This document shows, piece by piece, positions 1-64,000 of a stretch of 64,000 nt of DNA (positions within the stretch are counted from its first letter, which is position 1; every line of letters begins with the position of its first letter). This DNA comes from Chitinophaga pinensis. Lineage in GTDB: Bacteria; Bacteroidota; Bacteroidia; 2-12-FULL-35-15. The notes under the pieces were generated by a model. It saw only the letters and a program-made list of their open reading frames with translations, was not told the origin of the DNA and ran no database searches. The position numbers and the translations under genes are program-made. The DNA is taken from the NCBI GenBank assembly GCA_945885475.1, contig CAMCYR010000009.1, positions 16,062 to 80,061 on the forward strand. The letters are read 5' to 3'.

Positions 1-356
1 TGGGGCAGGATTTCAGCAATCGCTTAAATTCCAGCATCAGATAATAATTCATACAAAACAATCCCTTCTCACATCAGGAACGACTTCAACTTGTTTCCAC
101 CTATATCTTTTTTTGCATAACACTTCTTTCTTCTATTAGCTTTCCAGAATGCAAACATCATTGTCCACACCTCTCAATCAAAACAATGTTATGCAATGAC
201 TATAGATGGAGTGTGCAGGAAGTTGAACAACGGTATCGTACATATTGAGAATAGCAAAGTATTTGTTTACGAAGCGTTTTGGGCAGCTAAATGCAGCCTA
301 TTTCACGAACGAATACAACGAAAGATTAAAAATTACTTTCAAAAACACCTATTAAC

Positions 357-1595
357 TTACTTGTTTTTCTCCTCTATCCATTTCGACATATACTTTGTGC
401 CTGAGATCGTATGATGCATTAACATCGCGCCTATAAAGTTTTTATGCCGGTGTTCCTGTAGATTTTCCTGAACTGATAAAATATGATCAATTAATTTTTT
501 ACCGAATTTTTCTTTAGAATAAAACTGATTGATAATCGATATTCCATTTTCCTGCGACTTCTTCCAAAGGGAAGCATCTGTATATAATTTCACTGCGGCA
601 TTTGCAATTTCAAGTGAAGTATTCGCAATTATTCCATTCCATTCAAAACTACCATGCATTCCTTCTGCTCCGATATCTGTTGTTACACTTGGTGTTCCGC
701 ATTGCATTGCTTCAACCAACTTGCCTTTTATTCCTGCGCCGAACCTTAATGGGGCCAAACAAATTTTCGCAGCACTTACTACCTGCATTGCGTCAGCTGC
801 TCTTCCTTTAATTAAAAATCCATCCTTGGGATAATTTAACTCATTCACCTTTTGTGAAGTATAGGCTCCGTAAATATGCAATTCTGCATCAGGTAATTGT
901 TTCCGGATCAAAGGCCATATTTCTTCTTTTAAATACTGGACTGCGTTCCAATTCGGCTCATGAATAAAATTACCGATGGTGATGAAGTTGGCTCTCTCTT
1001 CATACGAAGGCCATTTAATAATCGTGCCCTCGTCAATTGGGTCAATCAAAAAAGGGATATAATGAAGTAAAGCATTGTCAATTTTAAAATGATCGTTCAA
1101 CAATTTCATTTCAAAATCAGAAATGATCAGTGAACAATCGCAACGTAAAATACTGGCTATTTCCCGTTTTGCACTATCAGAAAAAAGAGCTTTTTCCGTA
1201 AACGCTCTTTTCTCTTTAAAAGCCTGCTGTCGCGCTTGACGGAGACAATGCAAATCAATCGTATCTAATATTCTTACTGCATCAGGAGCATTTTCGGCAA
1301 CTCTCCAGCCAAATTGCTCTTCGATCATAAAGCGATCAAAAATTACAATTGCAGGATTAAGCGCTGCAATAAAATCATCAAAACTTTTATTGTTTAATTC
1401 GATCTTTACCTTGCTAATTCCAAGCGTTTGAAAATCATAGGCAAATTCACTGTCGCTTGCAGCAGAAGCAAAAGTGATCTTCCAATTTTGCTTCAGAAAC
1501 AAATCGATCAACTGCAAAATCCGACTTCCCGCAGCAGATGACTTAGGTTCCGGCCAAACAGTACCGATAATTAAAACTTGATGAAAATTGATCAC
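357..1595 (-). CDS. Glycosyltransferase family 1 (GT4-like; C-terminal motif 'GAGIKGKLVEAMQCGTPSVTTDIGAEGM')
   Basis: 412-aa ORF; C-terminal GT1 nucleotide-sugar-binding motif readable in translation; start overlaps topB stop (ATGA-type overlap at 1592-1595). Confidence 0.7.
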   Translation of the reverse strand: MINFHQVLIIGTVWPEPKSSAAGSRILQLIDLFLKQNWKITFASAASDSEFAYDFQTLGISKVKIELNNKSFDDFIAALNPAIVIFDRFMIEEQFGWRVAENAPDAVRILDTIDLHCLRQARQQAFKEKRAFTEKALFSDSAKREIASILRCDCSLIISDFEMKLLNDHFKIDNALLHYIPFLIDPIDEGTIIKWPSYEERANFITIGNFIHEPNWNAVQYLKEEIWPLIRKQLPDAELHIYGAYTSQKVNELNYPKDGFLIKGRAADAMQVVSAAKICLAPLRFGAGIKGKLVEAMQCGTPSVTTDIGAEGMHGSFEWNGIIANTSLEIANAAVKLYTDASLWKKSQENGISIINQFYSKEKFGKKLIDHILSVQENLQEHRHKNFIGAMLMHHTISGTKYMSKWIEEKNK

Positions 1596-3835
1596 GAGGC
1601 ACTAAGGGTTTCAAAGGGTAAACGAAAATCACAACCTGCTTTATATTCGCTGCAACCATAAGACGTTTTTCCTTTTATAATATTTCCTTTTTTGCACTTC
1701 GGACAAATGCTCTGCTGCGTTTCAGCAACAGCCGCCTTTTTAGTTTTGGGTGCTTTTATTTGTACTTCTTCGAATTCTACATTAAAAGAATCCGTCAATT
1801 TTAAAATACCATCTTTCTTTACACCTCCAGCTGTACAACCTTTTATCACTGCCGTCCTTTTCTTTTCTAAAAGCAATTTTATTTGTGCATCACTTAATTT
1901 TTTTCCCATCAGTTCAAAAGGGATTTTCATGTCGCAGCCATTTTTATAATTGCTGCAACCGAAAGCGGTTTTGCCTTTCAACATTGTCCCCGAATTACAT
2001 TTCGGACAAACTGCTTTATCATCTTTTTCAACAACAGGTGCATGGCTAGCAATAGTGATACGCTGCGAACTTTCATTACGAACCTGTATAACCAAATCGC
2101 TTACCATCTGTTTCATTTCAGCTAAAAAAGCTTCCGCCTGATATTCTCCTTTTTCTATCTGACGTAATTTAAATTCCCAGTTACCGGTCATTTCAGCCGA
2201 CTTCAACAACTCGTTATTAATCACACGGATCAATTCCATTCCTGTGATCGTAGGAACGAGATTTTTCCGCTCGCGCTTCACATAATTTCTCCGGAACAAT
2301 GTTTCGATTATTGCCGCGCGCGTTGATGGCCGACCAATTCCATTGTCCTTCATCAACTCACGCACTTCTTCATCATCAATCTGCTTACCGGCCGTTTCCA
2401 TTGCACGCAACAATGTTGCTTCAGTATATGCCTTGGGAGCACTTGTTTTTCCTTCTGATAAAAACGCTTCATGAGAACCCGTTTCACCCGTTTCGAAAGC
2501 AGGTAACAATTGAATTTCCTCTTTCTCATCTTCATCAATCACCTCTTTATTATAAACAATCCGCCAGCCGGGATCTAAAATCTGTTTTCCAGTTGCCTTA
2601 AATTCGATTTCTTTTACTGCGCCTAAAACAGTTGTATTTGAAACTTCACAATCCGGATAAAATACAGCCAGAAAACGTTTTGAAATTGTATCGAATACTA
2701 ATGCTTCATTGCCCACTAAGCCTTGGGCTTTCATATCGGTAGGAATGATCGCGTGGTGATCTGTTACTTTTTTATCGTCAAAAACTTTCGTTGATTTCCG
2801 AATCTCACTTTCTAACAACGGTTTTACAAGTGCTTGATAATTGACCATGTTTTTTAAAACACCTGGAATCTTCGCATACATATCATTCGGTAGATACGTT
2901 GTATCTACCCGCGGATAGGTTACCAATTTTTTCTCATATAGATTTTGAATAATCTTCAATGTATCTTCAGCCGAATACCCAAAACGCTTGTTGCACTCAA
3001 CCTGCAGAGACGTAAGATCAAACAAACGCGGCGATGATTCTTTTCCTTTTTTTGTTTCAACGGTTGTAATTGTGAATTGCTCTTCTTTTATAGAAGAAAG
3101 AATGTCTTCGGCTTTTTGTTTTTCGTTCCCCTGAAATCTTTCTACTTGTGCATTAAAAACAACATCACGGTATTTTGTTTTCAATTCAAAAAAAACGGCT
3201 GATTTAAATGCGTTTATTTCCAGCTGCCTGTTAACAATCATTGCAAGCGTGGGAGTTTGCACACGCCCAATGGAAAGTACTTGTTTTCCATTTCCATATT
3301 TTATTGTAAACAAACGTGTGGCGTTCATTCCTAAAAGCCAATCTGCCGCAGCTCGGGAATAACCTGCAAAATAAAGACTTTCGTAATCTTTACCATCTTT
3401 CAGCTTCGTAAATCCTTCACGGATAGCTTCCTCTGTCAAGGATGAAATCCACAAACGTTTTAATGGTTTTTTACAGTTTGCTTTTGAAAAGATCCAACGC
3501 TGAATCAATTCTCCTTCCTGCCCAGCATCACCACAATTTATAACTTCTGATGCGTTTTCAAAAAGGGAAGCAATCGTATTGAATTGCTTTTCGATGCCTT
3601 TATCATTTTTAACTTTTATTCCGAATTTTTGTGGAAGAATAGGCAGCATATTCAAATTCCATTGGCGATAGGCAGAATCATATTCGTGCGGTTCTTTCAA
3701 TTCGCATAAATGCCCGAAACTCCATGTTACCTGATAGCCATTTCCTTCATAATAGCCATCTTTGCGCTGGTTAGCGCCCAAAATCTCAGCTATTTCTCTT
3801 GCTACACTCGGTTTCTCTGCAATACACACCTTCAT
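1592..3835 (-). CDS. topB: DNA topoisomerase III (type IA) with C-terminal C4 zinc-ribbon repeats
   Basis: 747-aa ORF; N-terminal Toprim 'MKVCIAEKPSVAREIAEILG...WSFGHL'; two C-terminal 'CPKC...GCxxYKxGC' zinc ribbons. Confidence 0.9.
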   Translation of the reverse strand: MKVCIAEKPSVAREIAEILGANQRKDGYYEGNGYQVTWSFGHLCELKEPHEYDSAYRQWNLNMLPILPQKFGIKVKNDKGIEKQFNTIASLFENASEVINCGDAGQEGELIQRWIFSKANCKKPLKRLWISSLTEEAIREGFTKLKDGKDYESLYFAGYSRAAADWLLGMNATRLFTIKYGNGKQVLSIGRVQTPTLAMIVNRQLEINAFKSAVFFELKTKYRDVVFNAQVERFQGNEKQKAEDILSSIKEEQFTITTVETKKGKESSPRLFDLTSLQVECNKRFGYSAEDTLKIIQNLYEKKLVTYPRVDTTYLPNDMYAKIPGVLKNMVNYQALVKPLLESEIRKSTKVFDDKKVTDHHAIIPTDMKAQGLVGNEALVFDTISKRFLAVFYPDCEVSNTTVLGAVKEIEFKATGKQILDPGWRIVYNKEVIDEDEKEEIQLLPAFETGETGSHEAFLSEGKTSAPKAYTEATLLRAMETAGKQIDDEEVRELMKDNGIGRPSTRAAIIETLFRRNYVKRERKNLVPTITGMELIRVINNELLKSAEMTGNWEFKLRQIEKGEYQAEAFLAEMKQMVSDLVIQVRNESSQRITIASHAPVVEKDDKAVCPKCNSGTMLKGKTAFGCSNYKNGCDMKIPFELMGKKLSDAQIKLLLEKKRTAVIKGCTAGGVKKDGILKLTDSFNVEFEEVQIKAPKTKKAAVAETQQSICPKCKKGNIIKGKTSYGCSEYKAGCDFRLPFETLSAS

Positions 3836-4029
3836 GATACCTTACCGCTGCATCCAATCCTTTAAAAAAAAGTGGGAACCAGGGATTTTTTTATTTCTTC
3901 AAAAATAGCAACTGAACGAGTTTTATGCTGAAAATGATGTAACGTTTTATCAACAACTCTTTTGGTTTAAGATTTGTTATGCTATTTTTACATCTATAAA
4001 CAACAACTAATTTAACACGTAAAATCATT

Positions 4030-4635
4030 ATGAAAAAGATACTAGTAGCATTTACATTATTATTAGTGGCGACAACAGGTTTTGCCAAAAAAGATAAAAA
4101 AGCCAAATTAGAACCAGGTATGTATGCTGAAATAACTACCAACAAAGGAGTAATACTTTTGGCACTTGAATATGTGAAAACGCCACTTACTGTTGCCAAT
4201 TTTGTTGGTTTAGCGGAAGGGAAAATAAAAAACAATTCAAAAAAAGCAGGCGTTCCCTATTACGACAGTTTAAAATTCCACCGTGTAATCCCGAACTTTA
4301 TGATTCAAGGGGGCGACCCATTAGGAAACGGAACTGGCGGACCGGGTTACAAATTCAAAGACGAGTTCCACCCTGATCTTAAACACACAGGACCAGGTAT
4401 TTTTTCAATGGCAAATGCTGGACCAGGAACAAATGGTTCTCAATTTTTTATTACACACATTGCTACACCTTGGTTAAATGAAAAACATACTGTTTTTGGT
4501 CACGTTATTAACGGCCAGGATGTTGTAAATGCGATTGTTCAAGGGGACTTGATCATTAAAGTAAAAATCATCCGAAAAGGAAAAGCAGCAAAAAAATTCA
4601 AAGCAGAAAAGGTTTTTGCAGAATTAAATAAATAG
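4030..4635 (+). CDS. Peptidyl-prolyl cis-trans isomerase, cyclophilin type, with signal peptide
   Basis: 201 aa; '[14 protein letters not shown]...[18 protein letters not shown]' cyclophilin signature; N-terminal hydrophobic signal. Confidence 0.9.
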
Positions 4636-4778
4636 GTTAGCGTTGGGGATTTTGACTCTGCTTTCATTGGTCCTATATTCTAATGCGATGGTTGGATTAT
4701 AGCAAGCTTCACCCTTTCATAAAAACATCGTAAGTAACATAAAGTTCAGTCCAGCTCATAAATATTTTTTGTAAAAAA

Positions 4779-5051
4779 ATGATAGCAACAATTGAAATAA
4801 GTATGTATTCACTCAGCGATGGTTACGAACAAAAAGTCATCGATTTCATACTCCGAATAAAAAAAAATAAAAGTATTCGCGTTGAAGTAGGCGGCTTAAG
4901 CACCATGCTTTATGGCGAGTTTAACCTATTGATGGACACAGTTAAAAATGAGATGAAAAACGATTTCGAAAATGGTAAAGCTGTATTTCTCATGAAAATT
5001 GCAGGAACTGAATTAACAAAAGAAAAATTACCCGAATCATTAAAATCATAA
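4779..5051 (+). CDS. YkoF/MTH1187-family (DUF77) thiamine-binding-like small protein
   Basis: 90 aa; 'IEISMYSLSDGYEQKVIDFI...VEVGGLSTMLYGEF...' resembles MTH1187/YkoF fold family. Confidence 0.55.
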   Translation: MIATIEISMYSLSDGYEQKVIDFILRIKKNKSIRVEVGGLSTMLYGEFNLLMDTVKNEMKNDFENGKAVFLMKIAGTELTKEKLPESLKS

Positions 5052-5055
5052 TGTC

Positions 5056-5622
5056 ATGAAAAAAATAATTTTAACCATTATCGCAATTGCATGCATTACA
5101 ATGGCATTCAGTCCAAAAGCTAGTGTTGTTGGGACACTTTTTCCGGGAATGGAATGTGAAGATTATAACGGGAAAGCGGTGAATCTGCCTGTCGATACAA
5201 AAGGCAAATACTCATTACTTTGTATTGCGTTCAGCACTGCTGCAGAGCCCGATCTTAAAACATGGATCAATCCTATATACAATAAATTTATCGGCAAAGT
5301 GGATGCTTCAAAAGCGGATGTTTTTGATATTCATGTAGATTATGATGTAAACTTATATTTTATTCCGATGTTCACAGGATTCAATAAACTAGCAAGTAAC
5401 GCTTCAAAGGATAAAATAAAATCAAAAACGGACAAAGAACTTTATCCGTATCTGTTATTTTATGATGGGGGAAAGGCCTACAAAGAAGAGTTGGATTTCA
5501 AAAAACGTGATATTCCCTACTTTTTTGTTTTAGATAAAACTGGAAAAGTTATATATACCACTTCCGGGAAATACGATGATTCTAAGTTAGAAAAGATAGT
5601 TGATATTTTTGAGGAAAACTAA
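5056..5622 (+). CDS. Hypothetical lipoprotein, possibly thioredoxin-like fold without CxxC
   Basis: 188 aa with signal/lipobox-like N-terminus; C-terminal 'PYFFVLDKTGKVIYTTSGKYD' resembles redoxin/TlpA beta-strand pattern but no CxxC. Confidence 0.45.
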   Translation: MKKIILTIIAIACITMAFSPKASVVGTLFPGMECEDYNGKAVNLPVDTKGKYSLLCIAFSTAAEPDLKTWINPIYNKFIGKVDASKADVFDIHVDYDVNLYFIPMFTGFNKLASNASKDKIKSKTDKELYPYLLFYDGGKAYKEELDFKKRDIPYFFVLDKTGKVIYTTSGKYDDSKLEKIVDIFEEN

Positions 5623-5706
5623 ATTTAAGTACTTTCCTTTTTTACAACAGTAGTTTTTTACTAGATTTCATTATCTTTACTTAAGGATTAATAAGATTAA
5701 ATACAG

Positions 5707-8700
5707 ATGAAAAAACTACTCCTTTTTCCGACACTTATACTGTCCCATTTTATGAGTAATGCAATTGAGGTAATCGAAAATCCCTTTGCAAAATCATTCG
5801 AAAAAGCCTATTCAGTCCACCCTGAAATTTCCAGAGGAATGCTTGAAGCGGTTGCATTTTGTAATACACGATTCACGCATATCACACACCGCGCTATTGA
5901 ATCAGAAAGCTGCGCAGGAATTCCAAACGCATATGGTGTAATGGGTCTAACCTTAGACGGCAAAAACTACTTCAACAATAACCTTATTACGGTTTCTGAA
6001 CTTTCGTTGATCAGCACGAATGAAGTGATCAACGTTCCAGAAAAAAACATTCTTGCTTTCGCTGATGCTTATGCAAAAGTGAAAATAATGCTTAATATCA
6101 GCAGCAATAAAGCAGCGGATCAATTAACTATTTTAAACTACTTGAGCGAGTTGCCAAGAGAAACTACCGGGCAAATTTATGCACTGGCGAGTCAAGAATT
6201 CGGATATGTTCAGTTTTTAATGAACGTTGATTATCAGCATCAGTATAATTTTCCTGATCATCAATTAGATCCCGAGAAAATATTCGGAAAGGACAACTAT
6301 GCTATTTTAAGCTCTTCATCAGTTATCGTTACAGATGAAAAAGTATACAATAAAAGTGGACAAACATTTCAGAGATCTGCTCTATCATCAGATTATGCTC
6401 CCGCCATTTGGAATGCAGCAGCTTCCTGTAATTTTAGTTCAAGAAGTAGTACAGCAGTTTCTGCGGTGACAATCCATACCGTTCAAGGTACGTATGCAGG
6501 ATGCATTTCATGGTTTCAGAATTGCGCTGCAAGTGTTTCCGCGCATTATGTTGCACGTTCAAGTGACGGGCAGATCACGCAAATGGTTTTAGAATCCATG
6601 AAAGCATGGCATGTTGGTTCTCATAATCCATACACAATCGGAATTGAGCATGAAGGATACATTAGTTCGGCATCCTGGTATACAAATGCAATGTATAATG
6701 GATCAGCTTCTTTGGTGAGAGATATTTGCATAAGTGGATACGGGATTAATCCCTTGAGATGTTATTATGGCTCTGGCTGTTCCGGTGGAGCATCCACTTG
6801 CGGGATAGGCTCTTGTACAACGATCAAAGGCCATCAAATGTTCAGCGCACAAACACATACGGATCCTGGACCATTTTGGAATTGGGCAAAATATTATTTA
6901 CTGATTAATAACAGTCCTGTAATTTCAACAATCACTACTGCAGCTGGAAACTATTATGACAGTGGCGGATCTACCGGAAACTATTCTAATGACGAGCGTT
7001 TGCTAAGACTTATCCAACCAGCGGGAGCAACATCAATCACTTTAAATTTCACAGCATTCAATACAGAATTAAACTGGGATTATTTATTTATATATGATGG
7101 CGCAACCACCGCTGCGCCACTGATCGGACAATATACGGGAACGTCATCTCCCGGCAGTGTTACTTCAAGCAGCGGCTCTTTACTTTTAGAGTTTCGTTCT
7201 GATTGTGCAACTGTTTCTTCAGGTTGGGCAGCTAACTGGACAAGCACTTCAGGTTTTGCGACAACAGCAGACAGCATTGCTCCTACTACAAGTGTGTCAA
7301 CAAGCGGTGTATGGGAAACTTCAAATTTTGTGGCCAACTTTACTGATGCAGATAATGCAGGTGGAAGCGGCTTAGAAAAAAGTTACTACCAAGTAATTGA
7401 TTTCAACGGAACAGAATGGAGAGCAAATAATAACAATGGTTTTTTTGCCGACAATTTTGATGATGCGATTCATCCTGATTGGACAACAGCAGTTGGAACT
7501 TTTAGCATCAATGCGGGATCACTTTATCAAAGCGATGAAGCAAATGGAAATACAAATATCTATGCTGCTTTGAATCAAAGTTTATCGGATAGGTCTTTGT
7601 TCAATTTCTACGGTAAAATAGATGGAGCAGGTATTTCCAGAAGAGCAGGTTTTCATTTCTTCTCTGATAACGGCAGTCTTACAAACAGAGGGAATTCCTA
7701 TTTTGTTTGGTTCAGAGTGGATGATGGATTTCTACAGATCTATAAAGTAGCCGGTGATGTTTTTGGATCACCGGTTGTTAACGTTCCGTTTATTACAATT
7801 GCCGGACAATGGTACGACTACAAAGTAATTCATGATCATATTACTGGAAAGATCACGATATACAGAGACAATCAATTTGTAACGTCTTGGACCGACCCAT
7901 CTCCGTTAGCTACAATCGGAAATTCAATTTCTTTTCGCACAGGAAATGCAAATTTCGCGATCAACGAATTAAAGATATATCGTTCTAGAAATCCTTCATC
8001 TGCAAATATAACAGCAGGTGCTGCTAGCACGAATGATATCCGTTTTCAAAATCCGAATCCGACAACGTTTTCAGCCAAAGTAAAATCAATTTGTGCAGAT
8101 ACTGCAGGAAATCTTTCTGCAATTTTTTATCAGAATATCAATGTCGATTGGACAGCACCAAGCGCTGTTGATACACTCAACGACGGAACAGGAGCTGACA
8201 TCGCGATCACAACCTCCGCAACAGATCTTTCAGCAAACTGGAGTATTTCCGATGATCCCCATTCTGCAATCGCCCATTACTGGTATGCGGTAGGAACAAG
8301 TCCGGGTGCAACAGATGTTATGAACTGGACCGACAATTGGTATAGCGACAGTGTTACTGTTTCAGGATTAAGTTTAGTGAACTTACAAACATATTATTTC
8401 AGTGTAAAGGCGGAAGACGGAGCGGGATTAATTTCTGAGGTTGTGAGTAGTAACGGACAAATGGTTCAGCTAATAGCTACAGGAACGGAAGATCAGTCAG
8501 CAAATTCCGAAATAACGATTTCCCCGAATCCATTCTCCAATAATTCAATCATTACGTATTCTTTATCCAAGAATTCTAATGTAGAAATTATCCTGAATGA
8601 TGTTTTAGGAAAAGAAATACACTTATTCAATGCAGGTCAAACTGCAGGTAAACATGAGCTCACAATCAATGCTACTGAAATGAAATTATCAAAAGGGATG

Positions 8701-8760
8701 TATTTTATAAAAATCAGAACAGATAATTCGCAAAAAACAATTAAGGTCATCATTAAATAA
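5707..8760 (+). CDS. T9SS-secreted multidomain N-acetylmuramoyl-L-alanine amidase (amidase_2/PGRP-like) with CUB-like, lectin/LamG-like and FN3-like domains and type-A Por C-terminal sorting domain
   Basis: 1017 aa; amidase_2 motifs 'AWHVGSHNPYTIGIEHEG' and 'HTDPGPFWNW' (approx nt 6415-6900); CUB-like 'LNFTAFNTELNWDYLFIYDG...'; C-terminal 'ISPNPFSNNS...GMYFIKIRTD...IKVIIK' Por_Secre_tail (nt ~8515-8757). Confidence 0.8.
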   Translation: MKKLLLFPTLILSHFMSNAIEVIENPFAKSFEKAYSVHPEISRGMLEAVAFCNTRFTHITHRAIESESCAGIPNAYGVMGLTLDGKNYFNNNLITVSELSLISTNEVINVPEKNILAFADAYAKVKIMLNISSNKAADQLTILNYLSELPRETTGQIYALASQEFGYVQFLMNVDYQHQYNFPDHQLDPEKIFGKDNYAILSSSSVIVTDEKVYNKSGQTFQRSALSSDYAPAIWNAAASCNFSSRSSTAVSAVTIHTVQGTYAGCISWFQNCAASVSAHYVARSSDGQITQMVLESMKAWHVGSHNPYTIGIEHEGYISSASWYTNAMYNGSASLVRDICISGYGINPLRCYYGSGCSGGASTCGIGSCTTIKGHQMFSAQTHTDPGPFWNWAKYYLLINNSPVISTITTAAGNYYDSGGSTGNYSNDERLLRLIQPAGATSITLNFTAFNTELNWDYLFIYDGATTAAPLIGQYTGTSSPGSVTSSSGSLLLEFRSDCATVSSGWAANWTSTSGFATTADSIAPTTSVSTSGVWETSNFVANFTDADNAGGSGLEKSYYQVIDFNGTEWRANNNNGFFADNFDDAIHPDWTTAVGTFSINAGSLYQSDEANGNTNIYAALNQSLSDRSLFNFYGKIDGAGISRRAGFHFFSDNGSLTNRGNSYFVWFRVDDGFLQIYKVAGDVFGSPVVNVPFITIAGQWYDYKVIHDHITGKITIYRDNQFVTSWTDPSPLATIGNSISFRTGNANFAINELKIYRSRNPSSANITAGAASTNDIRFQNPNPTTFSAKVKSICADTAGNLSAIFYQNINVDWTAPSAVDTLNDGTGADIAITTSATDLSANWSISDDPHSAIAHYWYAVGTSPGATDVMNWTDNWYSDSVTVSGLSLVNLQTYYFSVKAEDGAGLISEVVSSNGQMVQLIATGTEDQSANSEITISPNPFSNNSIITYSLSKNSNVEIILNDVLGKEIHLFNAGQTAGKHELTINATEMKLSKGMYFIKIRTDNSQKTIKVIIK

Positions 8761-8761
8761 G

Positions 8762-8795
8762 GTGAACAGAATAATTCTATTCACATCATTTTATT
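8762..8795 (+). terminator. Candidate rho-independent terminator after amidase gene
   Basis: Imperfect inverted repeat gtgaacagaat/attctattcac immediately after stop codon followed by T-rich tract. Confidence 0.35.
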
Positions 8796-9379
8796 CAGCA
8801 TATACTTTTGGTAAGCCGGAGAAACTATAGACTTACGTTATGCTTTTATCTCAACTGGTAATCACCACTATTTAAATTTCACTTGAGGAAAAAAAGCATT
8901 CAAAAAAAATCTATTCATTAGGAAGAGGCAGAAAAATACGCGAAGTATAATTGCTCATCTAACGAACAATCTGAAAATTTACAAACTTTTGAGACCAGCA
9001 TCCCAAAATCCAATCAAAAAAGAAGTGCATGAAGAGCATACAATTTAAATAAAAAAGTTTTTGGCTGGTAACATTGCTGAATTACCGTATTGGAATTAAA
9101 GTAGGATTGGACAGAAATAACGGCTAAGTGTTATTTTTTTTATAAAATATATTCATCAAACGTAAATCCCATCAGTAGCTATGTTTATAGGAGTAAAAAA
9201 AATCTTATTAATATTAAAACTTAAAGCTATTGCCTAGTATTCATTACAGATAGGCTAAAGCATTTTATGTTATAATTTCTACAAAATGATATCATTCACA
9301 TAGAAATAAATTCAGGTTACCAAGCAAAAAAGATTACAAAGATTGTTATTTTGCTTAAATTTGATTTAAAATTAAAAAA

Positions 9380-10792
9380 ATGAAGGAATCAAAATACAAG
9401 CATCTTAAAGCAACAGAAACAGATGCTTTTTTGATTGGCGCAGGGATAATGAGTAGCACGCTAGCAACACTTCTTATTGAACTCTTTCCGGAATGGAAAA
9501 TTCAAATCAGTGAACGTAGAAATAGTGCCGCGGAAGAAAGCTCATCAAGTCTTAATAATGCAGGAACAGGACATTCAGGGTATTGTGAATTAAATTACAC
9601 GCCCGAAGATGCACATGGCAACATTGATATATCCAAAGCAATCGCGGTTCATAAAGCGTTTTCTAAATCGATTGAGTTTTGGCAATATTTAATTGAAGCG
9701 GGAAAAATCAATAGTGATATACATACAATCACAAAACACATCAGCTTTGTAAGCGGAGAAAAAAATGTAGATTATTTGTTTAGAAGATGGGAAGCAATGA
9801 CAAAATCTGATGCGTTTGAGGATTTAGAATATTTTTCTAAAAACGAAGATCTTTTAAAAATAATCCCGTTAATGATGGAAGGAAGAGATATCAATTCTCC
9901 ATGTGCAATAACTGTTCACGATGGTTATGATATTGATTATGGTAAAATAACAAAGTATTTAATTCAAAATCTCCACGAACATAATGTCGATATTAACAAA
10001 AATCATGAAGTTATTGATTTATACAAAATAGGCAACAAATGGCAGGTTATCCAAAAAAACTTAGTTACTAATGAAATAAGTAAAATTGAAGCTAAATTTG
10101 TTTTTATTGGTGCAGGCGGCGCCGCTATTACGTTATTAGAGAAATCAGAAATTCCTGAAGCTAGCGGTTATGCCGGTTTTCCTGTTTCTGGTGAGTGGTT
10201 AATATGCGAAAATCAACAGGTTGTCGAAAAACATTTTTCTAAAGTTTATGGCAGGCCAAGTGTGGGATCTCCTCCTATGTCAACGCCACATTTGGACTTA
10301 CGAACAATTAACGGAAAGCACTGCTTACTTTTTGGTCCGTATGCAGGTATGTCAACAAAATTTTTAAAATACGGTAATTGGACAGATTTTTTTAAGTCGA
10401 TTAGAATAAATAATATTGGTGTGTTACTTGATGCAGGTGCTCGTAATTTAGGATTAACAAAATATTTAATAAAAGAACTTTTTAAAACAAAAGCAGGAAG
10501 GTTTAACGTTTTGAAAGAATATTACCCAAATGCAAATCAAAAAGATTGGAAAAGATCTGTAGCTGGTCAAAGAGTGCAAGTTATAAAAAGAGTTAATGGG
10601 AAAGGTGTGATTGAATTTGGTACTGAATTAGTTACGGCCAAAGATGGAAGTTTAGCTTGTTTGCTGGGCGCAAGTCCGGGAGCAGCTACATCAGTAAAAG
10701 TAATGCTTGATGTGATAGAAACTTGTTTTAATATGAATGATGCTACTAAAGAAAAATTATCTAAAATGATTCCAACGTATGGCAAAAAATAA
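9380..10792 (+). CDS. mqo: Malate:quinone oxidoreductase (FAD-dependent)
   Basis: 470 aa; N-terminal 'FLIGAGIMSSTLATLL...SSSLNNAGTGHSGYCELNYT' typical of Mqo. Confidence 0.9.
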   Translation: MKESKYKHLKATETDAFLIGAGIMSSTLATLLIELFPEWKIQISERRNSAAEESSSSLNNAGTGHSGYCELNYTPEDAHGNIDISKAIAVHKAFSKSIEFWQYLIEAGKINSDIHTITKHISFVSGEKNVDYLFRRWEAMTKSDAFEDLEYFSKNEDLLKIIPLMMEGRDINSPCAITVHDGYDIDYGKITKYLIQNLHEHNVDINKNHEVIDLYKIGNKWQVIQKNLVTNEISKIEAKFVFIGAGGAAITLLEKSEIPEASGYAGFPVSGEWLICENQQVVEKHFSKVYGRPSVGSPPMSTPHLDLRTINGKHCLLFGPYAGMSTKFLKYGNWTDFFKSIRINNIGVLLDAGARNLGLTKYLIKELFKTKAGRFNVLKEYYPNANQKDWKRSVAGQRVQVIKRVNGKGVIEFGTELVTAKDGSLACLLGASPGAATSVKVMLDVIETCFNMNDATKEKLSKMIPTYGKK

Positions 10793-11024
10793 TTGTGACT
10801 TATTAATTGACTGTTTAGGATTCGTGCGATAAGTTAATTTTAGTTCTATTTCTTTTTGTTTGAGAAATAATTAATATCGGGCAAAGCTATTTTTATAAAA
10901 ATAGGCCGCTGATGACTCAACAATTACTATTTACAGAGAAAATCATTCCTCAGCATTATAATCATTGAAATTTAGATTCTTTTAGAATTATCAAAAAAGC
11001 CTAATCTCTCTATTTAAAATAGGT

Positions 11025-12626
11025 CTAATTATATTTTATAGCACTATCAAATGTATCTGCGCTGCTTTGCATTAAATCAAATTCCCATCCTTGCGGATAT
11101 GGCGCTTCCAATAATGAACCTTTTAATAAATAAGGATACATTTCGGCATAGGTTTGAATTTGATGTGCATTCACTCGCCTATAAATATGCGATCGGTGCA
11201 AATTATCAGGATGTTTAATGCCGGCAGCCGACATTAATTCTACAGCGGCTTTAACTGTTTCGTGTTGAAAGTTTGCCACTCTTACCTTTTTTAAATTAAC
11301 ATCTAATCCTTTAAATAAATTTGGATTTTGAGTTGCCACACCTGTTGGACAAGTATTTGCATTACATTCCAGTGCCTGAACACAACCCAACGACATCATC
11401 ATAGATCTTGCAGCGCTGCACATATCGGCACCCAAAGAGAAATTCTTAACTAAATCAAATCCTGTATGCACTTTAGCTGAAGCAATTATTTTGATGTGTT
11501 TTTTTAAACCAAAACCATTCAGCGCATCATACACGAATGCTAAAGCTTCCCGCAATGGCATACCTACCGAATTACTAAACTCTAGTGGTGCGGCTCCAGT
11601 GCCGCCTTCTCCACCGTCAACAGTAATAAAATCAGGCATTATGTTTGTTTGTATCATGGCTTTACAAATAGCAATGAATTGACTTTTTTGCCCAATGCAT
11701 AATTTAAATCCTATTGGTTTTCCACCACTTAATTCTCTTAGTCGTTTAATAAAATAAAGAAGTTCTAATGGCGTACCAAATGCTTTGTGATAAGAAGGAG
11801 AAAGAACATCTTTTCCTTTTTCTACTAAACGTATTTTGGCAATTTCCTCAGTCACTTTTGCAGCTGGTAAAATACCGCCATGGCCCGGCTTTGCGCCTTG
11901 CGATAATTTAATTTCAACCATTTTTACATTTGGCAATATAGCGCGCTCTGCAAATGCGTCTCCATTAAATGTTCCATCTTGGTTTCTGCATCCAAAATAA
12001 CCTGTTCCAATTTGCCAAACAACATCGCCCTCTGGCAATAAATGGTAAGGGCTCAAGCCGCCTTCGCCTGTATTATGAAAAAAACCACCAATTTTAGCGC
12101 CACCATTTAATGCCATAATTGCATTTTTACTTAATGAACCAAAACTCATGGCCGAAATATTAAAAATACTGGCGCTATATGGATGCTTACAATCTGGGCC
12201 ACCAACTGTAACCCTTGGGTTATGAACCCCATCTTCCAATGGCAATGGTGCAATCGAATGATTTAGCCATTCGTAACCTGTTTCATAAACATTTAATTGA
12301 GTGCCAAAAGCAGTAGAATCCGCTACTTTTTTTGAACGTTGATAAATAACATTTCTACTTAATCGGTTGTAGGGTGCACCATCGGTATCTGATTCAATAA
12401 AATACTGATAAATTTTGGGACGCATCCATTCTGCCCACCATCTCATACGCCCAACAACAGGAAAATTACTAATTAAGCTATGTTGAGTTTGAACCATATC
12501 TTTTATTCCGAGTAACACAAAAGGAATAATAATAACAAAAGACCATAAAAAGGCAGGATAAAAAGCACTAATAGCGCCAAAGAATAGGATTAATAATATG
12601 CATAGGTAAATAAATTTTCTTCTCAT
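11025..12626 (-). CDS. FMN-binding glutamate synthase family protein (GltS central-domain-like), membrane anchored
   Basis: 533 aa; N-terminal TM helices; 'VDGGEGGTGAAP...' and Cys-rich FMN/Fe-S region characteristic of glutamate synthase domain-2 family. Confidence 0.85.
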   Translation of the reverse strand: MRRKFIYLCILLILFFGAISAFYPAFLWSFVIIIPFVLLGIKDMVQTQHSLISNFPVVGRMRWWAEWMRPKIYQYFIESDTDGAPYNRLSRNVIYQRSKKVADSTAFGTQLNVYETGYEWLNHSIAPLPLEDGVHNPRVTVGGPDCKHPYSASIFNISAMSFGSLSKNAIMALNGGAKIGGFFHNTGEGGLSPYHLLPEGDVVWQIGTGYFGCRNQDGTFNGDAFAERAILPNVKMVEIKLSQGAKPGHGGILPAAKVTEEIAKIRLVEKGKDVLSPSYHKAFGTPLELLYFIKRLRELSGGKPIGFKLCIGQKSQFIAICKAMIQTNIMPDFITVDGGEGGTGAAPLEFSNSVGMPLREALAFVYDALNGFGLKKHIKIIASAKVHTGFDLVKNFSLGADMCSAARSMMMSLGCVQALECNANTCPTGVATQNPNLFKGLDVNLKKVRVANFQHETVKAAVELMSAAGIKHPDNLHRSHIYRRVNAHQIQTYAEMYPYLLKGSLLEAPYPQGWEFDLMQSSADTFDSAIKYN

Positions 12627-12861
12627 GTTCGATGTTATTTTAAAATATAAGTAAATATAAACTTATATTTTTTACTTTAAAAAAAAATCTAAATAAGAAA
12701 GGAAGGTCAACTGATTAATACTCTACCTTTTTTTAATGATAGGAATTTTATAAAGAAAAGGCAACTGAAATTATCTGATCTACGAAATGAAAAATTAGAT
12801 GTCCGTTGAATGAATACTGAAATAAATAACCGGAATCTACCATAGAATTCAAGAAATAAAA

Positions 12862-13659
12862 TTACCTCTTTTTCTTCTTAGGCTTCTCTTTTACAGCTTC
12901 TTCTTCGTATTTCAAGATACCACCCCAATAGCTCATTTGAGTTGTAATCCAAGCTCTACGTTTTTGAATGTATCCACTTGGATTTCCTGCGTTGAACCGA
13001 ATTGGATTGGGCAAAACAGCAGCAATTGTAGCCGCCTCTGATTTACTTAAATAACGTGCATCCTTTTTAAAAAATGTTTTCGATGCCGCCTGCGCACCAT
13101 AGATACCATCGCCCATTTCAATCACATTCAGATACACCTCCATGATTCGTTCTTTACTCCACAATGTTTCAATCAGAAATGTAAAGTATACCTCAAAACC
13201 TTTACGAACGTAGCTTCTACCCTGCCAAAGAAAAACATTTTTTGCTGTCTGCTGACTTATTGTACTTGCCCCACGTGTTTTTTTATGTGTTTCGTTATAA
13301 TCCATTGCTTTTTGAATAGCCTCAAAATCGAAACCATTGTGCTTGATAAAATTCTGATCTTCAGAACAAACAACAGCTAACTGAAGACTGGAAGCAATTT
13401 CATCAAGAGGCACCCACTCTTTTTTCAGTTTCATCTCTTTGCCATCCATTTTTTGTTCTATACAACGTATGAGCATAAGAGGCGTAATAGGCACTGGAAC
13501 CCAACGAAATAAAATAACGGAAAGAATAGTAATAATGAAAAACCACACTGTAGCTTTCCAAGTATAACGCCAAATTTTTTTTAGAAATTCTTTCACCTTA
13601 AAAATCAAAATCGAATTTAGGACAATCGGCTGCACCATTCGGTCTATCATACCCTTCAC
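12862..13659 (-). CDS. mtgA: Monofunctional biosynthetic peptidoglycan transglycosylase
   Basis: 265 aa; GT51 motifs 'STISQQTAKNVFLW...RKGFEVYFTFLIETLWSKERIMEVYLN'; 5' end overlaps PorP/SprF 3' end (true start probably an internal Met). Confidence 0.85.
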   Translation of the reverse strand: MKGMIDRMVQPIVLNSILIFKVKEFLKKIWRYTWKATVWFFIITILSVILFRWVPVPITPLMLIRCIEQKMDGKEMKLKKEWVPLDEIASSLQLAVVCSEDQNFIKHNGFDFEAIQKAMDYNETHKKTRGASTISQQTAKNVFLWQGRSYVRKGFEVYFTFLIETLWSKERIMEVYLNVIEMGDGIYGAQAASKTFFKKDARYLSKSEAATIAAVLPNPIRFNAGNPSGYIQKRRAWITTQMSYWGGILKYEEEAVKEKPKKKKR

Positions 13660-14575
13660 TGCTCATGACAGGCGACATACCCATCATAAATTCGGTAGAG
13701 TTTGCATTAGCAGAGCGGAAACGCGATATCGTATAATCATATGCAAAACCGACAAGTACATTTTTAAAAACACGAATTTGTATCATTCCGGAGATTGCAT
13801 CATGCATTCGGTATGAAAGCCCAAGTCCGATTCGTTGACGAAAGTAGGTCATAAAATTAAATTGCGCAGAAGGAATACCTATAAAATTAGATTGGATATT
13901 TACACCCGGAACAAAAACATAATCATAACCTTCCGATTTAAACTTTTTAGAAGCGCTGAATACTGCAGTAGGAAGCAATCTTCCTGGTGTTCCGATTTTA
14001 TTACTCGCCTGCTTTAATGAGTTTTTATAGATGTTACGTAAAGATAATCCAACAGCTATTTTTTTTGAATATAAATAAATTCCCGGAATAAAATCTGGCA
14101 ACAAAACCTGCGGACTAATTTGAGACAAAGCGGGATCGGTAGCATTAAAAACAGAATTTGTCAAAGCAACACTTTTGATGCCGGCAGCAATCCCGACACT
14201 GAAATAATATTTAGCTGACAATTTTAAATGAATTGCGTAAGAACCATATGCAGCCTGGTTTGTAAAAACACCGAATTTATCCTGCTCGACATAAGCTCCT
14301 ATTCCATGCCAATAATATTTGAATCCCTTTTTACCAAATGCTTTGGTCACACTTGCAAAATTAGTTTCAGGAGCAAATGCAAAACCACGCCACTGCGATC
14401 TTCTACCCACCATTACATATAATCCTTTGCCGCTTCCGGCGACAGCAGGATTTAATCCGTAATCGTTCATCATGAATTGAGTATACTGAACAGCCTGTTG
14501 AGCATATACTGAAACAGAAAACAATAAAAGTATGACGACTATTTTAATTTTTATCATTTTATAATTGATACGCAT
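13598..14575 (-). CDS. PorP/SprF-family type IX secretion system outer-membrane protein
   Basis: 325 aa; signal peptide then 'QQAVQYTQFMMNDYGLNPAVAG' hallmark N-terminus of PorP/SprF family; predicted beta-barrel; start probably at Met7 giving 4-nt overlap with upstream gene. Confidence 0.85.
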   Translation of the reverse strand: MRINYKMIKIKIVVILLLFSVSVYAQQAVQYTQFMMNDYGLNPAVAGSGKGLYVMVGRRSQWRGFAFAPETNFASVTKAFGKKGFKYYWHGIGAYVEQDKFGVFTNQAAYGSYAIHLKLSAKYYFSVGIAAGIKSVALTNSVFNATDPALSQISPQVLLPDFIPGIYLYSKKIAVGLSLRNIYKNSLKQASNKIGTPGRLLPTAVFSASKKFKSEGYDYVFVPGVNIQSNFIGIPSAQFNFMTYFRQRIGLGLSYRMHDAISGMIQIRVFKNVLVGFAYDYTISRFRSANANSTEFMMGMSPVMSSEGYDRPNGAADCPKFDFDF

Positions 14576-15120
14576 CCTTTAATAATTGTTCCTTCATCCG
14601 ACTGATTATGATAAATTACATAATAGTAACTTGCGACAGGCAATGGAACACCAAATAGATCTTTTCCATCCCACAGTTCATATAGTCCTTTTTTTTCGAA
14701 TACTTTTTGCCCTAGACGATTGTAAACAAGAAAGCATGCATCAGAAAAATATTCCGAGTTTTGTATTGTCCAGGAATCATTTATTAAGTCAGCGTTCGGC
14801 GTAAATACAAATTCAGGAGCCATTTCACAAACAATCAACTTTACTTCAATTACAACTGTTGTACTGTCCCCACTTCCATCCCTAATAACAACCGAATATA
14901 CTCCTTCATTAATATCATGAAGGAAGGAAGTGGTGTCTGAAGTACTCCATAAAAAAGTATAAGGTGTATTCGTGGATGTAACTACCACTTCCACATCACC
15001 ATATTCCTTATGATTACATTTAACATCTTTTTTAATGATATTAAATGTAATTTGTGAAAAAGAGACTCCACAAAAAAGAAGTAATAGAAAAGTTGCACTA
15101 ATTTTTTTCATCAGTTGCAC
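14554..15120 (-). CDS. Small T9SS type-B C-terminal-domain protein (gliding-motility-associated CTD) with one Ig-like domain
   Basis: 188 aa; signal peptide; C-terminal 'FTPNADLINDSWTIQN...YNRLGQKVFEKKGLYELWDGKD...YYYVIY' matches type-B CTD; immediately upstream of PorP/SprF as in SprB-SprF pairs. Confidence 0.75.
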   Translation of the reverse strand: MQLMKKISATFLLLLFCGVSFSQITFNIIKKDVKCNHKEYGDVEVVVTSTNTPYTFLWSTSDTTSFLHDINEGVYSVVIRDGSGDSTTVVIEVKLIVCEMAPEFVFTPNADLINDSWTIQNSEYFSDACFLVYNRLGQKVFEKKGLYELWDGKDLFGVPLPVASYYYVIYHNQSDEGTIIKGCVSIIK

Positions 15121-15836
15121 AATTTAGTAACAAGTTCATCTGCCATAATACTTCCCTTCTCAGCAGCCGTTTTCAAAAGTTCACAGGCAGATACTTTTTC
15201 ACCATGCTGATACATTGTAGTAGCTAAACCTATGTAGGCTTCACGGTAAGAAGGATCTAACTCAATAACTTTTTTATAGTCCGCAACCGATCCCGAATAA
15301 TCGCCAGCAATATCTTTCCAGAAAGCACGGCTGTAATAAGCATTTGTATACCTCTCATCAATGGAAATGGATTTATCGAGATCTTGGATTGCGGAGGAAT
15401 AATCATCTAAATGCGCTTTGGCTAATGCCCTGTTAAAATAAGGTTTTGGCTTCAGTGGATTTAATTCGATGGCTTTATTAAAATCCTTGATCGCAGCAAT
15501 GTAATCTTTTAATTGTGCTTTTACTATTCCCCTACCGTTGAGTGCATCCAGGTATTCAGGGTTTAATTTGATCGCTTTATCCAATAATTTGATCGCCAAT
15601 TTATTTTCACCCATTTTATAATTAATAAACCCCTGCAGACAAAAAGCACTATCATAGTATGGGTTTTGGTTTATTGCGTTATCAAGGTCGTGAAGTGCGG
15701 CAGAATAATCTTTCTGCGAATCGTTGATCAATGCACTTTTATAAAACTCATAAGCCGAGTTTTGTGAAAATGAAATAACAGAATTAACCAGAAATAAAAA
15801 CAGAAAAACGCTAACTGCAATAATATGTTTCATCAT
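15111..15836 (-). CDS. Secreted tetratricopeptide-repeat protein
   Basis: 241 aa; signal peptide; ~6 TPR units (repeated 'A...Y..A...L..A..LNP'). Confidence 0.8.
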   Translation of the reverse strand: MMKHIIAVSVFLFLFLVNSVISFSQNSAYEFYKSALINDSQKDYSAALHDLDNAINQNPYYDSAFCLQGFINYKMGENKLAIKLLDKAIKLNPEYLDALNGRGIVKAQLKDYIAAIKDFNKAIELNPLKPKPYFNRALAKAHLDDYSSAIQDLDKSISIDERYTNAYYSRAFWKDIAGDYSGSVADYKKVIELDPSYREAYIGLATTMYQHGEKVSACELLKTAAEKGSIMADELVTKLCN

Positions 15837-16585
15837 AACAAATTTAGAAAAATTGATAACAAGTAACCGAAAATATTTTAATAAAAAAAAATTTAAGATT
15901 AAGTAATTTGGAGCCTTTAACTATTTATTTGAAATAAAAGTACGTAGGCAAAACAAACATGATAAAATTTCAAATTTATTTAATATTCATACTACTTAAA
16001 AATAAATGCACCACACTCGTGGAACAATATCCAAAAGCCAATTTACAAAAAAGCACTTGAAAACGACCAGTCAAAAAAGAAAACCATAAAATACGGGATA
16101 TTCATTTTTAGTGCGCTGAAAGGTCAACGTTGGAATAAACCTCAAACAAACTTATTGACTTAAAAATTGGTTTATTATAGCTGAAGGATCAAAGAATTAC
16201 TATAGATAATTGATTTAGTAATTCTAAGTTCATCTTATACAGTTAAAAAACAGAAGTAAAAAGAAAAAAAATTATAATTTAATTAAAAGAAGAATAGTCT
16301 TCGAACTGCTTACGACTCCCAAGTAAATTCAAATTTCTGAAACTATTTTTTTTAGAAAAAACTGTTAATAAAAGCAAAGAAAATCCCAAAACGAATCCGC
16401 GATTCCCAATTCGGGAATCCGATTGTAACAAAAGCCCACAAGATACTGAATATCAATAGATTAATAGGTGGCGTTTTATTTGGATGTAGAGTCTGAAATA
16501 TAGTAACAAATAAAAAGCACATTCTAAATTTGCCTACTAACCCTATACTGGTTAAAAAAACAAGTATTGGGAAATCGTACAAATT

Positions 16586-19500
16586 ATGATAAAAATTAAA
16601 AAATATACTCTGAGTGTTTTGCTAATTATAATTTTAGCAACTAGTTACTCGCAGAGTTTCAATTTTAAAAATTACAATACAAAGTCTGGTCTGATAGGAA
16701 CAAATGTAAACGGAATCTACCAAGATAGCAAAGGTTATATATGGTTCGCCGTTCAAGGAGGACTAAGCCGCTTCGATGGAAGCCAGTTTCGTAACTTCAC
16801 AAAGGAAAACGGATTAATCGGAAATGATGTTACTAGCATAGTTGGTGATAAAAGAGGGAATATTTGGATTGGAACAACAGAAGGTATTTCAAAATATGAT
16901 GGTGTTTCATTTAAAAATTATTCTACAAAAAATGGCTTAGTAGATAATTTCATCCGGAATGTCTTCATCGACAATAATGATCAACTGTGGGTGGCCACAG
17001 ACAATGGAGGTGTTTCAAAACTAAACAAGGAAACTTTTGAAAACTTTACAATAGCTACAGGCCTTTTGACAAATACTGTTTTTGCTATAACGCAGGATAA
17101 AAAAGGTAATTATTGGTTTGCAACAAATAGTGGGATATGCAAATACAACGGAAATGAAATCATCAACTTCCTCAATCAAAAGAACATTTCAGGAAAAGAA
17201 TTTTTTTCAATACTTATCGATTCAGAAGGGAGCATATTCTTTGCAGGTGAAATAGGAGATGGTTTTATAAAATATTCGAATGGGAAATTTGAAAAAAAAT
17301 CATTCCCTGAATATTTACCTAAAAATAGTCGAATCTTCAGCATGATGGAAGATAAACATGGAAGTATCTGGTTTTCCTCTGATAATGATGGAATTATAAA
17401 ATATGATAAAAAAGATTTTTACACTTACAACGAAAAAAACGGACTTTCTTCCAATCAAGTCTATGCGATAAAAGACGACTACGAAGGCAACATTTGGATT
17501 GGGACAACCAATGGAGGTGCAGATAAGTTAAATAACGAATCGTTTGCCGCTTTCACTGAAAAAGATGGACTATCTGCTAATAAAATAGCTAGCGTTTATA
17601 AAAACAAGGATGCTCTTTTTATTGGAACACAAGGCACAGGACTAAATATTTTTACAAAGGGCTTTTATAATTTCAAACAAGAAATAAAAGAATTAAAAAA
17701 TGAAAAAATATTTTCAATTGCCGAAAATAAGAAAAACGAAATATGGATTGGTACGGAAAAATCCGGGATTTATGTATTGGAAAAGAAAGAAAATAATTAT
17801 TCTATAAAAAAACATATACCAATACTTCTTAATAAATCATTAGGGCTCGTTGATAAAATAATTTTCGATAAAAATGGTAATACTTGGATTTCTACCTATG
17901 GCAATGGTGCATTTTTAATTACTATTTCAGGAGAAATTAAAAACTATTCTACAGAAACAGATTTCCCTTCTAATAATTTATTAACGATACATGAGGATAA
18001 AAAGGGAAATATTTGGTTCGGTTCAATTGATGTTGGAGCTATAAAATATGATGGAAAGAAGTTCATTATCATCAATGAGAAATTGGGCTTATCAAACAAT
18101 GCTGTATGGTCAATCACCGAAGACGAAAATGACAATATATTTTTAGGAACAGGAGAGGGCGGTATTAATTGTGTAAATGGAAAAAACATTACAAAAATTG
18201 ACCGATCTGATGGACTTTGCTCAAACTTTATAGCGACATTGAATTGGGATAGTTTCGAAAAGGTAATTTGGGTTGGAACGAACAATGGAATCAACAAATT
18301 AAAACTTGGTTCAAATTTAAAACCTCTTTCGATACAGTATTATTCTGAAGAAGAAGGATTTAAAGGAACGGAAGTAACATCCTGTTCCCAAGATAAAGAT
18401 GGACTAGTTTGGTTTGCTACGATAAATGGAGTTTACCGCTATGATAGAAAATTTGATCTGCCAAATAAGTCAGCTCCAAAACTTGTTCTGACAGAAATAT
18501 TACTAGACTATAAGAATGTTGATTGGAAGAATTACTGTGACTCTGTTGATATAAGAACTAATATTCCAAAATCGCTTGTACTTGCCTATAATAAAAAACA
18601 CTTAACATTTAATTTCAGAGCCTTAACGACAGACAATGTTAAATACACATTTATTTTACTTGGGCAAGATTCAGAATGGTCACCTCTGAGTTCATTATCT
18701 GAAGCAAATTTCTCAAACATTATCCCGGGAAGATCCTACCAGTTCAAGTTGAGAGCAGTTAATTCAAATGGTATTTGGAGTGATGAAATTGTATCATTTG
18801 AATTTAAAATAAATTCACCTTGGTGGCAAACGTGGTGGTTCATTTCAATAAGCATTCTGCTTGGAATGTCAAGTATATATATTTTCGTAAAACTTCGAAC
18901 AAACAAACTAGCAAAGGAAAAAAAGGTGCTAGAAAAAAATGTTGCTGAAAGAACCTTTGAATTATCGGTAGCATTAAAAGAAATCAATGATAGCATTAAT
19001 TACGCTAAAATAATTCAACACTCCATACTTCCACTATCTGATGAAATCCATTTGGATTTACCTCAATCGTTTGTTTACTATGAACCTAAAAATGTAGTGA
19101 GTGGCGACTTTTACTGGTTTCATAAAAAAAATAAAAAGCTATACTTTGCAGTAGCAGATTGTACGGGACATGGTGTACCAGGAGCATTTATGAGTATGAT
19201 TGGTAGTTCATTATTAAACGAAATATTTAATGAAAATAACAATCCAGATGCCGCTGAGATTCTTAATTTATTGCATTCCAGAGTAAGAAAGGTATTAAAA
19301 CAAGATCGGTACGATGTAAAATCACAAGATGGGATGGATATTTCACTAGTTATTATTGATAATGAGGAAATGAAATTGAATTATGCAGGAGCCAAAAGAC
19401 CTCTTTATTTATTCAGAAAAGAAGATTATGGATATCAATTTATTGAAGCTAAAGCTGATAAGCAATCGATAGGTGGACATCAAAATGAAAATGATTTCAA

Positions 19501-19747
19501 ATTCGCGAACCATTTTTTTTCTCTCCATAAAGGAGATAGTCTATACATGTTCACAGATGGCTATGTTGATCAATTTGGGGGAGGAAATGAAAAAAAATTC
19601 TCTACTAAAAGGTTGAAAGAAACTCTAGAAAGCATGCAGCAATTGGAAATGGATAAACAATCTTCGGAATTATCATCAGTCATCAGTGATTGGAAAGGAA
19701 CCAATGAACAAGTAGATGACATATTAATCATAGGAATTAAAATATAA
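16586..19747 (+). CDS. Sensor protein: two-component-regulator beta-propeller repeats + Y_Y_Y domain + TM helix + PP2C/SpoIIE-type serine phosphatase
   Basis: 1053 aa; >12 'GLxxNxVxxIxxDxxGxxWxGT' propeller repeats; single TM 'WWFISISILLGMSSIYIFV'; C-terminal 'SGDFYWF...FAVADCTGHGVPGAFMSMIG...DGYVDQFGG' PP2C phosphatase motifs. Confidence 0.85.
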   Translation: MIKIKKYTLSVLLIIILATSYSQSFNFKNYNTKSGLIGTNVNGIYQDSKGYIWFAVQGGLSRFDGSQFRNFTKENGLIGNDVTSIVGDKRGNIWIGTTEGISKYDGVSFKNYSTKNGLVDNFIRNVFIDNNDQLWVATDNGGVSKLNKETFENFTIATGLLTNTVFAITQDKKGNYWFATNSGICKYNGNEIINFLNQKNISGKEFFSILIDSEGSIFFAGEIGDGFIKYSNGKFEKKSFPEYLPKNSRIFSMMEDKHGSIWFSSDNDGIIKYDKKDFYTYNEKNGLSSNQVYAIKDDYEGNIWIGTTNGGADKLNNESFAAFTEKDGLSANKIASVYKNKDALFIGTQGTGLNIFTKGFYNFKQEIKELKNEKIFSIAENKKNEIWIGTEKSGIYVLEKKENNYSIKKHIPILLNKSLGLVDKIIFDKNGNTWISTYGNGAFLITISGEIKNYSTETDFPSNNLLTIHEDKKGNIWFGSIDVGAIKYDGKKFIIINEKLGLSNNAVWSITEDENDNIFLGTGEGGINCVNGKNITKIDRSDGLCSNFIATLNWDSFEKVIWVGTNNGINKLKLGSNLKPLSIQYYSEEEGFKGTEVTSCSQDKDGLVWFATINGVYRYDRKFDLPNKSAPKLVLTEILLDYKNVDWKNYCDSVDIRTNIPKSLVLAYNKKHLTFNFRALTTDNVKYTFILLGQDSEWSPLSSLSEANFSNIIPGRSYQFKLRAVNSNGIWSDEIVSFEFKINSPWWQTWWFISISILLGMSSIYIFVKLRTNKLAKEKKVLEKNVAERTFELSVALKEINDSINYAKIIQHSILPLSDEIHLDLPQSFVYYEPKNVVSGDFYWFHKKNKKLYFAVADCTGHGVPGAFMSMIGSSLLNEIFNENNNPDAAEILNLLHSRVRKVLKQDRYDVKSQDGMDISLVIIDNEEMKLNYAGAKRPLYLFRKEDYGYQFIEAKADKQSIGGHQNENDFKFANHFFSLHKGDSLYMFTDGYVDQFGGGNEKKFSTKRLKETLESMQQLEMDKQSSELSSVISDWKGTNEQVDDILIIGIKI

Positions 19748-19801
19748 TTAAACCCATCACTTTACTAAACATTAAATAAAACTTTTTAATTATTTCATAT
19801 T

Positions 19802-22800
19802 ATGAAACTAAAATTACTTACTATTTTTTACGTCTGTTCTTTTTTAGCAGTAAACGCTAAAAATTTTGATGAGAAGGCTACTATATTAAATTTAAATACT
19901 TCTTCTAATGAGGTTATTTATGGACTGAAAATTTCTCCACTAGCCTGCACTATTACTGGTTCCATTTCATCCCAATCGAATGTAACGTGTTTTGGAGGGA
20001 ATAATGGCACTGCTGAAATTAATGCATCCGGAGGAACGGGTGCACTAACCTATGACTGGACACCGGGAAACCCAATAGGAGATGGCACACCAAGTGTATC
20101 AGGATTAACAGCTGGCACATGGACTTGCACGGTTACTGATATAAACAGTTGCAGCTTTTCACAAACCGTTAATATCAACGAACCAACTCCTATAAATCTT
20201 GCTTTTTTTTCACAAACAGATGTTTCCTGTTATGGAGGAAGTAATGGTGAATTATCTATTTATGCTATTGGGGGAACTGGAACACTGTTGTATGACTGGA
20301 CTCCTGGTTCCTTTCCAGGTGATGGAACACCTAATGTTACTGGTTTATATGCTGGTACATGGATTTGTAATATTACAGACGACAATAACTGTACTAAAGC
20401 AGAAGTGTTTATTATTAATGAACCTCCACCAATAGTTATTAATACAACTTTACAAACAAACGTTTCTTGTAATGCCGGAAATAATGGCGCAACTTCCGTT
20501 TCTGTAAGTGGAGGATCAACTGGAGGATATGTTTACAACTGGACGCCTGGAAATCCAAGCGGCGATGGCACAGAAAGCATTACCGATCTAACGGCTAATA
20601 CATGGACATGCACAGTAACAGATGGAATCGGATGCTTGGGGTCACAAACAATTATTATCACCGAACCTTCAATACTTCTTGTTTCTGCTTCATCGCAAAC
20701 AGCTGTTTCTTGCAACTCTGGAAACGATGGATCAGCTACTGTAACAAGTTCGGGAGGAACGGGATCTATTGCTTTCGATTGGAGTCCAGGAAGTCCTTTC
20801 GGTGATGGATCAGCAAATGTTAGCAACTTAAGTGCTGGCACATATACCTGCACCGTTTCTGATGCAAACGCTTGCGCTGCTTCCGAAACATTTACTATAA
20901 ATGAACCATCAGCTATTAGTGCATCCCAATCTATTTCTATTTGTGCCGGACAATCGATTACAGTTGGCAGTAGCACCTATTTATCTTCAGGAATATACAC
21001 GGATATATTAATGGCTTCTAATGGCTGCGATAGTTCAGTTATTACGAATTTAACTATTCTTCCAGTTGTTACGAGTGCTGGTTTTTCATCTAGTATTTCC
21101 GGAATGACTGTCGCTTTTTCTAACACTGGAATTGATGCAACCAATTACTACTGGGACTTTGGAGACGGCTCTTCATCCACAGCAGCTAATCCAACTCACA
21201 CCTATAATTACGGAGGTAATTTCAATGTCTGCCTTATCGCTTCGAATGGTTGCTCTTCCGAAACCGTTTGCCAACTCATTACTATTGTCTGCATTGCTCC
21301 CCTTGCAAGCTTCAGCTCAAACATAAATGGCTTGTCATTAAATTTCATAAGCACTAGTTCAAATGCTGCAAATTTTAATTGGAATTTCGGAGATGGTAAT
21401 TTTTCAACGAATGAAAATCCTAATTATGTTTATTATGCAGCAGGAACCTATACTGTTTGCCTAAACGTGAGCAATGCCTGCGGAACCTATTCTACCTGCG
21501 ATACTGTTACTGTAAATTGTGTATCACCCATCGCAAACTACAGTTCATCCGTAAGCGGTTTAACAGCAACGTTTATTAACACCTCTTCCAATGCAGCAAG
21601 TGTTTCTTGGAACTTTGGAGATAGTAACATATCTAGTTTAAACAACCCTGTACATGTCTATTCAAATCCGGGAACATATACCGTTACATTAATTGTAAGT
21701 AATGGTTGCGGAACAGATTCTATTGCACAGACGGTGATTGTGAACTGCGCATTGCCGGTTGCAAATTTTATATCTTCTCAAACTGGCTTAACAGCAGAAT
21801 TTGTGTCTACATCTACTAATGCTTCAACATTTCAATGGGATTTTGGTGATGGCGCAACCAGTATTTCTCCCTTTCCTCCGCCTCACCTCTACCCGTCAAC
21901 AGCGGCATATACGGCCTGCTTAATTGCTAGCAATGGTTGTGGAGCAGATACGCTTTGTAATGCGCTAAATATATGTACACCGCCTGTTGCATCCTTCAAC
22001 TCTAACTATACAGCACTTACGGGTATTTTTACAAATACAACGCCTTCGTCTTCTGGAAATTCATATTTATGGACATTTGGTGATGGGACTGCAACAAATT
22101 TTGTCAACCCAACACATCAATTTGGTCTATCAGGCAACAACACTATTTGTTTGACCGCAACAAACAGCTGTGGTACAAACACATTTTGTTTGACAGATAC
22201 ACTATTCTGTGCTCCATTTATGGATCAGGGAATATGTATGGTAACGGTAGATACCGCCAACAATCACAACATTGTATATTGGGACAAAACAGGATTGACG
22301 GGCGTTGATAGTTTCAGAATTTACAGAGAAGTGGCAACGAGTGTATGGTCGCATATTGCCTCAGTTGCTTTCGCAGATTTAAGTGAATATCACGACAACG
22401 TAGCAGATGCTGCTGTAAGTCAATGGGCATATAAAATTGCTATTTTAGATACATGTGGAAATGAATTACCACGGAGTTTATATCATTATACAATACATCT
22501 TCAAGTGTTAGGTGGTGGTAATTTACAATGGAGTCTTTATTCCATAGAGGCCACAGCAAATCCAGTTAATTTTTATCAGGTGTATCGGGACGACTTCGGT
22601 ACGGGTAATTTTTTACCGATTAGTTTAACCATACCTGGTACATTTACTTCCTATACCGATATTAATTTTGCATCGTTTCCACTTGCAGATTATATGGTGC
22701 AGGTTGATTGGAATATTTCTTGTACGCCCACGCGCATAGCAATCAATACCTCACACTCCAATATTCGTCACCAATCTATCTCTGTCATAGGAATTTCTGA

Positions 22801-23044
22801 GAATGATCGCGCTTCAGCAGTTACTATTTTTCCTAATCCGGCTAACGACAATGTGATGATTGAAGTTGAAAACCTTATTGGTCAAGAGCTAAAAATAATG
22901 AATGCATTGGGAGAACTTATTTTTAATACGAAGATAAAAGATAAGAAAACGGCAGTTGATATTTCTTCTTTTTCTAATGGAATTTATTCAATTCAAATTG
23001 AAACAGAAAATGGAAGAATTGTAAAAAAATTGGTGAAAAACTAA
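19802..23044 (+). CDS. T9SS cargo protein: 4 SprB repeats + Cys module + ~6 PKD domains + type-A CTD
   Basis: 1080 aa; SprB repeats 'CxGGxNGxA...GGTGxxxYDWTPGxPxGDGT...LxAGTxTCTVTDxNxC'; PKD 'WDFGDG...NPTHTY...'; C-terminal 'IFPNPANDNVMIEVENL...GIYSIQIETENG' Por_Secre_tail. Confidence 0.85.
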   Translation: MKLKLLTIFYVCSFLAVNAKNFDEKATILNLNTSSNEVIYGLKISPLACTITGSISSQSNVTCFGGNNGTAEINASGGTGALTYDWTPGNPIGDGTPSVSGLTAGTWTCTVTDINSCSFSQTVNINEPTPINLAFFSQTDVSCYGGSNGELSIYAIGGTGTLLYDWTPGSFPGDGTPNVTGLYAGTWICNITDDNNCTKAEVFIINEPPPIVINTTLQTNVSCNAGNNGATSVSVSGGSTGGYVYNWTPGNPSGDGTESITDLTANTWTCTVTDGIGCLGSQTIIITEPSILLVSASSQTAVSCNSGNDGSATVTSSGGTGSIAFDWSPGSPFGDGSANVSNLSAGTYTCTVSDANACAASETFTINEPSAISASQSISICAGQSITVGSSTYLSSGIYTDILMASNGCDSSVITNLTILPVVTSAGFSSSISGMTVAFSNTGIDATNYYWDFGDGSSSTAANPTHTYNYGGNFNVCLIASNGCSSETVCQLITIVCIAPLASFSSNINGLSLNFISTSSNAANFNWNFGDGNFSTNENPNYVYYAAGTYTVCLNVSNACGTYSTCDTVTVNCVSPIANYSSSVSGLTATFINTSSNAASVSWNFGDSNISSLNNPVHVYSNPGTYTVTLIVSNGCGTDSIAQTVIVNCALPVANFISSQTGLTAEFVSTSTNASTFQWDFGDGATSISPFPPPHLYPSTAAYTACLIASNGCGADTLCNALNICTPPVASFNSNYTALTGIFTNTTPSSSGNSYLWTFGDGTATNFVNPTHQFGLSGNNTICLTATNSCGTNTFCLTDTLFCAPFMDQGICMVTVDTANNHNIVYWDKTGLTGVDSFRIYREVATSVWSHIASVAFADLSEYHDNVADAAVSQWAYKIAILDTCGNELPRSLYHYTIHLQVLGGGNLQWSLYSIEATANPVNFYQVYRDDFGTGNFLPISLTIPGTFTSYTDINFASFPLADYMVQVDWNISCTPTRIAINTSHSNIRHQSISVIGISENDRASAVTIFPNPANDNVMIEVENLIGQELKIMNALGELIFNTKIKDKKTAVDISSFSNGIYSIQIETENGRIVKKLVKN

Positions 23045-23073
23045 AAAGCTTATAAATTAAAAACGACAACTAT

Positions 23074-26000
23074 TTGAACAAAATGCAACTGAAACTGAAA
23101 TTATTTTTTGCTTTACTTACTGTTGTGACTTTTTCTGCAACTGCACAAAATTTTGCTTGGGCAAAAGCGATGGTTGGAACTGGGACAACGGATGAAGGTT
23201 CACAATCGGTTGCCATTGACGCTGCAGGCAATGTATACACTACAGGACAATTCTTCGGAACAGTTGATTTTGATCCGGGCGCAAGTACCTTTAATTTGAC
23301 TTCTACTGGTTTGGAAGATATTTTCATCTCGAAGCTGGATGCTTCCGGGAATTTTTTATGGGCTAAAAAAATTGGGGGAACTGGTACTGATGTTGGCTGG
23401 AAAATTGCTCTTGATGCAAGCTCAAATGTAGTTGTATCTGGTTATTTCAGATACACAGCTGATTTTGACCCGGGTTCGGCTGTTTATACTTTATCACAAG
23501 TTGGAACAGCTGCTTATGCTGATATTTTTGTGCTTAAACTTGATACAAATGGGAATTTTGTTTGGGTAAAACAATTTGGGGCATCATCCGTTGATGATGA
23601 TGCATATGGTTTATATATCGACAATTTAAGTAATATATATATAACAGGTTACTTCTGGGGAACAATAGATTTTGACCCAGGAGCGGGAATAGCCAATTTA
23701 ACACCTACTGGAAATGCTGATATCTATATTTTAAAATTGGATGCTTCGGGAAGTTTTGTGTGGGCAAAAAAAATGGGCGGAACCCTATTAGATGAAGGAA
23801 AAGGCATTTATGTGGATGGTTTAGGCAATGTATTCACCGTTGGTGTTTTTAGAGGAACAGTAGATTTTGATCCGGGTTCAGGTACTGCAAATCTAATATC
23901 GGCAGGCAGTGATGATATTTTTATTTCGAAGCTCGACGCTTCAGGAAATTTTAACTGGGCAAAATCAATCGGTTCTACCGGAATTGATTTCGCGTCTTCT
24001 ATTTCTGTGGATGCTTCGGGAAATATATTTATATCCGGTTATTTTAACGGTACAGTAGATTTTGATCCCGGCTCAGGAATTTCAAATTTGACATCCGCAG
24101 GTATTGAAGATATTTTTGTTTGTAAACTTGATGCCACCGGAAATTATAGTTGGGCAAAACGAATTGGAAGTACTTCAACTGATAAAGCAGTCGCTTCAAT
24201 TGTTGACGCATCCGGAAACATTCAAATAACTGGTTCTTATTCAGGAACCGTAGATTTCGATCCTGGCGCAACAACAACAAATCTCAGCTCTGCAGGTCTA
24301 ACAGATATTTTCGTATGCACGCTTGATGCTTCCGGTAATTTCCTTAGAGCAAAAACAATAGGTGGTACAGGAAATGACGCTGGAAATTCAATTGCAGTGT
24401 CTAGTTCAGGAAGTAGTTATATTTCTGGAGATTACAGCGGAACAGTAGATTTTGATCCAAGTGCAAGTACCTTTAACTTAAGTTCAGGTGGTGGTAAGGA
24501 TATTTTTGTAATGAAATTTTTAGCACCCTGTAACATTACAAACTCGAGTTCCCAAACGAATCTAACTTGTAATGGAATATGTACTGGATCAGCTACAATG
24601 ATTCCTAGTGGCGGAACATCTCCTTACACCTACTCATGGGCACCTTCAGGAGGTTCAGCAGCAACGGCAAATTCATTATGTGCAGGAAGTTATACCTGTA
24701 CCGTTACCGACAATGTCGGCTGTACGTCAACCAGAACGTATATCCTTACACAGCCGACTGCAATAAGTGTTGGTGCGTCTTTGCAATCAAACGTAATTTG
24801 TAATGGGGGAAACAATGGTGCAGCGAGTGTAAATGCAAGCGGAGGAACGGGAACATTAACTTATAATTGGACACCTGGAAATCCAACAGGCGATGGAACA
24901 GCCAGTGTTTCTGGTTTAACTGCCGGAACGTGGACGTGCACAGTAACGGATGCTAATGGCTGCAGTGGCTCTCGCACATTTACAATCACGCAACCACCAG
25001 CAATTGCTGTAAGCATTGCTTCACAAACAAATACAACATGTAATGGTGGTACGAATGGGGCTGCCAGTGTTACAGCTTCTGGGGGTGTAGGAATTTTGGC
25101 ATACGACTGGATGCCAGGAAACCCAACGGGAGATGGCACCAATAGCATTTCAGGGATATTCGCCAATACGTGGACTTGCTATGTAAGCGATGAAAATGGT
25201 TGTACTGCTTCACAAGCAATCACAATTACTCAGCCACCTGCAATTAGCGTTCTTACTTCATCTATCTCTCCCCCATCTTGCAATGGTGGAAATAATGGAT
25301 CCGCTTCCGTATCTGCATCTGGAGGAACAGGAAGTTTATCATACAACTGGACACCAGGAAACCCAACGGGTGATGGAACAACCATTGTTTCGGGTCTAAC
25401 TGCAGGATCTTGGACCTGCACTGCAACAGACGGAAGTGGGTGTACAGGAGCAAGAACAATAAATCTAACACAACCAACTGCAATTTCAGTTGCTGCTGTT
25501 TCCCAGACAAATGTTTCTTGTAACGGAGGTAGCAATGGATCAGCAAGTGCTTCGGCTTCGGGAGGTACAGGTACTTTATCTTTCAACTGGACGCCCTATG
25601 GAGGAACAGCTTCAACGGCAACCGCATTAACTGCCGGGACCTATACGTGTACCGTTACCGATGCAAATCTGTGTTCAGCATCCAGAACATTTATAATCAC
25701 GCAACCTACCGCGATCGTTGTGAATGCCGTTTCACAAACAAACGTTTCCTGCAATGCCGGAAATAATGGCGCTGCAACGATATCCGCTTCTGGAGGAACA
25801 GGTGCATATACATACAATTGGACGCCATTCGGAGGAACGGGAATAACGGCTTCAGGTTTAATTGCAGGAACATATACCTGCACCGTTACCGATGCAAATG
25901 CATGTTCGGCGAGTAGAATATTTACGATCACGCAACCAACAGCGATTGTTGTAAATGCAGTTTCTCAAACAAACGTTTCCTGCAATGCAGGAAATAATGG

Positions 26001-29000
26001 CGCTGCAACGATAGCTGCCTCAGGCGGAACAGGGGCATTCACCTATAATTGGACGCCAGGAAATCCTACAGGCGATGGAACTGTTGGTGTTTCTGGACTA
26101 ACTGCAGGATCGTGGACCTGCACGGTTACGGATGCAAATGCATGTTCTGCTTCACGCATTATTACAATCACTCAACCTACTCCTATTTCTGTTGGAATTT
26201 CTTCCCAAACAAATGTTTCTTGTAACGGAGGAAGTAATGGCGCTGCTTCCATATTCGCTTCAGGTGGTACTGGCGCACTCACTTATAACTGGACTCCAGG
26301 AAATCCAACGGGAGATGGCACAGCAAGTGTTTCGGGATTAACTGTAGGATCGTGGACCTGCACTGTAACGGATGCAAATGGATGTAATTCCACACAAATA
26401 TTCACGATTACTCAACCAACAGTAATTAATATTTCTGCAACAGCACAAAGCAATGTATCTTGTAACGGCGGAAACAATGGAACGATTACAGTAAACGCAA
26501 CTGGCGGAACAGGTGCTTTCACTTATAACTGGACGCCATCCGGAGGAACGGGAATTACAGCTACTGGTTTAATTGCAGGAACATATACCTGCACCGTTAC
26601 CGATGCAAATCTTTGTACAGCCTCAAGATCATTTACGATCACGCAGCCAACAGCTATTGTTGTAAATGCAGTTTCACAAACAAACGTTTCCTGCAATGCA
26701 GGGAATAATGGCGCTGCAACGATATCTGCTTCTGGCGGAACAGGTGCATTCACCTATAATTGGACGCCAGGAAATCCTTCAGGCGATGGAACAGTCAGTG
26801 TTTCGGGATTAACTGCCGGTTCATGGACCTGCACGGTTACCGATGCAAATGCATGTTCTGCTTCACGCATTATTACAATCACAGAGCCTACTGCTATTTC
26901 AGTAGTAGCTGTTTCCCAAACAAATGTTTCTTGTAACGGAGGAAGTAACGGTGCTGCAGCTGTTTCTGCTTCAGGCGGAACAGGTGCATATACTTACAAT
27001 TGGACGCCAGGAAATCCTACAGGAGACGGAACAGCAAGTGTTACTGGACTAAGTGCTGGATCGTGGACCTGCACGGTTACCGATGCAAATGGTTGTGCAG
27101 CATCCAGAACATTCACAATCACGCAACCATCAGTTATTGTTGTGAATGCCGTTTCACAAACAAACGTTTCCTGTAATGCAGGAAGCAATGGCGCTGCAAC
27201 GATATCTGCTTCAGGTGGAACAGGGGCATTCACATACAATTGGACGCCATTCGGAGGAACGGGAATTACGGCTTCAGGTTTAATTGCAGGAACGTATACT
27301 TGTACCGTTACCGATGCAAATGCATGTTCGGCGAGTAGAACATTTACGATCACACAACCAACTGCTATTGTTGTGAATACAGTTTCACAAACAAACGTTT
27401 CCTGCAATGCAGGAAGTAATGGCGCTGCAACGATATCTGCCTCGGGCGGAACAGGGGCATTCACCTATAATTGGACGCCAGGAAATCCTACAGGCGATGG
27501 AACTGTTAGTGTTTCGGGACTTACTGCAGGTTCATGGACTTGCACGGTGACAGATGCAAATGGATGTTCTGCTTCACGCATTATTTCAATCACAGAACCT
27601 ACTCCTATTGCTGTTGTTGCTTTTTCCCAAACAAATGTTTCTTGTAATGCAGGAAATAATGGCGCTGCAACGATATCAGCTTCTGGAGGAACAGGCGCAC
27701 TCACTTATAATTGGACTCCAGGAAATCCAACGGGAGATGGAACAGCAAGTGTTACTGGATTAACTGCCGGCTCATGGACCTGCACGGTTACTGATGCAAA
27801 TGCATGTTCTGCTTCACGCATTATTACAATCACAGAACCTACTGCTATCTCCGTTGCTGCTGTTTCCCAAACAAATGTTTCGTGTAACGGAGGAAGCAAT
27901 GGATCAGCTACTGCATCTGCTGCAGGAGGAACGGGTACTTTATCTTTCAACTGGACGCCATACGGGGGATCTGCTTCATCGGCAACCGGATTAACTGCAG
28001 GAACTTACACCTGCACCGTTACCGATGCAAATGCTTGTTTGGCAAGTAGAACATTTACGATCACAGAACCAACTGCAATTTCAGTTCTGTCTGCTTCCCA
28101 AACAAATGTTTCCTGCAATTCCGGGAACAATGCAGCGGCAACGATAGCTGCTTCAGGCGGAACAGGTGCTTACACATACAACTGGACGCCATTCGGAGGA
28201 ACGGGAATTTCAGCTTCAGGTTTAATTGCAGGAACATACACCTGCACTGTTACTGATGTAAATCTTTGTTCATCATCACTTACATTTTCTATAACAGAGC
28301 CAGCAGCAATTTCGGTAACGATAGTTTCTCAAACAAACGTTTCCTGCAATGCAGGAAATAATGGCGCTGCAACGATATCTGCTGTTGGAGGAACAGGTGC
28401 ATTTACTTACAATTGGACACCAGGAAATCCTACCGGAGATGGAACAGCAAGTGTTTCTGAACTAAGCGCAGGGGCTTTTACCTGCACTGTTACAGATGAA
28501 AATGGGTGTTCGGCATTCCGAATTATAACTATCACAGAACCTACTCCTATTTCTGTTGGAGTTTCTTCTCAAACAAATGTTTCTTGTAACGGAGGAAGTA
28601 ATGGTTCAGCTTCGGTATTCGCTTCAGGTGGTACTGGTAGTATTTCCTTCAACTGGCTTCCCTTTGGAGGCAATTCAGCATTCACAACGGGATTATCCGC
28701 AGGAACTTATTCTTGTAATATTTCGGATGCAAATGGCTGTTCAGCAATTCAACTGTTTACTATTTTAGAACCAACAGTAATTATAGTTGCTCCCGTTTCC
28801 CAAACCAATATCTCTTGTAATGGAGGCAATAACGGAGCTGCAGCGGTTTCTGCTTCGGGAGGAACAGGTGTTTTATTATTTAATTGGGCTCCTTCTGGCG
28901 GTTCTGCCCCAGCAATAACAGGGCTTACGGCCGACACGTATACCTGTACCGTTTCTGATGAGAATGGATGCAGCGCAACACAAACTTTTATCATTACTGA

Positions 29001-30405
29001 ACCTTCGCAAATAATAGTTTCTTCTTCTTCACAAAACAATGTATCGTGTAATGGAGGAAGCAATGGTGATGCGAGTGCAAGTGCAACAGGTGGCACAGGA
29101 TTGCTCAGCTACAGCTGGACTCCCTTTGGAGGTTCAACATCATCCGCAACAGGATTAAGTGCTGGAATTTATACTGTTACAGCCACGGATGAAAATGGTT
29201 GTAGCTCTTCACTCCAATTCGACATTTCAGAACCTACCACAATTGTTGTGAACACTGTTTCGCAAACAAATAATTTGTGTAATGGTGGAAATAATGGTAA
29301 TGCTGCTATTTCGGTTATTGGAGGAATTGCAGGATACACTTACGATTGGACGCCCGGAAATCCGACAGGTGATGCAAGCAATTCTATCAGTAATTTAACA
29401 GCAGGAATCTGGAATTGCTCTGTAACAGATGCGAATGGATGTGTTACCAACCATACCGTTTCAATTACAGAACCTGCAGCGATAATTATAAATCAATCTA
29501 ACATTATTTGTGCGGGTGCTTCTATTACTGTAGGAGTAAATACATATTCCAGCTCAGGAGTTTACACCGATGTATTAATTGCAGCGAATGGTTGCGATAG
29601 TACTGTAATTACTAATTTAACAGTGAATCCCGCACTATCAGCATCACAAACCATTGTTCGTTGCGCAGGTGAATCAATCACAGTTGGAGTAAATACGTAT
29701 TCAACGTCAGGAGTTTATACCGATGTATTAAATGCAGTGAATGGTTGCGATAGTACTGTAACAACGAATTTAACTGTGAATTCTCCTATTTCAGGATCTC
29801 AAACAATTATTCGCTGTGCAGGTGAATCCATTACGGTTGGATTAAATACCTATTCCATCTCAGGAGTTTACACCGATGTATTAACTGCAGCGAATGGGTG
29901 CGATAGTACCGTAACAACTAATTTAACGGTGAAACCTTCCATAAACATTGCTACTTCTCTTTCAGGAACAACAATCACTGCAATAGCAAATCCAGCGACT
30001 TATCAATGGATAGATTGCAATAATAGTAATGTGATAATTGCTGGTGCAACTAATCAATCTTTTGTTTCAACAATGAATGGTAGCTATGCGGTTATTGTTA
30101 CACAAAATGGATGCAGTGATACGAGTGCATGCGTGAACATTACAAATACAGGAATAAATGGATCAATTCAGAACAGTGAATTATTAATTTATCCAAATCC
30201 AACGAACGAAAAAGTAATTATCGAACTTGGAAATTTGATCGGACAACATTTAAAAATAATGAATGCTATTGGTCAGATTGTTTATGCTGCTGAAATAAAA
30301 AATACAAAAATAGAAATCGATCTTTCTGATTTTGCGAACGGAATATATACAATTCAGGTGCAAACAGCAAAGGGTATCGTTCTGAAAAAATTGGTAAAGA
30401 ATTAA
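23074..30405 (+). CDS. Giant T9SS cargo protein: ~9 SBBP beta-propeller repeats + ~21 SprB repeats + 3 Cys modules + type-A CTD
   Basis: 2443 aa; N-terminal repeats 'GxDxxxxIAxDxxGNxYxTGxFxGTxDFDPG...DIFIxKLDASGNFxWAK'; SprB repeat array; C-terminal 'LIYPNPTNEKVIIELGNL...GIYTIQVQTAKG' CTD. Confidence 0.85.
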   Translation: MNKMQLKLKLFFALLTVVTFSATAQNFAWAKAMVGTGTTDEGSQSVAIDAAGNVYTTGQFFGTVDFDPGASTFNLTSTGLEDIFISKLDASGNFLWAKKIGGTGTDVGWKIALDASSNVVVSGYFRYTADFDPGSAVYTLSQVGTAAYADIFVLKLDTNGNFVWVKQFGASSVDDDAYGLYIDNLSNIYITGYFWGTIDFDPGAGIANLTPTGNADIYILKLDASGSFVWAKKMGGTLLDEGKGIYVDGLGNVFTVGVFRGTVDFDPGSGTANLISAGSDDIFISKLDASGNFNWAKSIGSTGIDFASSISVDASGNIFISGYFNGTVDFDPGSGISNLTSAGIEDIFVCKLDATGNYSWAKRIGSTSTDKAVASIVDASGNIQITGSYSGTVDFDPGATTTNLSSAGLTDIFVCTLDASGNFLRAKTIGGTGNDAGNSIAVSSSGSSYISGDYSGTVDFDPSASTFNLSSGGGKDIFVMKFLAPCNITNSSSQTNLTCNGICTGSATMIPSGGTSPYTYSWAPSGGSAATANSLCAGSYTCTVTDNVGCTSTRTYILTQPTAISVGASLQSNVICNGGNNGAASVNASGGTGTLTYNWTPGNPTGDGTASVSGLTAGTWTCTVTDANGCSGSRTFTITQPPAIAVSIASQTNTTCNGGTNGAASVTASGGVGILAYDWMPGNPTGDGTNSISGIFANTWTCYVSDENGCTASQAITITQPPAISVLTSSISPPSCNGGNNGSASVSASGGTGSLSYNWTPGNPTGDGTTIVSGLTAGSWTCTATDGSGCTGARTINLTQPTAISVAAVSQTNVSCNGGSNGSASASASGGTGTLSFNWTPYGGTASTATALTAGTYTCTVTDANLCSASRTFIITQPTAIVVNAVSQTNVSCNAGNNGAATISASGGTGAYTYNWTPFGGTGITASGLIAGTYTCTVTDANACSASRIFTITQPTAIVVNAVSQTNVSCNAGNNGAATIAASGGTGAFTYNWTPGNPTGDGTVGVSGLTAGSWTCTVTDANACSASRIITITQPTPISVGISSQTNVSCNGGSNGAASIFASGGTGALTYNWTPGNPTGDGTASVSGLTVGSWTCTVTDANGCNSTQIFTITQPTVINISATAQSNVSCNGGNNGTITVNATGGTGAFTYNWTPSGGTGITATGLIAGTYTCTVTDANLCTASRSFTITQPTAIVVNAVSQTNVSCNAGNNGAATISASGGTGAFTYNWTPGNPSGDGTVSVSGLTAGSWTCTVTDANACSASRIITITEPTAISVVAVSQTNVSCNGGSNGAAAVSASGGTGAYTYNWTPGNPTGDGTASVTGLSAGSWTCTVTDANGCAASRTFTITQPSVIVVNAVSQTNVSCNAGSNGAATISASGGTGAFTYNWTPFGGTGITASGLIAGTYTCTVTDANACSASRTFTITQPTAIVVNTVSQTNVSCNAGSNGAATISASGGTGAFTYNWTPGNPTGDGTVSVSGLTAGSWTCTVTDANGCSASRIISITEPTPIAVVAFSQTNVSCNAGNNGAATISASGGTGALTYNWTPGNPTGDGTASVTGLTAGSWTCTVTDANACSASRIITITEPTAISVAAVSQTNVSCNGGSNGSATASAAGGTGTLSFNWTPYGGSASSATGLTAGTYTCTVTDANACLASRTFTITEPTAISVLSASQTNVSCNSGNNAAATIAASGGTGAYTYNWTPFGGTGISASGLIAGTYTCTVTDVNLCSSSLTFSITEPAAISVTIVSQTNVSCNAGNNGAATISAVGGTGAFTYNWTPGNPTGDGTASVSELSAGAFTCTVTDENGCSAFRIITITEPTPISVGVSSQTNVSCNGGSNGSASVFASGGTGSISFNWLPFGGNSAFTTGLSAGTYSCNISDANGCSAIQLFTILEPTVIIVAPVSQTNISCNGGNNGAAAVSASGGTGVLLFNWAPSGGSAPAITGLTADTYTCTVSDENGCSATQTFIITEPSQIIVSSSSQNNVSCNGGSNGDASASATGGTGLLSYSWTPFGGSTSSATGLSAGIYTVTATDENGCSSSLQFDISEPTTIVVNTVSQTNNLCNGGNNGNAAISVIGGIAGYTYDWTPGNPTGDASNSISNLTAGIWNCSVTDANGCVTNHTVSITEPAAIIINQSNIICAGASITVGVNTYSSSGVYTDVLIAANGCDSTVITNLTVNPALSASQTIVRCAGESITVGVNTYSTSGVYTDVLNAVNGCDSTVTTNLTVNSPISGSQTIIRCAGESITVGLNTYSISGVYTDVLTAANGCDSTVTTNLTVKPSINIATSLSGTTITAIANPATYQWIDCNNSNVIIAGATNQSFVSTMNGSYAVIVTQNGCSDTSACVNITNTGINGSIQNSELLIYPNPTNEKVIIELGNLIGQHLKIMNAIGQIVYAAEIKNTKIEIDLSDFANGIYTIQVQTAKGIVLKKLVKN
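24527..29490 (+). repeat. In-frame tandem array of ~21 x ~240-bp SprB-repeat coding units, many near-identical at the nucleotide level, with higher-order ~1.4-kb periodicity
   Basis: Direct reading: e.g. units beginning ~25696 and ~27120 align with roughly 90 % or more identity by eye (not computed) across >450 nt; recurring 4-unit pattern (TPYGG / TPFGG / GNPTGDGTV / GNPTGDGTAS variants). Confidence 0.85.
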
Positions 30406-30463
30406 TTTATAATTATAGAAACTAATTGATTACTAATTAAAGTTGTAAAAAGAAAATAGTTAA

Positions 30464-32926
30464 TTGATCGAAAAAAAAATGAAAAAGATAATTGTCGAAA
30501 AAAAATCAACTCTAGGAATATTCGTGTTACTCCTATTTATTTTACTAAACAATTTGGTTATAAATGCAGCAACTACGTTTCAGAAAACATTTGGCGGCAC
30601 ATCTGATGAATACGGCTATGCGACCGAACAATTAAGTGATGGAGGATATATCATGTGTGGAAGAACAATCAGTTTCGGAGTTGGTGGATTCGACAATTAT
30701 TTAATTCGATTAAATGCCAATGGAGATACCTTATGGACAAAAACATATGGCAATACAGGTTACGATGAAGCACAATCTATCAAACAAACGAGTGACGGCG
30801 GGTTTATTATGGTTGGGCAAACGGCAACTGTAGATTATGCTGGCGATGTGTACCTCGTAAAAACGGATGCGAATGGTGTACTGGTTTGGTCGACTGCATT
30901 TGGAACGGCAACTAAATTTGATTTCGGTTATTCTGTTCGACAAACGTCTGACGGTGGATATATTATTGCTGGACTAACCAATAGCACAGGTGCTGGACTT
31001 AGGGATGTTCTACTAATAAAAACAAATTCGACAGGTGTTTTACAATGGTCAAAAACCTATGGCGGCGCGGCTGACGACGAAGCCAGGTCTGTTGAAGAAA
31101 CAGCAGATGGAGGATTTATAGTATCCGGATTTACGCAAAGCTATGGTTCTGGCTACCAAATGTATCTTATCAAAACAAATTCAACTGGAAATGTTACATG
31201 GTCGAAAACCTTTGGTGGTGGCGGCTTGGAACTAGGCTATTCAGTAAAACAAACTTCTGATGGCGGGTATGTTCTATTAGGATATTCCGACTCGTATGGC
31301 TCAGGACTTTTAGATGTTCTGCTTGTAAAACTCACATCAACAGGAAGTATATCCTGGAGCAAAACCTACGGAGGCACTGCCGACGATTATGGACTGTGTA
31401 TATATATTACTATCGATGGTGGATATATTATTTCTGGTAGAACATCAAGTTATGGTGCCGGTGGAGGTGATTATTATTTAATAAAAACAGATGTGAATGG
31501 CGTTCACCAATGGTCGAAAGCATATGGTGGAACAGCTGTTGATCAAGCTGGAAATGTTCGACAAACGGCGGATGGAGGCTATATACTAACAGGCTACACA
31601 ATGAGTTTTGGTGCAGGGATAAGAGAGGCTTATCTTGTAAAAACAGATGCTACTGGTGCATCAGGATGTAATGAATTTACGGCTACGACTCAAACAACTT
31701 CAGCCACTGTAGCAAACAGTACAGGTGCCACAGAAGGTCTTGGTCTAAGTGCAGTAAGCCCAGTTACGGCAACAAGAAGAGTAAAGCCTGTTGTCACTAC
31801 TTCATGTTCTTCAAGTGCTTGTACTTTAACAATTGCCTCCTTTGCACAAACAAATGTTACTTGCAATGGAAGTACGAATGGAACTTCTTCCATTTCAAGT
31901 ACAGGTGGCGTTGGTACCTTAACTTACAACTGGACACCTGGAAATCCAATAGGAGATGGGACAGCAAGTGTTACAAATTTAAGCGCTGGAACTTATAGTT
32001 GCACAGTTACGGATGCAAATGGTTGCACGGCATTGCAAACAGTTACAATTACTCAACCGAATGTACTTGTTTCAACTATAACTTCACAAACAAACGTGAG
32101 TTGTTTTGCAGGAACAAATGGAGCTGCAAGTATTTTAGTAAGTGGTGGAACAACTGCATATAGTTACAACTGGACGCCCGGAAATCCAACTGGAGACGGA
32201 ACAACAAGTGTTACAAATTTAAGCGCTGGAAGTTATAGTTGCACCATCACAGATGCAAACGGATGCGCGGCATCGCAATCAGTTACAATCACGCAAGCTG
32301 CTGCCATAAATAACGCACAAAATATTTCTATTTGTGCCGGACAAACTCTTGTTATTGGAACAAATAGCTATTCAAGTTCAGGAATTTATACGGATGTGTT
32401 AGCTGCAATAAATGGATGCGACAGCACTGTAACAACTACTCTCACTGTAAATCCTTTAATAGATTTAACAACTACTACATCTGGAAATTCAATCACTGCA
32501 AATACAAGTCCAGCGAACTATCAATGGATTGATTGTAATAATGGAAACAGTTTACTTGTTGGAGCAACATCGCAAGTATATACTTCAGCAGCGAATGGAA
32601 ATTATGCTGTAATTATTAGTCAAAATGGATGCAGTGATACGAGTGCTTGTGTAACTATTACAACTACCGGTATTGTATTAAAACCAAACAATGAATACTT
32701 ACAGATTTTTCCTAATCCAACAACGTCAACAATAACGTTAAAAGGACTTTCAGCTGATAGTGATATACATATCATGAATGCATTGGGACAAACACTATTT
32801 TCTAAAACGATCAATCAAAAGGATGTAGAAAAAATCATTGATCTTTCTGATTTTAAAAACGGGATGTATTATATACAAATAGAGAATAAAGAGACGACCG
32901 TATCAAGAAAAGTAATAAAGGAATAA
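30464..32926 (+). CDS. T9SS cargo protein: ~8 beta-propeller-type ~50-aa repeats + S/T linker + 2 SprB repeats + two Cys modules + type-A CTD
   Basis: 820 aa; repeats 'YGGxxxDxAxSVxQTSDGGYIxxGxTxSxGxGxxDxLLIKTNSTGxxxWSKTYGG'; C-terminal 'QIFPNPTTSTITLKGL...GMYYIQIENKET' CTD. Confidence 0.85.
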   Translation: MIEKKMKKIIVEKKSTLGIFVLLLFILLNNLVINAATTFQKTFGGTSDEYGYATEQLSDGGYIMCGRTISFGVGGFDNYLIRLNANGDTLWTKTYGNTGYDEAQSIKQTSDGGFIMVGQTATVDYAGDVYLVKTDANGVLVWSTAFGTATKFDFGYSVRQTSDGGYIIAGLTNSTGAGLRDVLLIKTNSTGVLQWSKTYGGAADDEARSVEETADGGFIVSGFTQSYGSGYQMYLIKTNSTGNVTWSKTFGGGGLELGYSVKQTSDGGYVLLGYSDSYGSGLLDVLLVKLTSTGSISWSKTYGGTADDYGLCIYITIDGGYIISGRTSSYGAGGGDYYLIKTDVNGVHQWSKAYGGTAVDQAGNVRQTADGGYILTGYTMSFGAGIREAYLVKTDATGASGCNEFTATTQTTSATVANSTGATEGLGLSAVSPVTATRRVKPVVTTSCSSSACTLTIASFAQTNVTCNGSTNGTSSISSTGGVGTLTYNWTPGNPIGDGTASVTNLSAGTYSCTVTDANGCTALQTVTITQPNVLVSTITSQTNVSCFAGTNGAASILVSGGTTAYSYNWTPGNPTGDGTTSVTNLSAGSYSCTITDANGCAASQSVTITQAAAINNAQNISICAGQTLVIGTNSYSSSGIYTDVLAAINGCDSTVTTTLTVNPLIDLTTTTSGNSITANTSPANYQWIDCNNGNSLLVGATSQVYTSAANGNYAVIISQNGCSDTSACVTITTTGIVLKPNNEYLQIFPNPTTSTITLKGLSADSDIHIMNALGQTLFSKTINQKDVEKIIDLSDFKNGMYYIQIENKETTVSRKVIKE

Positions 32927-32944
32927 ATTTGCTTAACACTAATT

Positions 32945-32994
32945 CTATGATAAACATAGCTTTCAATTATAGTTGAACCTTATGTTTATCATAG
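32945..32994. terminator. Long-loop hairpin (perfect 14-bp stem ctatgataaacata / tatgtttatcatag, 22-nt loop) between convergent genes
   Basis: Inverted repeat read directly at 32945-32958 and 32981-32994 between cargo gene (+) and purL (-) 3' ends. Confidence 0.45.
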
Positions 32995-33003
32995 ATTAAA
33001 GAA

Positions 33004-35232
33004 TTATTTTAACAATTCACCCAATGCGCTGTCGAAGATCTTTTTAGCAGCGGCAACAGTACCAAATGATTCGTCATCAACAATCATTTCGTTTCCTTTC
33101 ACATCACCAAGATATTCGAATTCAGCTCGGGAAGCCATCATCAGGTCGATAAATTTATCTTCATCCGATTTTTTAACCGAAACAATAACGCGGCTCTGAG
33201 CTTCCCCAAATAAAAATGCATCTTTACGGATTTCGGAATCAAAACTAATATCGAAGCCCAAACCATTTGTCATAGCACTTTCTAGTAAGGTAATAAATAA
33301 TCCACCATCGGCACAATCGTGAGCAGATTGAACAACACGTTCTTTAATGATTGTCTTTACAGCCTTTTGAACTTCGTATTCTTCATCTAAATTAAAGAAC
33401 GGAGCAGGGGTATTTTTTACATTGTGAAAAGAATATAAATATTCAGAAGAATTAATACAATTTTTAGAACTACCGATTAGGTAAATAGAATCACCCTCAT
33501 TTTTAAAATTCAAGGTCATACGGTTCGCCTTGTCTTTCATCACTCCCAACATTCCGATTGTAGGTGTAGGAAAAACAGGACCTTCATAAGAAGATTGATT
33601 GTAAAAACTTACATTTCCGCCGGTAACAGGGGTTTCAAACTTAATACACGCGCTTCCCATTCCTTTAATAACATTCACAAATTGCCAATATACTTCAGGA
33701 TTATAAGGATTTCCAAAATTAAGACAGTTGGTAATTGCTGAAGGCTCAGCACCACTGCAAACGATATTACGTGCCGCTTCGGAAACAGCAATTGCACATC
33801 CAACTTCAGGATCGGCATTCACATAGCGTGCATTACAATCTACTTTCAGAGCAATCGCCTTTTTTGTACCTTTAATATTCACGATTGCAGCGTCAGAAGG
33901 CGCATTTGTACTCATGTTTGCCGTACCAACCATTGAATCGTATTGATTATAGACCCATTGTTTGGATGCGATATTCGGATGGGAGATCAAAAAATCTGCG
34001 ACAGCTTTCAGATCTTTCGGAACCTCAACTGAATCGATATTAAACTTTTGAGCTTCTTTAAAATAAGCTGGCTCTTTGTAATCTCTGTGATATACCGGTG
34101 CACCGCCACCTAAAACAAGATCAAAAGCAGGAACATCAGCAACCAATTCATCACCAACATAAAACTTAATACGTTTTGTGTCTGTAACTTGTCCGATCAA
34201 CGCACAATTTAAATCCCATTTAGCAAATACTTTTTCAACATCTTTCTCTCTTCCTTTTTTCACAACGATCAACATGCGCTCCTGAGATTCGGAAAGAAGA
34301 ATTTCGAATGGTTGCATATTCGCCTGACGAGTAGGCACTCTGTCCAACCAAATATCCATTCCATGTTCGCCCTTTGCAGACATTTCAGAGGTTGAGCAAG
34401 TGATACCTGCCGCACCCATATCCTGCATACCAATAACAGCACCCGTTTTTATTACTTCTAATGTTGCTTCCAAAAGTAATTTTTCTTGAAAAGGATCCCC
34501 AACCTGAACAGCTGGCAGATCTTTTGCTGAATCTTCAGTAATATCCGCAGAGGCGAATGTTGCTCCGTGAATACCATCTTTTCCGGTTGCTGATCCAACA
34601 ATAAAGACAGGATTACCAACACCGTAAGAAGTCGCAGAAACCGTTTCACCGGCTTTTACGATACCTGCACTCATCGCATTCACCAGTGGATTCACATTGT
34701 AGCAGTCATCAAAAAACACTTCACCGCCAACACAAGGAATACCAAAAGCATTACCATAATCTCCAATTCCTTTTACAACTCCCTTTACAAGCCATTTTGT
34801 TTTTTCCAATTTAATATCACCAAATCGCAGTGAATTCAGCTGTGCAATCGGGCGAGCACCCATTGTAAAAATATCACGATTGATCCCTCCTACGCCTGTT
34901 GCTGCTCCTTGGTATGGTTCCAAAGCACTCGGATGATTGTGAGATTCAATTTTGAAAGCGCAACCTAAACCATCACCTATATCAACCAATCCCGCATTTT
35001 CTTCACCCGCTTCAGCAAGAATATAAGGTCCTTTTTTAGGAAGTTTTTTCAACCAAACAATTGAATTCTTATAAGAACAGTGCTCACTCCACATGACTGA
35101 AAAGATGCTTAGTTCGGTAAAATTTGGCACACGCCCAAGTATCGCTATGATCTTTTCATATTCATCTTGTAATAAGCCTAATTTCTTCGCTGTTTCAACG
35201 GTCGTTAATTGATCTTGTGCAGTTGTTGACAT
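33004..35232 (-). CDS. purL: Phosphoribosylformylglycinamidine synthase subunit PurL
   Basis: 742 aa; '[14 protein letters not shown]...' and AIR-synthase-related domains typical of PurL. Confidence 0.95.
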
Positions 35233-35496
35233 ATATTTTATTAATTATTATTTTATATTAAGCTATTCCGTTTAAGAATCGGGCCGCAAACATCCTTTTT
35301 GAAGAGTTCAAATTTACGCAAAAACCACTCTATTGCACAGAATAATTTATTTGGAGTTTTCAACAGTTTTTGAATTACTATATTTGGACAAAATATAACT
35401 AGCAAAAGCATATTCCGTTTATTTTTCTGATTTTTACGAATTACGCGTTTTTATCAGCAAAATAGCTTTCTCAGCTCGTTCAACAGCAAAAAAAAC

Positions 35497-36828
35497 TTGG
35501 AAATAGTACTAACGATAACATACTCAGCACTTTTCATCTTTTTAATCCATAAGATGGACTTCTTCAACGTGGATGGAATCTCTAAACGCGGACTTACAAT
35601 TCTATTTATCTTGAAACTGCTTTTCGGATTTACGCTTTGGGCGATCTATACATTTTATTACACAGAAAGAGTCACAGCGGATATTTACAAATATTTTGAT
35701 GACAGCAAAGTCATTTTTGACAGCTTAAAAACAAATCCGTCTGACTATTTTAAAATGTTATTCGGGATAAAAAATAACACGCTTGCCTTTGATCAATATT
35801 ACTCGCAGATGAATTTTTGGGCCCAAAAATCGGGTGCTAGTATTTACAATGACAGCCATACGATTATCCGCTTCAATGCCTTTATAAGAATATTCTCTTT
35901 CGGATATTACAATGTTCATACGGTAGTTATTTGTTTTCTTTCATTGATAGGCCTGACAGCTATTTATAAAACATTTGTTACCGAATTGCAGGATAAAAAA
36001 AAGGAATTACTTTTTGCTGTATTTCTTCTACCTTCGGTGCTATTTTGGGGCTCCGGGGTATTAAAAGAAGGTTTAATCTTATTTACACTGGGATTATTCA
36101 TCTACTATTCCAACAAATTGTTCAAGTTCAGAGCCCTTATTTTTTTTATGGGAGCAGCTTTATTGCTTGCAGTATCTAAGTTTTATGTATGGATTGCTGT
36201 ATTACCAAGTATTGCTTTATTAATATGGTCAAATTTAAATCGCTCAAAAAAAATATTTCTAAACTATTTTTTGATTCTTTTATTTATCGGAACGATCGGG
36301 ATGAACATCGATTCTTTTACAGCCATTCAAAATCCGTTAGTAACTCTTTCACAAAAACAGTTAGAGTTTATTCAATTAGCAAACGGTCAACTTAGCGACT
36401 CCAACAACAATCCGATTCCTCCGGCAAAAAGTGTGATTCTAATCAACAAACTGGATCCGACCTTTTATTCTGTAGTAAAGAACAGCCCGCAAGCGCTCAT
36501 CAACGCAACGCTGCGTCCGTATTTGTGGGAAGTCAAAACACCAATGATGTTACTTGCAGCAATAGAATCTATGCTACTTCTTATTCTACTCGTAGTGATT
36601 CTCTTTTTCATTCAGCCATTAAAAAACATTAAATGGAAATATGTTTTATTTTGTCTTTCATTTGTATGCCTTCAATTTTTAATCATAGGTGAAACGACTC
36701 CGATTTTGGGAGCAATAGCACGTTACAGAATGATCGCACTGCCTTTTTTGATCATTGCATGCATTTTCATTTACGACAAAGAAAAATTATTAAAGACAAT
36801 GCCTTTTTTTAAAAAAATACTGGATTAA
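35497..36828 (+). CDS. Hypothetical polytopic integral membrane protein
   Basis: 443 aa, ~10 hydrophobic segments; ORF track start is a TTG, true start may be downstream Met (~35554). Confidence 0.5.
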   Translation: MEIVLTITYSALFIFLIHKMDFFNVDGISKRGLTILFILKLLFGFTLWAIYTFYYTERVTADIYKYFDDSKVIFDSLKTNPSDYFKMLFGIKNNTLAFDQYYSQMNFWAQKSGASIYNDSHTIIRFNAFIRIFSFGYYNVHTVVICFLSLIGLTAIYKTFVTELQDKKKELLFAVFLLPSVLFWGSGVLKEGLILFTLGLFIYYSNKLFKFRALIFFMGAALLLAVSKFYVWIAVLPSIALLIWSNLNRSKKIFLNYFLILLFIGTIGMNIDSFTAIQNPLVTLSQKQLEFIQLANGQLSDSNNNPIPPAKSVILINKLDPTFYSVVKNSPQALINATLRPYLWEVKTPMMLLAAIESMLLLILLVVILFFIQPLKNIKWKYVLFCLSFVCLQFLIIGETTPILGAIARYRMIALPFLIIACIFIYDKEKLLKTMPFFKKILD

Positions 36829-36843
36829 TAAATTAGTTTAAAT

Positions 36844-38793
36844 TTGTTCAATAACATTAAAAATACAAGTATGAGTTTCAAGAGTTTATTCCGAAAAAAA
36901 TCGGTACATGATATATTAAAGCAAGTTGCAAAAGATGAGGAAGAAGGCGGACACTCATTAGGCAAACACTTAGGCGTAAGGGATCTGGCAGCATTTGGTA
37001 TTGCCGCAATCATTGGTGCAGGTATTTTCAGCACGATCGGAAAAGCAAGTTCAGACGGTGGTCCTGCAGTTATTTTTCTATTTTTATTTACAGCAATTGC
37101 TTGTGGATTTGCAGCGTTTGCCTATGCCGAGTTTGCATCCATGGTTCCAGTTTCGGGCAGTGCATACACGTACTCTTATGTTGCATTCGGTGAATTAATT
37201 GCATGGATTATTGGCTGGGCATTAATTATGGAATATGGGATAGGAAATATTACAGTTGCAATATCGTGGAGTGATTATTTTACAGGCTTATTAAATAGTG
37301 GTGGAATACACCTTCCTCAATGGGTTCAAATGGATTACCTGACCGCTTCAAAAGGTTACGATGACGCAATTGCACTCATGCAAAGTGGAAAAACATTTGA
37401 AAATCTGGCAAGTGCGACACAAGCTGCGCATATTGCATGGACAACAGCACCGACTATTGGACCACTTCATCTTATAGCTGATTTGCCTGCATTAATGATC
37501 ATTATTTTTATTACTTGGCTAGTATATCGTGGAATGAAGGAGTCAAAAAATGCAAGTAATTTAATGGTTGTAATCAAACTTTGTATCATTTTATTAGTCA
37601 TTGCTGTTGGTGTATTTTATGTTGATACAAAAAATTGGGATCCATTTGCTCCAAATGGATTAGGCGGAATACTTAAAGGTGTGTCGGCCGTATTTTTTGC
37701 ATACATAGGTTTTGATGCCATCTCTACCACTGCTGAGGAATGTAAAAACCCTCAACGGGACTTACCAAGGGGTATGATGTGGGCAATAATTATTTGTACG
37801 GTTCTTTACGTTATTATTGCACTTGTGCTTACTGGTATGGTTAATTATTCCGAACTAAATGTAGGAGATCCACTTGCATTTGTTTTCGAAAAATTAAATT
37901 TAAAATGGATGTCCGGAATTATTGCGGTTAGTGCAGTAGTAGCAATGGCAAGTGTTTTATTGGTTTTCCAGATGGGGCAACCACGCATATGGATGAGCAT
38001 GAGTCGTGATGGTTTGCTACCTAAAAAATTCTCGAAAATTCATCCCAAATACAAAACGCCTTCCTTTGCAACAATCGTTGTGGGCTTCGTTGTAGCTGTT
38101 CCTGCATTATTTATGAATTTGACAATGGTAACAGATTTATGTAGCATCGGAACATTGTTCGCTTTTGTTTTGGTGTGTGCAGGGGTATTGGTTTTGCAAA
38201 ATAAAAAAGATATTCCGAGAGGAAAATTCAAAACACCCTATATCAATGCTAAATTTATTATGCCGGTTTTGGTTATTGTTGCGGTGGTACTTTCATTCAC
38301 ATATAATAAAGATGCAACTGTTGCATTTTTGACAAATGAAAAACAAATGAATGATGCAACTACTATTGTAACATCATTAAATGAAAGTCAAATAGATGAT
38401 ATGAAAACGTATTTAATTTCGTCTGACAGTGCAAAATTCGCAGCTAATAACAATGATATTGAAACATATATGAGCGGATTAGATGAGAATGCTTATTCGG
38501 ATTTAGTTCAAAATCTTCCGATTGCTGAAGACATGAAATTTGAATCCGGATTCAGTTTATTTAAACACAAGATCCCCATGTGGATCTTTATTTTAATTTC
38601 AATAGGATTGGTTGTATGGGCATATGTTGAAAATCTTTCACTCATCCCACTGCTAGGACTAACAAGCTGTCTTTACATGATGGCAGAACTAGGATTATCC
38701 AATTGGATTGGATTCGGAATATGGCTGCTTGTCGGTCTTTTAATTTACTTTGGTTACAGTAAAAAACATAGTAAACTAAATGTACATGTATAA
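36844..38793 (+). CDS. APC-superfamily amino acid permease (CAT-like, with extra C-terminal loop and TM helices)
   Basis: 649 aa; 'GAGIFSTIGKASSDGGPAVIFLFLFTAIACGFAAFAYAEFASMVPVSGSAYTYSY' APC signature; 14-TM CAT-like topology. Confidence 0.85.
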   Translation: MFNNIKNTSMSFKSLFRKKSVHDILKQVAKDEEEGGHSLGKHLGVRDLAAFGIAAIIGAGIFSTIGKASSDGGPAVIFLFLFTAIACGFAAFAYAEFASMVPVSGSAYTYSYVAFGELIAWIIGWALIMEYGIGNITVAISWSDYFTGLLNSGGIHLPQWVQMDYLTASKGYDDAIALMQSGKTFENLASATQAAHIAWTTAPTIGPLHLIADLPALMIIIFITWLVYRGMKESKNASNLMVVIKLCIILLVIAVGVFYVDTKNWDPFAPNGLGGILKGVSAVFFAYIGFDAISTTAEECKNPQRDLPRGMMWAIIICTVLYVIIALVLTGMVNYSELNVGDPLAFVFEKLNLKWMSGIIAVSAVVAMASVLLVFQMGQPRIWMSMSRDGLLPKKFSKIHPKYKTPSFATIVVGFVVAVPALFMNLTMVTDLCSIGTLFAFVLVCAGVLVLQNKKDIPRGKFKTPYINAKFIMPVLVIVAVVLSFTYNKDATVAFLTNEKQMNDATTIVTSLNESQIDDMKTYLISSDSAKFAANNNDIETYMSGLDENAYSDLVQNLPIAEDMKFESGFSLFKHKIPMWIFILISIGLVVWAYVENLSLIPLLGLTSCLYMMAELGLSNWIGFGIWLLVGLLIYFGYSKKHSKLNVHV

Positions 38794-38904
38794 TTAATAA
38801 TGAATATCGATCAAAAAAGCAGTGGCAATTGTCACTGCTTTTTTGTTGGACAAAACATTAATGTAAATCGTATATTTGTAAGAACACAAATGAATACTGA
38901 AATC

Positions 38905-39663
38905 ATGAATAAAATAGCATTTATTACCGGTGCAACCTCAGGAATCGGGAAAGCATCGGCTGAATTATTCGCTAAAAACGGATACAATTTAATTATTACA
39001 GGACGAAGAAAAGATCGACTTGAGGAACTTTCCAATCACCTCACTTCTACTTATAAAATTGAAGTCCTTCCATTAAACTTTGATGTCCGAATTTCAAAAG
39101 CCGTTGAGACAGCAATCAATTCCATTCCCGAAAACTGGAAAAAAATCAATGTTTTACTAAACAATGCAGGACTTGCTGCCGGCTTAGGCACTATTCAGGA
39201 AGGCAGCACGGATGACTGGGAACGAATGATCGATACAAATATTAAAGGATTATTATATATAACCAGAAACATTGCACCACTTATGATACATAATGGATAT
39301 GGCCACATTGTGAACATTGGTTCCATTGCCGGAAAAGAAGTGTATGCAAACGGGAATGTATACTGCGCGACAAAACATGCCGTTGATGCTTTGAACAAAG
39401 GAATGCGAATTGATCTGCTTCCTCATAATATTAAAGTAACCGCAATAAATCCAGGAATGGTGGAAACAGAATTTTCCATCGTCCGTTTTAACGGTGATGA
39501 AGAACGAGCAAAAAATGTATACAAAGGATTAGAACCTTTGCTACCGGAAGATATTGCTGAAACTGTTTTCTGGGTGGCCTCCAGACCGGCACATGTAAAT
39601 ATTAATGACATCGTAATAATGCCAACCGTTCAGGCAAACGCAACAACAACAATTCGTAAATAA
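38905..39663 (+). CDS. Short-chain dehydrogenase/reductase (YdfG-like NADP-dependent)
   Basis: 'MNKIAFITGATSGIGKA' Rossmann motif, 'YCATKHA' catalytic YxxxK; ORF track starts at 38800 but Met at 38890 or 38905 more plausible. Confidence 0.85.
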   Translation: MNKIAFITGATSGIGKASAELFAKNGYNLIITGRRKDRLEELSNHLTSTYKIEVLPLNFDVRISKAVETAINSIPENWKKINVLLNNAGLAAGLGTIQEGSTDDWERMIDTNIKGLLYITRNIAPLMIHNGYGHIVNIGSIAGKEVYANGNVYCATKHAVDALNKGMRIDLLPHNIKVTAINPGMVETEFSIVRFNGDEERAKNVYKGLEPLLPEDIAETVFWVASRPAHVNINDIVIMPTVQANATTTIRK

Positions 39664-41439
39664 ATGCAAGTATCACGCTACAAATATCAATTCATAAAAC
39701 GTACTTCTCTTCTCGAAAAAAGTATATTTTTTATATTGATTTTTTTTATTGCATCCTGTTCCTCGAAACAATCGGTAGATCTGATCTTACATAACGGAAT
39801 GATTTACACGGTCGATTCTTCTTTTTCTAATGCAGAATGTTTTGCTGTTAAAGATGGGAAATTTGTTGCCATCGGATCAAATGAAGAGATTTTTTCTAAA
39901 TACAAGTCGGATAAGATCCTGGATGCAAAAGGCAAAGCCGTTTATCCCGGGTTCATCGATTCGCACTGTCACTTTTATGGCTATGGGGAAGGTTTACAAA
40001 CGTTAAATCTGGTAGGAACTAAATCGTTTGACGAAGTAATTGAAAAAGTAATTGAATACGCTAAAATAAACAAATCAGAATGGATCATTGGACGTGGCTG
40101 GGATCAAAACGATTGGGATATTAAAGAATACCCAACACGCTATGAACTTGAAAAACTTTTCCCGAATACCCCCGTTTTCCTGGAACGTATTGACGGACAT
40201 GCCGCAGTCGCGAATGGTGCCGCACTAAAAAAAGCAAAGATCGGACTTGATACAAAAGTTTCAGGAGGGATCATTGAAATCGATTTAATCACAAAAGATG
40301 AAGGTGAAAAATATGATTGGCTGAAATTCGAAAACGGAGGTGAAAAAAAACCCATTCATTATCCATTATCCATAACAAGCGGTATATTAGTTGACAATGC
40401 CGTTGACTTAGTAAAAAAAGAGATTCCAAAACCATCAAAAGAGTCCATTAAAAATGCCTTGCTTGCCGCTCAAAAAAATTGTTTTGCAGTAGGACTGACA
40501 ACTGTTGATGATGCCGGCTTAGAGAAGAAAATAATCGACAACATTGATGAACTCCAAAAGAGTGGTGAGTTAAAAATGCGCATTTATGCAATGTTGACCG
40601 ATAATAAAGAGAATGCTGATTTTTATTTAAAAACAGGCCCCTATAAAACAGATAAATTAAATGTCCGTTCATTTAAATTCTATGCCGATGGCGCCTTAGG
40701 ATCGCGGGGCGCCTGCCTGCTTCACCCCTATTCTGACAAACCGGAGCAACAAGGATTTTTGTTAAGCAAAGCTGAACACTACGACAGTGCAGCGGCAATG
40801 ATCTACGGCAAAGGATTTCAAATGAATACACATTGCATTGGGGATTCGGCTTCGAGATTAATATCCAAGATCTATTTGAAAAATCTTGTTTCGAAGAGTA
40901 CTGTAAGTCCGGCACCAATCCTTTCCAGATGGCGGATAGAACATGCCCAAGTGATCAATAAAGATGATTTAAGTTTCTACTCAGCTATCATTCCATCTGT
41001 GCAACCAACACACGCTACCTCCGATATGTATTGGGCAAAAGACAGATTAGGAGACGATCGTGTGAAAGAGGCTTATGCTTATAATGAGTTATTAAAAGCA
41101 GCAGGAATGATTGCCCTTGGCACCGATTTCCCTGTGGAGAATATTAATCCGATGTATACTTTTTACGCAGCAGTAGCAAGAAAAGACCTTAAAGGATTTC
41201 CTCAAAATGGCTTTCAAATGGAGAACGCCCTATCGCGAGAAAATACTTTACGTGGAATGACGATCTGGGGTGCTTTTGCTAATTTTGAAGAAAAAGAAAA
41301 AGGAAGTATTGAAATTGGAAAGTTTGCAGATTTTGTAATTCTGGAAAACGATATCATGAAATGTGAAATAGATAAAACGCCTGAAACAAAAGTACTTTTC
41401 ACATTTTTAAATGGGGAACAAGTTTACGAGAAAAAATAA
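39664..41439 (+). CDS. Amidohydrolase-family (amidohydrolase_3/YtcJ-like) lipoprotein
   Basis: 591 aa; lipobox 'IASCSS'; 'VYPGFIDSHCHFYGYG' metal-binding HxH; C-terminal 'GTDFPVE' motif. Confidence 0.85.
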   Translation: MQVSRYKYQFIKRTSLLEKSIFFILIFFIASCSSKQSVDLILHNGMIYTVDSSFSNAECFAVKDGKFVAIGSNEEIFSKYKSDKILDAKGKAVYPGFIDSHCHFYGYGEGLQTLNLVGTKSFDEVIEKVIEYAKINKSEWIIGRGWDQNDWDIKEYPTRYELEKLFPNTPVFLERIDGHAAVANGAALKKAKIGLDTKVSGGIIEIDLITKDEGEKYDWLKFENGGEKKPIHYPLSITSGILVDNAVDLVKKEIPKPSKESIKNALLAAQKNCFAVGLTTVDDAGLEKKIIDNIDELQKSGELKMRIYAMLTDNKENADFYLKTGPYKTDKLNVRSFKFYADGALGSRGACLLHPYSDKPEQQGFLLSKAEHYDSAAAMIYGKGFQMNTHCIGDSASRLISKIYLKNLVSKSTVSPAPILSRWRIEHAQVINKDDLSFYSAIIPSVQPTHATSDMYWAKDRLGDDRVKEAYAYNELLKAAGMIALGTDFPVENINPMYTFYAAVARKDLKGFPQNGFQMENALSRENTLRGMTIWGAFANFEEKEKGSIEIGKFADFVILENDIMKCEIDKTPETKVLFTFLNGEQVYEKK

Positions 41440-41498
41440 TGTGTTTGCGATTACAAAAATATAAAATGAGCGCATTGAGTCAGATAAAAATCAGTGAC

Positions 41499-42239
41499 AT
41501 GAAGAGGTCAAAATACCGTTTCAGGGAATTTCTATTACTGTTAATGCTTCTCCCGATAATTTCTTTTTCACAGGAAGTAATGCCCTATCGAAAAGGGAAA
41601 GTAAAGCATCACCTGAGTGCTGGTCTTATAAAATCATTTTATCAGAATCATCCCGAACATACGAAAGGAACGAAAGCAAAATTAGGTTTTGCAGCATCCT
41701 ATCAATCAGAAATTCTTATGGGAAGAAATGCGCATCTATTGATTGGATTAGAATACCAAAGCACCGGATTCATGTTTAAGGGATATTATAAAAAAAACAA
41801 CTATACTTATCTTTTCGACCAAACATACGCTTATCTTCATGAGATAAGCATTCAGGAAGTACAGCTGCCCTTATCGATTAAGATCCCATTCAATTCAGAA
41901 AAAGAACATTTTTATTCTCCTTATTTTATAGGAGGTATTGGAGCCAGATACATATTCAGCTCTTACAGCATTATTTCTAACGACTCTACAGGTATAACCG
42001 TATTTGATGCAAAAGACAATATCGATTTTGAAAATCAATTATTATTGAAAGGATTAAATTCTTATTTCCATGTAGGATTAGGCTTACAATATAATGTCAG
42101 AAATTCAGCAAGAGCAGTTTATTTTGAGATCAAATATAAATATGGAATCTCCAGATTGCATTATGACGGAAATGACAAATCAAATGATCTGAATATCAGA
42201 GATGGGCATTTGAATTTTTCACTTGGATTCAGGCTCTGA
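41499..42239 (+). CDS. Outer-membrane beta-barrel protein (hypothetical porin-like)
   Basis: Signal peptide '[26 protein letters not shown]'; alternating aromatic beta-strand pattern, C-terminal 'FSLGFRL'; ORF track start 41439 overlaps upstream stop. Confidence 0.55.
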   Translation: MKRSKYRFREFLLLLMLLPIISFSQEVMPYRKGKVKHHLSAGLIKSFYQNHPEHTKGTKAKLGFAASYQSEILMGRNAHLLIGLEYQSTGFMFKGYYKKNNYTYLFDQTYAYLHEISIQEVQLPLSIKIPFNSEKEHFYSPYFIGGIGARYIFSSYSIISNDSTGITVFDAKDNIDFENQLLLKGLNSYFHVGLGLQYNVRNSARAVYFEIKYKYGISRLHYDGNDKSNDLNIRDGHLNFSLGFRL

Positions 42240-42250
42240 CGAACTCTTAT

Positions 42251-42721
42251 TTACTTTTTCTTCGCTGCGGGCTTATATGCCGATTCATAGGTGTTGATCC
42301 ATTCTTTCACACTAACCTTAGTCATTAATTCACCAAACAATTTGAATGGAATCTGTTCCGGCTTTTTAAAACGGATACAACTTTTACCCATATCCAACTT
42401 CGCATCGGTGTGCTTTGGATATTCTGTTGTAAACCATTTCAACAATTTTGGATCAGCATAAATGCCCATGTGGTAAAATGCAATAAAATTCTTTTGATTG
42501 GCAAGACCGGCAAAAGGCAATGGTAACTTCGGATCACAATGATAGCCATCACCATAAACAGAATGAGGAACAACATAACCGATCATTCCGTAATTTATAC
42601 ATTCGATGAAACCTTTCGGGAGATTTTTCAGAATCTCTTTTCGTAACTTTTTCAGCGGTTCAATCCTGTCTTCAGGTAATTCAGATAGATACTCCTCTGG
42701 GCTTGTAGCTTTGGATTGCAT
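42251..42721 (-). CDS. DUF1801 (YdhG-like) domain protein
   Basis: 156 aa; 'EYLSELPEDRIEPLKKLRKEI...GMIGYVVPHSVY' characteristic of DUF1801. Confidence 0.65.
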   Translation of the reverse strand: MQSKATSPEEYLSELPEDRIEPLKKLRKEILKNLPKGFIECINYGMIGYVVPHSVYGDGYHCDPKLPLPFAGLANQKNFIAFYHMGIYADPKLLKWFTTEYPKHTDAKLDMGKSCIRFKKPEQIPFKLFGELMTKVSVKEWINTYESAYKPAAKKK

Positions 42722-42837
42722 AATTAAAATAGTTCAGGTAAAAAGAAAACAAGTACGGAAAAAATTTATTCAATTACAACAAGAAATTAAAAAATACGAT
42801 ATTAAAAAAAGTGCTTTTCTGACTTACCGGTTTTTAA

Positions 42838-42866
42838 AGAAAAAACCCATTGCATTTCTGCAATGG
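42838..42866 (-). terminator. Rho-independent terminator (minus strand): stem cccattgca/tgcaatggg, loop tttc, followed on minus strand by T-run
   Basis: Perfect 9-bp inverted repeat at 42845-42866 with 'ttttttcttt' downstream on the minus strand; a second hairpin attgcc/ggcaat at 42917-42931 has T-runs on both sides. Confidence 0.5.
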
Positions 42867-43187
42867 GAGTTTACTTAATTAGACAAATTTCTCTAAACTA
42901 AATCTAATTATTAAAAATTGCCTTGGGCAATGGCTTTTTGTAAAGGATCAGTTGTTGATTTGTCAACAGCAAGAACTCCTTCAACAAATATATTTACTTG
43001 AACTAAGTACAATACAAAAGTACACTTTTCCTGATACAAAACAAATATTTGTCGCTATATTAATATTGTTTAACGATAAATTAATAGCATACATCGACAC
43101 ACAAAAATATAACATGCTGATAATCAGAACACAAGAATTAAAAATCTGTTTCAAAACAAACTAAAGTAATATTAAACAAGAATGGGT

Positions 43188-44189
43188 TTATTTAATGGCT
43201 TCCGACAAAGTTCCAAAAGCGGCGGAGGTTTCCTTTTTCAATCTATTAATAATTTCTGAGCAAGGCAGTATATCATTTATCAACTCAACACTTTGTCCAG
43301 CACACCATAAGGTTTGATAATTCCCGGGCTTAACGGATTGCTCTAGCTTTTTCATCCCACTGAGTTGCACCCACATCTTGAAATACTTTTTTGTTGTGGA
43401 ATTATTCGACAACATTCGCTCCATCCAATTTTGTTTGTATCCTATTTTCTTTGCAAACGGCGTATTAATTATTGTGCAGGGAGTCCCAGAAATCTTTTCA
43501 GTAAGAACAATGTCAGTCATATCGGAATTAACTATTGCATTTTTATATTCATTACTTACCCCGGCTTCGGTACTTGCAATAAAACGCGTTCCAATTGAAA
43601 CCCCTGCAGCACCTAACGACAACATAGATAAAATACCCGCACCATCCGCAATTCCACCGGCAGCAATAACAGGTATGTTAGGAAAGGTTTGAAGCAATGC
43701 AGGAACCAAAATTTGTAATGGATTCGGTCCGGCATGACCACCAGCACCTTGACCAACAGCAATAAATCCATCACAGCCCGACTCAGCACATTTTTTTGCA
43801 TGCTCCAGATTGGTCACATCACAAAAAACTTTTGCACCGTAAGCATGGGCTTGTTCAATAACTTGCTGAGGATTTCCCAAAGACGTAATATAAAAGGGTA
43901 CTTTTTTGGCTACACAGATCTTTAAATGCTTGTCATACAGAGGATTTGTTTTTTGGACGATCAAATTAACACCATAGGTTCCGTTTACCGAAACCCTTGA
44001 TTTTTCATTATTCAACTCATCCAATATCAACTCTAACTCATTCCCATTCCGATAATTTAAGGATGGAAAAGCTGCCGCTATTCCACTTTTCATACCTTCA
44101 ACGAGCATCTCTTTATTACTCACTAAAAACATTGGTGCCATGATTAGGGGAAAATCAATCGATAAAATTTGTGTGAGTTTAGTTTTCAT
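43188..44189 (-). CDS. Nitronate monooxygenase / NAD(P)H-dependent flavin oxidoreductase (NMO, FabK-like TIM barrel)
   Basis: 333 aa; 'FPLIMAPMFLVSNKEMLVEGMKSGIAAAFPSLN' and 'IPVIAAGGIADGAGILSMLSLGAAGVSIGTRF' FMN-binding motifs. Confidence 0.85.
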   Translation of the reverse strand: MKTKLTQILSIDFPLIMAPMFLVSNKEMLVEGMKSGIAAAFPSLNYRNGNELELILDELNNEKSRVSVNGTYGVNLIVQKTNPLYDKHLKICVAKKVPFYITSLGNPQQVIEQAHAYGAKVFCDVTNLEHAKKCAESGCDGFIAVGQGAGGHAGPNPLQILVPALLQTFPNIPVIAAGGIADGAGILSMLSLGAAGVSIGTRFIASTEAGVSNEYKNAIVNSDMTDIVLTEKISGTPCTIINTPFAKKIGYKQNWMERMLSNNSTTKKYFKMWVQLSGMKKLEQSVKPGNYQTLWCAGQSVELINDILPCSEIINRLKKETSAAFGTLSEAIK

Positions 44190-44293
44190 TTGCTTTCACT
44201 TTTATTGTTGATTATCACTAAATTATTTTATTTTTGGTAATGTAAAAGTAAGCAATTCAGAAGAAACTCATTAAACAGAAAAAAAAACATTCC

Positions 44294-46063
44294 ATGGCTA
44301 TAACTCGGGTATTCGATATTCTTCCTCAACTCCAAGAAAAATATAACAAGCCAAACGCATTAGGAGCAAAGGAAAATGGTAAATGGAGAACTTATTCTAC
44401 TCAAGAGTTTATTGAGTATGTAAATAACTTAAGTTATGGTTTACATAATTTAGGATTAGAGAGAGAAGATAAAATTGCCATTATAGCAAACAATCGTCCC
44501 GAATGGAACTTTGTTGATTTTGCAACTCAACAATCTGGAGCAGTTAGTGTTCCAATTTATCCAACTGTGAGCGAACACGATTTAACTTTCATTTTAAACG
44601 ATGCAAAAATTAAATATGTTTTTGTTTCTAGTTCTGAATTGTATTCAAAAGTAAAAGCTGCTTCTGCTAGCGTGCCGTCTATAAAAGGTATTTATACTTT
44701 TAATAACGTAGATGGAGCAAAAAATTGGATGGACCTAGTAAATGATGGAAAACAAAATCCGAAAGCGAAAGAAATTGAAGTAATTAAAAATAGCATTACT
44801 CCAAATGATTTGTTTTCCATTTTATATACATCAGGAACAACTGGAAATCCAAAGGGTGTTATGCTTTCTCATAATAACTTAATAAGTAACTCAATTGCGA
44901 GCCAAGTTTTAGCCCCGTTTGAATCAAACTGGATAGCACTTAGCTTCTTGCCTTTGAATCACGTTTACGAACGGATGCTTTCGACACTCTATTTTTATTT
45001 AGGTATATCAGTATATTATGCTGAAAATATGGAAACGATTGGTGATAATTTAAAAGAAATACAACCTCAGGTATTTGGGACTGTTCCGCGTTTATTAGAA
45101 AAAGTATACGATAAAATTGTAGCAAAGGGAGAAGATCTAACTGGAATTAAAAAGAAATTATTTTTCTGGGCACTTGATTTAGGATTGCGTTATGAATTAA
45201 ACGCTGTAAATGGCTGGTGGTATGAATTCCAACTAAAAATAGCCAATAAAATTATTTTCAATAAATGGAGAGAAGCATTGGGAGGAAAAGTTGTTGCAGT
45301 TGCTTCAGGTGGAGCAGCATTACAACCTCGATTAGCAAGAGTTTTTTGTGCGGCACGAATAATTGTGCTGGAAGGATACGGATTAACTGAAACTTCACCA
45401 GTTGTTGCGGTAAATAATTTTCTACCAAACGGAATTAAATTTGGAACCGTTGGAACGATTCTAGATAAAGTTACTGTATCGTTTGCTCCAGATGGAGAAA
45501 TTTTAGTAAAAGGTCCAAATGTTATGTTGGGTTATTATAATCGTCCTGATGCTACAGCAGAAGCGATTGATGCAGATGGTTGGTTTCATACAGGTGACAT
45601 CGGAATTTTGGAAGAAGGAAGATTTTTAAAAATTACTGATCGTAAAAAAGAAATTTTTAAAACATCTGGAGGAAAATACATTGCGCCAGTAATGATTGAA
45701 AACAAATTAAAAGAATCACCATTCATTGAACAAGTAATGGTGATTGGAGAAAATCAAAAATATGCATCTGCTTTTATTGTTCCAGCTTTTGCATTTTTAA
45801 AAGAATATTGCAAACGCAAAGACATAGAATATACTACCAACGAAGAAATGATTAATAACCCCGTTATTAAAGCGCGCATTCTTCAAGAAGTTGAAAAAGC
45901 TAATAAAACCTTAGCACAATACGAAACAATAAAGCGACCTGAATTACTTTCACGCGAATGGAGCATCGAGAAAAATGAAATGACTCCTAAGCTTTCATTA
46001 AAAAGAAAAATAATAATGGAAGCAAATAAAGATTTGTTAAATAAAATATTCGGTACCGAATAA
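44294..46063 (+). CDS. fadD: Long-chain fatty acid--CoA ligase (AMP-binding)
   Basis: 589 aa; AMP-binding motif 'YTSGTTGNPKGVMLSHNN' and 'GYGLTETS'. Confidence 0.9.
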   Translation: MAITRVFDILPQLQEKYNKPNALGAKENGKWRTYSTQEFIEYVNNLSYGLHNLGLEREDKIAIIANNRPEWNFVDFATQQSGAVSVPIYPTVSEHDLTFILNDAKIKYVFVSSSELYSKVKAASASVPSIKGIYTFNNVDGAKNWMDLVNDGKQNPKAKEIEVIKNSITPNDLFSILYTSGTTGNPKGVMLSHNNLISNSIASQVLAPFESNWIALSFLPLNHVYERMLSTLYFYLGISVYYAENMETIGDNLKEIQPQVFGTVPRLLEKVYDKIVAKGEDLTGIKKKLFFWALDLGLRYELNAVNGWWYEFQLKIANKIIFNKWREALGGKVVAVASGGAALQPRLARVFCAARIIVLEGYGLTETSPVVAVNNFLPNGIKFGTVGTILDKVTVSFAPDGEILVKGPNVMLGYYNRPDATAEAIDADGWFHTGDIGILEEGRFLKITDRKKEIFKTSGGKYIAPVMIENKLKESPFIEQVMVIGENQKYASAFIVPAFAFLKEYCKRKDIEYTTNEEMINNPVIKARILQEVEKANKTLAQYETIKRPELLSREWSIEKNEMTPKLSLKRKIIMEANKDLLNKIFGTE

Positions 46064-46067
46064 TATT

Positions 46068-48026
46068 ATGTCAACAAAAAAGAGCAACAACGCAAAGCAC
46101 AAGGCCCACGAGCCGAAAATTAAACCGGAGTACAAGCCGTTCGCTTTTGACAGAAAGTTAGTTTTTACACTTTCATTTGTGATTGCACTCTTTGCATTCC
46201 TTTTATATTCAAATACACTCGAGCACCAGTTTGTTTTGGACGACTATTCCGTTATTAAAGAAAACCAACTCACAAAAGGGGGAACCTCTTCGTTGAAAGA
46301 AATATTCACATCGAGCTACAGAGAAGGTTATGGAAATAACGAAAAAAATTTATATCGTCCTTTAACAAAAGTAATGTTTGCTATTGAATGGCAATTATCA
46401 CCGAATAATCCTCACTTCCATCACCTAATCAACGTATTGATGTACGCGTTTGTTTGCGTTTTGTTGTTTTTTGTGCTAATCCGTTACACAAAAATCAATA
46501 TTTATCTTTTATTTATTACCGCCTTGTTATTTGCTGCTCATCCTATTCATACAGAAGTAGTCGCAAATATTAAAAGTCGTGACGAGCTTTCCAGCATGCT
46601 ATTCTTATTGCTTTCGTTAGTGTGTATTTCAAAATACGTAAGCTCTAATAAAATAGGAATGCTGATCGGGACGTTACTTTGCTTCTTTTTAGCTTTACTT
46701 TCAAAAGAATCAGCAATTGTATATGTGGCAATAGCTCCTTTATTTATTTACTTTTTTACTGAAACACCACTTAAAAAAAACTTAAAAATAACAGGCTTAT
46801 TAGCTGCAGCTGCCATACTGTATATGATACTTCACGTAAAGATCATTGGCAGTATCGGGATTAAAAACATTCCGGTGATCGATAATTCTTTATTATACAC
46901 AAGTGATCTGATACAACAAAAAGCAACTGCAATAATGATCTTAGGGAAATATTTTTTATTGATGCTTATTCCATATCCCTTATGTTCCGACTATTCCTTC
47001 AACACAATTCCAATTGTTACGTCATTGGCTAATAGTGGGTTTTTATTCGCTTTGATTTTGCATGTCTTCCTGCTTTATTATGCAATAAAAAAAATAAAAG
47101 AAAAACATATAGTATCCTTTTGCATTCTCTTTTATCTAGCAGCAATGGCCTTGGCATCAAATATTTTTATGCTAATCGGGACACATCTGGCCGAACGTCT
47201 TCTTTTCTTCCCCTCTATCGCCTTTTGTATGGCGTCTGTCTTTTTATTGTCAAAATTATTCAAGATAAATAGTACAGAGACTGCATTAAAAACAGGATCC
47301 ATCTTCAACATAAATAAATCACTATTGATTGTAACCGGACTGATCCTGATTTTATATTCTGCTAAAACCTATTCGAGAAATAAAGACTGGAAATCGGATA
47401 CGACTTTATTCGGACGTGATCTAAAAACCGTTCCAAACAGCGCGCACATGCTTTTTTACTATGCCAACAACCTTGCAAATAAAGATTCGCTGAACGCAGT
47501 TAAAGATCCGAAAGAAAGAGAACTTCGACTTATCAATGCTCAAAAAAGCATCAAAAAAGCATTGGATCTGTATGAGTTATTTCCGGATGCACACAATGTT
47601 GCCGGGCGGATTTATTACGAACAAAAAAATTACGAAGCATCATTCAAAAGTTACAACAGAGCATTGGAAATGAATCCCGGAAAAGGAATGTATCACAACA
47701 ATGCAGGAACTTGTTTGTTTTCTATCGGTAACTATGCTGAAGCAGCAAAAGCGTTTCAGAAGGCTATAGATATTGATAAATATGATGTAGATGCGCGCTG
47801 TAACCTCGGAAGTGCTTATGGAGCGATGGGTGAAGCTTATAAAGCTCAAAAAGATTTAGCAAATGCAAACAAAATGTTTATGCTTGCAATTGAAAGTTTT
47901 AAAAAAGTAACACAGATTGATCCGAATTATAAATCGGCATACCAGTTTATTGGCGTGACATATATGAATATGGGAGATTCTGCAAACGGACAACAATTCA
48001 TAAATAAAGCGAACAGTATCAAATAA
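46068..48026 (+). CDS. TMTC-like polytopic membrane protein with C-terminal TPR repeats (putative GT-C-fold O-mannosyltransferase-like)
   Basis: 652 aa; N-terminal 'YSNTLEHQFVLDDYSVIKEN' motif typical of bacterial TMTC/DUF1736-like proteins, ~10 TM segments, then ~5 TPR units. Confidence 0.6.
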   Translation: MSTKKSNNAKHKAHEPKIKPEYKPFAFDRKLVFTLSFVIALFAFLLYSNTLEHQFVLDDYSVIKENQLTKGGTSSLKEIFTSSYREGYGNNEKNLYRPLTKVMFAIEWQLSPNNPHFHHLINVLMYAFVCVLLFFVLIRYTKINIYLLFITALLFAAHPIHTEVVANIKSRDELSSMLFLLLSLVCISKYVSSNKIGMLIGTLLCFFLALLSKESAIVYVAIAPLFIYFFTETPLKKNLKITGLLAAAAILYMILHVKIIGSIGIKNIPVIDNSLLYTSDLIQQKATAIMILGKYFLLMLIPYPLCSDYSFNTIPIVTSLANSGFLFALILHVFLLYYAIKKIKEKHIVSFCILFYLAAMALASNIFMLIGTHLAERLLFFPSIAFCMASVFLLSKLFKINSTETALKTGSIFNINKSLLIVTGLILILYSAKTYSRNKDWKSDTTLFGRDLKTVPNSAHMLFYYANNLANKDSLNAVKDPKERELRLINAQKSIKKALDLYELFPDAHNVAGRIYYEQKNYEASFKSYNRALEMNPGKGMYHNNAGTCLFSIGNYAEAAKAFQKAIDIDKYDVDARCNLGSAYGAMGEAYKAQKDLANANKMFMLAIESFKKVTQIDPNYKSAYQFIGVTYMNMGDSANGQQFINKANSIK

Positions 48027-48049
48027 TCGCCATTTTGCTACTATCAAAT

Positions 48050-48076
48050 AAAGGCTCAATGATCAATTGAGCCTTT
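48050..48076. terminator. Bidirectional rho-independent terminator (perfect 11-bp stem aaaggctcaat/attgagccttt, loop gatca) between convergent genes
   Basis: Read directly; followed by 'attatttacg' T-rich tract; sits between 46068..48026(+) and 48082..48720(-). Confidence 0.65.
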
Positions 48077-48081
48077 ATTAT

Positions 48082-48720
48082 TTACGAATCAGCTAGTATT
48101 TTTTCGATTGTGGCTGTCAGGTTAATTTGATCTACATAGCCCTTCGCGATCAGAAAAAACTCCCCATTTTTAACAAGAATTACTGCTGGAAATCCGGTGA
48201 TTCCCCATTCCTGTATCATTTTAAAAAGAGTGGTCGTCTCCAACCGATAATCATCACTTGTCAATCTCTTTAAATACTCCTCCGGATCGATCGAATAAGG
48301 TCGAATTAAGTCAAGATAAACCTGTTCATCACCAAGATCTTTACCATCAATATAGTGAGCCTTTTGAACAGATGAAGCAAAAACAATTGCATCTTTTTGA
48401 TTGAAAGACTTAAATACCTCAACTGCAATGCTTGGTTTGAGCGAAGACTGATATAAACTTTTGTTTCTCAATTGGGATAAGTATGGCTCTCCGAATTTGA
48501 CTCCTGTCAGTTCTTCTAAACGAGGTAATGCCTTTAAGATATAATCAGCAAAATCTCCGATCAAGCCCTCCCTTTCTCCAATCACCATTCCACCACTAAT
48601 AATTTCAAAATCAATTTTATCCTTGTATTCACCTTCAATCTTTCTGATAACGGGAGAAAAACCATAACACCAGCCGCACAATGGGTCGTATATGTATATT
48701 ATTTTGGGAGTGGTACTCAT
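48082..48720 (-). CDS. DsbA-family thioredoxin-like protein (FrnE/DsbA oxidoreductase type)
   Basis: 212 aa; 'YIYDPLCGWCYGFSPV' CxxC in thioredoxin fold. Confidence 0.8.
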   Translation of the reverse strand: MSTTPKIIYIYDPLCGWCYGFSPVIRKIEGEYKDKIDFEIISGGMVIGEREGLIGDFADYILKALPRLEELTGVKFGEPYLSQLRNKSLYQSSLKPSIAVEVFKSFNQKDAIVFASSVQKAHYIDGKDLGDEQVYLDLIRPYSIDPEEYLKRLTSDDYRLETTTLFKMIQEWGITGFPAVILVKNGEFFLIAKGYVDQINLTATIEKILADS

Positions 48721-49334
48721 TTTCTTTCTTTTATAAATTTAGGAATACTCAAATTTTTCTTAACTGCAACAATCCGGATCATCATTATTAGCAACGCTGA
48801 AGAAAGAAAGTTTACATTTCGCTCACAGCCCAAATAATCAAGAAACAAATATAAAATTGCACCGGCCAGACAGGCGGTCGCATAGATTTCTTTTTTAAAA
48901 ATAATAGGTATTTCGTTCGTCAGCAAATCGCGGATCACTCCGCCCATTACAGCAGAAAACATACCCATAATCGCTGAAATGATGGGATTTAAGCCCAGGT
49001 TGATCGCTTTTTCTGTCCCGACAATAGTAAACAAAGCTATACCTAAAGTATCAAACAAAAAAAAGGTTCTTCTAAGTTTAATAAGTGTTTTGAAGAAAAT
49101 ACTTGCCAAAATAACACCAGCAATAATGGCATAAACAAAGTTGATATCGCTAACCCAAACCAATGGATGACTTCCCAAAAGAATATCCCTTAAACTACCA
49201 CCACCAATGGCAGTAATAAATCCAATAAAACTAGCACCAAACCAATCAGGCTGAGCTTTATCATTGGCTGCCAAAGCTCCTGAAATGGCAAAAAAGCCTG
49301 TACCTATGATCTCAGAAATATATTGAATCTCCAT
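48717..49334 (-). CDS. Trimeric intracellular cation channel (TRIC/UPF0126) family membrane protein
   Basis: 'GTGFFAISGALAAN...ITAIGGGSLRDILLG' twice-repeated glycine-rich UPF0126 motif; start placed at Met40 of ORF 48717..49451. Confidence 0.8.
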   Translation of the reverse strand: MEIQYISEIIGTGFFAISGALAANDKAQPDWFGASFIGFITAIGGGSLRDILLGSHPLVWVSDINFVYAIIAGVILASIFFKTLIKLRRTFFLFDTLGIALFTIVGTEKAINLGLNPIISAIMGMFSAVMGGVIRDLLTNEIPIIFKKEIYATACLAGAILYLFLDYLGCERNVNFLSSALLIMMIRIVAVKKNLSIPKFIKERK

Positions 49335-49397
49335 CTTTATAAATAAAGTACAAATGTAGGCAAGAAAAGGACAAAGAGGAGGATCATTAAAATTATT

Positions 49398-49417
49398 TAT
49401 ATTATGCTTGCATAATA
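49398..49417. promoter_or_regulatory. 20-bp perfect palindrome ATATTATGC-tt-GCATAATAT ~30 bp upstream of marR start; candidate MarR operator
   Basis: Read directly from sequence; positioned in divergent promoter region between TRIC gene and marR-fad operon. Confidence 0.4.
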
Positions 49418-49444
49418 TAAAACTATCAATATATTTGTAAAACA

Positions 49445-49897
49445 ATGTCAAAAAAGCACACAGAAACCGTTGATTCGAAATTAAAAACTGCTTGGCAGAT
49501 CATTAGCCGCATGTACAATGCGGAAGCGGCACAACATAGCGCAAGTATAGCAATAGGTCACTTCTTGCTAAACATTGATAGTAATGAAGGTGCTTACGCT
49601 TCCGAAATCGCACCTAGACTAGGCATGGAAAGTACATCTCTTTCAAGAATCACGAAAGCACTGGAAGATGAAAAGTTAATCATCCGAAAAGCAGACAAAG
49701 ATGACAAACGAAAAGTAAAGATCCTTTTAACACAAAAAGGAAAAGAAAATAAAGAGCTTGCTAAAAAAATTGTACGTAATTTTAATACGGAGATAGAAAA
49801 AAAGATCGGCAAAAATAAAATAGATGAATTTTTCAAAACCGTAGACGATATTATTTTAATAGCAGAAGAAAAAAATAAACTTTTGAAACTTGGTTAA
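49445..49897 (+). CDS. MarR-family transcriptional regulator
   Basis: 150 aa; winged-helix region 'ASEIAPRLGMESTSLSRITKALEDEKLIIRKADKDDKRKVKILLTQKG'. Confidence 0.85.
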   Translation: MSKKHTETVDSKLKTAWQIISRMYNAEAAQHSASIAIGHFLLNIDSNEGAYASEIAPRLGMESTSLSRITKALEDEKLIIRKADKDDKRKVKILLTQKGKENKELAKKIVRNFNTEIEKKIGKNKIDEFFKTVDDIILIAEEKNKLLKLG

Positions 49898-49908
49898 CTC
49901 TTAATACT

Positions 49909-52284
49909 ATGAACAGATCTATAAAAAAAGTAGCCATTCTTGGTTCGGGTGTAATGGGAAGTCGGATTGCTTGCCATTTCGCAAATATTGGTGTGGAAGT
50001 GATTCTACTGGATATTGTGCCGAAGGATGCAGCTGCCGATAAAAAATCACGGAATAAAATTGTGGATGATGCTTTAGTATTTGCTTTAAAGTCTAACCCC
50101 TCTCCTATCTATCGCAAAGCATTTGCGAAACGTATAACAACAGGTAATTTTGATGACAATATGAAAGATATTGCAACCTGCGACTGGATCATTGAGGTGG
50201 TGATCGAACGTTTAGATATCAAAAAACAAGTCTTTGAAAATGTAGAAAAATACCGTAAACCGGGAACATTGATTACATCCAATACCTCAGGTATTCCCAT
50301 TAACCATATGAATGAAGGAAGAAGTGAAGATTTTCAAAAACATTTCTGCGGCTCACACTTTTTTAACCCTCCCCGATATTTGCGCTTATTAGAAATCATA
50401 CCAACTCCAAAAACATCACCCGAGGTAGTTGACTTTTTAATGAACTATGGTGAATTATATTTAGGAAAAACAACTGTATTGTGTAAAGACACGCCCGCAT
50501 TTATCGCTAACAGGATTGGTGTTTACGGAATCATGAGTTTATTTCACACTGTTGAAAAAATGGGATTAACTATTGACGAGGTCGATAAACTAACCGGTCC
50601 CGTATTGGGTCGGCCAAAATCAGCGACATTTAGAACTTGTGATGTTGTTGGATTAGACACATTGATGCATGTAGCAAATGGTGTTTCTGCAAGCTGTCCG
50701 GATGACGAAGCAATTGAGGCCTTCCAGATTCCCTCTTATGTTTCAAAAATGGTGGAGAATAAATGGCTTGGAAGTAAAACTGAACAAGGATTTTTCAAAA
50801 AAGTAAAAGGCGCAAATGGAAAATCAGAGATTCATTCATTAGACCTGAAAACACTCGAATATAAACTATCAGCAAAAGCGAAATTTGCGACACTGGAAGC
50901 GACAAAAAAAATAGACAACTTGCGTGATCGAATGAAAGTACTACTGGCAGGAACAGATAAAGCCGGTGAATTTTATCGCACTTCTTTTTATGGACTTTTT
51001 GCTTATGTGAGCAATCGTATACCTGAAATAACAGATGAGCTTTATAAAATTGATGCGGCAATGAATGCCGGTTTCGCATGGGAACTCGGACCGTTTGAAG
51101 CATGGGATTCACTAGGTGTTGCGGAAGCCGTAAAAGCAATGGAAACCGCAGGAAATAAACCTGCACAGTGGATATATGATATGCTTTCTTCAGGAGCATC
51201 TACTTTCTATAAAGCTGAAAATGGCAGCAAAAAATACTATGACATTCCTTCTAAATCGTATAAAGTTATTCCGGGTACAGAAGCGTTTATCATTTTAGAT
51301 ACTATCCGCGCAAACAAAACGGTTTGGAAAAATAAGGGTGCAACACTTACGGATATCGGCGATGGAATTGTGAATCTCGAGTGGAATACAAAAATGAATT
51401 CCATCGGAGCAGAAGTAATCGAGGGTATCAACAAATCAATTGAGATTGCTGAAAAAGATTTCCGAGGTTTGGTTATTTCTAACGAAGGTGCTAATTTTTC
51501 TGCAGGTGCAAATGTAGGAATGATCTTTATGATGGCTGTTGAACAAGAGTATGATGAATTGAATTTTGCAATTAAAACATTTCAAAACAGCATGATGCGT
51601 GTTCGCTATTCTTCCATTCCGGTTGTTGTAGCTCCACACAACATGGCTTTGGGCGGTGCTTGTGAAATGAGTATGCACTCCGACAGAGTTGTTGCTCATT
51701 CGGAAACATACATGGGACTGGTAGAATTCGGAGTAGGCTTAATTCCGGGTGGTGGCGGAACAAAAGAATTCGCAGTCCGCTTATCAGATGAATTGCAAGA
51801 AGGTGATATCGAATTAAATAATTTCCGTGATCGCTTTTTAACTATCGGACAAGCAAAAGTTGGAACATCAGCTTACGAGGCATTTGATCTAGGATATTTA
51901 AGAAAAGGAAAAGATGTAGTCGTGATTTCCCGCAACAGAGTCTTATCTGAAGCAAAATTAAATTGTATAGAAATCGCTGAAGCAGGATATACCAAACCTG
52001 CTGCTCGCAAAGATATACGTGTACTTGGAAAACAAGCATTGGGATTAGCTTATTTAGGTGCAAATTCAATGATGTCTGGACATTATATAAGCGAGCACGA
52101 TGTAAAAATTTCACAGAAATTAGCTTACGTATTATGTGGTGGTGATTTATCAAGTCCAACTTTAGTAAGCGAACAATACTTATTGGATTTAGAACGTGAA
52201 GCATTTTTATCTCTTTGTGGAGAAAGAAAAACCTTAGAACGTTTACAAAGTATAATTACAGGTGGTAAAATCTTACGTAATTAG
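49909..52284 (+). CDS. fadB: Bifunctional 3-hydroxyacyl-CoA dehydrogenase / enoyl-CoA hydratase (FadB-like, dehydrogenase domain N-terminal)
   Basis: 791 aa; 'KKVAILGSGVMGSRIA' NAD-binding; C-terminal crotonase-fold region. Confidence 0.9.
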   Translation: MNRSIKKVAILGSGVMGSRIACHFANIGVEVILLDIVPKDAAADKKSRNKIVDDALVFALKSNPSPIYRKAFAKRITTGNFDDNMKDIATCDWIIEVVIERLDIKKQVFENVEKYRKPGTLITSNTSGIPINHMNEGRSEDFQKHFCGSHFFNPPRYLRLLEIIPTPKTSPEVVDFLMNYGELYLGKTTVLCKDTPAFIANRIGVYGIMSLFHTVEKMGLTIDEVDKLTGPVLGRPKSATFRTCDVVGLDTLMHVANGVSASCPDDEAIEAFQIPSYVSKMVENKWLGSKTEQGFFKKVKGANGKSEIHSLDLKTLEYKLSAKAKFATLEATKKIDNLRDRMKVLLAGTDKAGEFYRTSFYGLFAYVSNRIPEITDELYKIDAAMNAGFAWELGPFEAWDSLGVAEAVKAMETAGNKPAQWIYDMLSSGASTFYKAENGSKKYYDIPSKSYKVIPGTEAFIILDTIRANKTVWKNKGATLTDIGDGIVNLEWNTKMNSIGAEVIEGINKSIEIAEKDFRGLVISNEGANFSAGANVGMIFMMAVEQEYDELNFAIKTFQNSMMRVRYSSIPVVVAPHNMALGGACEMSMHSDRVVAHSETYMGLVEFGVGLIPGGGGTKEFAVRLSDELQEGDIELNNFRDRFLTIGQAKVGTSAYEAFDLGYLRKGKDVVVISRNRVLSEAKLNCIEIAEAGYTKPAARKDIRVLGKQALGLAYLGANSMMSGHYISEHDVKISQKLAYVLCGGDLSSPTLVSEQYLLDLEREAFLSLCGERKTLERLQSIITGGKILRN

Positions 52285-52759
52285 ATTTGAGACTGGAGAT
52301 ATGAGATTTTAGATAGGTAGAACAAAATAATAAACATTAAAGTAATTATGCATAATTTAAAAGAGTTAAAAATTTGGCACATGGTGATGGACTTGTCTGT
52401 TGAAGTTTATAAAGCAACTTCTAAATTTCCCAAAGAAGAGATTTATGGTCTGACTTCACAAATAAAAAGATCTGCCATTTCAATACCATCAAATATTTCA
52501 GAAGGTGCTGGTCGAAATTCCAATAAAGAGTTCATTCATTTCCTTGGAATTGCGAATGGTTCATCTTATGAGTTGCAAACACAATTAATCATTTCAAATA
52601 AACTAAATCTAATTTCAGATGAAACACTAGCGTCTCTCTTGAAACCGATTGAGGAAATACCAAAAATGCCATATACATTTCAAAACACTTTACAAAAGCA
52701 ATATTTAGAAAAGGCCTGAGAACAAATCTAATATCTCAGGTCTAACATCTCAAATCTAA
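52281..52759. mobile_element. 479-bp cassette carrying a four-helix-bundle gene, bounded by perfect 12-bp inverted repeats TTAGATTTGAGA (52281-52292) / TCTCAAATCTAA (52748-52759), inserted between fadB and fadA
   Basis: Inverted repeats read directly; left repeat overlaps fadB stop codon; additional 'caaatctaata' direct repeats at the right end. Confidence 0.35.
52348..52719 (+). CDS. Four-helix-bundle protein (TIGR02436; formerly '23S rRNA intervening-sequence protein')
   Basis: 123 aa; 'KIWHMVMDLSVEVYKATSKFPKEEIYGLTSQIKRSAISIPSNISEGAGR...FLGIANGSSYELQTQLIIS' family signature. Confidence 0.85.
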   Translation: MHNLKELKIWHMVMDLSVEVYKATSKFPKEEIYGLTSQIKRSAISIPSNISEGAGRNSNKEFIHFLGIANGSSYELQTQLIISNKLNLISDETLASLLKPIEEIPKMPYTFQNTLQKQYLEKA

Positions 52760-52765
52760 TAAAAT

Positions 52766-53941
52766 ATGAACGCATATATTGTAGCTGGTTTTCGAACCGC
52801 AGTTGGAAAAGCAACAAGAGGTGGATTTAGATTCACACGTCCTGATGATCTCGCAGCAGATGTAATAAAACATTTGATGGCAAGTGTTCCAAACATTGCA
52901 CACGATCAGGTGGACGATTTGATTGTTGGAAACGCAATGCCTGAAGCAGAACAAGGTTTAAACATGGCAAGATTTATTTCTCTAATGGCATTCAATACAG
53001 ACAAAGTTTCCGGAATGACAGTGAACCGTTATTGCGCATCCGGTTTAGAAACTATTGCTATTGCTGCGGCAAAAATAAATGCTGGTATGGCCGATTGTAT
53101 CGTTGCCGGGGGAGCCGAAAGTATGAGTTTAATTCCAATGGGTGGATGGCGAATCGTGCCGCATGCAGGAGTTGCACTTGCACATCCCGATCATTATTGG
53201 GGAATGGGCTTAACTGCAGAAGCCGTTGCGAATGAATATAAAATCAGCCGTGAGGATCAAGATGCCTTTGCACTTAACTCTCACCTGAAAGCAATGAAAG
53301 CAATCAAAGAAGGGAAATTTAAAGATGAGATCGTTCCAATAAAAATTTCTGAAACCTATGTTGATGAAAATGAAAAGAAAAAAATACGCGACTTTATTGT
53401 TGATACAGATGAAGGTCCGCGTGCAGACACAACGCTTGAAGCACTCGGAAAACTAAAACCGGTGTTTGATGCAAATGGAAGTGTAACAGCTGGTAATTCT
53501 TCACAAACAAGTGATGGAGCAGCATTTGTAATGATTGTCAGCGAGAAATTTTTAAAAGAAAATAATTTAAAACCAATTGCACGCATGGTTAGTTTTGCTG
53601 CAGCCGGAGTTCCTCCTCGCATCATGGGAATAGGTCCGGTTGCCGCTATTCCAAAAGCATTGAAATTAGCTGGAATGAATTTAGGCCAAATTGATTTAAT
53701 TGAATTGAATGAAGCCTTTGCTTCCCAATCATTAGCAGTTTGCAGAGAATTAAACATCAACCAGGATATTGTAAATGTAAATGGGGGAGCGATTTCACTC
53801 GGACATCCACTAGGTTGTTCCGGAGCGAAATTGTCGGTTCAATTATTCAGTGAATTAAAAAGAAGAAAACAAAAATATGGAATAGTTAGTATGTGTGTAG
53901 GAACCGGACAAGGTGCTGCAGGCATATTCGAAATGCTCTAA
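52766..53941 (+). CDS. fadA: Acetyl-CoA C-acyltransferase (3-ketoacyl-CoA thiolase)
   Basis: 391 aa; 'NRYCASGLE' active-site Cys region, C-terminal 'GCSGAKL...MCVGTGQGAA'. Confidence 0.9.
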   Translation: MNAYIVAGFRTAVGKATRGGFRFTRPDDLAADVIKHLMASVPNIAHDQVDDLIVGNAMPEAEQGLNMARFISLMAFNTDKVSGMTVNRYCASGLETIAIAAAKINAGMADCIVAGGAESMSLIPMGGWRIVPHAGVALAHPDHYWGMGLTAEAVANEYKISREDQDAFALNSHLKAMKAIKEGKFKDEIVPIKISETYVDENEKKKIRDFIVDTDEGPRADTTLEALGKLKPVFDANGSVTAGNSSQTSDGAAFVMIVSEKFLKENNLKPIARMVSFAAAGVPPRIMGIGPVAAIPKALKLAGMNLGQIDLIELNEAFASQSLAVCRELNINQDIVNVNGGAISLGHPLGCSGAKLSVQLFSELKRRKQKYGIVSMCVGTGQGAAGIFEML

Positions 53942-53968
53942 AAAATAAAAAACTTTATACAAAACACT

Positions 53969-55744
53969 ATGACAACATTAAAAGGAGGAGAATTCCTAAT
54001 CAAAGAAACAGAAGCAAAAGATGTTTTTATTCCTGAAGAATGGAATGAAGAACAATTAATGATTGCAGAAACCTGTCATGATTTTTTAGCTCAAAATGTT
54101 TGGGATAAATTAGATCGTATTGATGCACAAGAAGAAGGACTAATGGTTGACTTGCTAAACAAAGCAGGAGAATTAGGATTGTTGGGGATTTCTGTTCCGG
54201 AAGAATTTGGTGGATTCGGTAAAGATTTCACGACTTCTATGCTCGCAACTGAAATATTAGGTGCAGGTCATTCATTTGCCGTTGCTATCTCTGCCCATAC
54301 CGGAATCGGAACATTGCCGATTTTATATTATGGAACAGCTGAACAAAAAGCAAAATATATTCCCAAATTATCAAGTGGTGAATGGAAAGCCGCTTATTGC
54401 TTAACAGAACCAAGTTCAGGTTCTGATGCAAACTCTGGCAAAACAAATGCAAAATTAACAGAAGACGGGAAACATTACATTCTGAACGGTCAAAAAATGT
54501 GGATTACCAATGGCGGATTTGCAGACGTGTATACGGTATTTGCTAAAATTGATTCTGATGAAAACCTTTCAGCATTCATCGTAGAAAAATCATTTGGTGG
54601 AATTTCTTTAAACCCTGAGGAACATAAAATGGGAATCAAGGGAAGTTCTACTCGTCAGGTATTTTTCAATGACTGTAAAGTTCCTGTAGAAAATTTATTA
54701 TCAGACAGACAAAATGGATTTAAAATCGCTGTAAATATTTTAAATCTTGGTCGTATCAAATTGGCGGGAGCTGCAATTGGAGGAAGTAAAGAAACGACAA
54801 CCCTCTCAATAAAATATGCGAACGATCGTCAACAGTTCGGAAGATCAATTTCAAAATACGGTGCTATCCGTTACAAACTAGCTGAGCAGGCAATCAGAAT
54901 CTACGCGAGTGAATCGGCAATTTACAGAGCGAGTCAAAACGTTGAAGATGCTACCAAATCTTTAATTGCCGCTGGTATGGATGAAGCAAAAGCTAAATTA
55001 AAAGGTGTTGAACAATTTGCTGTTGAAGCTGCAATTGTAAAAGTACATGGCTCGGAAGTGTTGGATTACGTTGTTGATGAAGGTGTACAAATATACGGAG
55101 GAATGGGATACAGCGCGGAAGCGCCAATGGATAGAGCTTACCGTGATGCAAGGATCAACCGTATTTTTGAAGGAACAAATGAGATCAACCGAATGCTGAC
55201 AGTTGACATGATGTTAAAACGTGCAATGAAAGGCGAATTGGATTTAATGGGTCCTGCTCAGGCAGTTGCGGCTGAACTAATGGCCATTCCAGATTTTTCA
55301 GAAACAGAAACAACAACATTTTCTAACGAAAAGAAATACGTTGCCGGATTTAAAAAATCAGTCTTAATGGTTGCCGGTGCGGCAGTTCAAAAACTGATGA
55401 TGCAATTAGGAAAAGAACAAGAGATCTTAATGAACCTGGCAGACATGATCATAGAAACATATGTATCTGAATCATTGCAATTAAGAGTTGAAAAGCTTGT
55501 CGCTTTAAAAGGTGAAGCAGCGTGCAAAGAACAAATAGACATAATGCGCGTCTATATCAACGATGCTGCAGACAGAATACACAAATCAGGAAAAGAAGCG
55601 ATTAATAGCTTTGCCTCAGGTGATGAACAAAGAGCAATGTTAATGGGAATGAAACGGTTTACAAAAACGGAACCATTAAATACAACAGAAGCCAGAAGAA
55701 ACATTTCTGCAAAGTTGATTGCTGAAAATAAATATTGTTTTTAG
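53969..55744 (+). CDS. Acyl-CoA dehydrogenase (long, FadE-like)
   Basis: 591 aa; 'AYCLTEPSSGSDA', 'QIYGGMGYS' ACAD motifs. Confidence 0.9.
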   Translation: MTTLKGGEFLIKETEAKDVFIPEEWNEEQLMIAETCHDFLAQNVWDKLDRIDAQEEGLMVDLLNKAGELGLLGISVPEEFGGFGKDFTTSMLATEILGAGHSFAVAISAHTGIGTLPILYYGTAEQKAKYIPKLSSGEWKAAYCLTEPSSGSDANSGKTNAKLTEDGKHYILNGQKMWITNGGFADVYTVFAKIDSDENLSAFIVEKSFGGISLNPEEHKMGIKGSSTRQVFFNDCKVPVENLLSDRQNGFKIAVNILNLGRIKLAGAAIGGSKETTTLSIKYANDRQQFGRSISKYGAIRYKLAEQAIRIYASESAIYRASQNVEDATKSLIAAGMDEAKAKLKGVEQFAVEAAIVKVHGSEVLDYVVDEGVQIYGGMGYSAEAPMDRAYRDARINRIFEGTNEINRMLTVDMMLKRAMKGELDLMGPAQAVAAELMAIPDFSETETTTFSNEKKYVAGFKKSVLMVAGAAVQKLMMQLGKEQEILMNLADMIIETYVSESLQLRVEKLVALKGEAACKEQIDIMRVYINDAADRIHKSGKEAINSFASGDEQRAMLMGMKRFTKTEPLNTTEARRNISAKLIAENKYCF

Positions 55745-55859
55745 CTTTACTCAAGGGAAGCATAACAAAATCAAACCTATGGGAGACCATAGGTTTTTTT
55801 ATTCTTTCCTATTATCGGAAATAAAAATAAATCATAAAAAAAAGATTAATTTTGCAGAT

Positions 55860-56348
55860 ATGGAACTCCATACTGCATATTACTCTTCTCCTATCGGAAT
55901 TCTTGAAATAAAAGGAAATGAAGATGGCTTAGTCAGCTTATTGTTTAAAGAGGAAATAGTTGAACCAACCGCCAAAATTCATGAATCAATCAAAGAAGTT
56001 GCTTATCAACTGGATGAGTATTTCACAGGAATCAGGAAAGAGTTTGGTATAAAAATAAATCCGGAAGGAACAGTATTTCAAAAACGCGTTTGGCAAACAC
56101 TGCAAACTGTTCCATTTGGAAAATCAAACTCCTACTTAGACATTTCAAAAATGCTGGGAGACGAAAATACAACACGTGCTGTCGGTAACGCAAATGGCAA
56201 CAATCCAATAGCAATCATCATCCCTTGTCATCGCATTATTGGCAGCAATGGTAACCTTACAGGATATGCAGGAGGTATGTGGAGAAAACGCTGGTTAATT
56301 AAGCATGAAAACAGTGTGAATTTCGGTAAACAAACAGAACTCTTTTAA
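55860..56348 (+). CDS. ogt: Methylated-DNA--protein-cysteine methyltransferase
   Basis: 'IIPCHRIIGSNGNLTGYAGG' PCHR active site; start set to Met 'MELHTAYYSSP' (ORF track begins earlier at 55719, overlapping ACAD). Confidence 0.85.
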   Translation: MELHTAYYSSPIGILEIKGNEDGLVSLLFKEEIVEPTAKIHESIKEVAYQLDEYFTGIRKEFGIKINPEGTVFQKRVWQTLQTVPFGKSNSYLDISKMLGDENTTRAVGNANGNNPIAIIIPCHRIIGSNGNLTGYAGGMWRKRWLIKHENSVNFGKQTELF

Positions 56349-56402
56349 ATTTCACAATCCGATTATTTATCGCTTAATTTGTATAACTAAAAAATAGCGG
56401 GT

Positions 56403-56954
56403 TTGGGCAAGAAAGAATTTTTTTCTGAATTTTTAAAGCAAGGCAAGAACATTGGGGCAATTGCGCCCAGCTCTAAGTTTTTAGTAAAAAAGATGGTCGA
56501 CCCCATCAACTTTGAGAATATAAAGTGTATTGTTGAATTTGGGCCCGGCACCGGAATGATCACCCATGAACTTCTAAGAAGAATGCCATCAGATTCTATA
56601 CTATTGGTATTTGAGATCAACACAGAATTTTGCGAAACGCTAAATCAAATTAAAGATGCCAGAATAAAGATCATCTGCGACTCAGCCGAAAAACTGGAGT
56701 ATTATTTATCACAATATAATATTACAGAGGCGGACTACATTGTTTCGTCTTTGCCTTTTGCGATGATTCCAAACCAGATTGTGGATTCTATTCTTTCAAT
56801 TGCGTTAAAAGTATTGAGCAAAAAAGGTGCGTTCATTCAATATCAATATTCATTGAACGCATATAAAAGATTGAAGAGTATCTTTAAAAATGTAGATCTT
56901 AATTTCACTCCGATGAACATTCCCCCAGCTTTCATCTTCACTTGTACAAACTAA
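56403..56954 (+). CDS. Class I SAM-dependent methyltransferase (PmtA-like)
   Basis: 183 aa; 'GAIAPSSKFL' and 'VEFGPGTGMIT' motif I; ORF begins with TTG. Confidence 0.6.
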   Translation: MGKKEFFSEFLKQGKNIGAIAPSSKFLVKKMVDPINFENIKCIVEFGPGTGMITHELLRRMPSDSILLVFEINTEFCETLNQIKDARIKIICDSAEKLEYYLSQYNITEADYIVSSLPFAMIPNQIVDSILSIALKVLSKKGAFIQYQYSLNAYKRLKSIFKNVDLNFTPMNIPPAFIFTCTN

Positions 56955-57427
56955 GGAGCATTTATTGTTTCTAATTGCTCAAAGGATTCAATAAGCAATT
57001 GTTTTTTCTTCTTTCCAATTGTATAATGAATAACTGCACCCTGCGAAAATTCAGCAACAGGCACTACCAAATTCATTGGTGTTCCCGGTCTGCCGCTACC
57101 TCTATTTTTCATTGAAGCAAATGTAAGCTGATAAACACCCTTCTCTTTGATAGCTGATGCCTTTACAGGTTGATAATTTGGAGAAACGAAATCCGCATTA
57201 TCGACTTTCACAGTATTAAACGGAACCAACTTCTGGGTATAGACATTAATAATTGAATCAATAGACAATTTGCACTTCTTTGTTTTTTTTATCTCTACCA
57301 AATAGTTTGAAGTAGAAGTCGGAGATGCTCCTGAATTAATAGTTTGCTTGGTCGCCTTCAGCACCGTTAAATCTTGAGCGAATGAAAAAGAAGATAGCAG
57401 AAGAAATAAAATGATTAAATGTTTCAT
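56951..57427 (-). CDS. Secreted hypothetical protein
   Basis: Signal peptide 'MKHLIILFLLLSSFSFAQ'; no recognisable domain. Confidence 0.45.
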   Translation of the reverse strand: MKHLIILFLLLSSFSFAQDLTVLKATKQTINSGASPTSTSNYLVEIKKTKKCKLSIDSIINVYTQKLVPFNTVKVDNADFVSPNYQPVKASAIKEKGVYQLTFASMKNRGSGRPGTPMNLVVPVAEFSQGAVIHYTIGKKKKQLLIESFEQLETINAP

Positions 57428-57552
57428 TTGCATTCGTATTAAGATGTTAAACAAAGTTCAGTTAAAGTTATTAGCACTAAATTCAAAAATCATGCCTTCA
57501 TCTTATTAAACGCCTCCATGAACCAGATTAGCTTTTTCAAAAAGGCTATTTT

Positions 57553-58575
57553 TTAAGATTCAATATTTTTAAGAACCCGCTCAACTTCGGTAAGCATATC
57601 ATCTGTAAAATCGAGGTGAGTTACAAGCCGGATAGCCTGTTTCCCAAATCCGACCGCTTTAATATTCTGATCTGCTAATTTTTGAATAAACACAGCCGGA
57701 TTTATTTTAGCTATCAAATTAAAAATAATAATATTCGTTTCTACCGGCAAAATATTTTCAACATAGCCTAATGAATTCATTATCGCAGCGATCTTTGTCG
57801 CACGCTGATGATCTTCCTTCAAGCGATCAACATTATGATCAAGTGCATAAATACCTGCAGCGGCAAGATATCCAGCCTGACGCATTCCACCACCAAATAC
57901 TTTCCTTATTCTTCTAGCTTTACGTATAAATTCTTTTTCTCCGACCAAAAGTGAACCAACAGGAGCGCCCAAACCTTTCGACAAACAAACTGAAATAGAA
58001 TCAAAACAATTACCTACTTCAGTTGTGGTATAACCGGTTTCAACAATTGCGTTAAAAATTCTGGCTCCATCCAGATGATAGTTAAGGTTATTTTTTTTAC
58101 TGACAGCAGACAACTCTTGCATTTGTTGGATCGAATAATAACTACCGCCTGCTCTATTTGCTGTATTTTCAATACAAAGTAAACTCGTTTTTGTCAGCCA
58201 ATCGTAGGTCGGATTAATACTTTCCTGAACCTGATGTGCAGTAATCCTTCCGCGATCACCCTGCAGTAGTTTTGCCTGTACACCTGAATTAAAGGAAATG
58301 CCGCCGCCTTCATAATTATAAATATGGGCTGTAACATCGCATAAAACCTCATCTCCAGGCTGGGTATGCACTTTAATTGCAATCTGATTGGTCATTGTTC
58401 CTGAAGGACAAAATAGTGCCGCTTCTTTTCCAAACAATGCCGCAGTCTTTTCTTCCAATGCAATTACGGTTGGTTCTTCACCAAAAACATCATCGCCAAC
58501 CTGAGCGCTGAACATGACATCCAACATTTCTTTGGATGGTTTTGTGACGGTATCACTTCTTAGATCTATTATCAT
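57553..58575 (-). CDS. ltaE: Low-specificity L-threonine aldolase (PLP-dependent)
   Basis: '[14 protein letters not shown]...' N-terminus and '[12 protein letters not shown]' PLP-lysine region; start set at internal Met of ORF 57553..58629. Confidence 0.85.
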
Positions 58576-58612
58576 GCTATTTTTTATTATCCCCATAAGC
58601 GAAGTTGAGGTG

Positions 58613-59254
58613 TTATTTTTTTCTCGCAATCATTAGTCCATCACGAATTGGTAGAAGCATATGCTCGACACGATAATCAGTATGGATTTTCTTATTGTAT
58701 TCGTGTATTATTCGTGTATTAGCGTCCATCTTATCTTCGTCGTCCAATATTTTACCGCTCCAAAGAACATTATCTGCAATAATAAATCCCCCGCTGCGCA
58801 CCTTATCAAACACTAAATCATAATATGCTGCATAATTTTTTTTATCCGCATCAATAAATACAAGATCAAATAATTCGTTGATCGTAGGAATTACCTCAAT
58901 GGCATCTCCCAGATAATAATTTATCTTTTCGGTTAAACCTGCTTCAGCAATAAAAGCACGAACCATTTTTTCCAATTCAACATTAATATCAATCGTATGC
59001 AATTTTCCACCCTCCTGAAGTCCCTGCGCAAGACAGATTCCAGAATAACCAGTATAGGTTCCTATTTCTAATATTTGTTTCGGCTGGATCATTTTACTGA
59101 ACATACTCAGTACATTTCCTTGCATATGTCCGGAAAGCATTCGGGGAACCAACACTTTTGAATGCGTTTCCCTATTCAATCTATGTAGCACATCCGACTC
59201 CGGTTGTGAATGCGAAAGTGCATAATTTTCAATTTTTTCGTCTATAAATTCCAT
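58613..59254 (-). CDS. Class I SAM-dependent O-methyltransferase (family 3, caffeoyl-CoA OMT/YrrM-like)
   Basis: '[16 protein letters not shown]', '[10 protein letters not shown]' motifs; start placed at Met18 of ORF. Confidence 0.85.
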
Positions 59255-59502
59255 TAATGTAAAATTTGCATTACGAATGTACACATTTATATTCTGCATA
59301 AACAAATTTCAAAAAAACACCCGAAACATATTAAAAATAAACTATTCAACAGCATGAAAGACAAAAAAAGATGCCTTTTTCAACCTTGCATTGTTTATAA
59401 GTTTGAATTAACGAAGGTCACAACGCCTTATATTATGGAGAAATTAGTGCTATTAATGGGGAAATTGTATCTGCTCCGTTGTATTAACAATAAATTAAAA
59501 TT

Positions 59503-62316
59503 ATGAAAAAATTAGCTCTTATTTTTTCGCTTTTTCTTGTGTGCTCATCCGCCTTTGCTCAAAAAAGTAATCATCCGGATTTAAAAAAACTAAGTAAAGA
59601 CGAATTACAACTATCTGAAAATGCAGAATACTTTTACAATGAGCAAAACTATCTGAGAGCTTTACCCTTATTCATTGACCTAATGACGGCTCATCCTGAA
59701 GATTTATATTTTAAATTAAGATCAGGCCTCTGTTATCTAAAGAAAAGTGATGAAAAAAATAAATCAATTTTATTATTTAAAGAGGTTCAACAATCAGATC
59801 CACTAAACCCGGAAATAAATTTTTATTTAGGACGAGCTTACCATTTAAATTACGAATTTGAATCAGCGATCAACACACTAAATAAATATCTGGAACAAAA
59901 ACCTGCACCTTCAGTTAACCAGCAATTATTAGCCAAACGCTACATAGAAAATAGTAAAAATGCGAAAGTTTTCGTGGGACTAAATGTAAGATGTGACATT
60001 ACAAATATTGATGATGGAATAAATACAGAACACCAAGAATATGTACCAGTAATCTCTTCCGATGAATCTGTTTTAATTTTCACTTACATGGGTCCCCAAA
60101 GTACAGGTGGACTGATGGATGCTGAATTCAAGCCAGATCCCAATGGTAATTATTATGAGGATGTATTCATTGCACATCGAGTTGGCGAACACTGGCTTAC
60201 TCCAGAGAATATCGGAGCCAATATCAACACAAAAAATCATGATGCAAGTATCGCATTATCTTCTGACGGTCAAAAGTTATTTATTTTTCATAGTACCGTA
60301 AAAGATGGCGGTGACATTTATATGAGTACATTAAAAGGGAATGTATGGGGAGTAGCGGTTGCATTAGGACCGAACATAAATACAAAATACTGGGAAGGAA
60401 GTTGTTCCATATCTGCCGATGAACAGACATTGTATTTTGCAAGTGAGCGTCCAGGTGGATCAGGCGGTAAAGATATTTACATAAGTAAAAAAATGCCTGA
60501 CGGCAGCTGGGGGAAAGCAGAGAATCTTGGACCGGATATCAATACATCAGAGAATGAAGACTCCCCATTTATTCATCCTGACGGAATTACACTTTTTTTT
60601 AGTTCAGAAGGACATAATAGTATTGGCGGATATGATATCATGTATTCTACAAATAAGGATGGCAAATGGGGAACCATTACAAATATCGGACATCCTATCA
60701 ACACAACTGAAGACGAACGGTTTTACGTATTAACTGCTGACGGAGAACACGGTTATTATTCATCGGACATGAAAGGCGGAAAAGGGCAACAAGATATTTA
60801 CGCTGTTACTCCTGGATTTTTCGGAGAAAAACCAATTCTTGCTCTGTTAGTAGGAACCGTTTTTGCAAACGATCAAGCGGTTGACGCCACCATAAATGTA
60901 ACGGATGCTGAAACGGGCAAAAAACAAGGAACATATCACTCAAACTCATCAAGTGGTAAATATTTGATTGCTCTAACCCCGGGGACCAATTACAAAGTAG
61001 CCATCGAAGTAGAAGGTTATGAGGCACAGATCCAATATATAAATGTGAAAAGTCTGGAGACATTTGTTCAGATAGAAAAAGATTTTAAATTCTTTTCCGA
61101 TGATTATAAAAAAGAAAACGGGATTACAGCTGTAAAAGATTCAACTAATCTTATTCAGCTGCAAATTAATGATCAGATCGGAAAATACAATGAAGAACGC
61201 AAAGCGGAAGTTTATGAAGCGCGCGTTTACCGAGATATAATCAGAAAATACGGAGAGACGAAGAAAGAATGTGTTTCGTATCTTTTAGAATTAGGAACAT
61301 ATGAAAAAGCCAGCGATTTTAATCCTGAAAAAGTAATAACTTTAGGTGACATTCAGGAACGTAAAGATTCCTTAGGAACAACATTCTATTTTGCAGGATA
61401 CGCTACATTATTAGATGCTGAAATTTTCAAATATAAAGTAATCGATAAAGATACATCCTTAAAAAATGTAATTGTTACCGTAAATGATTGCAATAAAAGA
61501 AAACTAGTGCAGCAATATTATGACTATGAATATACCAGAAAAGATTATACTGCACCTACTAAAACGAAAGTAATAAAAGAACAAAAAGGACTTATTGCAT
61601 TAAATACAGGAAAAGTAGAAACAAACATTGTAAAAGACGAAGGCAAAACCGAAATATCGGGCCTTAGTTATAAATTAGAAGTCGGTTCTGTAGATAATCC
61701 TAATGATTTTAAATTTAAATCATTAAGTAAATACGGGAAGATCGAAAGCAAACAATACCCCGATGGAAAAACCCGCTATACAATGGGACCATTCAAAACC
61801 TTGGCTGAAGCGGAAGCCTTCAAGAAAATGATTATCGAAAAAGACCCTGCAGCTGCTGAATCGTTTGTTACGGTATTCTTTTTCGGTGTTCGTAAAACAT
61901 TGGAAGAATATAACAATCCTTGCAACCCAAATGCCCCAACAGATTTTTCTGCTTTTATTGGAAAAGACCTGAACGACAAAACTATTTATAACAATTTAAT
62001 TACAATGGCAGGGAATAATTGTGCGGAAGGTTTATTATTTAAAGTTCAGATCGGTGCGTATCGCAAGCCACAAAACTTTAAATACAAAAACTTAAATAAA
62101 CTGGAACCACCTTCAGCATTAGTAAGTCCTTATCCGGATGGAATTACACGTTTTACAATGCGAGAATTCAATACAATTAAAGATGCCGAAGCATTCCGAC
62201 AAGAGTGTATTCGTTTAGGAACAGCAGATGCCTGGATAACTGCTTTCTACAATGGAAACAGAATGTTGTTGCAAGAGTTGATCGCAAACAATTTCTTTAA
62301 TAGAAAGATTAATTAA
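59503..62316 (+). CDS. Secreted TPR + PD40 (TolB-like beta-propeller) protein with Ig-like/CarboxypepD_reg-like domain and two C-terminal SPOR-like peptidoglycan-binding repeats
   Basis: 937 aa; signal peptide; TPR N-terminus; PD40 repeats 'DASIALSSDGQKLFIF...GGDIYMS', 'EGSCSISADEQTLYFASERPGGSGGKDIYIS', 'EDSPFIHPDGITLFFSS'; C-terminal 'YKLEVGSV...TRYTMGPFKTLAEAEAF' and 'FKVQIGAYRKP...TRFTMREFNTIKDAEAF' SPOR-like. Confidence 0.7.
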   Translation: MKKLALIFSLFLVCSSAFAQKSNHPDLKKLSKDELQLSENAEYFYNEQNYLRALPLFIDLMTAHPEDLYFKLRSGLCYLKKSDEKNKSILLFKEVQQSDPLNPEINFYLGRAYHLNYEFESAINTLNKYLEQKPAPSVNQQLLAKRYIENSKNAKVFVGLNVRCDITNIDDGINTEHQEYVPVISSDESVLIFTYMGPQSTGGLMDAEFKPDPNGNYYEDVFIAHRVGEHWLTPENIGANINTKNHDASIALSSDGQKLFIFHSTVKDGGDIYMSTLKGNVWGVAVALGPNINTKYWEGSCSISADEQTLYFASERPGGSGGKDIYISKKMPDGSWGKAENLGPDINTSENEDSPFIHPDGITLFFSSEGHNSIGGYDIMYSTNKDGKWGTITNIGHPINTTEDERFYVLTADGEHGYYSSDMKGGKGQQDIYAVTPGFFGEKPILALLVGTVFANDQAVDATINVTDAETGKKQGTYHSNSSSGKYLIALTPGTNYKVAIEVEGYEAQIQYINVKSLETFVQIEKDFKFFSDDYKKENGITAVKDSTNLIQLQINDQIGKYNEERKAEVYEARVYRDIIRKYGETKKECVSYLLELGTYEKASDFNPEKVITLGDIQERKDSLGTTFYFAGYATLLDAEIFKYKVIDKDTSLKNVIVTVNDCNKRKLVQQYYDYEYTRKDYTAPTKTKVIKEQKGLIALNTGKVETNIVKDEGKTEISGLSYKLEVGSVDNPNDFKFKSLSKYGKIESKQYPDGKTRYTMGPFKTLAEAEAFKKMIIEKDPAAAESFVTVFFFGVRKTLEEYNNPCNPNAPTDFSAFIGKDLNDKTIYNNLITMAGNNCAEGLLFKVQIGAYRKPQNFKYKNLNKLEPPSALVSPYPDGITRFTMREFNTIKDAEAFRQECIRLGTADAWITAFYNGNRMLLQELIANNFFNRKIN

Positions 62317-62575
62317 AAATCAAAAAGGCCCGAATGATTCGGACCTTTATTAGTTGATTCGATAAGATGTTCAGATCGGAATCCCAAGTATGGGTGATGT
62401 CGATACAAACACTTACCAAACCGTTAGTGGCATTCAGCACAGATGGAGTTAATCCTGAAACATTCAATAAAAAATCATTATTTAAACCATCGTCAGAGGT
62501 GGCTCCACCTGTACCTGAAAAAGTTTGAGAAAAACTATTTAAAGAAGTAAGGAAAAAACAGAGATAGTAAGGCAT
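62309..62575 (-). pseudogene. Possible remnant of a proprotein-convertase P-domain protein (fragment only)
   Basis: 88-aa ORF; 'SGTGGATSDDGLNNDFLLNVSGLTPSVLNATNGLVSVCIDITHTWDSDLNILS' resembles P-domain core 'V.V.I.HT..GDL.I.L' but truncated; no signal peptide, overlaps neighbouring gene and terminator. Confidence 0.2.
62327..62352 (+). terminator. Weak candidate terminator hairpin (gcccgaa-tga-ttcgg(a)c) followed by T-rich tract
   Basis: Read directly after stop of 59503..62316 gene. Confidence 0.3.
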
Positions 62576-62652
62576 TATTCATTTCACAATACAGATTTCA
62601 ACTAAAAAAAATCTACATTAAAACGATAACTTAACAAACCTCTAAAATATAA

Positions 62653-62838
62653 TTAACAAATGATTTCCTGAACCCGCCCAACCTGCCTTGAATCCAGCGT
62701 TACCTTTATACCTCTGGAATGAAACGGTGCGCTGGTAAGAATCCATTGCACCTTACCACGTGTCCGTTTTCCGGTACGCTGATCTTTTTTCAAAACAATA
62801 TCCACCACCTGTCCTAAGGCGATATTCGCGCGAAACAT
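62653..62838 (-). CDS. YwbE-family small protein (TIGR03833/DUF2196-like)
   Basis: 'FRANIALGQVVDIVLKKDQRTGKRTRGKVQWILTSAPFHSRGIKVTLDSRQVGRVQEII'; start uncertain (Met at 62838, 62868 or 62904). Confidence 0.6.
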   Translation of the reverse strand: MFRANIALGQVVDIVLKKDQRTGKRTRGKVQWILTSAPFHSRGIKVTLDSRQVGRVQEIIC

Positions 62839-62921
62839 ATTGGGTGTATGCGGGGTATTTAAATTCATTGACATTAGCACAAAATTAATTATATTTGGAT
62901 GCACGTTGCAATTTTTATTTT

Positions 62922-64000
62922 ATGAAAAAAATAGTTTTATTGATAATTACATTCTTTCTTTTAGCCGATGCATTCTCGCAGGGAACTATGAAGGTTCGCA
63001 AGTGGCGCAAAACGGAAAAAGATTCACTTTTGAAAGCGCAAATGCTGTTTCAGGAAGAAAACTATCTTTTGGCATTACCTATTTTCGATAAACTGACACA
63101 AAATCACCCGAAAGAATTATACTTAAAATATGTCACAGGAATATCCGGATTATACCGCAGCGATATGCACGAAAAAGCACTTGAATTTTTAATGGAAGTA
63201 TATTCAAAAAATAAAAAGGCCGCTGATATTCCTTATGACCTTGCGAGAGCCTATCATTTCAATTATAAATTTGATGAAGCTTTGGTGATGCTTAGCGCGT
63301 ATTTAGCAGGTAAAAAACTTACTGAAAAGCAAAGAAAAGATGCCGAACAATTGAGTGAATATTGCAACAATGCAAAAATATTAGTTGCGTCCCCTGTTGA
63401 TGTAAAAATAGAAAATATTGGAGATATCATTAATACTGTTGCTTCAGAATATGTTCCAGTAATTTCTTCCGATGAAAGTGTAATGATTTTTACCTACACA
63501 GGCGATCAAAGTTTTGGTGGACTGCAAGACGGCTTCAACCAACCTGATAGTTTTGGAATTTATTATGAGGACGTTTTTATAAGTCATAAGGAAAATGGAA
63601 AATGGCTTACTCCTTCTACAATTGGGACAAATATCAATACAAATACACATGACGCGGCAATAGCCATTTCAAATAACGGACAAAAATTATTTGTATTCAA
63701 AGATGATCGTTATGATGGCGGTGACATCTACATCAGCACGCTCGATAGTTCAAATTGGTCAACAGCTGAAAGAATAAAGGGAGATGTCAATACGGCTGCA
63801 TGGGAAGGAAGCGCTTCTCTTTCTGCAGATGAAAAAACACTCTATTTTTCTAGTGAGCGTCCAGGTGGCTATGGAGGACGTGATCTTTATCAGGCAAGTA
63901 TGCTAGCGGACGGAACTTGGGGTTATGTTAAAAATCTTGGACTAACAGTAAACACTCCTCGTGATGACGATGCACCATTTATTCATCCAGATGGAAAAAC
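62922..64000 (+). CDS. Paralog of the TPR + PD40 protein at 59503 (5' partial; runs off window end)
   Basis: Open frame from ATG 62922 to window end not in ORF track (no stop); translation 'MKKIVLLIITFFLLADAFSQ...EYVPVISSDESVMIFTYTGDQS...GDIYIS...EGSASLSADEKTLYFSSERPGGYGGRDLY...DAPFIHPDGK' parallels 59503 protein motif-for-motif. Confidence 0.75.
   Translation, partial: MKKIVLLIITFFLLADAFSQGTMKVRKWRKTEKDSLLKAQMLFQEENYLLALPIFDKLTQNHPKELYLKYVTGISGLYRSDMHEKALEFLMEVYSKNKKAADIPYDLARAYHFNYKFDEALVMLSAYLAGKKLTEKQRKDAEQLSEYCNNAKILVASPVDVKIENIGDIINTVASEYVPVISSDESVMIFTYTGDQSFGGLQDGFNQPDSFGIYYEDVFISHKENGKWLTPSTIGTNINTNTHDAAIAISNNGQKLFVFKDDRYDGGDIYISTLDSSNWSTAERIKGDVNTAAWEGSASLSADEKTLYFSSERPGGYGGRDLYQASMLADGTWGYVKNLGLTVNTPRDDDAPFIHPDGK

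Follow-up and report, generated by a model that had tools for sequence, protein, structure and literature searches.

The best solved-structure matches of the catalytic domain described here are AmpD and AmpDh2, which, like AmpDh3, belong to the AmpD branch of the Amidase_2 family (Citrobacter, E. coli, Pseudomonas); AmpD (183 aa) serves recycling in the cytoplasm, and AmpDh2 is a small lipoprotein of the envelope. T7 lysozyme and the animal PGRPs, which have a Cys as the third zinc ligand, belong to the same Pfam family and fold class. T9SS glycan hydrolases of Bacteroidota, such as the T9SS-secreted chitinase ChiA of Flavobacterium johnsoniae, degrade polymers and are exported via a C-terminal signal, as proposed here for an amidase, although the substrate of ChiA is chitin and its C-terminal domain (CTD) is of another type; among GH18 enzymes, Bacillus SleL is active on murein. 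Lytic amidases include S. aureus Atl, an amidase combined with a glucosaminidase (PMC7679415), the T6SS protein TseP, an amidase combined with a lysozyme, and Lysobacter capsici Ami, a secreted lytic amidase (PMC11893102, PMC12219114). As described in these papers, such proteins follow a common scheme in which an amidase, in some cases together with a domain that cuts glycan, attacks murein that is foreign or external; they belong to other amidase families or use other delivery (T6SS, Sec, vesicles), the likeness being one of described function, and none of them is known to carry the T9SS CTD, CUB domain or lectin cassette found here. Our literature search found no characterised T9SS-exported Amidase_2 enzyme.

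The amidase gene lies in a window of 64,000 nucleotides, the whole stretch of DNA that was analysed, in which we annotated the following features:

4779..5051, + strand: p90, small protein related to UPF0045/DUF77 (YqgV/MTH1187-like) by family profile, without a signal peptide
5056..5622, + strand: p188, putative periplasmic thioredoxin-fold (ATP10/Redoxin-like) protein from sub-threshold matches, without CxxC
5707..8760 (stop codon included), + strand: gene for a 1017-aa T9SS-cargo peptidoglycan amidase (ORF and domain matches)
5707..5763, + strand: predicted Sec signal peptide, aa 1–19, MKKLLLFPTLILSHFMSNA, then IE (read from sequence)
5764..6390, + strand: N-terminal helical domain, aa 20–228 (AF2 model), without family annotation
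6415..6921, + strand: Amidase_2 catalytic domain, AmpD-type, aa 237–405 (Pfam PF01510)
6928..7254, + strand: CUB domain, aa 408–516 (Pfam PF00431)
7255..8001, + strand: Ig-like sandwich and ConA-like lectin module, aa 517–765 (AF2 model and Foldseek)
8002..8511, + strand: FN3/Ig-like beta-sandwich region, aa 766–935 (all-beta model, FN3 tandem matches)
8518..8757, + strand: type-A T9SS C-terminal sorting domain, aa 938–1017 (PF18962/TIGR04183)
8762..8784, no strand assigned: palindromic hairpin (terminator scan and sequence reading)
8871..9215, + strand: decayed 5′ remnant of a GH18-CUB-lectin-FN3-CTD partner gene (tblastn)
13598..14575, − strand: PorP/SprF T9SS membrane protein (PF11751, E = 2.2e-54)

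The first three entries are open reading frames of 90, 188 and 1017 aa, separated by 4 nt and then 84 nt; an earlier note on this DNA had given the same frames and spacers, and the ORF call lists them all. The 1017-aa gene is intact; the hairpin abutting its stop codon has a T-rich stretch on its 3′ side and is likely the terminator of the gene.

The catalytic domain matched PF01510 at aa 249–389 (E = 1.3e-22; 81 bits against a cut-off of 26), and the amidase-family profile matched the solved structures of AmpD (8.9e-9) and AmpDh2 (0.016), while no T7 lysozyme or PGRP entry in the PDB matched it at E ≤ 0.1. We propose H257, H376 and D386 as zinc ligands and E314 as the catalytic Glu, a zinc site of His, His and Asp with the Glu in an IGIE motif, as in the AmpD branch; the counterparts of AmpD E116, H154, K162 and D164 were counted from the HMMER alignment. 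All four residues are invariant in 24/24 and 69/69 orthologues, down to 38% identity; loss of zinc-binding residues, which had been named as the observation that would speak against an amidase, was thus not found. The previous description of the domain as PGRP/amidase_2-type is correct as to the Amidase_2 family, whereas the third ligand matches the Asp of AmpD, where T7 lysozyme and PGRPs have Cys; judged from this ligand and from the PDB search, “PGRP-type” is a looser label than “AmpD-type”. Two features depart from AmpD itself. At the position of AmpD K162, where a Lys matters for catalysis in both AmpD and T7 lysozyme, the protein has H384, and all members of the family have His, so that chemistry or substrate could differ. 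In addition, an insert of ~22 aa relative to E. coli AmpD carries four conserved Cys (C341, C358, C365 and C370), which would suit an oxidising compartment. Beyond this insert, the protein differs from the AmpD branch by its T9SS tail, its N-terminal domain and ~530 aa of binding modules.

The N-terminal domain of ~210 aa (residues 20–228), on which the earlier note was silent, has no Pfam or PHROG match, and its profile found no match in the PDB. Its AF2 model (pLDDT 85.6, pTM 0.83) is predicted to have a lysozyme-like or lytic-transglycosylase-like fold, although the match is weak: the best 25 Foldseek matches in the PDB were all MltF, MltC, MltE, Slt or GH19 (probability up to 0.96, E ≥ 0.14, TM ~0.37), and the best matches in BFVD were SLT/LT_GEWL phage proteins (probability 0.98, TM 0.42–0.48). 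Family-1 lytic transglycosylases (SLT: Slt70, MltC, MltE and MltF; phage LT_GEWL) are the sole recurrent structural neighbours in the two structure libraries, at TM 0.37–0.48 and with no significant sequence similarity. The domain contains a Glu (E47) conserved in 69/69 orthologues and the motifs GVMGL (77–81) and PEKNI (111–115); hhalign against lytic transglycosylases was not significant, and its best paths placed AYGVMGL on AIGLMQL of MltE and PEKNI on PERNI of MltE and PETNI of Slt70, whereas ~30 residues lie between the invariant Glu and G-x-M-G-L here, as compared to 15 in Slt70 and MltE.

Downstream of the catalytic domain, PF00431 matched at aa 423–510 above its curated cut-off (E = 2.1e-11), and the CUB domain matched cubilin (2.7e-19) and neuropilins (~1e-13) in the PDB. 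No Pfam family matched the lectin-like or the FN3-like part; structure prediction of aa 517–938 (pLDDT 80) yielded a ConA-like/CBM66-like core with FN3/Ig sandwiches, and one homologue (P0085) has a precomputed match to the FN3 family PF00041. By Foldseek, the core most closely resembles CBM66 (TM 0.76–0.80, E = 5e-7 to 6e-8), a carbohydrate-binding module that binds another ligand, a fructan; other matches of the module were the L-type lectins Emp46/47, the SraP L-lectin and galectin-like folds. The domain fusion read earlier from the sequence is therefore borne out, with Amidase_2, CUB and type-A CTD recognised by curated cut-offs and the lectin-like and FN3-like parts by predicted structure. 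A search with the lectin module gave 403 matches in 1.84 billion cluster representatives, 42 of them fusions, including those with Amidase_2 (25), Peptidase_C39_2 (3), GH25, GH18 and Peptidase_M23 (1 each); a fusion with Amidase_3 occurs at another locus (L013), and most proteins with such fusions carry a T9SS tail. Since the module is fused to several classes of cell-wall hydrolases, cell-wall glycan is suggested as the common target, and the module looks like the core of a cell-wall-targeting cassette.

The predicted signal peptide, read by eye, has KK in its n-region, a core of hydrophobic residues and SNA as cleavage motif; at the other end of the protein, aa 938–1017 matched Por_Secre_tail PF18962 (38.4 bits against a curated cut-off of 27) and the type-A CTD model TIGR04183 (45.1 bits against 23), so that the protein has the type-A sorting signal given in the earlier note and, with the predicted signal peptide, the pair of export signals expected of T9SS cargo. 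Our survey of T9SS components covered the 64 kb of the window, where one was seen (PorP/SprF), which indicates that the organism has T9SS parts; four further CTD proteins are encoded in the same window. Neighbouring genes also encode SprB-type adhesins. Given the CTD, the predicted signal peptide and PorP/SprF nearby, the role outside the cell put forward in the earlier note is the best reading, and the protein is most likely exported to the surface or the medium by an uncultured Bacteroidota bacterium.

From the observed domain content, invariant catalytic residues, sorting domain, nearby T9SS genes and cassette fusions, we consider it probable, with confidence somewhat better than even, that the 1017-aa protein is a zinc-dependent N-acetylmuramoyl-L-alanine amidase acting on foreign murein outside the cell, most likely for food. 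The enzyme would cross the inner membrane via Sec; the T9SS would then recognise the type-A CTD and carry it over the outer membrane, to be released or tethered at the cell surface. There, the cassette of CUB, ConA-like lectin and FN3 modules may anchor it to cell-wall glycan while the AmpD-type domain would cleave the stem peptide from MurNAc, and the N-terminal lysozyme-like domain may also cleave the glycan strand. Because the outer membrane would separate the exported enzyme from the producer's own murein, the substrate would be foreign peptidoglycan, such as exposed Gram-positive walls, damaged cells and shed sacculi. Among the points against this explanation is that folding of T9SS cargo takes place in the periplasm, so that self-damage to the producer during transit needs explaining.

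In related genomes, the amidase may work alongside its recurrent neighbour, a chitinase-like GH18 glycosidase, which carries the same cassette and T9SS tail and is encoded by an intact gene directly downstream of the amidase at 15 other loci and at L087. In this genome, residues 42–161 of one such protein (from locus L004) align by tblastn at 8871..9215 with 28% identity (E = 1.6e-9), in a frame with 5 stop codons; the partner has thus decayed, and the amidase–GH18 pair is not obligatory. The earlier note mentioned neither the partner nor its remnant.

The two small upstream genes had been tentatively regarded as accessory or protective factors. The p90 product, previously called YkoF-like, is by its family profile a divergent relative of UPF0045/DUF77 (YqgV/MTH1187, PF01910): the profile matched the DUF77 structures 2ibo (6.6e-5), 1yqh, MJ1052 and MTH1187 and not the YkoF family itself, and p90 alone matched PF01910 with E = 0.025, below the Pfam cut-off. 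For p188, described as a Cys-less thioredoxin-like lipoprotein, the thioredoxin fold agrees with Redoxin, ATP10, AhpC/TSA and Bcp matches, all sub-threshold, and a CxxC motif is indeed absent (0/120 homologues), whereas the protein is not literally Cys-less (3 Cys); its lipobox-like Cys13 is kept in just 2/120 homologues, suggesting a periplasmic protein processed by signal peptidase I and not a lipoprotein. The co-occurrence analysis that had been proposed for the three genes, run on 73 loci of other species that each include 1 kb or more upstream of the amidase, found p188 adjacent to the amidase at 2/73 loci and p90 at 1/73; a block of topA, cyclophilin, p90 and p188 occurs without the amidase at locus L086, and the two small families have 130 and 387 database matches as compared to >2868 for the amidase. 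The upstream pair is therefore seldom linked to the amidase in other species, the kind of outcome that had been named as speaking against such a role, and p90 and p188 are unrelated neighbours, not partners.

This result bears on the strongest alternative, a dedicated weapon, i.e., a bacteriolysin killing live competitors or prey, comparable to secreted Lysobacter amidases and T6SS amidase effectors, with p188 as an immunity factor during transit. The catalytic and export features are equally expected for such a protein, the N-terminal domain with its weak structure matches could supply a second lytic activity, and p188, which has a predicted signal peptide, is encoded 84 nt upstream of the amidase gene, the terminator scan having found no terminator in that spacer. 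However, p188 seldom adjoins the amidase, no other neighbour is kept family-wide, the family shows orthologue-like conservation and not the polymorphism of a toxin, and the murein of intact Gram-negative cells is out of a free enzyme's reach. We thus regard a dedicated weapon as unlikely, even though effectors that combine an amidase with a lysozyme, and bacteriolytic amidases that are secreted, have been described (PMC11893102, PMC12219114).

Even less probable, in our view, is a housekeeping enzyme directed at the producer's own envelope (muropeptide trimming, surface remodelling or cell separation), an AmpDh2-like amidase with an incidental T9SS tail, as might be supposed from AmpD and the envelope-associated AmpDh2 being the closest solved relatives and from what appears to be conservation at roughly one copy in each genome of hundreds of species; a type-A CTD directs cargo past the outer membrane, away from that murein, ~530 aa of carbohydrate-binding or adhesion-type modules would be superfluous for periplasmic recycling, the cassette is common to GH25, M23 and GH18 secreted enzymes, and division or recycling genes are absent from the amidase neighbourhood. 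A surface adhesin whose amidase fold serves PGRP-like recognition, or a hydrolase of another amide-linked glycoconjugate, would accord with His384 in all members, with the adhesin-like CUB, lectin and FN3-rich architecture and with SprB-type adhesin genes nearby, yet is similarly improbable, as none of the three metal ligands varies, nor does the catalytic Glu, where non-catalytic PGRPs usually lack one zinc ligand, and the cassette also occurs in true cell-wall hydrolases of four or five further classes.

The architecture of ~1015–1030 aa recurs in >2868 homologues, and at least 587 species representatives, all of them uncultured MAGs, encode a relative. Conservation is strong over the full length (mean column identity 66%), and no family-wide conserved neighbour able to act as an immunity gene was found at the amidase loci, a combination that fits a feeding enzyme better than a fast-evolving toxin. 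The purpose of the enzyme would most likely be nutritional, a harvest of material from cell walls in which susceptible neighbours would be lysed incidentally; the family is widespread and uncharacterised, and would consist of secreted peptidoglycan hydrolases.

Three open reading frames (ORFs) on the same strand, separated by spacers of 4 nt and 84 nt, were confirmed where the earlier note had placed them; the third encodes the amidase.

4779–5051, + strand, ORF encoding p90 (90 aa)
5056–5622, + strand, ORF encoding p188 (188 aa)
5707–8760, + strand, ORF encoding the amidase (1017 aa)

Amidase residues 249–389 match Amidase_2 (PF01510) over model positions 3–131 of 131 (81 bits against a cut-off of 26; E = 1.3e-22), and the solved structures closest to this domain, as found with the family profile, were AmpD (E = 8.9e-9) and AmpDh2 (E = 0.016), with neither T7 lysozyme nor PGRPs among the matches. 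In a HMMER alignment with AmpD, E314, H376, and D386 correspond to E116, H154, and D164; in AmpD, E116 is the catalytic glutamate, while H154 and D164 belong to the set of three zinc ligands. We infer that the first zinc ligand, equivalent to AmpD H34, is H257, the sole invariant histidine of the first strand, which is located in a TIH motif within the Pfam match; the equivalence is worded in this way because MAFFT offset H257 by three columns from H34. All four residues were invariant in a 24-sequence alignment as well as in 69/69 orthologues from other species' genomes (down to 38% identity); the loss of zinc ligands, which had been set beforehand as the observation that would speak against an amidase, was thus not seen, and the protein withstands this test with its catalytic glutamate also retained. 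The predicted activity of the domain is hydrolysis of the MurNAc-L-Ala bond. As a caveat to assuming chemistry identical to that of AmpD, every family member carries a histidine (His384) where AmpD has K162, the counterpart of T7 lysozyme K128, at a position that is not Pfam-defining. Relative to AmpD, 22 residues are inserted in the domain and include four cysteines that are conserved, a feature that would suit folding outside the cytoplasm. The G+C content was 0.40–0.42 across positions 6001–8500 (amidase gene), as compared to 0.30–0.35 in the flanks; a Gly/Ser/Thr/Ala-rich composition or a different history of the gene could account for this difference.

Secretion of the amidase is predicted to be T9SS-dependent. 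Residues 938–1017 form a type-A sorting domain (TIGR04183, 45.1 bits against a cut-off of 23; PF18962, 38.4 bits against 27), and the N-terminus, MKKLLLFPTLILSHFMSNA followed by IE, which is conserved among homologues and has typical n-, h-, and c-regions, reads as a Sec signal peptide. The window encodes a PorP/SprF protein (E = 2.2e-54) and four further proteins with a C-terminal sorting domain (CTD), one CHU_C-tailed and three large SprB/PKD proteins with type-A tails, indicating that T9SS parts and further cargo are present in the organism; the core T9SS genes (PorK/L/M/N, SprA/Sov, and PorU/V) are not in the 64-kb window.

12862–13659, − strand, mtgA-like transglycosylase ORF with a GTG start
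13598–14575, − strand, PorP/SprF ORF
13598–15836 (− strand) with 19802–32926 (+ strand), T9SS/gliding-related cluster: PorP/SprF, CHU_C-tailed 188-aa protein, TPR protein, and three SprB-repeat/PKD proteins (1080, 2443, and 820 aa), each with a type-A CTD
16586–19747, + strand, 1053-aa protein with Reg_prop beta-propeller repeats, Y_Y_Y, and a C-terminal SpoIIE (PP2C-type) phosphatase domain

The last of these represents an unusual sensor-phosphatase arrangement adjoining adhesin genes. The mtgA-like and PorP/SprF ORFs, as listed, overlap by 62 nt; the GTG start of the former was probably set too far upstream.

The two small genes upstream of the amidase had been regarded in the earlier note as possible accessory or protective factors, a reading that we reject on the basis of synteny and family size. 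Synteny was compared across 80 loci of other species, 73 of which extend 1 kb or more upstream of the amidase; of these 73, two have p188 next to the amidase (L001 and L006) and one has p90 there (L001). The small families are also far less numerous, with 130 and 387 database matches against thousands for the amidase. In another locus, L086, topA, the cyclophilin gene, p90, and p188 form an intact block, and no amidase is encoded within 7 kb of it.

1592–5622, topA (− strand), cyclophilin PPIase (+ strand), DUF77 protein p90 (+ strand), and thioredoxin-fold protein p188 (+ strand); block also found in L001, L086, and L087

The lack of linkage to the amidase in other genomes, which the earlier note had named as the second observation that would refute its reading, was thus seen: p90 and p188 are neighbours of the amidase by lineage accident, their steady companions being the cyclophilin and topA genes. 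In related genomes, the four genes of this block stay together whether or not the amidase is present, and they link a cytoplasmic DUF77 protein to a periplasmic thioredoxin-fold protein for no apparent reason.

The description of p90 as YkoF-like was right at the superfamily level, with no match to YkoF itself. While p90 alone was sub-threshold against PF01910 (14.9 bits; cut-off of 24.9), the profile of its 21-sequence family matched DUF77 structures (2ibo, 6.6e-5; 1yqh, 4.2e-4; MJ1052; MTH1187); eight of 120 homologues carry a precomputed PF01910 match and many are named YqgV by JGI, suggesting that p90 is a divergent UPF0045/DUF77 protein. For p188, matches to thioredoxin-fold families (Redoxin, AhpC-TSA, and ATP10) were consistent, all sub-threshold (22.8 bits against 26.6, 19.9 against 22.3, and 17.5 against 26), and the family profile matched Bcp (0.016) and a thioredoxin-like protein (0.02) in the PDB, making a thioredoxin fold likely. 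The protein is unlikely to act in redox chemistry: the CxxC motif was absent in 120/120 homologues. A lipobox-like motif was found in only 2/120, and the proposal that p188 is a lipoprotein was therefore abandoned, as the cysteine is not conserved; together, these counts point to a periplasmic, redox-inactive protein without a lipid anchor. Sigma-70-type promoter sites numbered 21, against 20.0 ± 4.1 in shuffled sequence, under a model that does not cover Bacteroidota promoters, and no structured RNA was matched by Rfam across the entire window.

Evidence for a partner gene was found on the other side of the amidase. Ten sequences that clustered with the amidase but lacked its catalytic residues proved to be encoded by a second gene directly downstream, a GH18 partner that was grouped in this cluster because it shares the cassette of CUB, lectin, and FN3 modules; over ~600 residues at its C-terminus, it shares ~51% identity with the tail of the amidase. 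A gene of this type (GH18-CUB-lectin-FN3-CTD) is located 0–700 nt after the amidase in 15 loci (L001–L004, L006, L007, L009–L012, L014, L016, L033, L071, and L073) as well as in L087 and L088. No intact GH18 gene was found in the window, where the next gene after the amidase is instead mqo (9380–10792).

8762–8784, hairpin 3′ of the amidase gene (terminator scan and sequence reading)
8871–9215, + strand, GH18 partner remnant, within the AT-rich 620-nt gap 8761–9379

The stretch 8871–9215 aligns with residues 42–161 of the GH18 protein (E = 1.6e-9), and its GH18-like frame contains five stop codons, marking it as a pseudogene scar of the 5′ part of the GH18 partner. The hairpin probably ends the amidase transcript. 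No general, family-wide operon partner was found among the loci compared; beyond the closest clade, the neighbours of the amidase vary by lineage and include an ABC transporter, a small beta-barrel-like protein, and a nucleoside phosphorylase with a MeaB-like GTPase.

While the domain labels given to the amidase in the earlier note hold, residues 20–228 had gone undiscussed. These residues showed no Pfam match at E ≤ 10 in the window protein or in 15 family members and no match in a PHROG search, and their family profile found nothing relevant in the PDB; comparisons by hhalign with E. coli MltE, the Slt70 C-domain, and a five-enzyme lytic-transglycosylase profile were non-significant (P = 0.16, 0.2, and 0.077), with best paths, non-significant overall, that placed AYGVMGL on AIGLMQL and PEKNI on PERNI/PETNI. 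A sequence-level case for an SLT domain was thus not obtained, and the evidence for SLT likeness is at the level of the fold. The predicted structure is helical and confident (pLDDT 85.6, pTM 0.83); its top 25 structure matches in the PDB were all lytic transglycosylases (MltF, MltC, MltE, and Slt) or GH19, and those among predicted viral structures were SLT/LT_GEWL proteins, so that the top matches in the two libraries comprised only lytic transglycosylases, GH19, and muramidases, at weak scores (E = 0.14–1, TM 0.33–0.48). Glu47 was invariant in 69/69 orthologues. Taken together with the non-significant sequence tests, these observations lead us to regard the domain as having a probable lysozyme-like fold, without filing it under SLT; it is possibly a second catalytic head.

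The region following the amidase domain starts with a CUB domain (PF00431, aa 423–510, 44.6 bits against a cut-off of 21.4, E = 2.1e-11; cubilin, 2.7e-19). No Pfam match was found for residues 517–938 of the window protein; their predicted structure (pLDDT 80) contains a core (aa ~593–761) with a ConA-like lectin fold, matching CBM66 best (TM 0.76–0.80, normalised to CBM66; E = 5e-7) and then Emp46/47, legume lectins, and galectin-like proteins; FN3/Ig sandwiches flank this core, in agreement with the lectin-like and FN3-like labels assigned earlier. A search with the lectin module (aa 517–765) against 1.84 billion cluster representatives gave 403 matches, in host proteins of 332–2662 aa and at highly varied positions; 42 of these matches were scanned with Pfam for fused partner domains, and PF06439 was touched by four of the 42.

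Domains found with the lectin module in the 42 scanned matches
Por_Secre_tail, 29/42
Amidase_2, 25/42
CUB, 18/42
PKD, 16/42
Peptidase_C39_2, 3/42
GH25, 1/42
GH18, 1/42
Peptidase_M23, 1/42

Because it is fused to amidases, a muramidase, an M23 endopeptidase, and GH18 enzymes, the lectin module is most simply read as a cell-wall-targeting module. No second copy of the cassette was found in the window. In locus L013, a T9SS protein (711–3248) in which Amidase_3 and a GBD_T9SS_assoc galactose-binding-like domain are joined to this lectin/FN3 cassette sits directly upstream of the Amidase_2 orthologue, suggesting that one targeting tail is common to two unrelated amidase folds. In L087, the amidase orthologue is shorter (7703–10207, 834 aa), with the N-terminal domain, the amidase domain, and two CUB domains and without the lectin module; the full cassette is on the adjoining GH18 gene, the start of which overlaps the amidase stop. 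Longer relatives of 1300–2660 aa were also observed (P0061, P0067–P0069, and P0074; P0361–P0375 among the lectin-module matches); the first group carries PKD domains, and in many matches (P0067 and P0361–P0375) the lectin module aligned in two or three stretches, indicating that the cassette has been duplicated and shuffled.

A protein search found more than 2868 relatives of the amidase, of which the best 120 are nearly all equal in length and domain set, and at least 587 species representatives encode one; the best 80 of these are all uncultured Bacteroidota metagenome-assembled genomes. Mean column identity over the full amidase length is 66%, and the names of the family in databases are automatic only. 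In water and soil, peptidoglycan makes up a large store of organic carbon and nitrogen; Bacteroidota are the main polymer degraders there, and the glycan-degrading enzymes that they secrete are well studied. Modular murein hydrolases that are secreted are a known kind of protein, as is T9SS cargo; no characterised T9SS-exported Amidase_2 or murein amidase was found in the searchable literature, and a preprint on ixotrophy mentions peptidoglycan in other contexts only.

The amidase would most likely be exported by Sec, fold in the periplasm, and be transferred by its CTD through the T9SS, followed by release or tethering at the surface. The cassette would then bind wall glycan while the AmpD-type site removes stem peptides, and the N-terminal domain may cleave the glycan strand as well. 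The target should be foreign peptidoglycan, such as exposed Gram-positive walls, damaged cells, and shed sacculi, since the producer's own murein lies behind its outer membrane. The family is conserved in the manner of orthologues, no immunity-type gene adjoins it generally, and it is paired with a GH18 glycosidase; for these reasons, we consider the use of cell walls as food more likely than a role as a dedicated weapon, although susceptible cells would also be lysed by this wall-cutting activity. We hold only tentatively, and think rather doubtful as a whole, the broader proposal that the amidase, the GH18 enzyme, and the cassette form a "murein-harvesting" T9SS toolkit in a large uncultured Bacteroidota clade, with the N-terminal domain as an active new lysozyme-like family and the lectin as a new peptidoglycan-binding module; GH25, M23, and Amidase_3 enzymes carry the cassette too.

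The value of these results is in a widespread family, a shared cassette, a possible new lysozyme-like domain within an amidase family, and a corrected reading of the gene cluster. An apparent three-gene cluster that is an accident of one lineage, next to a real partner gene discernible in the window only as a pseudogene scar, calls for caution in reasoning from gene neighbours. Cell walls may be the target of the recurrent module, which could find use in engineered lysins, and if the N-terminal domain is an active glycan-strand cleaver, the protein would be a two-headed murein hydrolase. Encoded in hundreds of uncultured species, this family is a defined candidate for the means by which such organisms attack the cell walls of bacteria.

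Follow-up and report, generated by a model that had tools for sequence, protein, structure and literature searches.

A conserved cassette of periplasmic TPR protein, minimal type-B substrate and PorP/SprF-family carrier, followed by mtgA in one lineage

[quoted passage not shown] What can a T9SS substrate of such a size do, and does the cell wall enzyme belong with it? The reading that we prefer and consider probable is that the locus encodes a self-contained type IX cassette of substrate, carrier and periplasmic partner, with mtgA on the same transcript in this lineage.

Layout of the operon

The first gene (15111..15836, minus strand) encodes the periplasmic TPR protein of 241 residues, or 240 if the second ATG is used. 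It is followed on the same strand by the genes for the minimal type-B CTD protein, hereafter the cargo (14554..15111, 185 residues), the PorP/SprF-family outer-membrane carrier (13598..14557, 319 residues) and the monofunctional MtgA (12862..13596, 244 residues). The sequence-only reading of this DNA had described the same operon; the ORFs lie where it placed them, and their family scores exceed the curated cut-offs. It had given the cargo 188 residues, of which the small size stands and the exact length does not. The 188-residue ORF begins at a GTG, and the ATG at 15111, giving 185 residues (MKKISATF..., with a signal peptide), is the likely start because this length fits nearly all homologues and the public gene call on the contig. 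The PorP start is most likely at 14557, in agreement with the public gene call. That of MtgA is most likely the GTG at 13596, since the orthologues in loci L002, L006, L091 and L093 begin with VKEF or VKDF at the same place.

The junctions were read from the DNA. The TPR stop and the cargo ATG share one nucleotide (TGATG), and the cargo stop and the PorP ATG overlap by four (ATGA). The PorP stop is separated from the GTG of mtgA by a single g (TAA-g-GTG), a gap of 1 nt. The overlaps of a few nucleotides proposed earlier are thus present at the first two boundaries and absent from the third, and the operon does run on into a peptidoglycan glycosyltransferase gene.

Upstream of the operon lies an intergenic region of 749 nt with 27% GC (15837..16585), shared with a divergent regulator gene and presumed to be the promoter region. 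It contains no ORF of note, and an Rfam search over the whole window gave no match, hence no known RNA element. Three TAnnTTTG motifs, which are pattern matches only, occur 10, 142 and 318 nt upstream of the operon ATG. A scan of 12400-16700 for sigma-70 promoters and intrinsic terminators, with a tool that does not cover Bacteroidota promoters, gave counts no higher than the shuffled expectation. About 17 kb has been inserted upstream in the window, and this insertion includes a SpoIIE-type gene that the relatives are without.

The cargo, its carrier and the TPR protein

The cargo matches the type-B CTD model TIGR04131 with 48.0 bits (cut-off 35), covering positions 6-83 of the 85 in the profile, and PF13585 (CHU_C) with 62.4 bits (cut-off 27), which bears out the type-B assignment made from the letters. 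It comprises a signal peptide (residues 1-20), a putative SprB-type Ig-like repeat (about 21-96) and the type-B CTD (about 97-185). The signal peptide, MKKISATFLLLLFCGVSFSQ, judged by eye from the sequence, has a hydrophobic core, and all family members whose gene calls are full-length have one. Cys32 and Cys95 in the Ig-like repeat are invariant in the family alignment and are among its 37 invariant columns, as are CTD islands; five conserved islands fall in the last 85 or so residues. Mean pairwise identity is 0.69 for the CTD and 0.55 for the N-terminal domain.

The AlphaFold2 (AF2) model of the cargo has a confident N-terminal beta-sandwich (pLDDT 81-92 for residues 22-90), and its CTD half reaches moderate confidence only (pLDDT 35-76). 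A fold search with this model returned only generic Ig/PKD-like matches, whose TM-scores were low owing to the flexibility of the two-domain model. The predicted fold backs the term Ig-like and nothing beyond it, which agrees with the proposal of one Ig-like domain plus a CTD. The match to the SprB repeat PF13573 scores 22.7 bits, below the gathering cut-off of 28; of the 40 family clusters, 25 have a precomputed match to this model.

A match to the cargo CTD lies at the C-terminus of GhpA. In proteins of 1,833-7,382 residues the family profile finds a unit that occurs 24-90 times, and the profile is collinear with the C-terminal 160 or so residues of these giant repeat proteins, that is, with the last repeat and the CTD of SprB-like adhesins of 2,000-7,000 residues. 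For instance, query positions 22-183 align to residues 5291-5447 of a protein of 5,449 residues. In the representative search with the profile the top 150 matches were all giants, as repeat scores add up, so that search does not count small relatives. In the 80 type-B CTD loci that were fetched, all the other type-B proteins are large, with complete ORFs of at least 363 residues and the largest above 2,100. The view that type-B cargos are usually very large, and this one unusually small, is borne out.

A stub of this kind could be the decaying remnant of a large SprB-like adhesin gene, kept by its overlaps and functionless. The collinearity just described fits such an origin, and so does the rate of evolution, for the cargo is the fastest-changing gene of the block: within the lineage, identity to the window is 85-95% for purL, 74-84% for MtgA, 64-83% for the TPR protein, 59-77% for PorP and 41-60% for the cargo. 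The family, however, does not look like one in decay. It forms about 40 clusters in the window clade, nearly all of 185-186 residues, and full-length calls keep to 182-189 residues in all clades sampled. The signal peptide is intact in each of those calls, no frameshifts or stops were seen, the invariant columns include both cysteines and the CTD islands, and the N-terminal domain is confidently folded in the model. We strongly disfavour the remnant explanation and regard it as highly improbable. The low identity of the cargo, taken with a CTD more conserved than the N-terminal domain, fits a surface-exposed cargo.

A type-B signal requires 150-235 residues (PMC12618676). The mature cargo, at about 165 residues, is no larger than this experimentally defined signal and therefore carries no passenger. 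As judged from its sequence, it is close in size to a type-B signal standing alone and holds little beyond its own export signal. Without a passenger, the role of the cargo must lie in the carrier-substrate complex itself.

The carrier gene directly follows the cargo gene. Its product scores 181.4 bits against TIGR03519 (cut-off 90.55), covering profile positions 2-289 of 292, and 185.3 bits against PF11751, so its PorP/SprF identity does not depend on a poor match. The AF2 model (pTM 0.72, mean pLDDT 75) is a barrel of 14 strands, consistent with a FadL-like outer-membrane beta-barrel, with a disordered C-terminal tail (residues 295-319, pLDDT below 50). A search of the PDB with the PorP sequence gave no matches, and hence no solved homologue by sequence. 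The pairing of the cargo with a PorP/SprF gene of its own, proposed from the letters, recurs in all 16 loci sampled, where a porP/sprF-like gene lies directly downstream of the cargo gene. It was reported that type-B substrate genes are followed directly by a cognate sprF-like gene, which the substrates need in order to be secreted (PMC12618676).

The tail of PorP carries a cysteine, Cys312, that is invariant in 26 PorP sequences within the motif C-P-x-F/L-x-F/Y. It is the only cysteine of the tail, and the CxC of SprF was found in none of the 54 PorP tails examined. Many PorP paralogues have single-Cys 'CP' tails, and Cys312 is for this reason not diagnostic of a particular partner. In SprF, the C-tail cysteine becomes disulfide-bonded to GldK once SprB is loaded and not before, and in P. 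gingivalis PorG a single cysteine also suffices (PMC12635249). Since PorG needs one cysteine only, a single-Cys PorP could form such a bond as well.

The TPR protein scores 92.9 bits against Pfam TPR_1, matches other Pfam TPR models and contains about five to six near-consensus TPR units. A signal peptide is present and a conserved lipobox cysteine absent, and two cysteines near the C-terminus, Cys218 and Cys240, are both invariant. Its PDB matches are consensus TPR proteins only. The protein consists of TPR repeats only, with no beta-propeller, OmpA_C domain or lipobox cysteine. Against five PorE-like proteins of TPR+PD40+OmpA architecture (L009, L021, L023, L028 and L037) the TPR family profile scored at most 9 bits, which is no specific similarity; homology to PorE was therefore rejected, and the analogy to PorE is architectural only.

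Conservation of the cassette and the position of mtgA

The three genes travel together. TPR orthologues lie directly upstream of the small cargo gene in every full locus; those of the purL-type lineage score 318-439 bits, those of the ispG-type lineage 105-148 bits. The order TPR-cargo-PorP is kept across deep clades in which the PorPs are only 30-43% identical and the flanks unrelated, and overlaps of 1-4 nt at the TPR/cargo and cargo/PorP junctions also occur in L002, L006, L008 and L086-L088. The TPR gene had been treated as incidental in the sequence-only reading; it is in fact a conserved third partner, with its overlapping junctions maintained across deep clades. Downstream of PorP, five kinds of neighbours are found in all, mtgA included: a RecD/PIF1-like helicase gene (L008, L086-L088), paaABC (L089), a convergent ribH (locus P0144) and a convergent fur (L090) are the others. 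Because the other lineages keep TPR-cargo-PorP without mtgA, the conserved unit, on this comparison of gene orders, is the three-gene cassette, mtgA not included. Synteny in relatives thus holds for the first three genes and fails for mtgA outside the purL-type lineage.

MtgA itself is ordinary. It scores 283.3 bits against the equivalog TIGR02070 (cut-off 182.65) and 173 bits against PF00912, has Transgly as its sole Pfam domain, is without a transpeptidase domain and possesses an N-terminal membrane anchor. Its translation contains EDQNFIKHNG, GASTISQQ and RKGFE, which we take to be intact GT51 catalytic motifs.

Could mtgA nevertheless be functionally coupled to the cassette? The TPR protein and/or PorP would then recruit MtgA, so that the synthesis of glycan strands or a local remodelling of the wall keeps step with the outer-membrane complex being inserted or anchored, MtgA replacing the peptidoglycan-binding PorE-like protein of other type-B operons. 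The gene is attached to the cassette in 9 distinct loci of the purL-type lineage (9 of 10 sampled, with purL upstream). It begins 1-12 nt after PorP in the window, L001, L002, L004, L006, L007, L091 and L092, and stays in the operon in L093 despite one gene inserted between the two. The four-gene block of the window has remained unbroken by the insertion upstream, while the genes after mtgA vary. L033 provides a second, independent case of mtgA next to a type-B cargo gene, and known type-B operons often contain a peptidoglycan-binding PorE-like third gene (PMC12618676). Against this, mtgA is absent after the cassette in 7 loci of other lineages, which have the four other downstream neighbours, and P0144 has purL upstream as in the window lineage yet convergent ribH where mtgA would be. 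Within the purL-type lineage, moreover, purL and an amino-acid permease gene, both unrelated, are equally syntenic, so mtgA is conserved no better than the background. As a protein, MtgA is a standard equivalog to which no further domain has been added, and our literature search found no paper describing a link between the T9SS and mtgA.

Being confined to one lineage, with background synteny equally strong, the linkage is weak evidence of a functional link, and coupling appears unlikely to us. From gene order, mtgA is probably a co-transcribed passenger of the cassette, a case of lineage-specific operon hitch-hiking; its cotranscription appears limited to the purL-type lineage, where it seems to be without a promoter region of its own. 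It would gain importance only should wall synthesis prove to be tied to the cassette, physically or through regulation. The earlier suggestion that the combination was undescribed holds insofar as no paper was found. Operons of the PorE-like type, in which cargo and PorP are joined by a third gene associated with the cell wall, are already on record (PMC12618676, PMC9143113), and such operons were also recovered in the present data.

Proposed function and relation to known systems

In the preferred reading, that of a substrate, carrier and periplasmic partner cassette, the 185-residue protein would be exported by Sec via its signal peptide and recognised by the T9SS translocon through its type-B CTD. 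The PorP/SprF-family barrel encoded by the overlapping gene would collect it from the translocon, and the cargo would stay bound to the barrel on the cell surface, its CTD uncleaved and its single, putatively SprB-type Ig-like domain exposed. What the sequences show directly are the domain identities, the gene order with its overlaps, the pattern of conservation and the predicted folds; that the cargo is secreted, binds PorP and is exposed at the surface is inferred from the family it belongs to and from gene order. For PorP it could be a cap or a loading ligand; alternatively, it could present a minimal epitope at the surface. A complex of PorP, PG1035 and PorE with the CTD uncleaved was reported, and a 'cap' role was proposed (PMC9143113). 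The soluble TPR protein probably docks at the periplasmic face of the complex, where the TPR and propeller of PorE are proposed to sit on PorP. The invariant cysteine of the periplasmic PorP tail may plausibly be disulfide-bonded to GldK/PorK, as the SprF tail is to GldK. The mtgA gene, intact and fixed downstream of PorP in one lineage, would be co-expressed and remain outside the conserved machine.

A narrower version makes the cargo a loading ligand only. It would load PorP for release and for joining of the tail cysteine to the GldK/PorK track or ring, the product being the barrel-TPR complex, and the co-expression of MtgA in the purL-type lineage would be deliberate. The order of events for SprB, whose loading precedes the SprF-GldK disulfide, suggests this version, which we consider doubtful. 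If true, the barrel-TPR complex would be a new accessory component of the T9SS/gliding apparatus in uncultured Bacteroidota, and the tie to MtgA would build an envelope machine together with the wall in that lineage.

A small T9SS cargo working through its CTD has a precedent in PorA, a type-A protein of 246 residues and the smallest verified type-A cargo, whose CTD regulates T9SS genes by binding PorY (PMC12152298). The present cargo might likewise serve in signalling or regulation, acting mainly through its CTD at the translocon or in the periplasm; it could report T9SS activity or control PorP availability, with the TPR protein as its receptor or chaperone. The lack of a passenger domain, the CTD as the more conserved half, and a TPR partner that is soluble, periplasmic and strictly co-conserved would all suit such a role. 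However, no sensor kinase or regulator is conserved beside the cassette in the loci compared, the SpoIIE-type gene of the window lying in the insertion. All characterised type-B proteins end bound to a PorP-like carrier on the surface (PMC9143113, PMC12618676), and the Ig-like domain is retained with its two invariant cysteines, which would be needless if the CTD alone mattered. A regulatory role seems quite unlikely.

Under the preferred cassette reading, a conserved natural substrate of about 165 mature residues, a 319-residue carrier and a 240-residue soluble partner make an attractive minimal system. It suits structural work on CTD-carrier recognition and the question whether single-Cys PorP tails are disulfide-bonded to GldK/PorK, and it lets one ask what task is left to a carrier whose 'cargo' lacks a passenger.

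Among known systems, MtgA is like its characterised counterparts (e.g. E. coli MtgA) in its full-length equivalog match, N-terminal anchor and GT51 motifs; only the operon context differs. PorA resembles the cargo as a minimal T9SS substrate of small domain and CTD, with its function in the CTD and no passenger. It differs in its type-A CTD and PorV route, and it is cleaved, A-LPS-linked and acts on PorXY, whereas the present cargo has a type-B CTD, a dedicated PorP and no regulator conserved nearby.

With SprB-SprF of F. johnsoniae (the sprCDBF operon), and with pairs of type-B substrate and cognate carrier in general, the locus shares a type-B CTD gene immediately upstream of its own PorP/SprF-family gene. 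The N-terminal domain is probably an SprB-type repeat, and the carrier shares the predicted 14-strand barrel and a conserved cysteine in the periplasmic C-tail; by analogy, the cargo would need the carrier to leave the translocon and to be anchored at the surface. The cargo, however, is reduced to the last repeat and CTD in 185 residues, while SprB is of 669 kDa. The PorP tail has one cysteine (C-P-x-F) and that of SprF a CxC, and the upstream partner is a small TPR protein instead of SprC or SprD.

PorE-PorP-PG1035 of P. gingivalis and the F. johnsoniae operons with a PorE-like protein, type-B substrate and SprF-like carrier (e.g. [quoted passage not shown] Here too, the type-B protein may be a cap and not an effector, the role proposed for the non-essential PG1035, and in both cases a third or fourth gene links to the cell wall. 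PG1035, by contrast, is of about 50 kDa. PorE is a lipoprotein of TPR, beta-propeller, CRD and OmpA_C that binds peptidoglycan, whereas the partner here is TPR-only with no lipobox, and its gene precedes that of the cargo instead of following PorP. The gene connected with the wall here encodes a synthase, MtgA, not a binder, and is not conserved with the cassette. The cassette indicates that PorP-like barrels can have TPR partners of a kind other than PorE.

The four-gene operon and its boundaries

Four ORFs stand in a row on the minus strand at 12862-15836 of the window, and curated HMMs place all four in families without ambiguity. The first encodes a TPR protein (TPR_1, 92.9 bits). It is followed by the gene for a small type-B T9SS sorting-domain protein, the cargo (14554-15111), which scores 48.0 bits with TIGR04131 (cut-off 35) and 62.4 with PF13585 CHU_C (cut-off 27). 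The third gene (13598-14557) encodes a PorP/SprF-family membrane protein, PorP, with 181.4 bits for TIGR03519 (cut-off 90.55) and 185.3 for PF11751. The fourth, mtgA (12862-13596), encodes the monofunctional peptidoglycan transglycosylase MtgA and matches the TIGR02070 equivalog with 283.3 bits (cut-off 182.65). The gene content proposed in the sequence-only reading is borne out, including the type-B assignment of the cargo, for which a TIGR04131 search had been suggested. The GC content of the operon, 0.34-0.36, equals that of the surrounding DNA.

Reading of the DNA gives ATG at 15111 as the most likely start of the cargo (185 residues, MKKISATF...), ATG at 14557 for PorP (319 residues) and GTG at 13596 for MtgA (244 residues). 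This cargo and PorP are identical to the public gene calls on the source contig, and the same lengths are seen in homologues; MtgA orthologues begin VKEF or VKDF at the position matching the window GTG. The cargo, previously put at 188 residues, is still a small type-B protein, but its refined start shortens it to 185. It had also been said that the gene boundaries overlap by a few nucleotides. With the refined starts this holds for the TPR/cargo junction (TGATG, 1 nt) and the cargo/PorP junction (ATGA, 4 nt), but not for PorP/MtgA, where TAA-g-GTG leaves a gap of 1 nt.

Upstream of the operon lies a 749-nt intergenic gap of 27% GC (15837-16585), in which neither an Rfam match nor a convincing ORF was found. 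It contains three TAnnTTTG motifs, resembling the Bacteroidota -7 element, which precede the TPR start by 10, 142 and 318 nt.

Conservation of the cassette and of mtgA

Gene order was compared in 16 loci, the window and others from further genomes; these contigs occur in freshwater samples. The order purL, TPR, cargo, PorP, MtgA defines a purL-type lineage (the window, L001, L002, which equals L003, L004, which is similar to L005, L006, L007, L091, L092 and L093), in which the TPR-cargo-PorP-MtgA block behaves as a unit. Identity to the window there is 85-95% for purL, 74-84% for MtgA, 64-83% for the TPR protein, 59-77% for PorP and 41-60% for the cargo. In all purL-type relatives purL is directly upstream of the TPR gene, once with a Fic gene between. 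In the window, about 17 kb (16586-32926) is inserted between purL (33004-35232) and the operon. This block, which looks like an inserted regulator plus adhesin island, encodes a 1,053-residue Reg_prop/Y_Y_Y/SpoIIE regulator and three giant proteins (1,080, 2,443 and 820 residues) in which SprB and PKD repeats are combined with a type-A CTD. Downstream of mtgA the genes vary between relatives. In L093 a gene for a 168-residue protein is inserted between PorP and mtgA (4498-5004, GCA_025963725.1); the protein has a signal peptide, and its gene shares 4 nt with the beginning of mtgA.

Outside this lineage the cassette of TPR, cargo and PorP genes recurs with unrelated flanks. In four ispG-type loci (L008, L086, L087, L088) it follows ispG and precedes a RecD/PIF1-like helicase gene; elsewhere it is followed by paaABC (L089), by convergent fur (L090) or, with purL upstream, by convergent ribH (P0144 locus). 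The TPR proteins score 105-148 bits, full-length calls of the cargo have 182-183 residues and PorP has 317-330, and the overlaps of 1-4 nt at both junctions are retained. The ispG-type loci also carry a second, divergent PorP/SprF paralogue of 320-327 residues (L008 1135-2112; L086-L088 1-670), some 3-4 kb upstream of the cassette, past a cyclase gene and ispG.

The PorP orthologue group comprises more than 100 clusters in several deep clades, 30-43% identical to the window PorP, and mtgA is present in only one clade. Since the cassette elsewhere has other neighbours, we conclude that mtgA is co-transcribed with it in one lineage and lies outside the conserved machine; what is kept together across lineages is TPR-cargo-PorP and not cargo-PorP-MtgA. 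The linkage that headed the sequence-only reading is thus real in the purL-type lineage, but absent from the seven other loci, and it is weak evidence of function. A permease gene and a 443-aa gene past purL are likewise syntenic in that lineage, so gene order is generally kept there and the persistence of mtgA does not rise above background. A genuine lineage-specific link of the cassette to wall synthesis, which the intact block in purL-type genomes would suit, is accordingly unlikely. The sequence-only reading knew of no description of this pairing, and our literature search found no paper linking mtgA to T9SS genes.

L033 (4117-7114, a Sphingobacteriia MAG) has a 765-residue type-B CTD gene separated by 1 nt from a convergent mtgA homologue (176 bits), without PorP. 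It is a second, independent cargo-mtgA adjacency, a single case against a rough chance expectation of about 0.04 in 80 loci. Directly after a PorP-like gene, three Bacteroidales-type loci (L011 7511-8575, L014 3689-4702, L035 7551-8582) encode Exo_endo_phos_3 (PF19580, 260-277 bits), and L032 and L052 a Polysacc_synt flippase-like protein; we know of no description of either as a recurrent third gene of type-B operons. The window itself (5707-8760) encodes a protein in which Amidase_2 (N-acetylmuramoyl-L-alanine amidase) and CUB domains are joined to a type-A T9SS CTD, a predicted secreted peptidoglycan amidase. Relatives also have a paralogue of the GH18-CUB-CTD type, located downstream of mtgA at a distance of a few genes. 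These proteins are possibly antibacterial or predatory effectors.

The cargo, its carrier and the TPR protein

The cargo family comprises about 40 clusters (at 90% identity), 47-96% identical to the window protein and nearly all of 185-186 residues. Its alignment has 37 invariant columns, including C32 and C95 at either side of the N-terminal domain and the CTD islands F-T-P-N-x-D..D.W, N-R-L-G-Q, W-x-G, Y-x-Y and K-G. AlphaFold2 models residues 22-90 as a confident seven-strand beta-sandwich (pLDDT 81-92), and the CTD with less confidence. Foldseek returned only generic Ig/PKD-like folds, and its top hit was a fragment of GhpA, a T9SS protein from Aureispira; the cargo CTD also matches the extreme C-terminus of GhpA by sequence (E = 1.6e-8). 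Most telling was an exhaustive profile search over 1.84 billion representatives. In it, residues ~20-91 corresponded to a unit of which proteins of 1,833-7,382 residues contain 24-90 copies, and the entire cargo was collinear with the final ~160 residues of giant repeat proteins; for instance, query 22-183 aligned with residues 5291-5447 of a 5,449-residue protein, and query 20-184 with 4309-4473 of one of 4,474. By sequence, the cargo looks like an SprB-type adhesin cut down to its last repeat and type-B CTD. A truncated protein of this kind might be a decaying remnant, yet the fixed length and invariant residues contradict this, and we regard it as highly improbable.

A functional type-B signal spans 150-235 residues, reaching beyond the conserved CTD (PMC12618676). 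The mature cargo, at ~165 residues, is therefore roughly as long as such a signal by itself and has no passenger. At 77 other type-B loci, drawn from 185,579 species genomes, no complete ORF is shorter than 363 residues and the largest exceed 2,100, which justifies the earlier label of "minimal".

In the AF2 model (pTM 0.72) PorP has 14 strands, the number anticipated for FadL-like proteins of the PorV/PorP family, and the 25 residues after them form a disordered tail. Cys312 in this tail, within the motif C-P-x-F/L-x-F/Y, is invariant in 26 aligned sequences. The periplasmic C-tail of SprF has CxC, one Cys of which makes a disulfide with GldK Cys343, and does so only once SprF carries exported SprB; in P. 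gingivalis PorG a single Cys is enough (PMC12635249). No SprF-type CxC was found in 54 PorP tails (L009-L085 and the window family). Among 46 other PorP-like ORFs in the fetched loci, ~18 end CP(R/K)N(L/V)W and ~20, of Bacteroidales type, end RRYRWLDRY without Cys; with CPxFDF of the window family (13598-13672), the C-termini fall into discrete classes, which may bear on which carriers can make a disulfide with GldK/PorK. The Cys-Pro tail is thus a common subfamily trait from which no specific partner follows, and its partner in the window family is one that we infer.

The TPR protein consists of repeats close to the TPR consensus, has a signal peptide and lacks a conserved lipobox. C218 and C240 are invariant in both deep clades, which fits a disulfide-forming periplasmic protein. 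Genuine PorE-like proteins (TPR+PD40+OmpA) are encoded directly downstream of PorP in L009, L021, L023, L028 and L037. The family profile of the TPR protein had no specific match to the TPR domains of these five, so its likeness to PorE lies in the architecture and does not reflect homology.

A proposed mechanism and known systems

Family, gene order, conservation and predicted structure together point to what we consider a probable explanation. The cargo would be exported by Sec, its type-B CTD recognised by the translocon, and the protein picked up by its cognate PorP and held on the surface, where it would expose no more than a single Ig-like domain. The TPR protein would be a periplasmic partner, the PorP tail Cys would possibly be joined to GldK/PorK, and mtgA would be a co-expressed passenger. 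Of the verified type-A cargos PorA is the smallest (246 residues), and its CTD acts as a PorY ligand (PMC12152298); a similar regulatory role for the small cargo seems improbable, slightly more so than the link to wall synthesis. More interesting than the mtgA linkage, and not stressed in the sequence-only reading, is that a TPR protein, a bare-signal cargo and PorP form a cassette conserved widely among uncultured Bacteroidota. It is of value chiefly because it offers a minimal natural system in which to study type-B recognition, the loading of carriers and their possible coupling by disulfides.

By an established rule, the gene for a type-B substrate is immediately followed by an sprF-like gene that is needed for secretion of the substrate, and nine of 12 type-B genes in F. 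johnsoniae obey it (PMC12618676). For cognate CTD-carrier pairs the same study reports ipTM above 0.8. A PorE-PorP-PG1035 complex has been described, in which PG1035 is non-essential and has been suggested to cap PorP (PMC9143113). F. johnsoniae has five or six operons with a PorE-like, a type-B and an SprF-like gene; for such complexes a static attachment to the wall has been proposed, and mobile substrates lack a PorE-like partner (PMC9143113, PMC12618676). Compared with the other type-B loci, the present cargo is the smallest type-B substrate. Compared with the PorE-like operons, the partner is a TPR protein that stands by itself and has its gene upstream, whereas PorE-like proteins are encoded downstream, and one lineage has a wall synthase, mtgA, where others have a wall binder.

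Follow-up and report, generated by a model that had tools for sequence, protein, structure and literature searches.

SprB from Flavobacterium johnsoniae is a T9SS-dependent protein of 6497 aa with repeats of family PF13573, and is thought to form a cell-surface filament. Its sorting domain is of type B, and it depends on a cognate shuttle, SprF, which is encoded beside it (PMC12618676). Type A sorting domains use the PorV shuttle, and when SprB is fitted with a type A domain it is exposed on the surface without moving, or is released (PMC12618676). Anionic LPS serves as the anchor of type A cargo (PMC9143113). RemA, a type A surface adhesin of F. johnsoniae with a lectin domain, uses PorV, takes part in gliding and is partly anchored and partly shed into the medium (PMC12618676). 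[quoted passage not shown] It has 5898 aa and 52 repeats, its stem carries disulfides, and it forms heptamers, has a proposed anchor in PorP/PorE homologues adjacent to it and works with a T6SS in predation. Generic type A cargo (TIGR04183/PF18962) with Ig-like, PKD and propeller beads is known by the database label "T9SS type A sorting domain-containing protein"; the proteins described here have the same plan and differ in nothing essential.

We analyzed a 64-kb window, the whole stretch of DNA under study, from an uncultured freshwater Bacteroidota bacterium, and located three consecutive cargo genes, A, B and C, behind a sensor-phosphatase gene, U (Table 1). The coordinates and lengths of the three open reading frames agree exactly with the first-pass annotation. 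Since the same ATG is called in all relatives, however, B and C likely start at ATG 23083 and ATG 30479. Signal peptides can be read at all three N-termini. U ends 54 nt before A, directly upstream as had been noted, and the A-B and B-C spacers measure 29–38 and 58–73 nt. A single Bacteroidota-type -7 box is found from 15837 to the start of C, and a hairpin between the convergent genes C and purL is likely a bidirectional terminator closing the U-A-B-C unit. From the spacers, the single box and the hairpin we infer that A, B and C are probably co-transcribed with U. Their G+C content is raised (0.39–0.46 versus 0.30–0.37); this is an effect of amino-acid composition, as their GC3 (0.24–0.27) is not above that of the flanks (0.22–0.34).

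Table 1. Features of the U-A-B-C locus (window positions; aa, residue numbers)
Feature	Position	Strand	Description
-7 promoter box, Bacteroidota-type	16525..16532	+	TAAATTTG; ~55 nt upstream of U; pattern match, putative
Gene U, sensor-phosphatase	16586..19747	+	signal/TM segment, Reg_prop propellers, Y_Y_Y, TM segment, cytoplasmic SpoIIE/PP2C
Low-divergence tract, ~17 kb	18050..35100	.	3' part of U, A, B, C, purL
Gene A	19802..23044	+	1080 aa: signal peptide, 4 SprB-type Ig units, 51-aa module, 5 PKD domains, ~200-aa region, type A sorting domain
A: four 80/81-aa SprB-type Ig-like units	19970..20932	+	aa 57-377
A: 51-aa two-Cys module	20933..21085	+	aa 378-428
A: five PKD domains	21086..22201	+	W.FGD motifs at aa 451, 527, 603, 679, 757
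A: region without family assignment	22202..22816	+	aa 801-1005
A: type A T9SS C-terminal sorting domain	22826..23041	+	aa 1009-1080; Pfam, NCBIfam
Gene B	23074..30405	+	2443 aa (TTG 23074) or, more probably, 2440 aa (ATG 23083): signal peptide, 7-blade SBBP propeller, 21 SprB-type units, 3 x 51-aa, 1 x ~65-aa, type A sorting domain
B: SBBP beta-propeller head, 7 blades of ~65 aa	23161..24543	+	DFDP motifs aa 65-459; 195-nt periodic families D7/D9
B: 21 SprB-type Ig-like units, 77 or 80 aa	24550..29499	+	
B: three tandem 51-aa two-Cys modules	29500..29958	+	153-nt period (D8)
B: ~65-aa four-Cys Ig-like module	29959..30168	+	directly before sorting domain
B: type A sorting domain	30187..30402	+	aa 2372-2443; closest relative is that of A
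Gene C	30464..32926	+	820 aa (TTG 30464) or, more probably, 815 aa (ATG 30479): signal peptide, 7-blade ~52-aa propeller, 2 SprB-type units, 1 x 51-aa, 1 x ~65-aa, type A sorting domain
C: seven ~52-aa propeller repeats	30566..31663	+	DGG[YF] motifs aa 59-370
C: two 80-aa SprB-type units	31844..32323	+	3 or 4 units in some relatives
C: 51-aa module, then ~65-aa module	32324..32683	+	AF2 model
C: type A sorting domain	32705..32923	+	Pfam, NCBIfam, AF2 model
Hairpin	32944..32995	.	perfect 15-nt arms, whole fold -22.6 kcal/mol; pattern match, putative

U contains five Reg_prop repeats (7e-54), Y_Y_Y, a TM segment and SpoIIE/PP2C (SpoIIE 5e-20). Bacteroides hybrid two-component systems have a periplasmic Reg_prop and Y_Y_Y sensor that resembles that of U. 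The top NCBIfam match of U is to the biofilm regulator SiaA (194 bits, where the cut-off is 700); the likeness lies in its C-terminal PP2C domain, and U is not an equivalog of SiaA. SiaA-type and RsbU/SpoIIE-type PP2C sensor phosphatases are the closest known systems, and the 64-kb window holds no STAS or anti-sigma partner gene for U. Linkage of cargo to a sensor phosphatase is seen again in relatives, but it is not universal.

Pfam and NCBIfam searches recovered the SprB, SBBP, PKD and Por_Secre_tail domains named in the first-pass annotation, with matches for all four genes far beyond chance. A has four SprB (E 6e-30) and five PKD_4/PKD matches (E 7e-64) and a Por_Secre_tail (E 9e-17); B has SBBP (E 6.5e-15), 21 SprB matches (E 1.4e-168) and a Por_Secre_tail (E 1.2e-17); C has two SprB matches (E 1.5e-11), a Por_Secre_tail (E 6e-14) and, weakly, DUF5122. 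The SprB copy numbers given earlier (4, ~21 and 2) thus hold, as does the statement that the N-terminal halves differ: motif counts give five PKD domains in A, seven SBBP blades in B and seven blades of ~52 aa in C. The propeller repeats of C resemble delta-60/DUF5122, with scores under the curated cut-offs (44.6 bits versus 76.5 for the NCBIfam delta-60 repeat). Residues 801–1005 of A match no Pfam family and no sequence in the PDB. On sequence grounds, the "SprB repeats" and one of the "short Cys modules" of the first-pass annotation are one and the same domain, because the 37-aa Pfam SprB match covers only the N-terminal part of a 77/80-aa Ig-like unit with three conserved Cys residues.

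All three proteins end in a type A sorting domain, as had been proposed, with TIGR04183 above its cut-off in each (NCBIfam). Bead modules precede this domain in B and C. Of the short Cys modules said to be common to all three, the 51-aa two-Cys module is indeed shared (one copy in A, three in B, one in C), but the ~65-aa four-Cys module is restricted to B and C. An AF2 model of residues 621–820 of C (pLDDT 88.7) has three beta beads; in it, the 51-aa and ~65-aa modules form two small beta-sandwiches (block pLDDT ~89–97), whose top fold match is GhpA. The modeled sorting domain superposes on that of NucA (8glk_D; TM-score 0.83, r.m.s.d. 2.3 Å) and also matches the solved type A domain 8qb1. For two SprB-type units, the AF2 model (pLDDT 89.6) shows a predicted tandem Ig-like fold. 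Its PDB fold matches are cell-adhesion Ig tandems, intimin, phage Hoc and GhpA (21–26% identity), with the GhpA fragment 9flp the most similar in sequence (26%) among the matches listed in the first fold search.

We consider it probable that A, B and C are T9SS-secreted fibrillar surface proteins with recombining stalks, encoded in a block that was exchanged between species. Each would be exported via Sec, secreted by the T9SS and built as a chain of small beta-sandwich beads. Behind a distal head (the SBBP propeller in B, the ~52-aa propeller in C, SprB units and the PKD array in A) would come the stalk, made of 77/80-aa SprB-type units, and then the 51-aa and ~65-aa modules as a pre-sorting cassette, with the sorting domain last. 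By analogy with type A cargo, the SprA translocon would pass the sorting domain to the PorV shuttle. The domain would then be cut off, and the protein would stay surface-attached by its C-terminal end or be released. The core T9SS genes sprA, porV, porU and gldKLMN are absent from the 64-kb window, which has just one gene of the PorP/SprF family and a PorE-like one. With the C-terminal end attached, as for characterised type A cargo, the head would be held tens of nanometres off the cell and could bind particles, polymers or other cells. Many type A cargoes, enzymes or soluble proteins among them, are released. RemA, to which we liken A, B and C by sorting-domain type and not by sequence comparison, is partly shed, and an AmyB-HaloTag fusion gave no surface signal (PMC12618676). 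Cargo beside homologues of U includes a trypsin-like protease. Nonetheless a role of A, B and C as soluble, released enzymes or binding proteins, such as lectin-like or hydrolytic propellers, seems unlikely to us: Pfam and NCBIfam find no catalytic domain in them, a free enzyme would have no obvious need for 21 Ig-like beads in a stalk, and the closest solved relative, GhpA, is a surface fibril.

The stalks of these putative fibrils would change over time through unequal recombination and gene conversion among their units. In B, core units 6–17 carry a 711-nt higher-order repeat and have mutual DNA identity of up to 91%. In the sister species, B contains a 704-nt exact internal repeat and C 693 nt of perfect 240-nt periodicity; these perfect repeats are recent unit duplications. 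Gene order (U-A-B-C-purL) and domain order are fixed in seven of seven assemblies from two species, and only unit number varies between relatives (21/17/15 in B, 2/3/4 in C), although short-read assemblies give unreliable counts wherever an exact repeat is longer than the reads, and the 15-unit form of B may be an assembly collapse (PMC6868369). Judged by dN/dS (0.07–0.59 in every region, all below 1), A, B and C are under purifying selection.

Synonymous divergence from the sister species drops 5–10 times below either flank across a ~17-kb tract (dS 0.15–0.26 for A, B, C and purL versus 0.9–2.7 in both flanks). It looks as if the tract carrying A, B and C was recently exchanged between the two species, and homologous recombination would have moved the whole block. 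All comparison genomes are metagenome assemblies and purL is strongly conserved (99.6% aa identity), so chimeric contigs or unusually slow synonymous change could be suspected of producing the same signal. We find this improbable. The dS pattern recurs in three assemblies that are independent and come from different samples, the breakpoints falling near 18050 and 35100, and identity steps up inside U near 18050, from ~0.85 to ~0.95 or more. Four and a half genes with widely differing functions lie in the tract together with intergenic DNA, and the tract's GC3 and codon composition resemble those of the flanks.

A gliding-related role in the sense of SprB, as suggested by the first-pass annotation, finds no support, because the sorting domains are of type A (TIGR04183) and not type B (TIGR04131), and because the genes lack a cognate PorP/SprF gene. 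The sole such gene in the window (13598-14575, - strand) lies 5 kb away on the other strand and is paired with a 188-aa type B mini-cargo of its own. A, B and C (815–2440 aa) are also 3–8 times shorter than SprB. Despite their SprB repeats, the PorP/SprF-family and PorE-like genes in the window and the precedent of RemA, it is very improbable that they are motile adhesins loaded on a helical gliding track and propelled along the surface. That B (perhaps C) forms a multimeric grappling hook of the GhpA kind for catching other cells is extremely unlikely: GhpA fragments (9flp, 9flw, 9flv, 9flu and 9g8b) take ranks between first and twenty-fourth in two fold searches and B shares the overall plan of head, Ig-like stem and T9SS signal, but the Foldseek TM-scores are low (0.4–0.45) and reflect generic Ig tandems, B is less than half as long and type A, we see neither a heptamer nor adjacent PorP/PorE anchor genes for A, B or C, and the 64-kb window holds no T6SS gene.

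Sequence comparisons indicate that the bead toolkit of these fibrillar surface proteins is phylum-wide. The ~65-aa module is present in >27,000 representative proteins, and for the 51-aa module, the ~65-aa module and the sorting domain of C, other Bacteroidota proteins are as close as the neighboring genes. The tail of 51-aa modules, ~65-aa module and sorting domain recurs in fragments annotated from Flavobacteriales, Crocinitomicaceae and Chitinophagales MAGs, and the plan of propeller, SprB units and sorting domain in Flavobacteriales, Cytophagales and other Bacteroidota MAGs (P0026, P0044 and P0066). Elsewhere, the same propeller head is joined to PKD or to 1, 5, 6 or 11 SprB units, and the sorting domain is of type A or type B. 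A, B and C thus appear to be ordinary T9SS-exported "beads-on-a-string" surface proteins. Of the first-pass reading, a shared set of bead modules with differing N-terminal heads on type A cargo stands, and so does the predicted copy-number variation between relatives. Local diversification by domain shuffling finds no support, given the phylum-wide modules, the fixed order, the dN/dS values and the DNA identity of just 55–70% between the SprB units of A and C and those of B. Single-copy orthologs of fixed architecture, against which that reading had been set, are what we find within the genus but not beyond it, where the A-B-C cassette is absent; the trio, its order and its placement between a PP2C sensor gene and purL are found only in one genus-level lineage. 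The sorting domains of A and B match each other better than they match anything else (55.6% identity and 93 bits, against at most 57 bits), which points to some local paralogy.

Searches of Pfam and NCBIfam bear out the first-pass annotation of three consecutive T9SS cargo genes encoding 1080, 2443 and 820 aa, here termed A, B and C (the trio), with coordinates, lengths and type A ends all confirmed. The C-termini of A, B and C match the type A sorting-domain models TIGR04183 (54.3, 44.2 and 48.0 bits, respectively; cut-off 23) and PF18962 (61.6, 64.4 and 52.4 bits; cut-off 27), and none of the three proteins matches the type B domain (TIGR04131 or PF13585, CHU_C) in either collection. Sec signal peptides, with a K-rich n-region, a hydrophobic core and small residues preceding the cleavage site, can be recognized by eye in all three, and the likely cleavage sites read from the sequence lie between FLAVNA and KN in A, TFSATA and QN in B, and LVINA and AT in C. 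Pfam counts 4, 21 and 2 SprB stretches (PF13573; E values 6e-30, 1.4e-168 and 1.5e-11), in line with the 4, about 21 and 2 copies proposed earlier, and the N-terminal halves differ as had been described (PKD, SBBP and a propeller repeat of ∼50 aa). A carries five PKD domains by motif count, and five stretches are likewise found with each model (PKD_4, PF18911, 212 bits; PKD, PF00801, 119 bits; above curated cut-offs). The head of B contains seven ∼65-aa blades with a DFDP motif (SBBP, PF06739, 55.2 bits versus a cut-off of 20.5), and a LipL53-family SBBP model from NCBIfam spans residues 32–482 of the protein with 119 bits, under the equivalog cut-off. Seven blades of ∼52 aa are evident from a motif count in the head of C, which scores below the cut-offs of delta-60 (TIGR02608; 44.6 versus 76.5 bits) and DUF5122 (PF17164; 17.2 versus 27 bits); PF17164 or PF26094 is annotated on many of its homologues. 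As related genomes have a 21-unit B called at 2437–2440 aa and a 2-unit C at 815 aa, the true starts are probably the ATG codons at 23083 (B) and 30479 (C). The proteins are rich in T, G, S, A and N, and this composition, not foreign origin, accounts for the raised G+C of the trio; foreign DNA was rejected as its source because GC3 (0.24–0.27) is not above that of the flanks (0.22–0.34).

Features of the window, with positions, strands and assignments
Feature	Position	Strand	Assignment
Cargo gene	5707-8760		Amidase_2, CUB and type A sorting domain
Oxidoreductase gene	9380-10792		malate:quinone oxidoreductase
Third gene	11025-12626	-	glutamate-synthase-domain protein
PorP/SprF-family gene	13598-14575	-	TIGR03519, 181 bits
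188-aa type B gene	14554-15120	-	SprB-type repeat and type B sorting domain
Promoter motif	16525		-7 box, TAnnTTTG
U	16586-19747	+	Reg_prop x5, Y_Y_Y, TM, SpoIIE/PP2C
Low-divergence tract	18050-35100		about 17 kb
A	19802-23044	+	1080 aa, ATG start in ORF listing
B	23074-30405	+	2443 aa, TTG start in ORF listing
∼65-aa module of B	29959-30168		related proteins P0152-P0301
C	30464-32926	+	820 aa, TTG start in ORF listing
∼65-aa module of C	32468-32683		related proteins P0152-P0301
Hairpin	32944-32995		perfect, 15-nt arms
purL	33004-35232	-	742-aa subunit form (NF002290 equivalog, 960 bits)
443-aa ORF	35497-36828	+	
266-aa ORF	41439-42239	+	orthologues annotated OMP_b-brl_2
Beta-oxidation cluster	49445-55744	+	MarR-family regulator, then FadB-like, thiolase, FadE-like
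Intervening-sequence gene	52348-52719		23S-rRNA-intervening-sequence family
937-aa protein gene	59503-62316	+	

The SprB array has a strict period of 77 or 80 aa. Each unit contains three conserved cysteines (C7 and C61 are invariant, C53 nearly so) and a loop that is either short or long (TPFGGTG/TPGNPTGDGT). The 37-aa Pfam model reaches across the first half only, and the Pfam "SprB repeat" is thus half of the true Ig-like unit. Two consecutive units are modeled by AF2 with confidence (pLDDT 89.6) as an all-beta structure, and Foldseek relates it to tandem Ig-like adhesion modules in the PDB (IgLON, NCAM, intimin, phage Hoc), the top listed sequence identity being 26% with 9flp, a GhpA fragment of the Aureispira T9SS fibril; the unit profile also has a weak sequence match to Ig-like phage decoration proteins. 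Between array and sorting domain lie a 51-aa two-Cys module (one copy in A, three in B, one in C) and a ∼65-aa four-Cys module (YQWxDCNNG...GAT.Q.YT...NG.YAV...NGCSDTSAC) that B and C share and A lacks, so that the shared Cys-containing modules ascribed to all three genes are present as such for the shorter module but not for the longer one. Neither module, nor residues 801–1005 of A, matches a Pfam family even at E≤10, and PDB sequence searches with the latter segment returned nothing meaningful. Residues 621–820 of C are modeled as three beta beads (pLDDT 88.7) with GhpA fragments as the best PDB matches; across our fold searches these fragments score Foldseek E values of 5e-6 to 2e-4 at 13–26% identity. 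The sorting domain of C, the one modeled of the three, resembles that of NucA bound in the F. johnsoniae T9SS (8glk_D; TM 0.83, r.m.s.d. 2.3 Å) and that of mirolase (8qb1; TM 0.73). Sequence and models together depict the proteins as predicted beads on a string, with a head, an Ig-like stalk, pre-sorting beads and a type A signal.

The earlier interpretation is partly supported. Among T9SS cargo, the trio is an ordinary new instance of a familiar kind: multi-domain type A proteins with SprB, PKD and propeller beads are routine in Bacteroidota and imply no new mechanism. By-products of modest value are the changes in repeat number, a tract of low divergence between two species, and abundant beads unmatched by the Pfam copy searched. 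In published work, PorV picks up type A sorting domains, SprB fitted with a type A domain is either surface-exposed yet immobile, or released (PMC12618676), and type A cargo is tethered to anionic LPS (PMC9143113). By analogy with such cargo, A, B and C are probably static fibrils, anchored C-terminally (or partly shed) and bearing a distal binding head, a reading we favor because the domains are type A and no cognate PorP/SprF gene is present. That the proteins are purely soluble appears rather unlikely. A motile role in gliding like that of SprB, as the first-pass annotation had entertained, could be read from the PF13573 repeats in all three proteins, and RemA, an adhesin with a type A sorting domain, does take part in gliding (PMC12618676). 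In the SprB sense, however, this role is unsupported and very improbable, as the sorting domains are type A, the trio is flanked by the PP2C sensor gene and purL with no PorP/SprF gene adjacent, and the only such gene in the window has a partner of its own, the 188-aa type B mini-cargo. Least credible is a multimeric grappling hook like GhpA, with which the trio shares a stem of successive Ig-like repeats and a T9SS signal, but which is a heptamer with adjacent PorP/PorE-type anchor genes and co-occurs with T6SS subtype iv, whereas no anchor genes adjoin the trio and no T6SS gene lies in the window.

T9SS core genes lie outside the 64-kb window, which holds, besides cargo, one PorP/SprF-family gene and one PorE-like gene (below cut-off) related to this system. 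The 188-aa protein combines a single SprB-type repeat with a type B sorting domain (TIGR04131, 48 bits; cut-off 35), and its gene overlaps the start of the PorP/SprF-family gene; we take the two, from their sequences, as a minimal type B cargo and its predicted cognate shuttle. Genes for a TPR protein and a monofunctional transglycosylase flank the pair, which the sister-species genome L001 retains at 88–90% amino acid identity. The 937-aa protein scores 204 bits with the CHU_0125-family OmpA-like model and 169 bits with T9SS PorE, both below cut-off, and may be a T9SS-associated anchoring component.

The shared toolkit had been attributed to a local family that diversifies by domain shuffling. 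A and B have sorting domains that are mutual best matches (55.6% identity, 93 bits; any other match is ≤57 bits), which points to local paralogy, and to this extent the proposal stands; the toolkit, however, is mostly non-local. The sorting domain of C and the 51- and 65-aa modules reach 64–75% with proteins of other organisms (P0022, P0123, P0127, P0129) and are no closer to the neighboring genes than to these. Fragments annotated as coming from MAGs of Flavobacteriales, Crocinitomicaceae and Chitinophagales carry the same tail of n 51-aa modules, one 65-aa module and a type A sorting domain. Word-indexed searches with the short modules recovered short fragments only, and the true spread emerged from an exhaustive profile search: among 1.84 billion proteins, the 65-aa profile matches 27,136 representatives at E≤1e-3 and 15,781 at E≤1e-10, some with up to 77 tandem copies and as long as 7689 aa. 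All four of the top matches examined are type A cargo; in two, a Laminin_G_3 head precedes the module array. This ∼65-aa four-Cys Ig-like module could merit a domain family model of its own; both bead modules are very common and have no model in the Pfam copy searched, one of them occurring in >27,000 representative proteins. The propeller head of C is found elsewhere joined to 1, 5, 6 or 11 SprB units or to PKD, with a type A or B end. Because modules, tail and head recur across other Bacteroidota, domain shuffling appears to be old and phylum-wide and not ongoing at the trio locus. Nor do substitutions indicate local diversification: dN/dS ranges from 0.07 to 0.59 over the regions of all three genes in three comparisons, and diversifying selection by substitution was rejected, the ratio being below 1 in every head, stalk and tail region.

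The sensor-phosphatase gene U immediately precedes A, as had been noted, and the spacers measure 54 nt (U–A), 29–38 nt (A–B) and 58–73 nt (B–C). The sole Bacteroidota-type -7 box between 15837 and C lies 5′ of U, and a hairpin (whole fold -22.6 kcal/mol) separates C from its convergent 3′ neighbor purL. Given the short spacers, the single -7 box and the hairpin after C, U-A-B-C is predicted to form one transcription unit. A scan for sigma-70 promoters and GC-rich terminators, ill-suited to Bacteroidota, yielded no more hits than expected from shuffled sequence. Neither tRNA nor tmRNA genes were detected with ARAGORN, hence no sign of an integration site, and U, A and C have no match among the defence systems of PADLOC.

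We compared six full-length PP2C homologues of U from reference genomes (L001, L003–L006 and L008). Type A cargo with GEVED, SBBP or unassigned domains is encoded directly alongside five of them, and none is found at L008. Full-length U homologues were also located at 80 metagenome loci, of which 70 were usable; type A cargo lies within 700 nt at seven of the 70, including the locus of the closest homologue (49% identity). The cargo types are widely different: a protein with PKD_5 x7, a trypsin-like protease, CarboxypepD_reg, and SprB with PKD. A universal link between sensor PP2Cs and T9SS cargo was rejected on this low rate of direct adjacency. SprB-unit cargo is no commoner near U homologues than in the background, which is our own rough estimate and not a measured value. 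The linkage thus appears recurrent, above all among near relatives, and not universal. A literature search returned nothing relevant on a link between Reg_prop/Y_Y_Y-SpoIIE sensors and T9SS cargo, and the window encodes no STAS or anti-sigma partner of a PP2C partner-switching system. U may be functionally coupled with the trio. It is unlikely that the four genes form a self-contained "sensed adhesion" operon, in which the periplasmic propeller sensor with its PP2C output is functionally coupled to the co-transcribed fibrils. If this were true, PP2C output would, for example, tune adhesion or aggregation via a partner-switching pathway, homologous recombination would swap the whole unit between freshwater species, a sweep through the recipient would follow, and stalk length would be quickly retuned by gain, loss and conversion of units.

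The closest genomes are MAGs from uncultured freshwater Bacteroidota, and the order U-A-B-C-purL is identical across every related assembly recovered; distant U homologues (32–36% identity) occur without the trio. The assemblies comprise a sister species (L001/L053, L057, L058) and the window's own clade (L054, L060); L056 probably belongs to the sister species as well, since its C is identical and its right-flank genes are equal in length. The copy-number comparison suggested earlier reveals that A is always 1079–1080 aa with four units, whereas B occurs with 21 (2440/2437 aa), 17 (2126 aa) or 15 units (1966 aa) and C with 2, 3 or 4 (815, 895 and 975 aa), some of these counts being uncertain. 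In the window, core units 6–17 of B share up to 91% mutual DNA identity with a higher-order period of 711 nt; the edge units of B and the units of A and C are merely 55–70% identical to this core. Units 11–13 of B in L057 and L058 are 100% copies of their own units 5–7, forming a 704-nt exact repeat spaced 1413 nt (gene at 2615–9928 in each locus). B of L053 (4028–9928) is identical at 5901/5901 aligned positions, yet exactly one 1413-nt period is missing, which could be a real deletion between exact repeats or a collapse of the short-read assembly; repeats of this kind are a known source of assembly errors (PMC6868369). More credible is the 17-unit allele (L054, 609-kb contig), because the two junctions that set it apart from the window carry no exact repeats. 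C of L057 holds two identical units and that of L053 a 92% pair, whereas C in the window, L054 and L058 has just two old units (68–77% identical). Recent tandem duplication and conversion in the arrays are real, with some absolute unit counts not certain, and the locus is a clean natural case of stalk-length change by these routes that also illustrates unit miscounting by short-read assemblies. In L056, a run of 100 N (6962–7061) interrupts B, which is called in pieces, as the array breaks short-read assemblies; the contig behind L002 stops within the SprB units of A.

Divergence from the sister species is low across the trio: dS is 0.15–0.16 for A and B, 0.22 for full-length C (0.145 over its first 221 codons) and 0.26 for purL, versus 0.36–0.78 for U, the TPR gene, the type B mini-cargo and PorP, 1.0–1.45 in the left flank and 0.9–2.7 in the right flank. 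These values were reproduced in three independent sister-species assemblies. Nucleotide identity jumps from ∼0.85 to at least 0.95 near 18050, inside U, and declines from ∼0.95 to ∼0.81 across 34650–35400. Against L054 and L060 of the window's own clade, divergence of the cassette about equals that of the flanks. The simplest reading is a homologous-recombination tract of ∼17 kb, from the 3′ part of U through purL, common to both species and fixed in the sampled assemblies. At least the B portion would have been transferred once the lineages of the window and L054 had separated, because B of the window is nearer to that of the sister species (dS 0.16) than to that of L054 (0.33). The adhesin block and purL have apparently passed from one species to another among uncultured bacteria that are abundant in lakes, which fits gene-specific gene flow at cell-surface loci. 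PurL, encoded within the tract, is 99.6% identical to its sister-species counterpart at the amino acid level, compared with 72–91% for neighboring genes.

Elsewhere in the window, the block spanning 5707–12626 is absent from L001, where the 188-aa gene adjoins the transglycosylase gene. Neither Pfam nor NCBIfam matches the 443-aa ORF, which is kept in all relatives, and the 266-aa ORF has no NCBIfam match. Within the fatty-acid beta-oxidation cluster, the gene of the 23S-rRNA-intervening-sequence family sits between fadB and the thiolase gene.

Follow-up and report, generated by a model that had tools for sequence, protein, structure and literature searches.

A 21-unit SprB-repeat array as the probable, block-grown stalk of a large T9SS-exported surface protein in an uncultured freshwater Bacteroidota

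The window, by which we mean the whole stretch of 64,000 nucleotides that was analysed, carries a gene dominated by a tandem array of 21 SprB-repeat units. We consider it likely that this array is the stalk, or extender, of a large surface protein exported by the T9SS in an uncultured freshwater Bacteroidota, and that it is an old array, grown by blocks of several units, which is still recombining. Judged from its domain content, the protein is a SprB-repeat T9SS type-A cargo, ordinary for a giant adhesin-like gene.

The open reading frame extends from 23,074 to 30,405 on the forward strand, on which all the features described below lie unless otherwise stated, and comprises 2443 codons counted from its mechanical start, a TTG at 23,074. 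The ATG at 23,083 is probably the true start, since all related gene calls begin there; the gene would then span 23,083–30,405 and encode 2440 amino acids (Pfam SprB in 21 copies, SBBP and Por_Secre_tail; NCBIfam TIGR04183). The product matches a database protein, P0246, at 100%. From the N- to the C-terminus it consists of a signal peptide, a seven-bladed SBBP propeller, the 21 units, three 51-aa repeats and a type-A T9SS sorting domain. The putative Sec signal peptide, MQLKLKLFFALLTVVTFSATAQ (23,083–23,148), was recognized by eye from the translation and is kept in the relatives. The propeller follows at 23,149–24,516 (PF06739); an AlphaFold2 model of the N-terminal 457 residues shows seven blades with a pLDDT of 95.7 and a pTM of 0.94, and this propeller is the probable distal head of the protein. 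Its closest solved fold is the propeller of CylK (TM 0.71–0.74, 25% identity), an enzyme. The SprB array is followed, ahead of the sorting domain, by three Cys-containing repeats of 51 aa (29,533–29,933; 153-nt period, 84% matches), for which no match to any Pfam family was found. The sorting domain (30,187–30,396) occupies the extreme C-terminus and was detected with PF18962 (64.4 bits, cut-off 27) and TIGR04183 (44.2 bits, cut-off 23).

The array gene is flanked by purL and by two other T9SS cargo genes, both with type-A sorting domains according to Pfam and NCBIfam: the upstream one (19,802–23,044) has four SprB repeats and five PKD domains, and the downstream one (30,464–32,926) has a propeller and two SprB units. 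One more type-A cargo gene is present upstream, besides this flanking pair. As to T9SS genes, the 64-kb window contains, besides the array gene, a PorP/SprF family gene and three further type-A cargos; core genes such as sprA, porK, porL, porM, porN, porU and porV are outside the window. The PorP/SprF family gene (13,598–14,575, opposite strand) is the nearest of its kind and lies 8.5 kb upstream. A scan for sigma-70 promoters and terminators over 19,400–33,200 returned numbers at or below the shuffle expectation, and the "terminator" hairpins called inside the array correspond to palindromic S-C-N-A-G-N codons.

To delimit the units, the translated protein was cut at a conserved T-[QE]-P linker. 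This parsing yielded 21 in-frame units, numbered 0 to 20, of 77 or 80 aa (231 or 240 nt), which occupy 24,517–29,466 inside the 2443-codon frame and so bear out the array that the preliminary description had placed at 24,527–29,490. The frame is unbroken across the whole array. PF13573 (SprB repeat) matched 21 stretches of the protein with 546.6 bits against a gathering cut-off of 28, and one unit taken alone scored 42.9 bits; TRF reported periods of 240 and 471 nt across 25,654–28,604, with 68–70% matches. The same description had called the units near-identical, with about 90% identity also between neighbours, and this wording is overstated, above all for adjacent units, because the measured identities are mostly well below 90%. 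Pairwise nucleotide identity has a mean of 70% and a median of 69%; between neighbouring units it ranges from 59 to 83% (mean 71%) and in none reaches 90%. The description holds only for a core of four pairs, namely 5–11 (91%) and 6–9, 6–12 and 9–12 (91–92%). At the amino-acid level adjacent units are 40–85% identical, which is high for neighbouring domains and in that respect counts against the stalk explanation. All 21 units differ from one another. The longest exact run shared inside the array, at 26,023 and 27,445, measures 63 nt, far more than the 10–13 nt obtained in 20 shuffled sequences.

The fold of the units was predicted for units 5–7 with AlphaFold2, using as input alignment 19 three-unit windows. 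The model has a pLDDT of 90.6 and consists of three all-beta domains, and a Foldseek search against the PDB matched it to tandem Ig-domain proteins, SiiE among them; the top TM values were obtained with fragments of the GhpA stem (PDB 9flw and 9flx; TMq 0.49, 20–22% identity). A PDB sequence search with three units gave weak Ig matches only. Each SprB unit is thus modelled as an Ig-like beta-sandwich.

T9SS type-A sorting domains are cleaved off, and many cargos that bear them are attached via the new C-terminus; in some Bacteroidota, type-A cargo is released and not anchored, a circumstance that counts against a stalk. Drawing on this biology and on the extender logic of giant adhesins (PMC7493085), we infer a stalk role with surface anchoring. 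The protein would be secreted by the T9SS, its C-terminus would then be the end kept at the outer membrane, and the units, arranged like a string of beads, would place the propeller tens of nanometres away from the cell, so that unit number would set the reach of the stalk. Beta-sandwich tandem repeats do act as extenders, and assemblies often under-report their number (PMC7493085).

The units could instead be themselves adhesive or ligand-binding, making the protein a multivalent SprB-like adhesin in which copy number tunes avidity and not reach. The repeat family is named for the motile gliding adhesin SprB, whose units are thought to bind ligands; moreover, every unit is under strong purifying selection (dN/dS ~0.1), and Cys, Trp and Gly positions are conserved across the units. 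These conserved positions, however, resemble a structural core, we know of no binding site in SprB repeats, and the protein has a separate, well-folded N-terminal propeller, which is the commoner type of binding head. We regard a direct adhesive role of the units as rather unlikely; it is compatible with the stalk explanation.

The array has a clear higher-order structure. Besides the peaks at 231, 240 and 471 nt, autocorrelation revealed peaks at 711, 1422 and 2364 nt, with an identity of 0.50–0.54 at these three lags, which correspond to three, six and ten units. Among units 4–17, mean identity was 0.79 at lags of three and six units versus 0.75 at a lag of one (unit-order permutation, p ~0.01), and clustering grouped the units as {5,11}, {6,9,12,(13)}, {4,14} and {7,17}. 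The central higher-order repeat (25,699–27,831) is made of three 711-nt blocks (units 5–7, 8–10 and 11–13) and holds every pair of units with at least 90% identity. Within it, units 5–6 (25,699–26,169) are 91.5% identical to units 11–12 (27,121–27,591) at a lag of 1422 nt; this was the example chosen in the preliminary description, and ungapped comparison of 25,696–26,170 with the sequence 1422 nt further on gives 91.6% identity, as it had stated. Units 4–7, in turn, are similar to units 14–17 at a lag of ten units (2364 nt).

The same order can be followed in the motifs of the units, coded as Y or F/S for short units with TPYGG or TP[FS]GG, and as V or A for long units with GDGTV or GDGTAS. 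From unit 4 onwards, the string reads Y-F-V-A / S-V-A / F-V-A / Y-F-A-(7-like), a pattern that we read as a three-unit block repeated three times (units 5–13) and nested in an older four-unit duplication (units 4–7 and 14–17). A periodicity of about 1.4 kb, claimed earlier, is therefore present as a 1422-nt period, but the basic block measures 711 nt and 1422 is its double; likewise, the recurring four-unit pattern occurs, but only twice (units 4–7 and 14–17), the main block having three units. The proposal that blocks were duplicated, as opposed to slippage of single units, agrees with the best matches lying three, six or ten units away and not one. The array grew by multi-unit block duplication, first of the four-unit block and then of the three-unit block to three copies.

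To compare the number of repeats among relatives, as had been suggested, we combined a GTDB genome scan, a whole-protein search and a cluster look-up, all the sequences recovered being metagenome assemblies. The genome scan gave two close relatives, L001 (CANIFU010000005.1; propeller 91% identical) and L002, and the whole-protein search with the cluster look-up gave 15 related gene models. Queries with the propeller alone, in a protein search and a metagenome contig scan, found no orthologues; the matches were relatives within the very large SBBP family, at about 50% identity. Arrays of 21, 17 and 15 units were observed, which can be arranged in four types. Type A, with units 0–20, comprises the window protein (P0246), P0245, P0249, P0121 and P0242, as well as the N-truncated P0243 and P0250. 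Type B, found in L136 (ERZ28612946; P0248) and L137 (P0247), also has 21 units (2437 aa), arranged as 0–9, 4′, 5′, 6′ and 13–20, units 10–12 (26,881–27,591 in the window) being swapped for a perfect or near-perfect copy of units 4–6: in L136 the two copies form a 704-nt perfect repeat at a lag of 1413 nt, and in L137, where unit 4 and unit 6 each share 99.6% identity with their copies, 688 nt match perfectly. Type C, found in L001 (P0123) and P0124, has 15 units (0–6 and 13–20; 1966 aa) and lacks the 1422 nt of units 7–12 (26,170–27,591); its left-to-right switch lies at a unit boundary, where 26,174–26,187 equals 27,596–27,609. Type D, represented by P0122 and by L138 (P0252, whose contig measures 609 kb), has 17 units (2126 aa), four fewer than the window, and the four units that precede unit 18 are only 77–87% identical to any window unit. 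Every junction between these alleles is at a unit boundary, in phase and in frame. In the downstream cargo gene the relatives have two, three or four SprB units, varying by single 80-aa units.

These data support the earlier suggestion that the array is prone to expand and contract by recombination, as the 21-, 17- and 15-unit alleles differ by whole in-phase multi-unit blocks; the array thus behaves as a higher-order repeat of variable copy number, with the reservation that the 15-unit allele may reflect assembly collapse. Types A, B and D reflect real block-wise conversion, duplication or deletion, because they differ in sequence content and each was recovered twice with differences. The route from type A to type B may have been a single gene conversion, or else an unequal crossover and then a deletion. 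Type C may have come about by a genuine deletion in type B, with the perfect copies as its end points; alternatively, a short-read assembly collapsed these copies into one. The comparison shows an array that is still changing, through homologous recombination or gene conversion that runs in register from one unit boundary to another, and this accounts for the 21-, 17- and 15-unit relatives and for the single lineage in which units 4–6 have a fresh perfect copy.

A further, tentative proposal, which we think unlikely, is that natural populations of freshwater Bacteroidota maintain, under selection, a standing polymorphism of stalk length: near-clonal cells would differ by whole blocks of three to six units here, and in the gene next door by one unit at a time, through in-register recombination that tunes reach or helps to evade phage or grazers recognising the surface protein, and the three-unit pattern of diverged neighbours would be kept as a limit on misfolding and runaway recombination.

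That the differences in unit number among the relatives are assembly artefacts is, in our judgement, quite unlikely. In its favour, L001 lacks exactly one 1413-nt period of L136 and is 100% identical to it in the remaining gene and in 2.9 kb upstream; the missing period is flanked by the 704-nt perfect repeat, and this is exactly an error that short-read assemblers can make. A collapse of the 15-unit allele over that repeat would also count against the stalk reading. However, types A, B and D differ in content as well as in count: a collapse is unable to put a perfect copy of units 4–6 in the place of units 10–12, or to yield the four diverged units of type D, and the types were recovered in pairs with sequence differences (L136/L137, P0122/P0252 and P0123/P0124).

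The age of the duplications was estimated from synonymous and nonsynonymous divergence (Nei–Gojobori, on a codon alignment of the units). The closest pairs of units have dS 0.23–0.32, dN 0.017–0.035 and dN/dS ~0.1, with dS 0.28 and dN 0.03 for the block of units 5–6 versus 11–12; the older pairs 4–14, 7–13 and 6–16 have dS 0.5–0.9, and over all pairs the median pS is 0.66, near saturation. Between orthologous units of the window and its relatives, dS is 0.15 (L136), 0.21 (L139) and 0.26 (L138), with dN/dS ~0.13–0.15. Since the paralogues are as diverged as this or more so, even the youngest duplications in the window do not postdate the deepest split among the relatives sampled. The low ratios show purifying selection on every copy since its duplication.

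L139, which has an identical 21-unit order and a mean orthologous identity of 93%, allowed us to ask whether paralogues are closer within than between genomes, as concerted evolution predicts. They are not in the window or in L139: the positional orthologue is the best cross-genome match in 19 of the 21 units, and the mean within-genome minus cross-genome paralogue identity is −0.002 for the window and −0.0003 for L139. One exception, apparently only local, is the second half of unit 11 in L139, which seems to have been converted by unit 8. These results show that the units behave as long-lived, individually constrained paralogues, with no array-wide homogenisation. The preliminary description had explained the similarity of the units by recent duplication or by ongoing concerted evolution that holds them homogeneous, and neither idea fits the window, because the divergence of its closest pairs is as old as the split of the relatives and its paralogues are equally alike across genomes. 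The 91–92% identity of units 5~11 and 6~9~12, the second copy of units 4–6 at 99.6–100% in L136 and L137, and the partial conversion in L139 speak for this explanation; set against them, the mean identity of 70%, the 59–83% between neighbours and the absence of exact runs longer than 63 nt make it very unlikely. After duplication, purifying selection acted on each copy, and the array was not homogenised. Higher-order tandem repeats can evolve by unequal crossing-over; the array resembles such repeats in its multi-unit periodicity of identity, in its in-phase gains and losses of blocks and in having its junctions where the unit is most conserved, and differs from them in the lack of homogenisation.

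A mis-assembly of the window array itself, through collapse, expansion or chimerism of its copies, is very improbable: repeat numbers of adhesin genes are frequently wrong in assemblies (PMC7493085) and related contigs are broken or frameshifted inside the repeats (L002 stops in unit 5, the contig of P0244 begins in unit 12 and P0251 has a frameshift in unit 2), but the best block in the window is 8% diverged, its 21 units are all distinct with the frame intact, and their order is repeated in P0245, P0249, P0243, P0250, P0121 and P0242, on other contigs and with differing sequences. The warning that such arrays may collapse in assembly is thus pertinent to the relatives, with their 704-nt perfect repeat, the twin shorter by 1413 nt and contigs ending inside the array; the window array lacks a substrate for collapse, because its longest exact repeat is 63 nt.

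Among known systems, the closest in composition are the SprB-repeat (PF13573) cargos, including SprB of Flavobacterium johnsoniae, which share with the window protein the repeat family, C-terminal sorting by the T9SS and a very long sequence dominated by repeats; the whole-protein search returned hundreds of SprB-repeat proteins of 2000–4200 aa with this architecture. The window protein has 2440 aa, an SBBP propeller and a type-A domain (TIGR04183/PF18962), whereas SprB has 6497 aa and a type-B domain. No match to the type-B C-terminal domain (PF13585/TIGR04131) was obtained in the window protein, and no sprF-like (PorP family) partner gene is adjacent to the array gene; for these two reasons we do not consider it an orthologue of SprB.

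The units gave their best structural match with GhpA, the grappling-hook protein of Aureispira (PDB 9flw and 9flx), likewise a T9SS substrate. [quoted passage not shown] The 5898-aa protein assembles into heptamers and carries a hook region at its N-terminus, and its gene is adjacent to PorP and PorE homologues (bioRxiv 10.1101/2024.01.29.577165). Tandem Ig-like repeats are predicted for the window array as well, a likeness of fold only. Unlike GhpA, the window protein begins with an SBBP propeller and not a hook, and the gene downstream encodes a cargo and not PorP or PorE; on these grounds membership in the GhpA grappling hooks was rejected.

The giant RTX/BIg adhesins (SiiE, MpIBP and LapA-like proteins) have tandem beta-sandwich extenders, as proposed here for the window array, which hold a terminal region that binds ligands at a distance from the cell; SiiE was among the fold matches. 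Their repeat number is variable among strains and often mis-assembled, and they rely on type I secretion, N-terminal retention and calcium-stiffened linkers (PMC7493085). The window protein differs in its use of the T9SS and in its reverse polarity. No RTX, HemolysinCabind (Pfam) or calcium-linker motifs were detected in it and its C-terminus is a T9SS domain, so that a type I-secreted RTX/BIg adhesin was also discarded. By analogy, the window array probably works like the stems of GhpA and of the RTX adhesins.

For annotators, these results indicate that the gene encodes a genuine 21-domain T9SS surface protein and is no assembly artefact, and that long reads are needed before its length in metagenome-assembled relatives (15, 17 or 21 units) is relied upon. 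The finding opens no new question, as SprB-repeat cargos of such length are common and giant adhesins are well known to vary in repeat number (PMC7493085). Biologically, it is a clean, small illustration of the evolution of an Ig-like extender array: ancient block duplications, prolonged purifying selection on every copy thereafter, and in-phase block conversion or deletion that still occurs occasionally, without concerted evolution.

The protein encoded by the T9SS cargo gene downstream of the main gene (30464–32926, plus strand) combines SprB units with a propeller and a type-A sorting domain, and counterparts of the gene were located in five related contigs (L001, 15938–18625; L136, 10387–13314; L137, 10387–12834; L138, 9427–11874; L139, 8681–11368). 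We observed that the number of SprB units in this gene differs among the relatives (2, 3 or 4), each unit being exactly 80 aa long, so that the protein has a length of 815, 895 or 975 aa. The additional units of L136 are near-identical tandem copies. Single units vary in this gene, whereas whole blocks vary in the main gene.

Within the main gene, the amino-acid identity of adjacent Ig-like units (24517–29466, plus strand) ranged from 40 to 85%, with a mean of 65%. Neighbouring domains in tandem-repeat proteins usually stay below an identity ceiling of roughly 40%, which is thought to curb misfolding, and the identity observed here is far over this value. Across 24000–30000, the GC content of the array was 0.42–0.46, in contrast to 0.31–0.41 (mostly 0.33–0.38) in the remaining window; this increase likely reflects the Gly/Ala/Thr/Ser-rich composition of the units and not a foreign origin. 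A 17-nt palindrome, TTCCTGCAATGCAGGAA, is present in units 6, 11, 12 and 16 (25977–25993, 27168–27184, 27399–27415 and 28341–28357, respectively), where it corresponds to the S-C-N-A-G-N codons, with TGT in place of TGC in the copy at 27168. These sites were called on the minus strand by the terminator scan, and the palindromes are probably a coding by-product.

The array is followed by three tandem Cys-containing repeats of 51 aa (29533–29933, plus strand; 153-nt period, 84% matches) with the consensus CAGxSITVGVNTYSxSGVYTDVLxAxNGCDSTVTTNLTV, for which no matching Pfam family was found. One copy of this repeat also precedes the sorting domain of the downstream cargo gene. At the other end, the SBBP propeller (23149–24516, plus strand) gave more than 5400 protein matches at E ≤ 1e-100, and most of the 120 matches listed are proteins of 560–830 aa composed of the propeller and a T9SS sorting domain, and nothing else. 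Since the nearest solved fold to this propeller is that of CylK, an enzyme, the head may have a catalytic role instead of an adhesive one.

T9SS-related genes are abundant around the main gene, including a PorP/SprF family gene (13598–14575, minus strand) and a type-A cargo gene encoding an N-acetylmuramoyl-L-alanine amidase with CUB and sorting domains (5707–8760, plus strand). Directly upstream of the three co-oriented T9SS cargo genes, there is a gene encoding a protein with Reg_prop propeller, Y_Y_Y and SpoIIE phosphatase domains (16586–19747, plus strand); this protein may regulate the T9SS cargo cluster.
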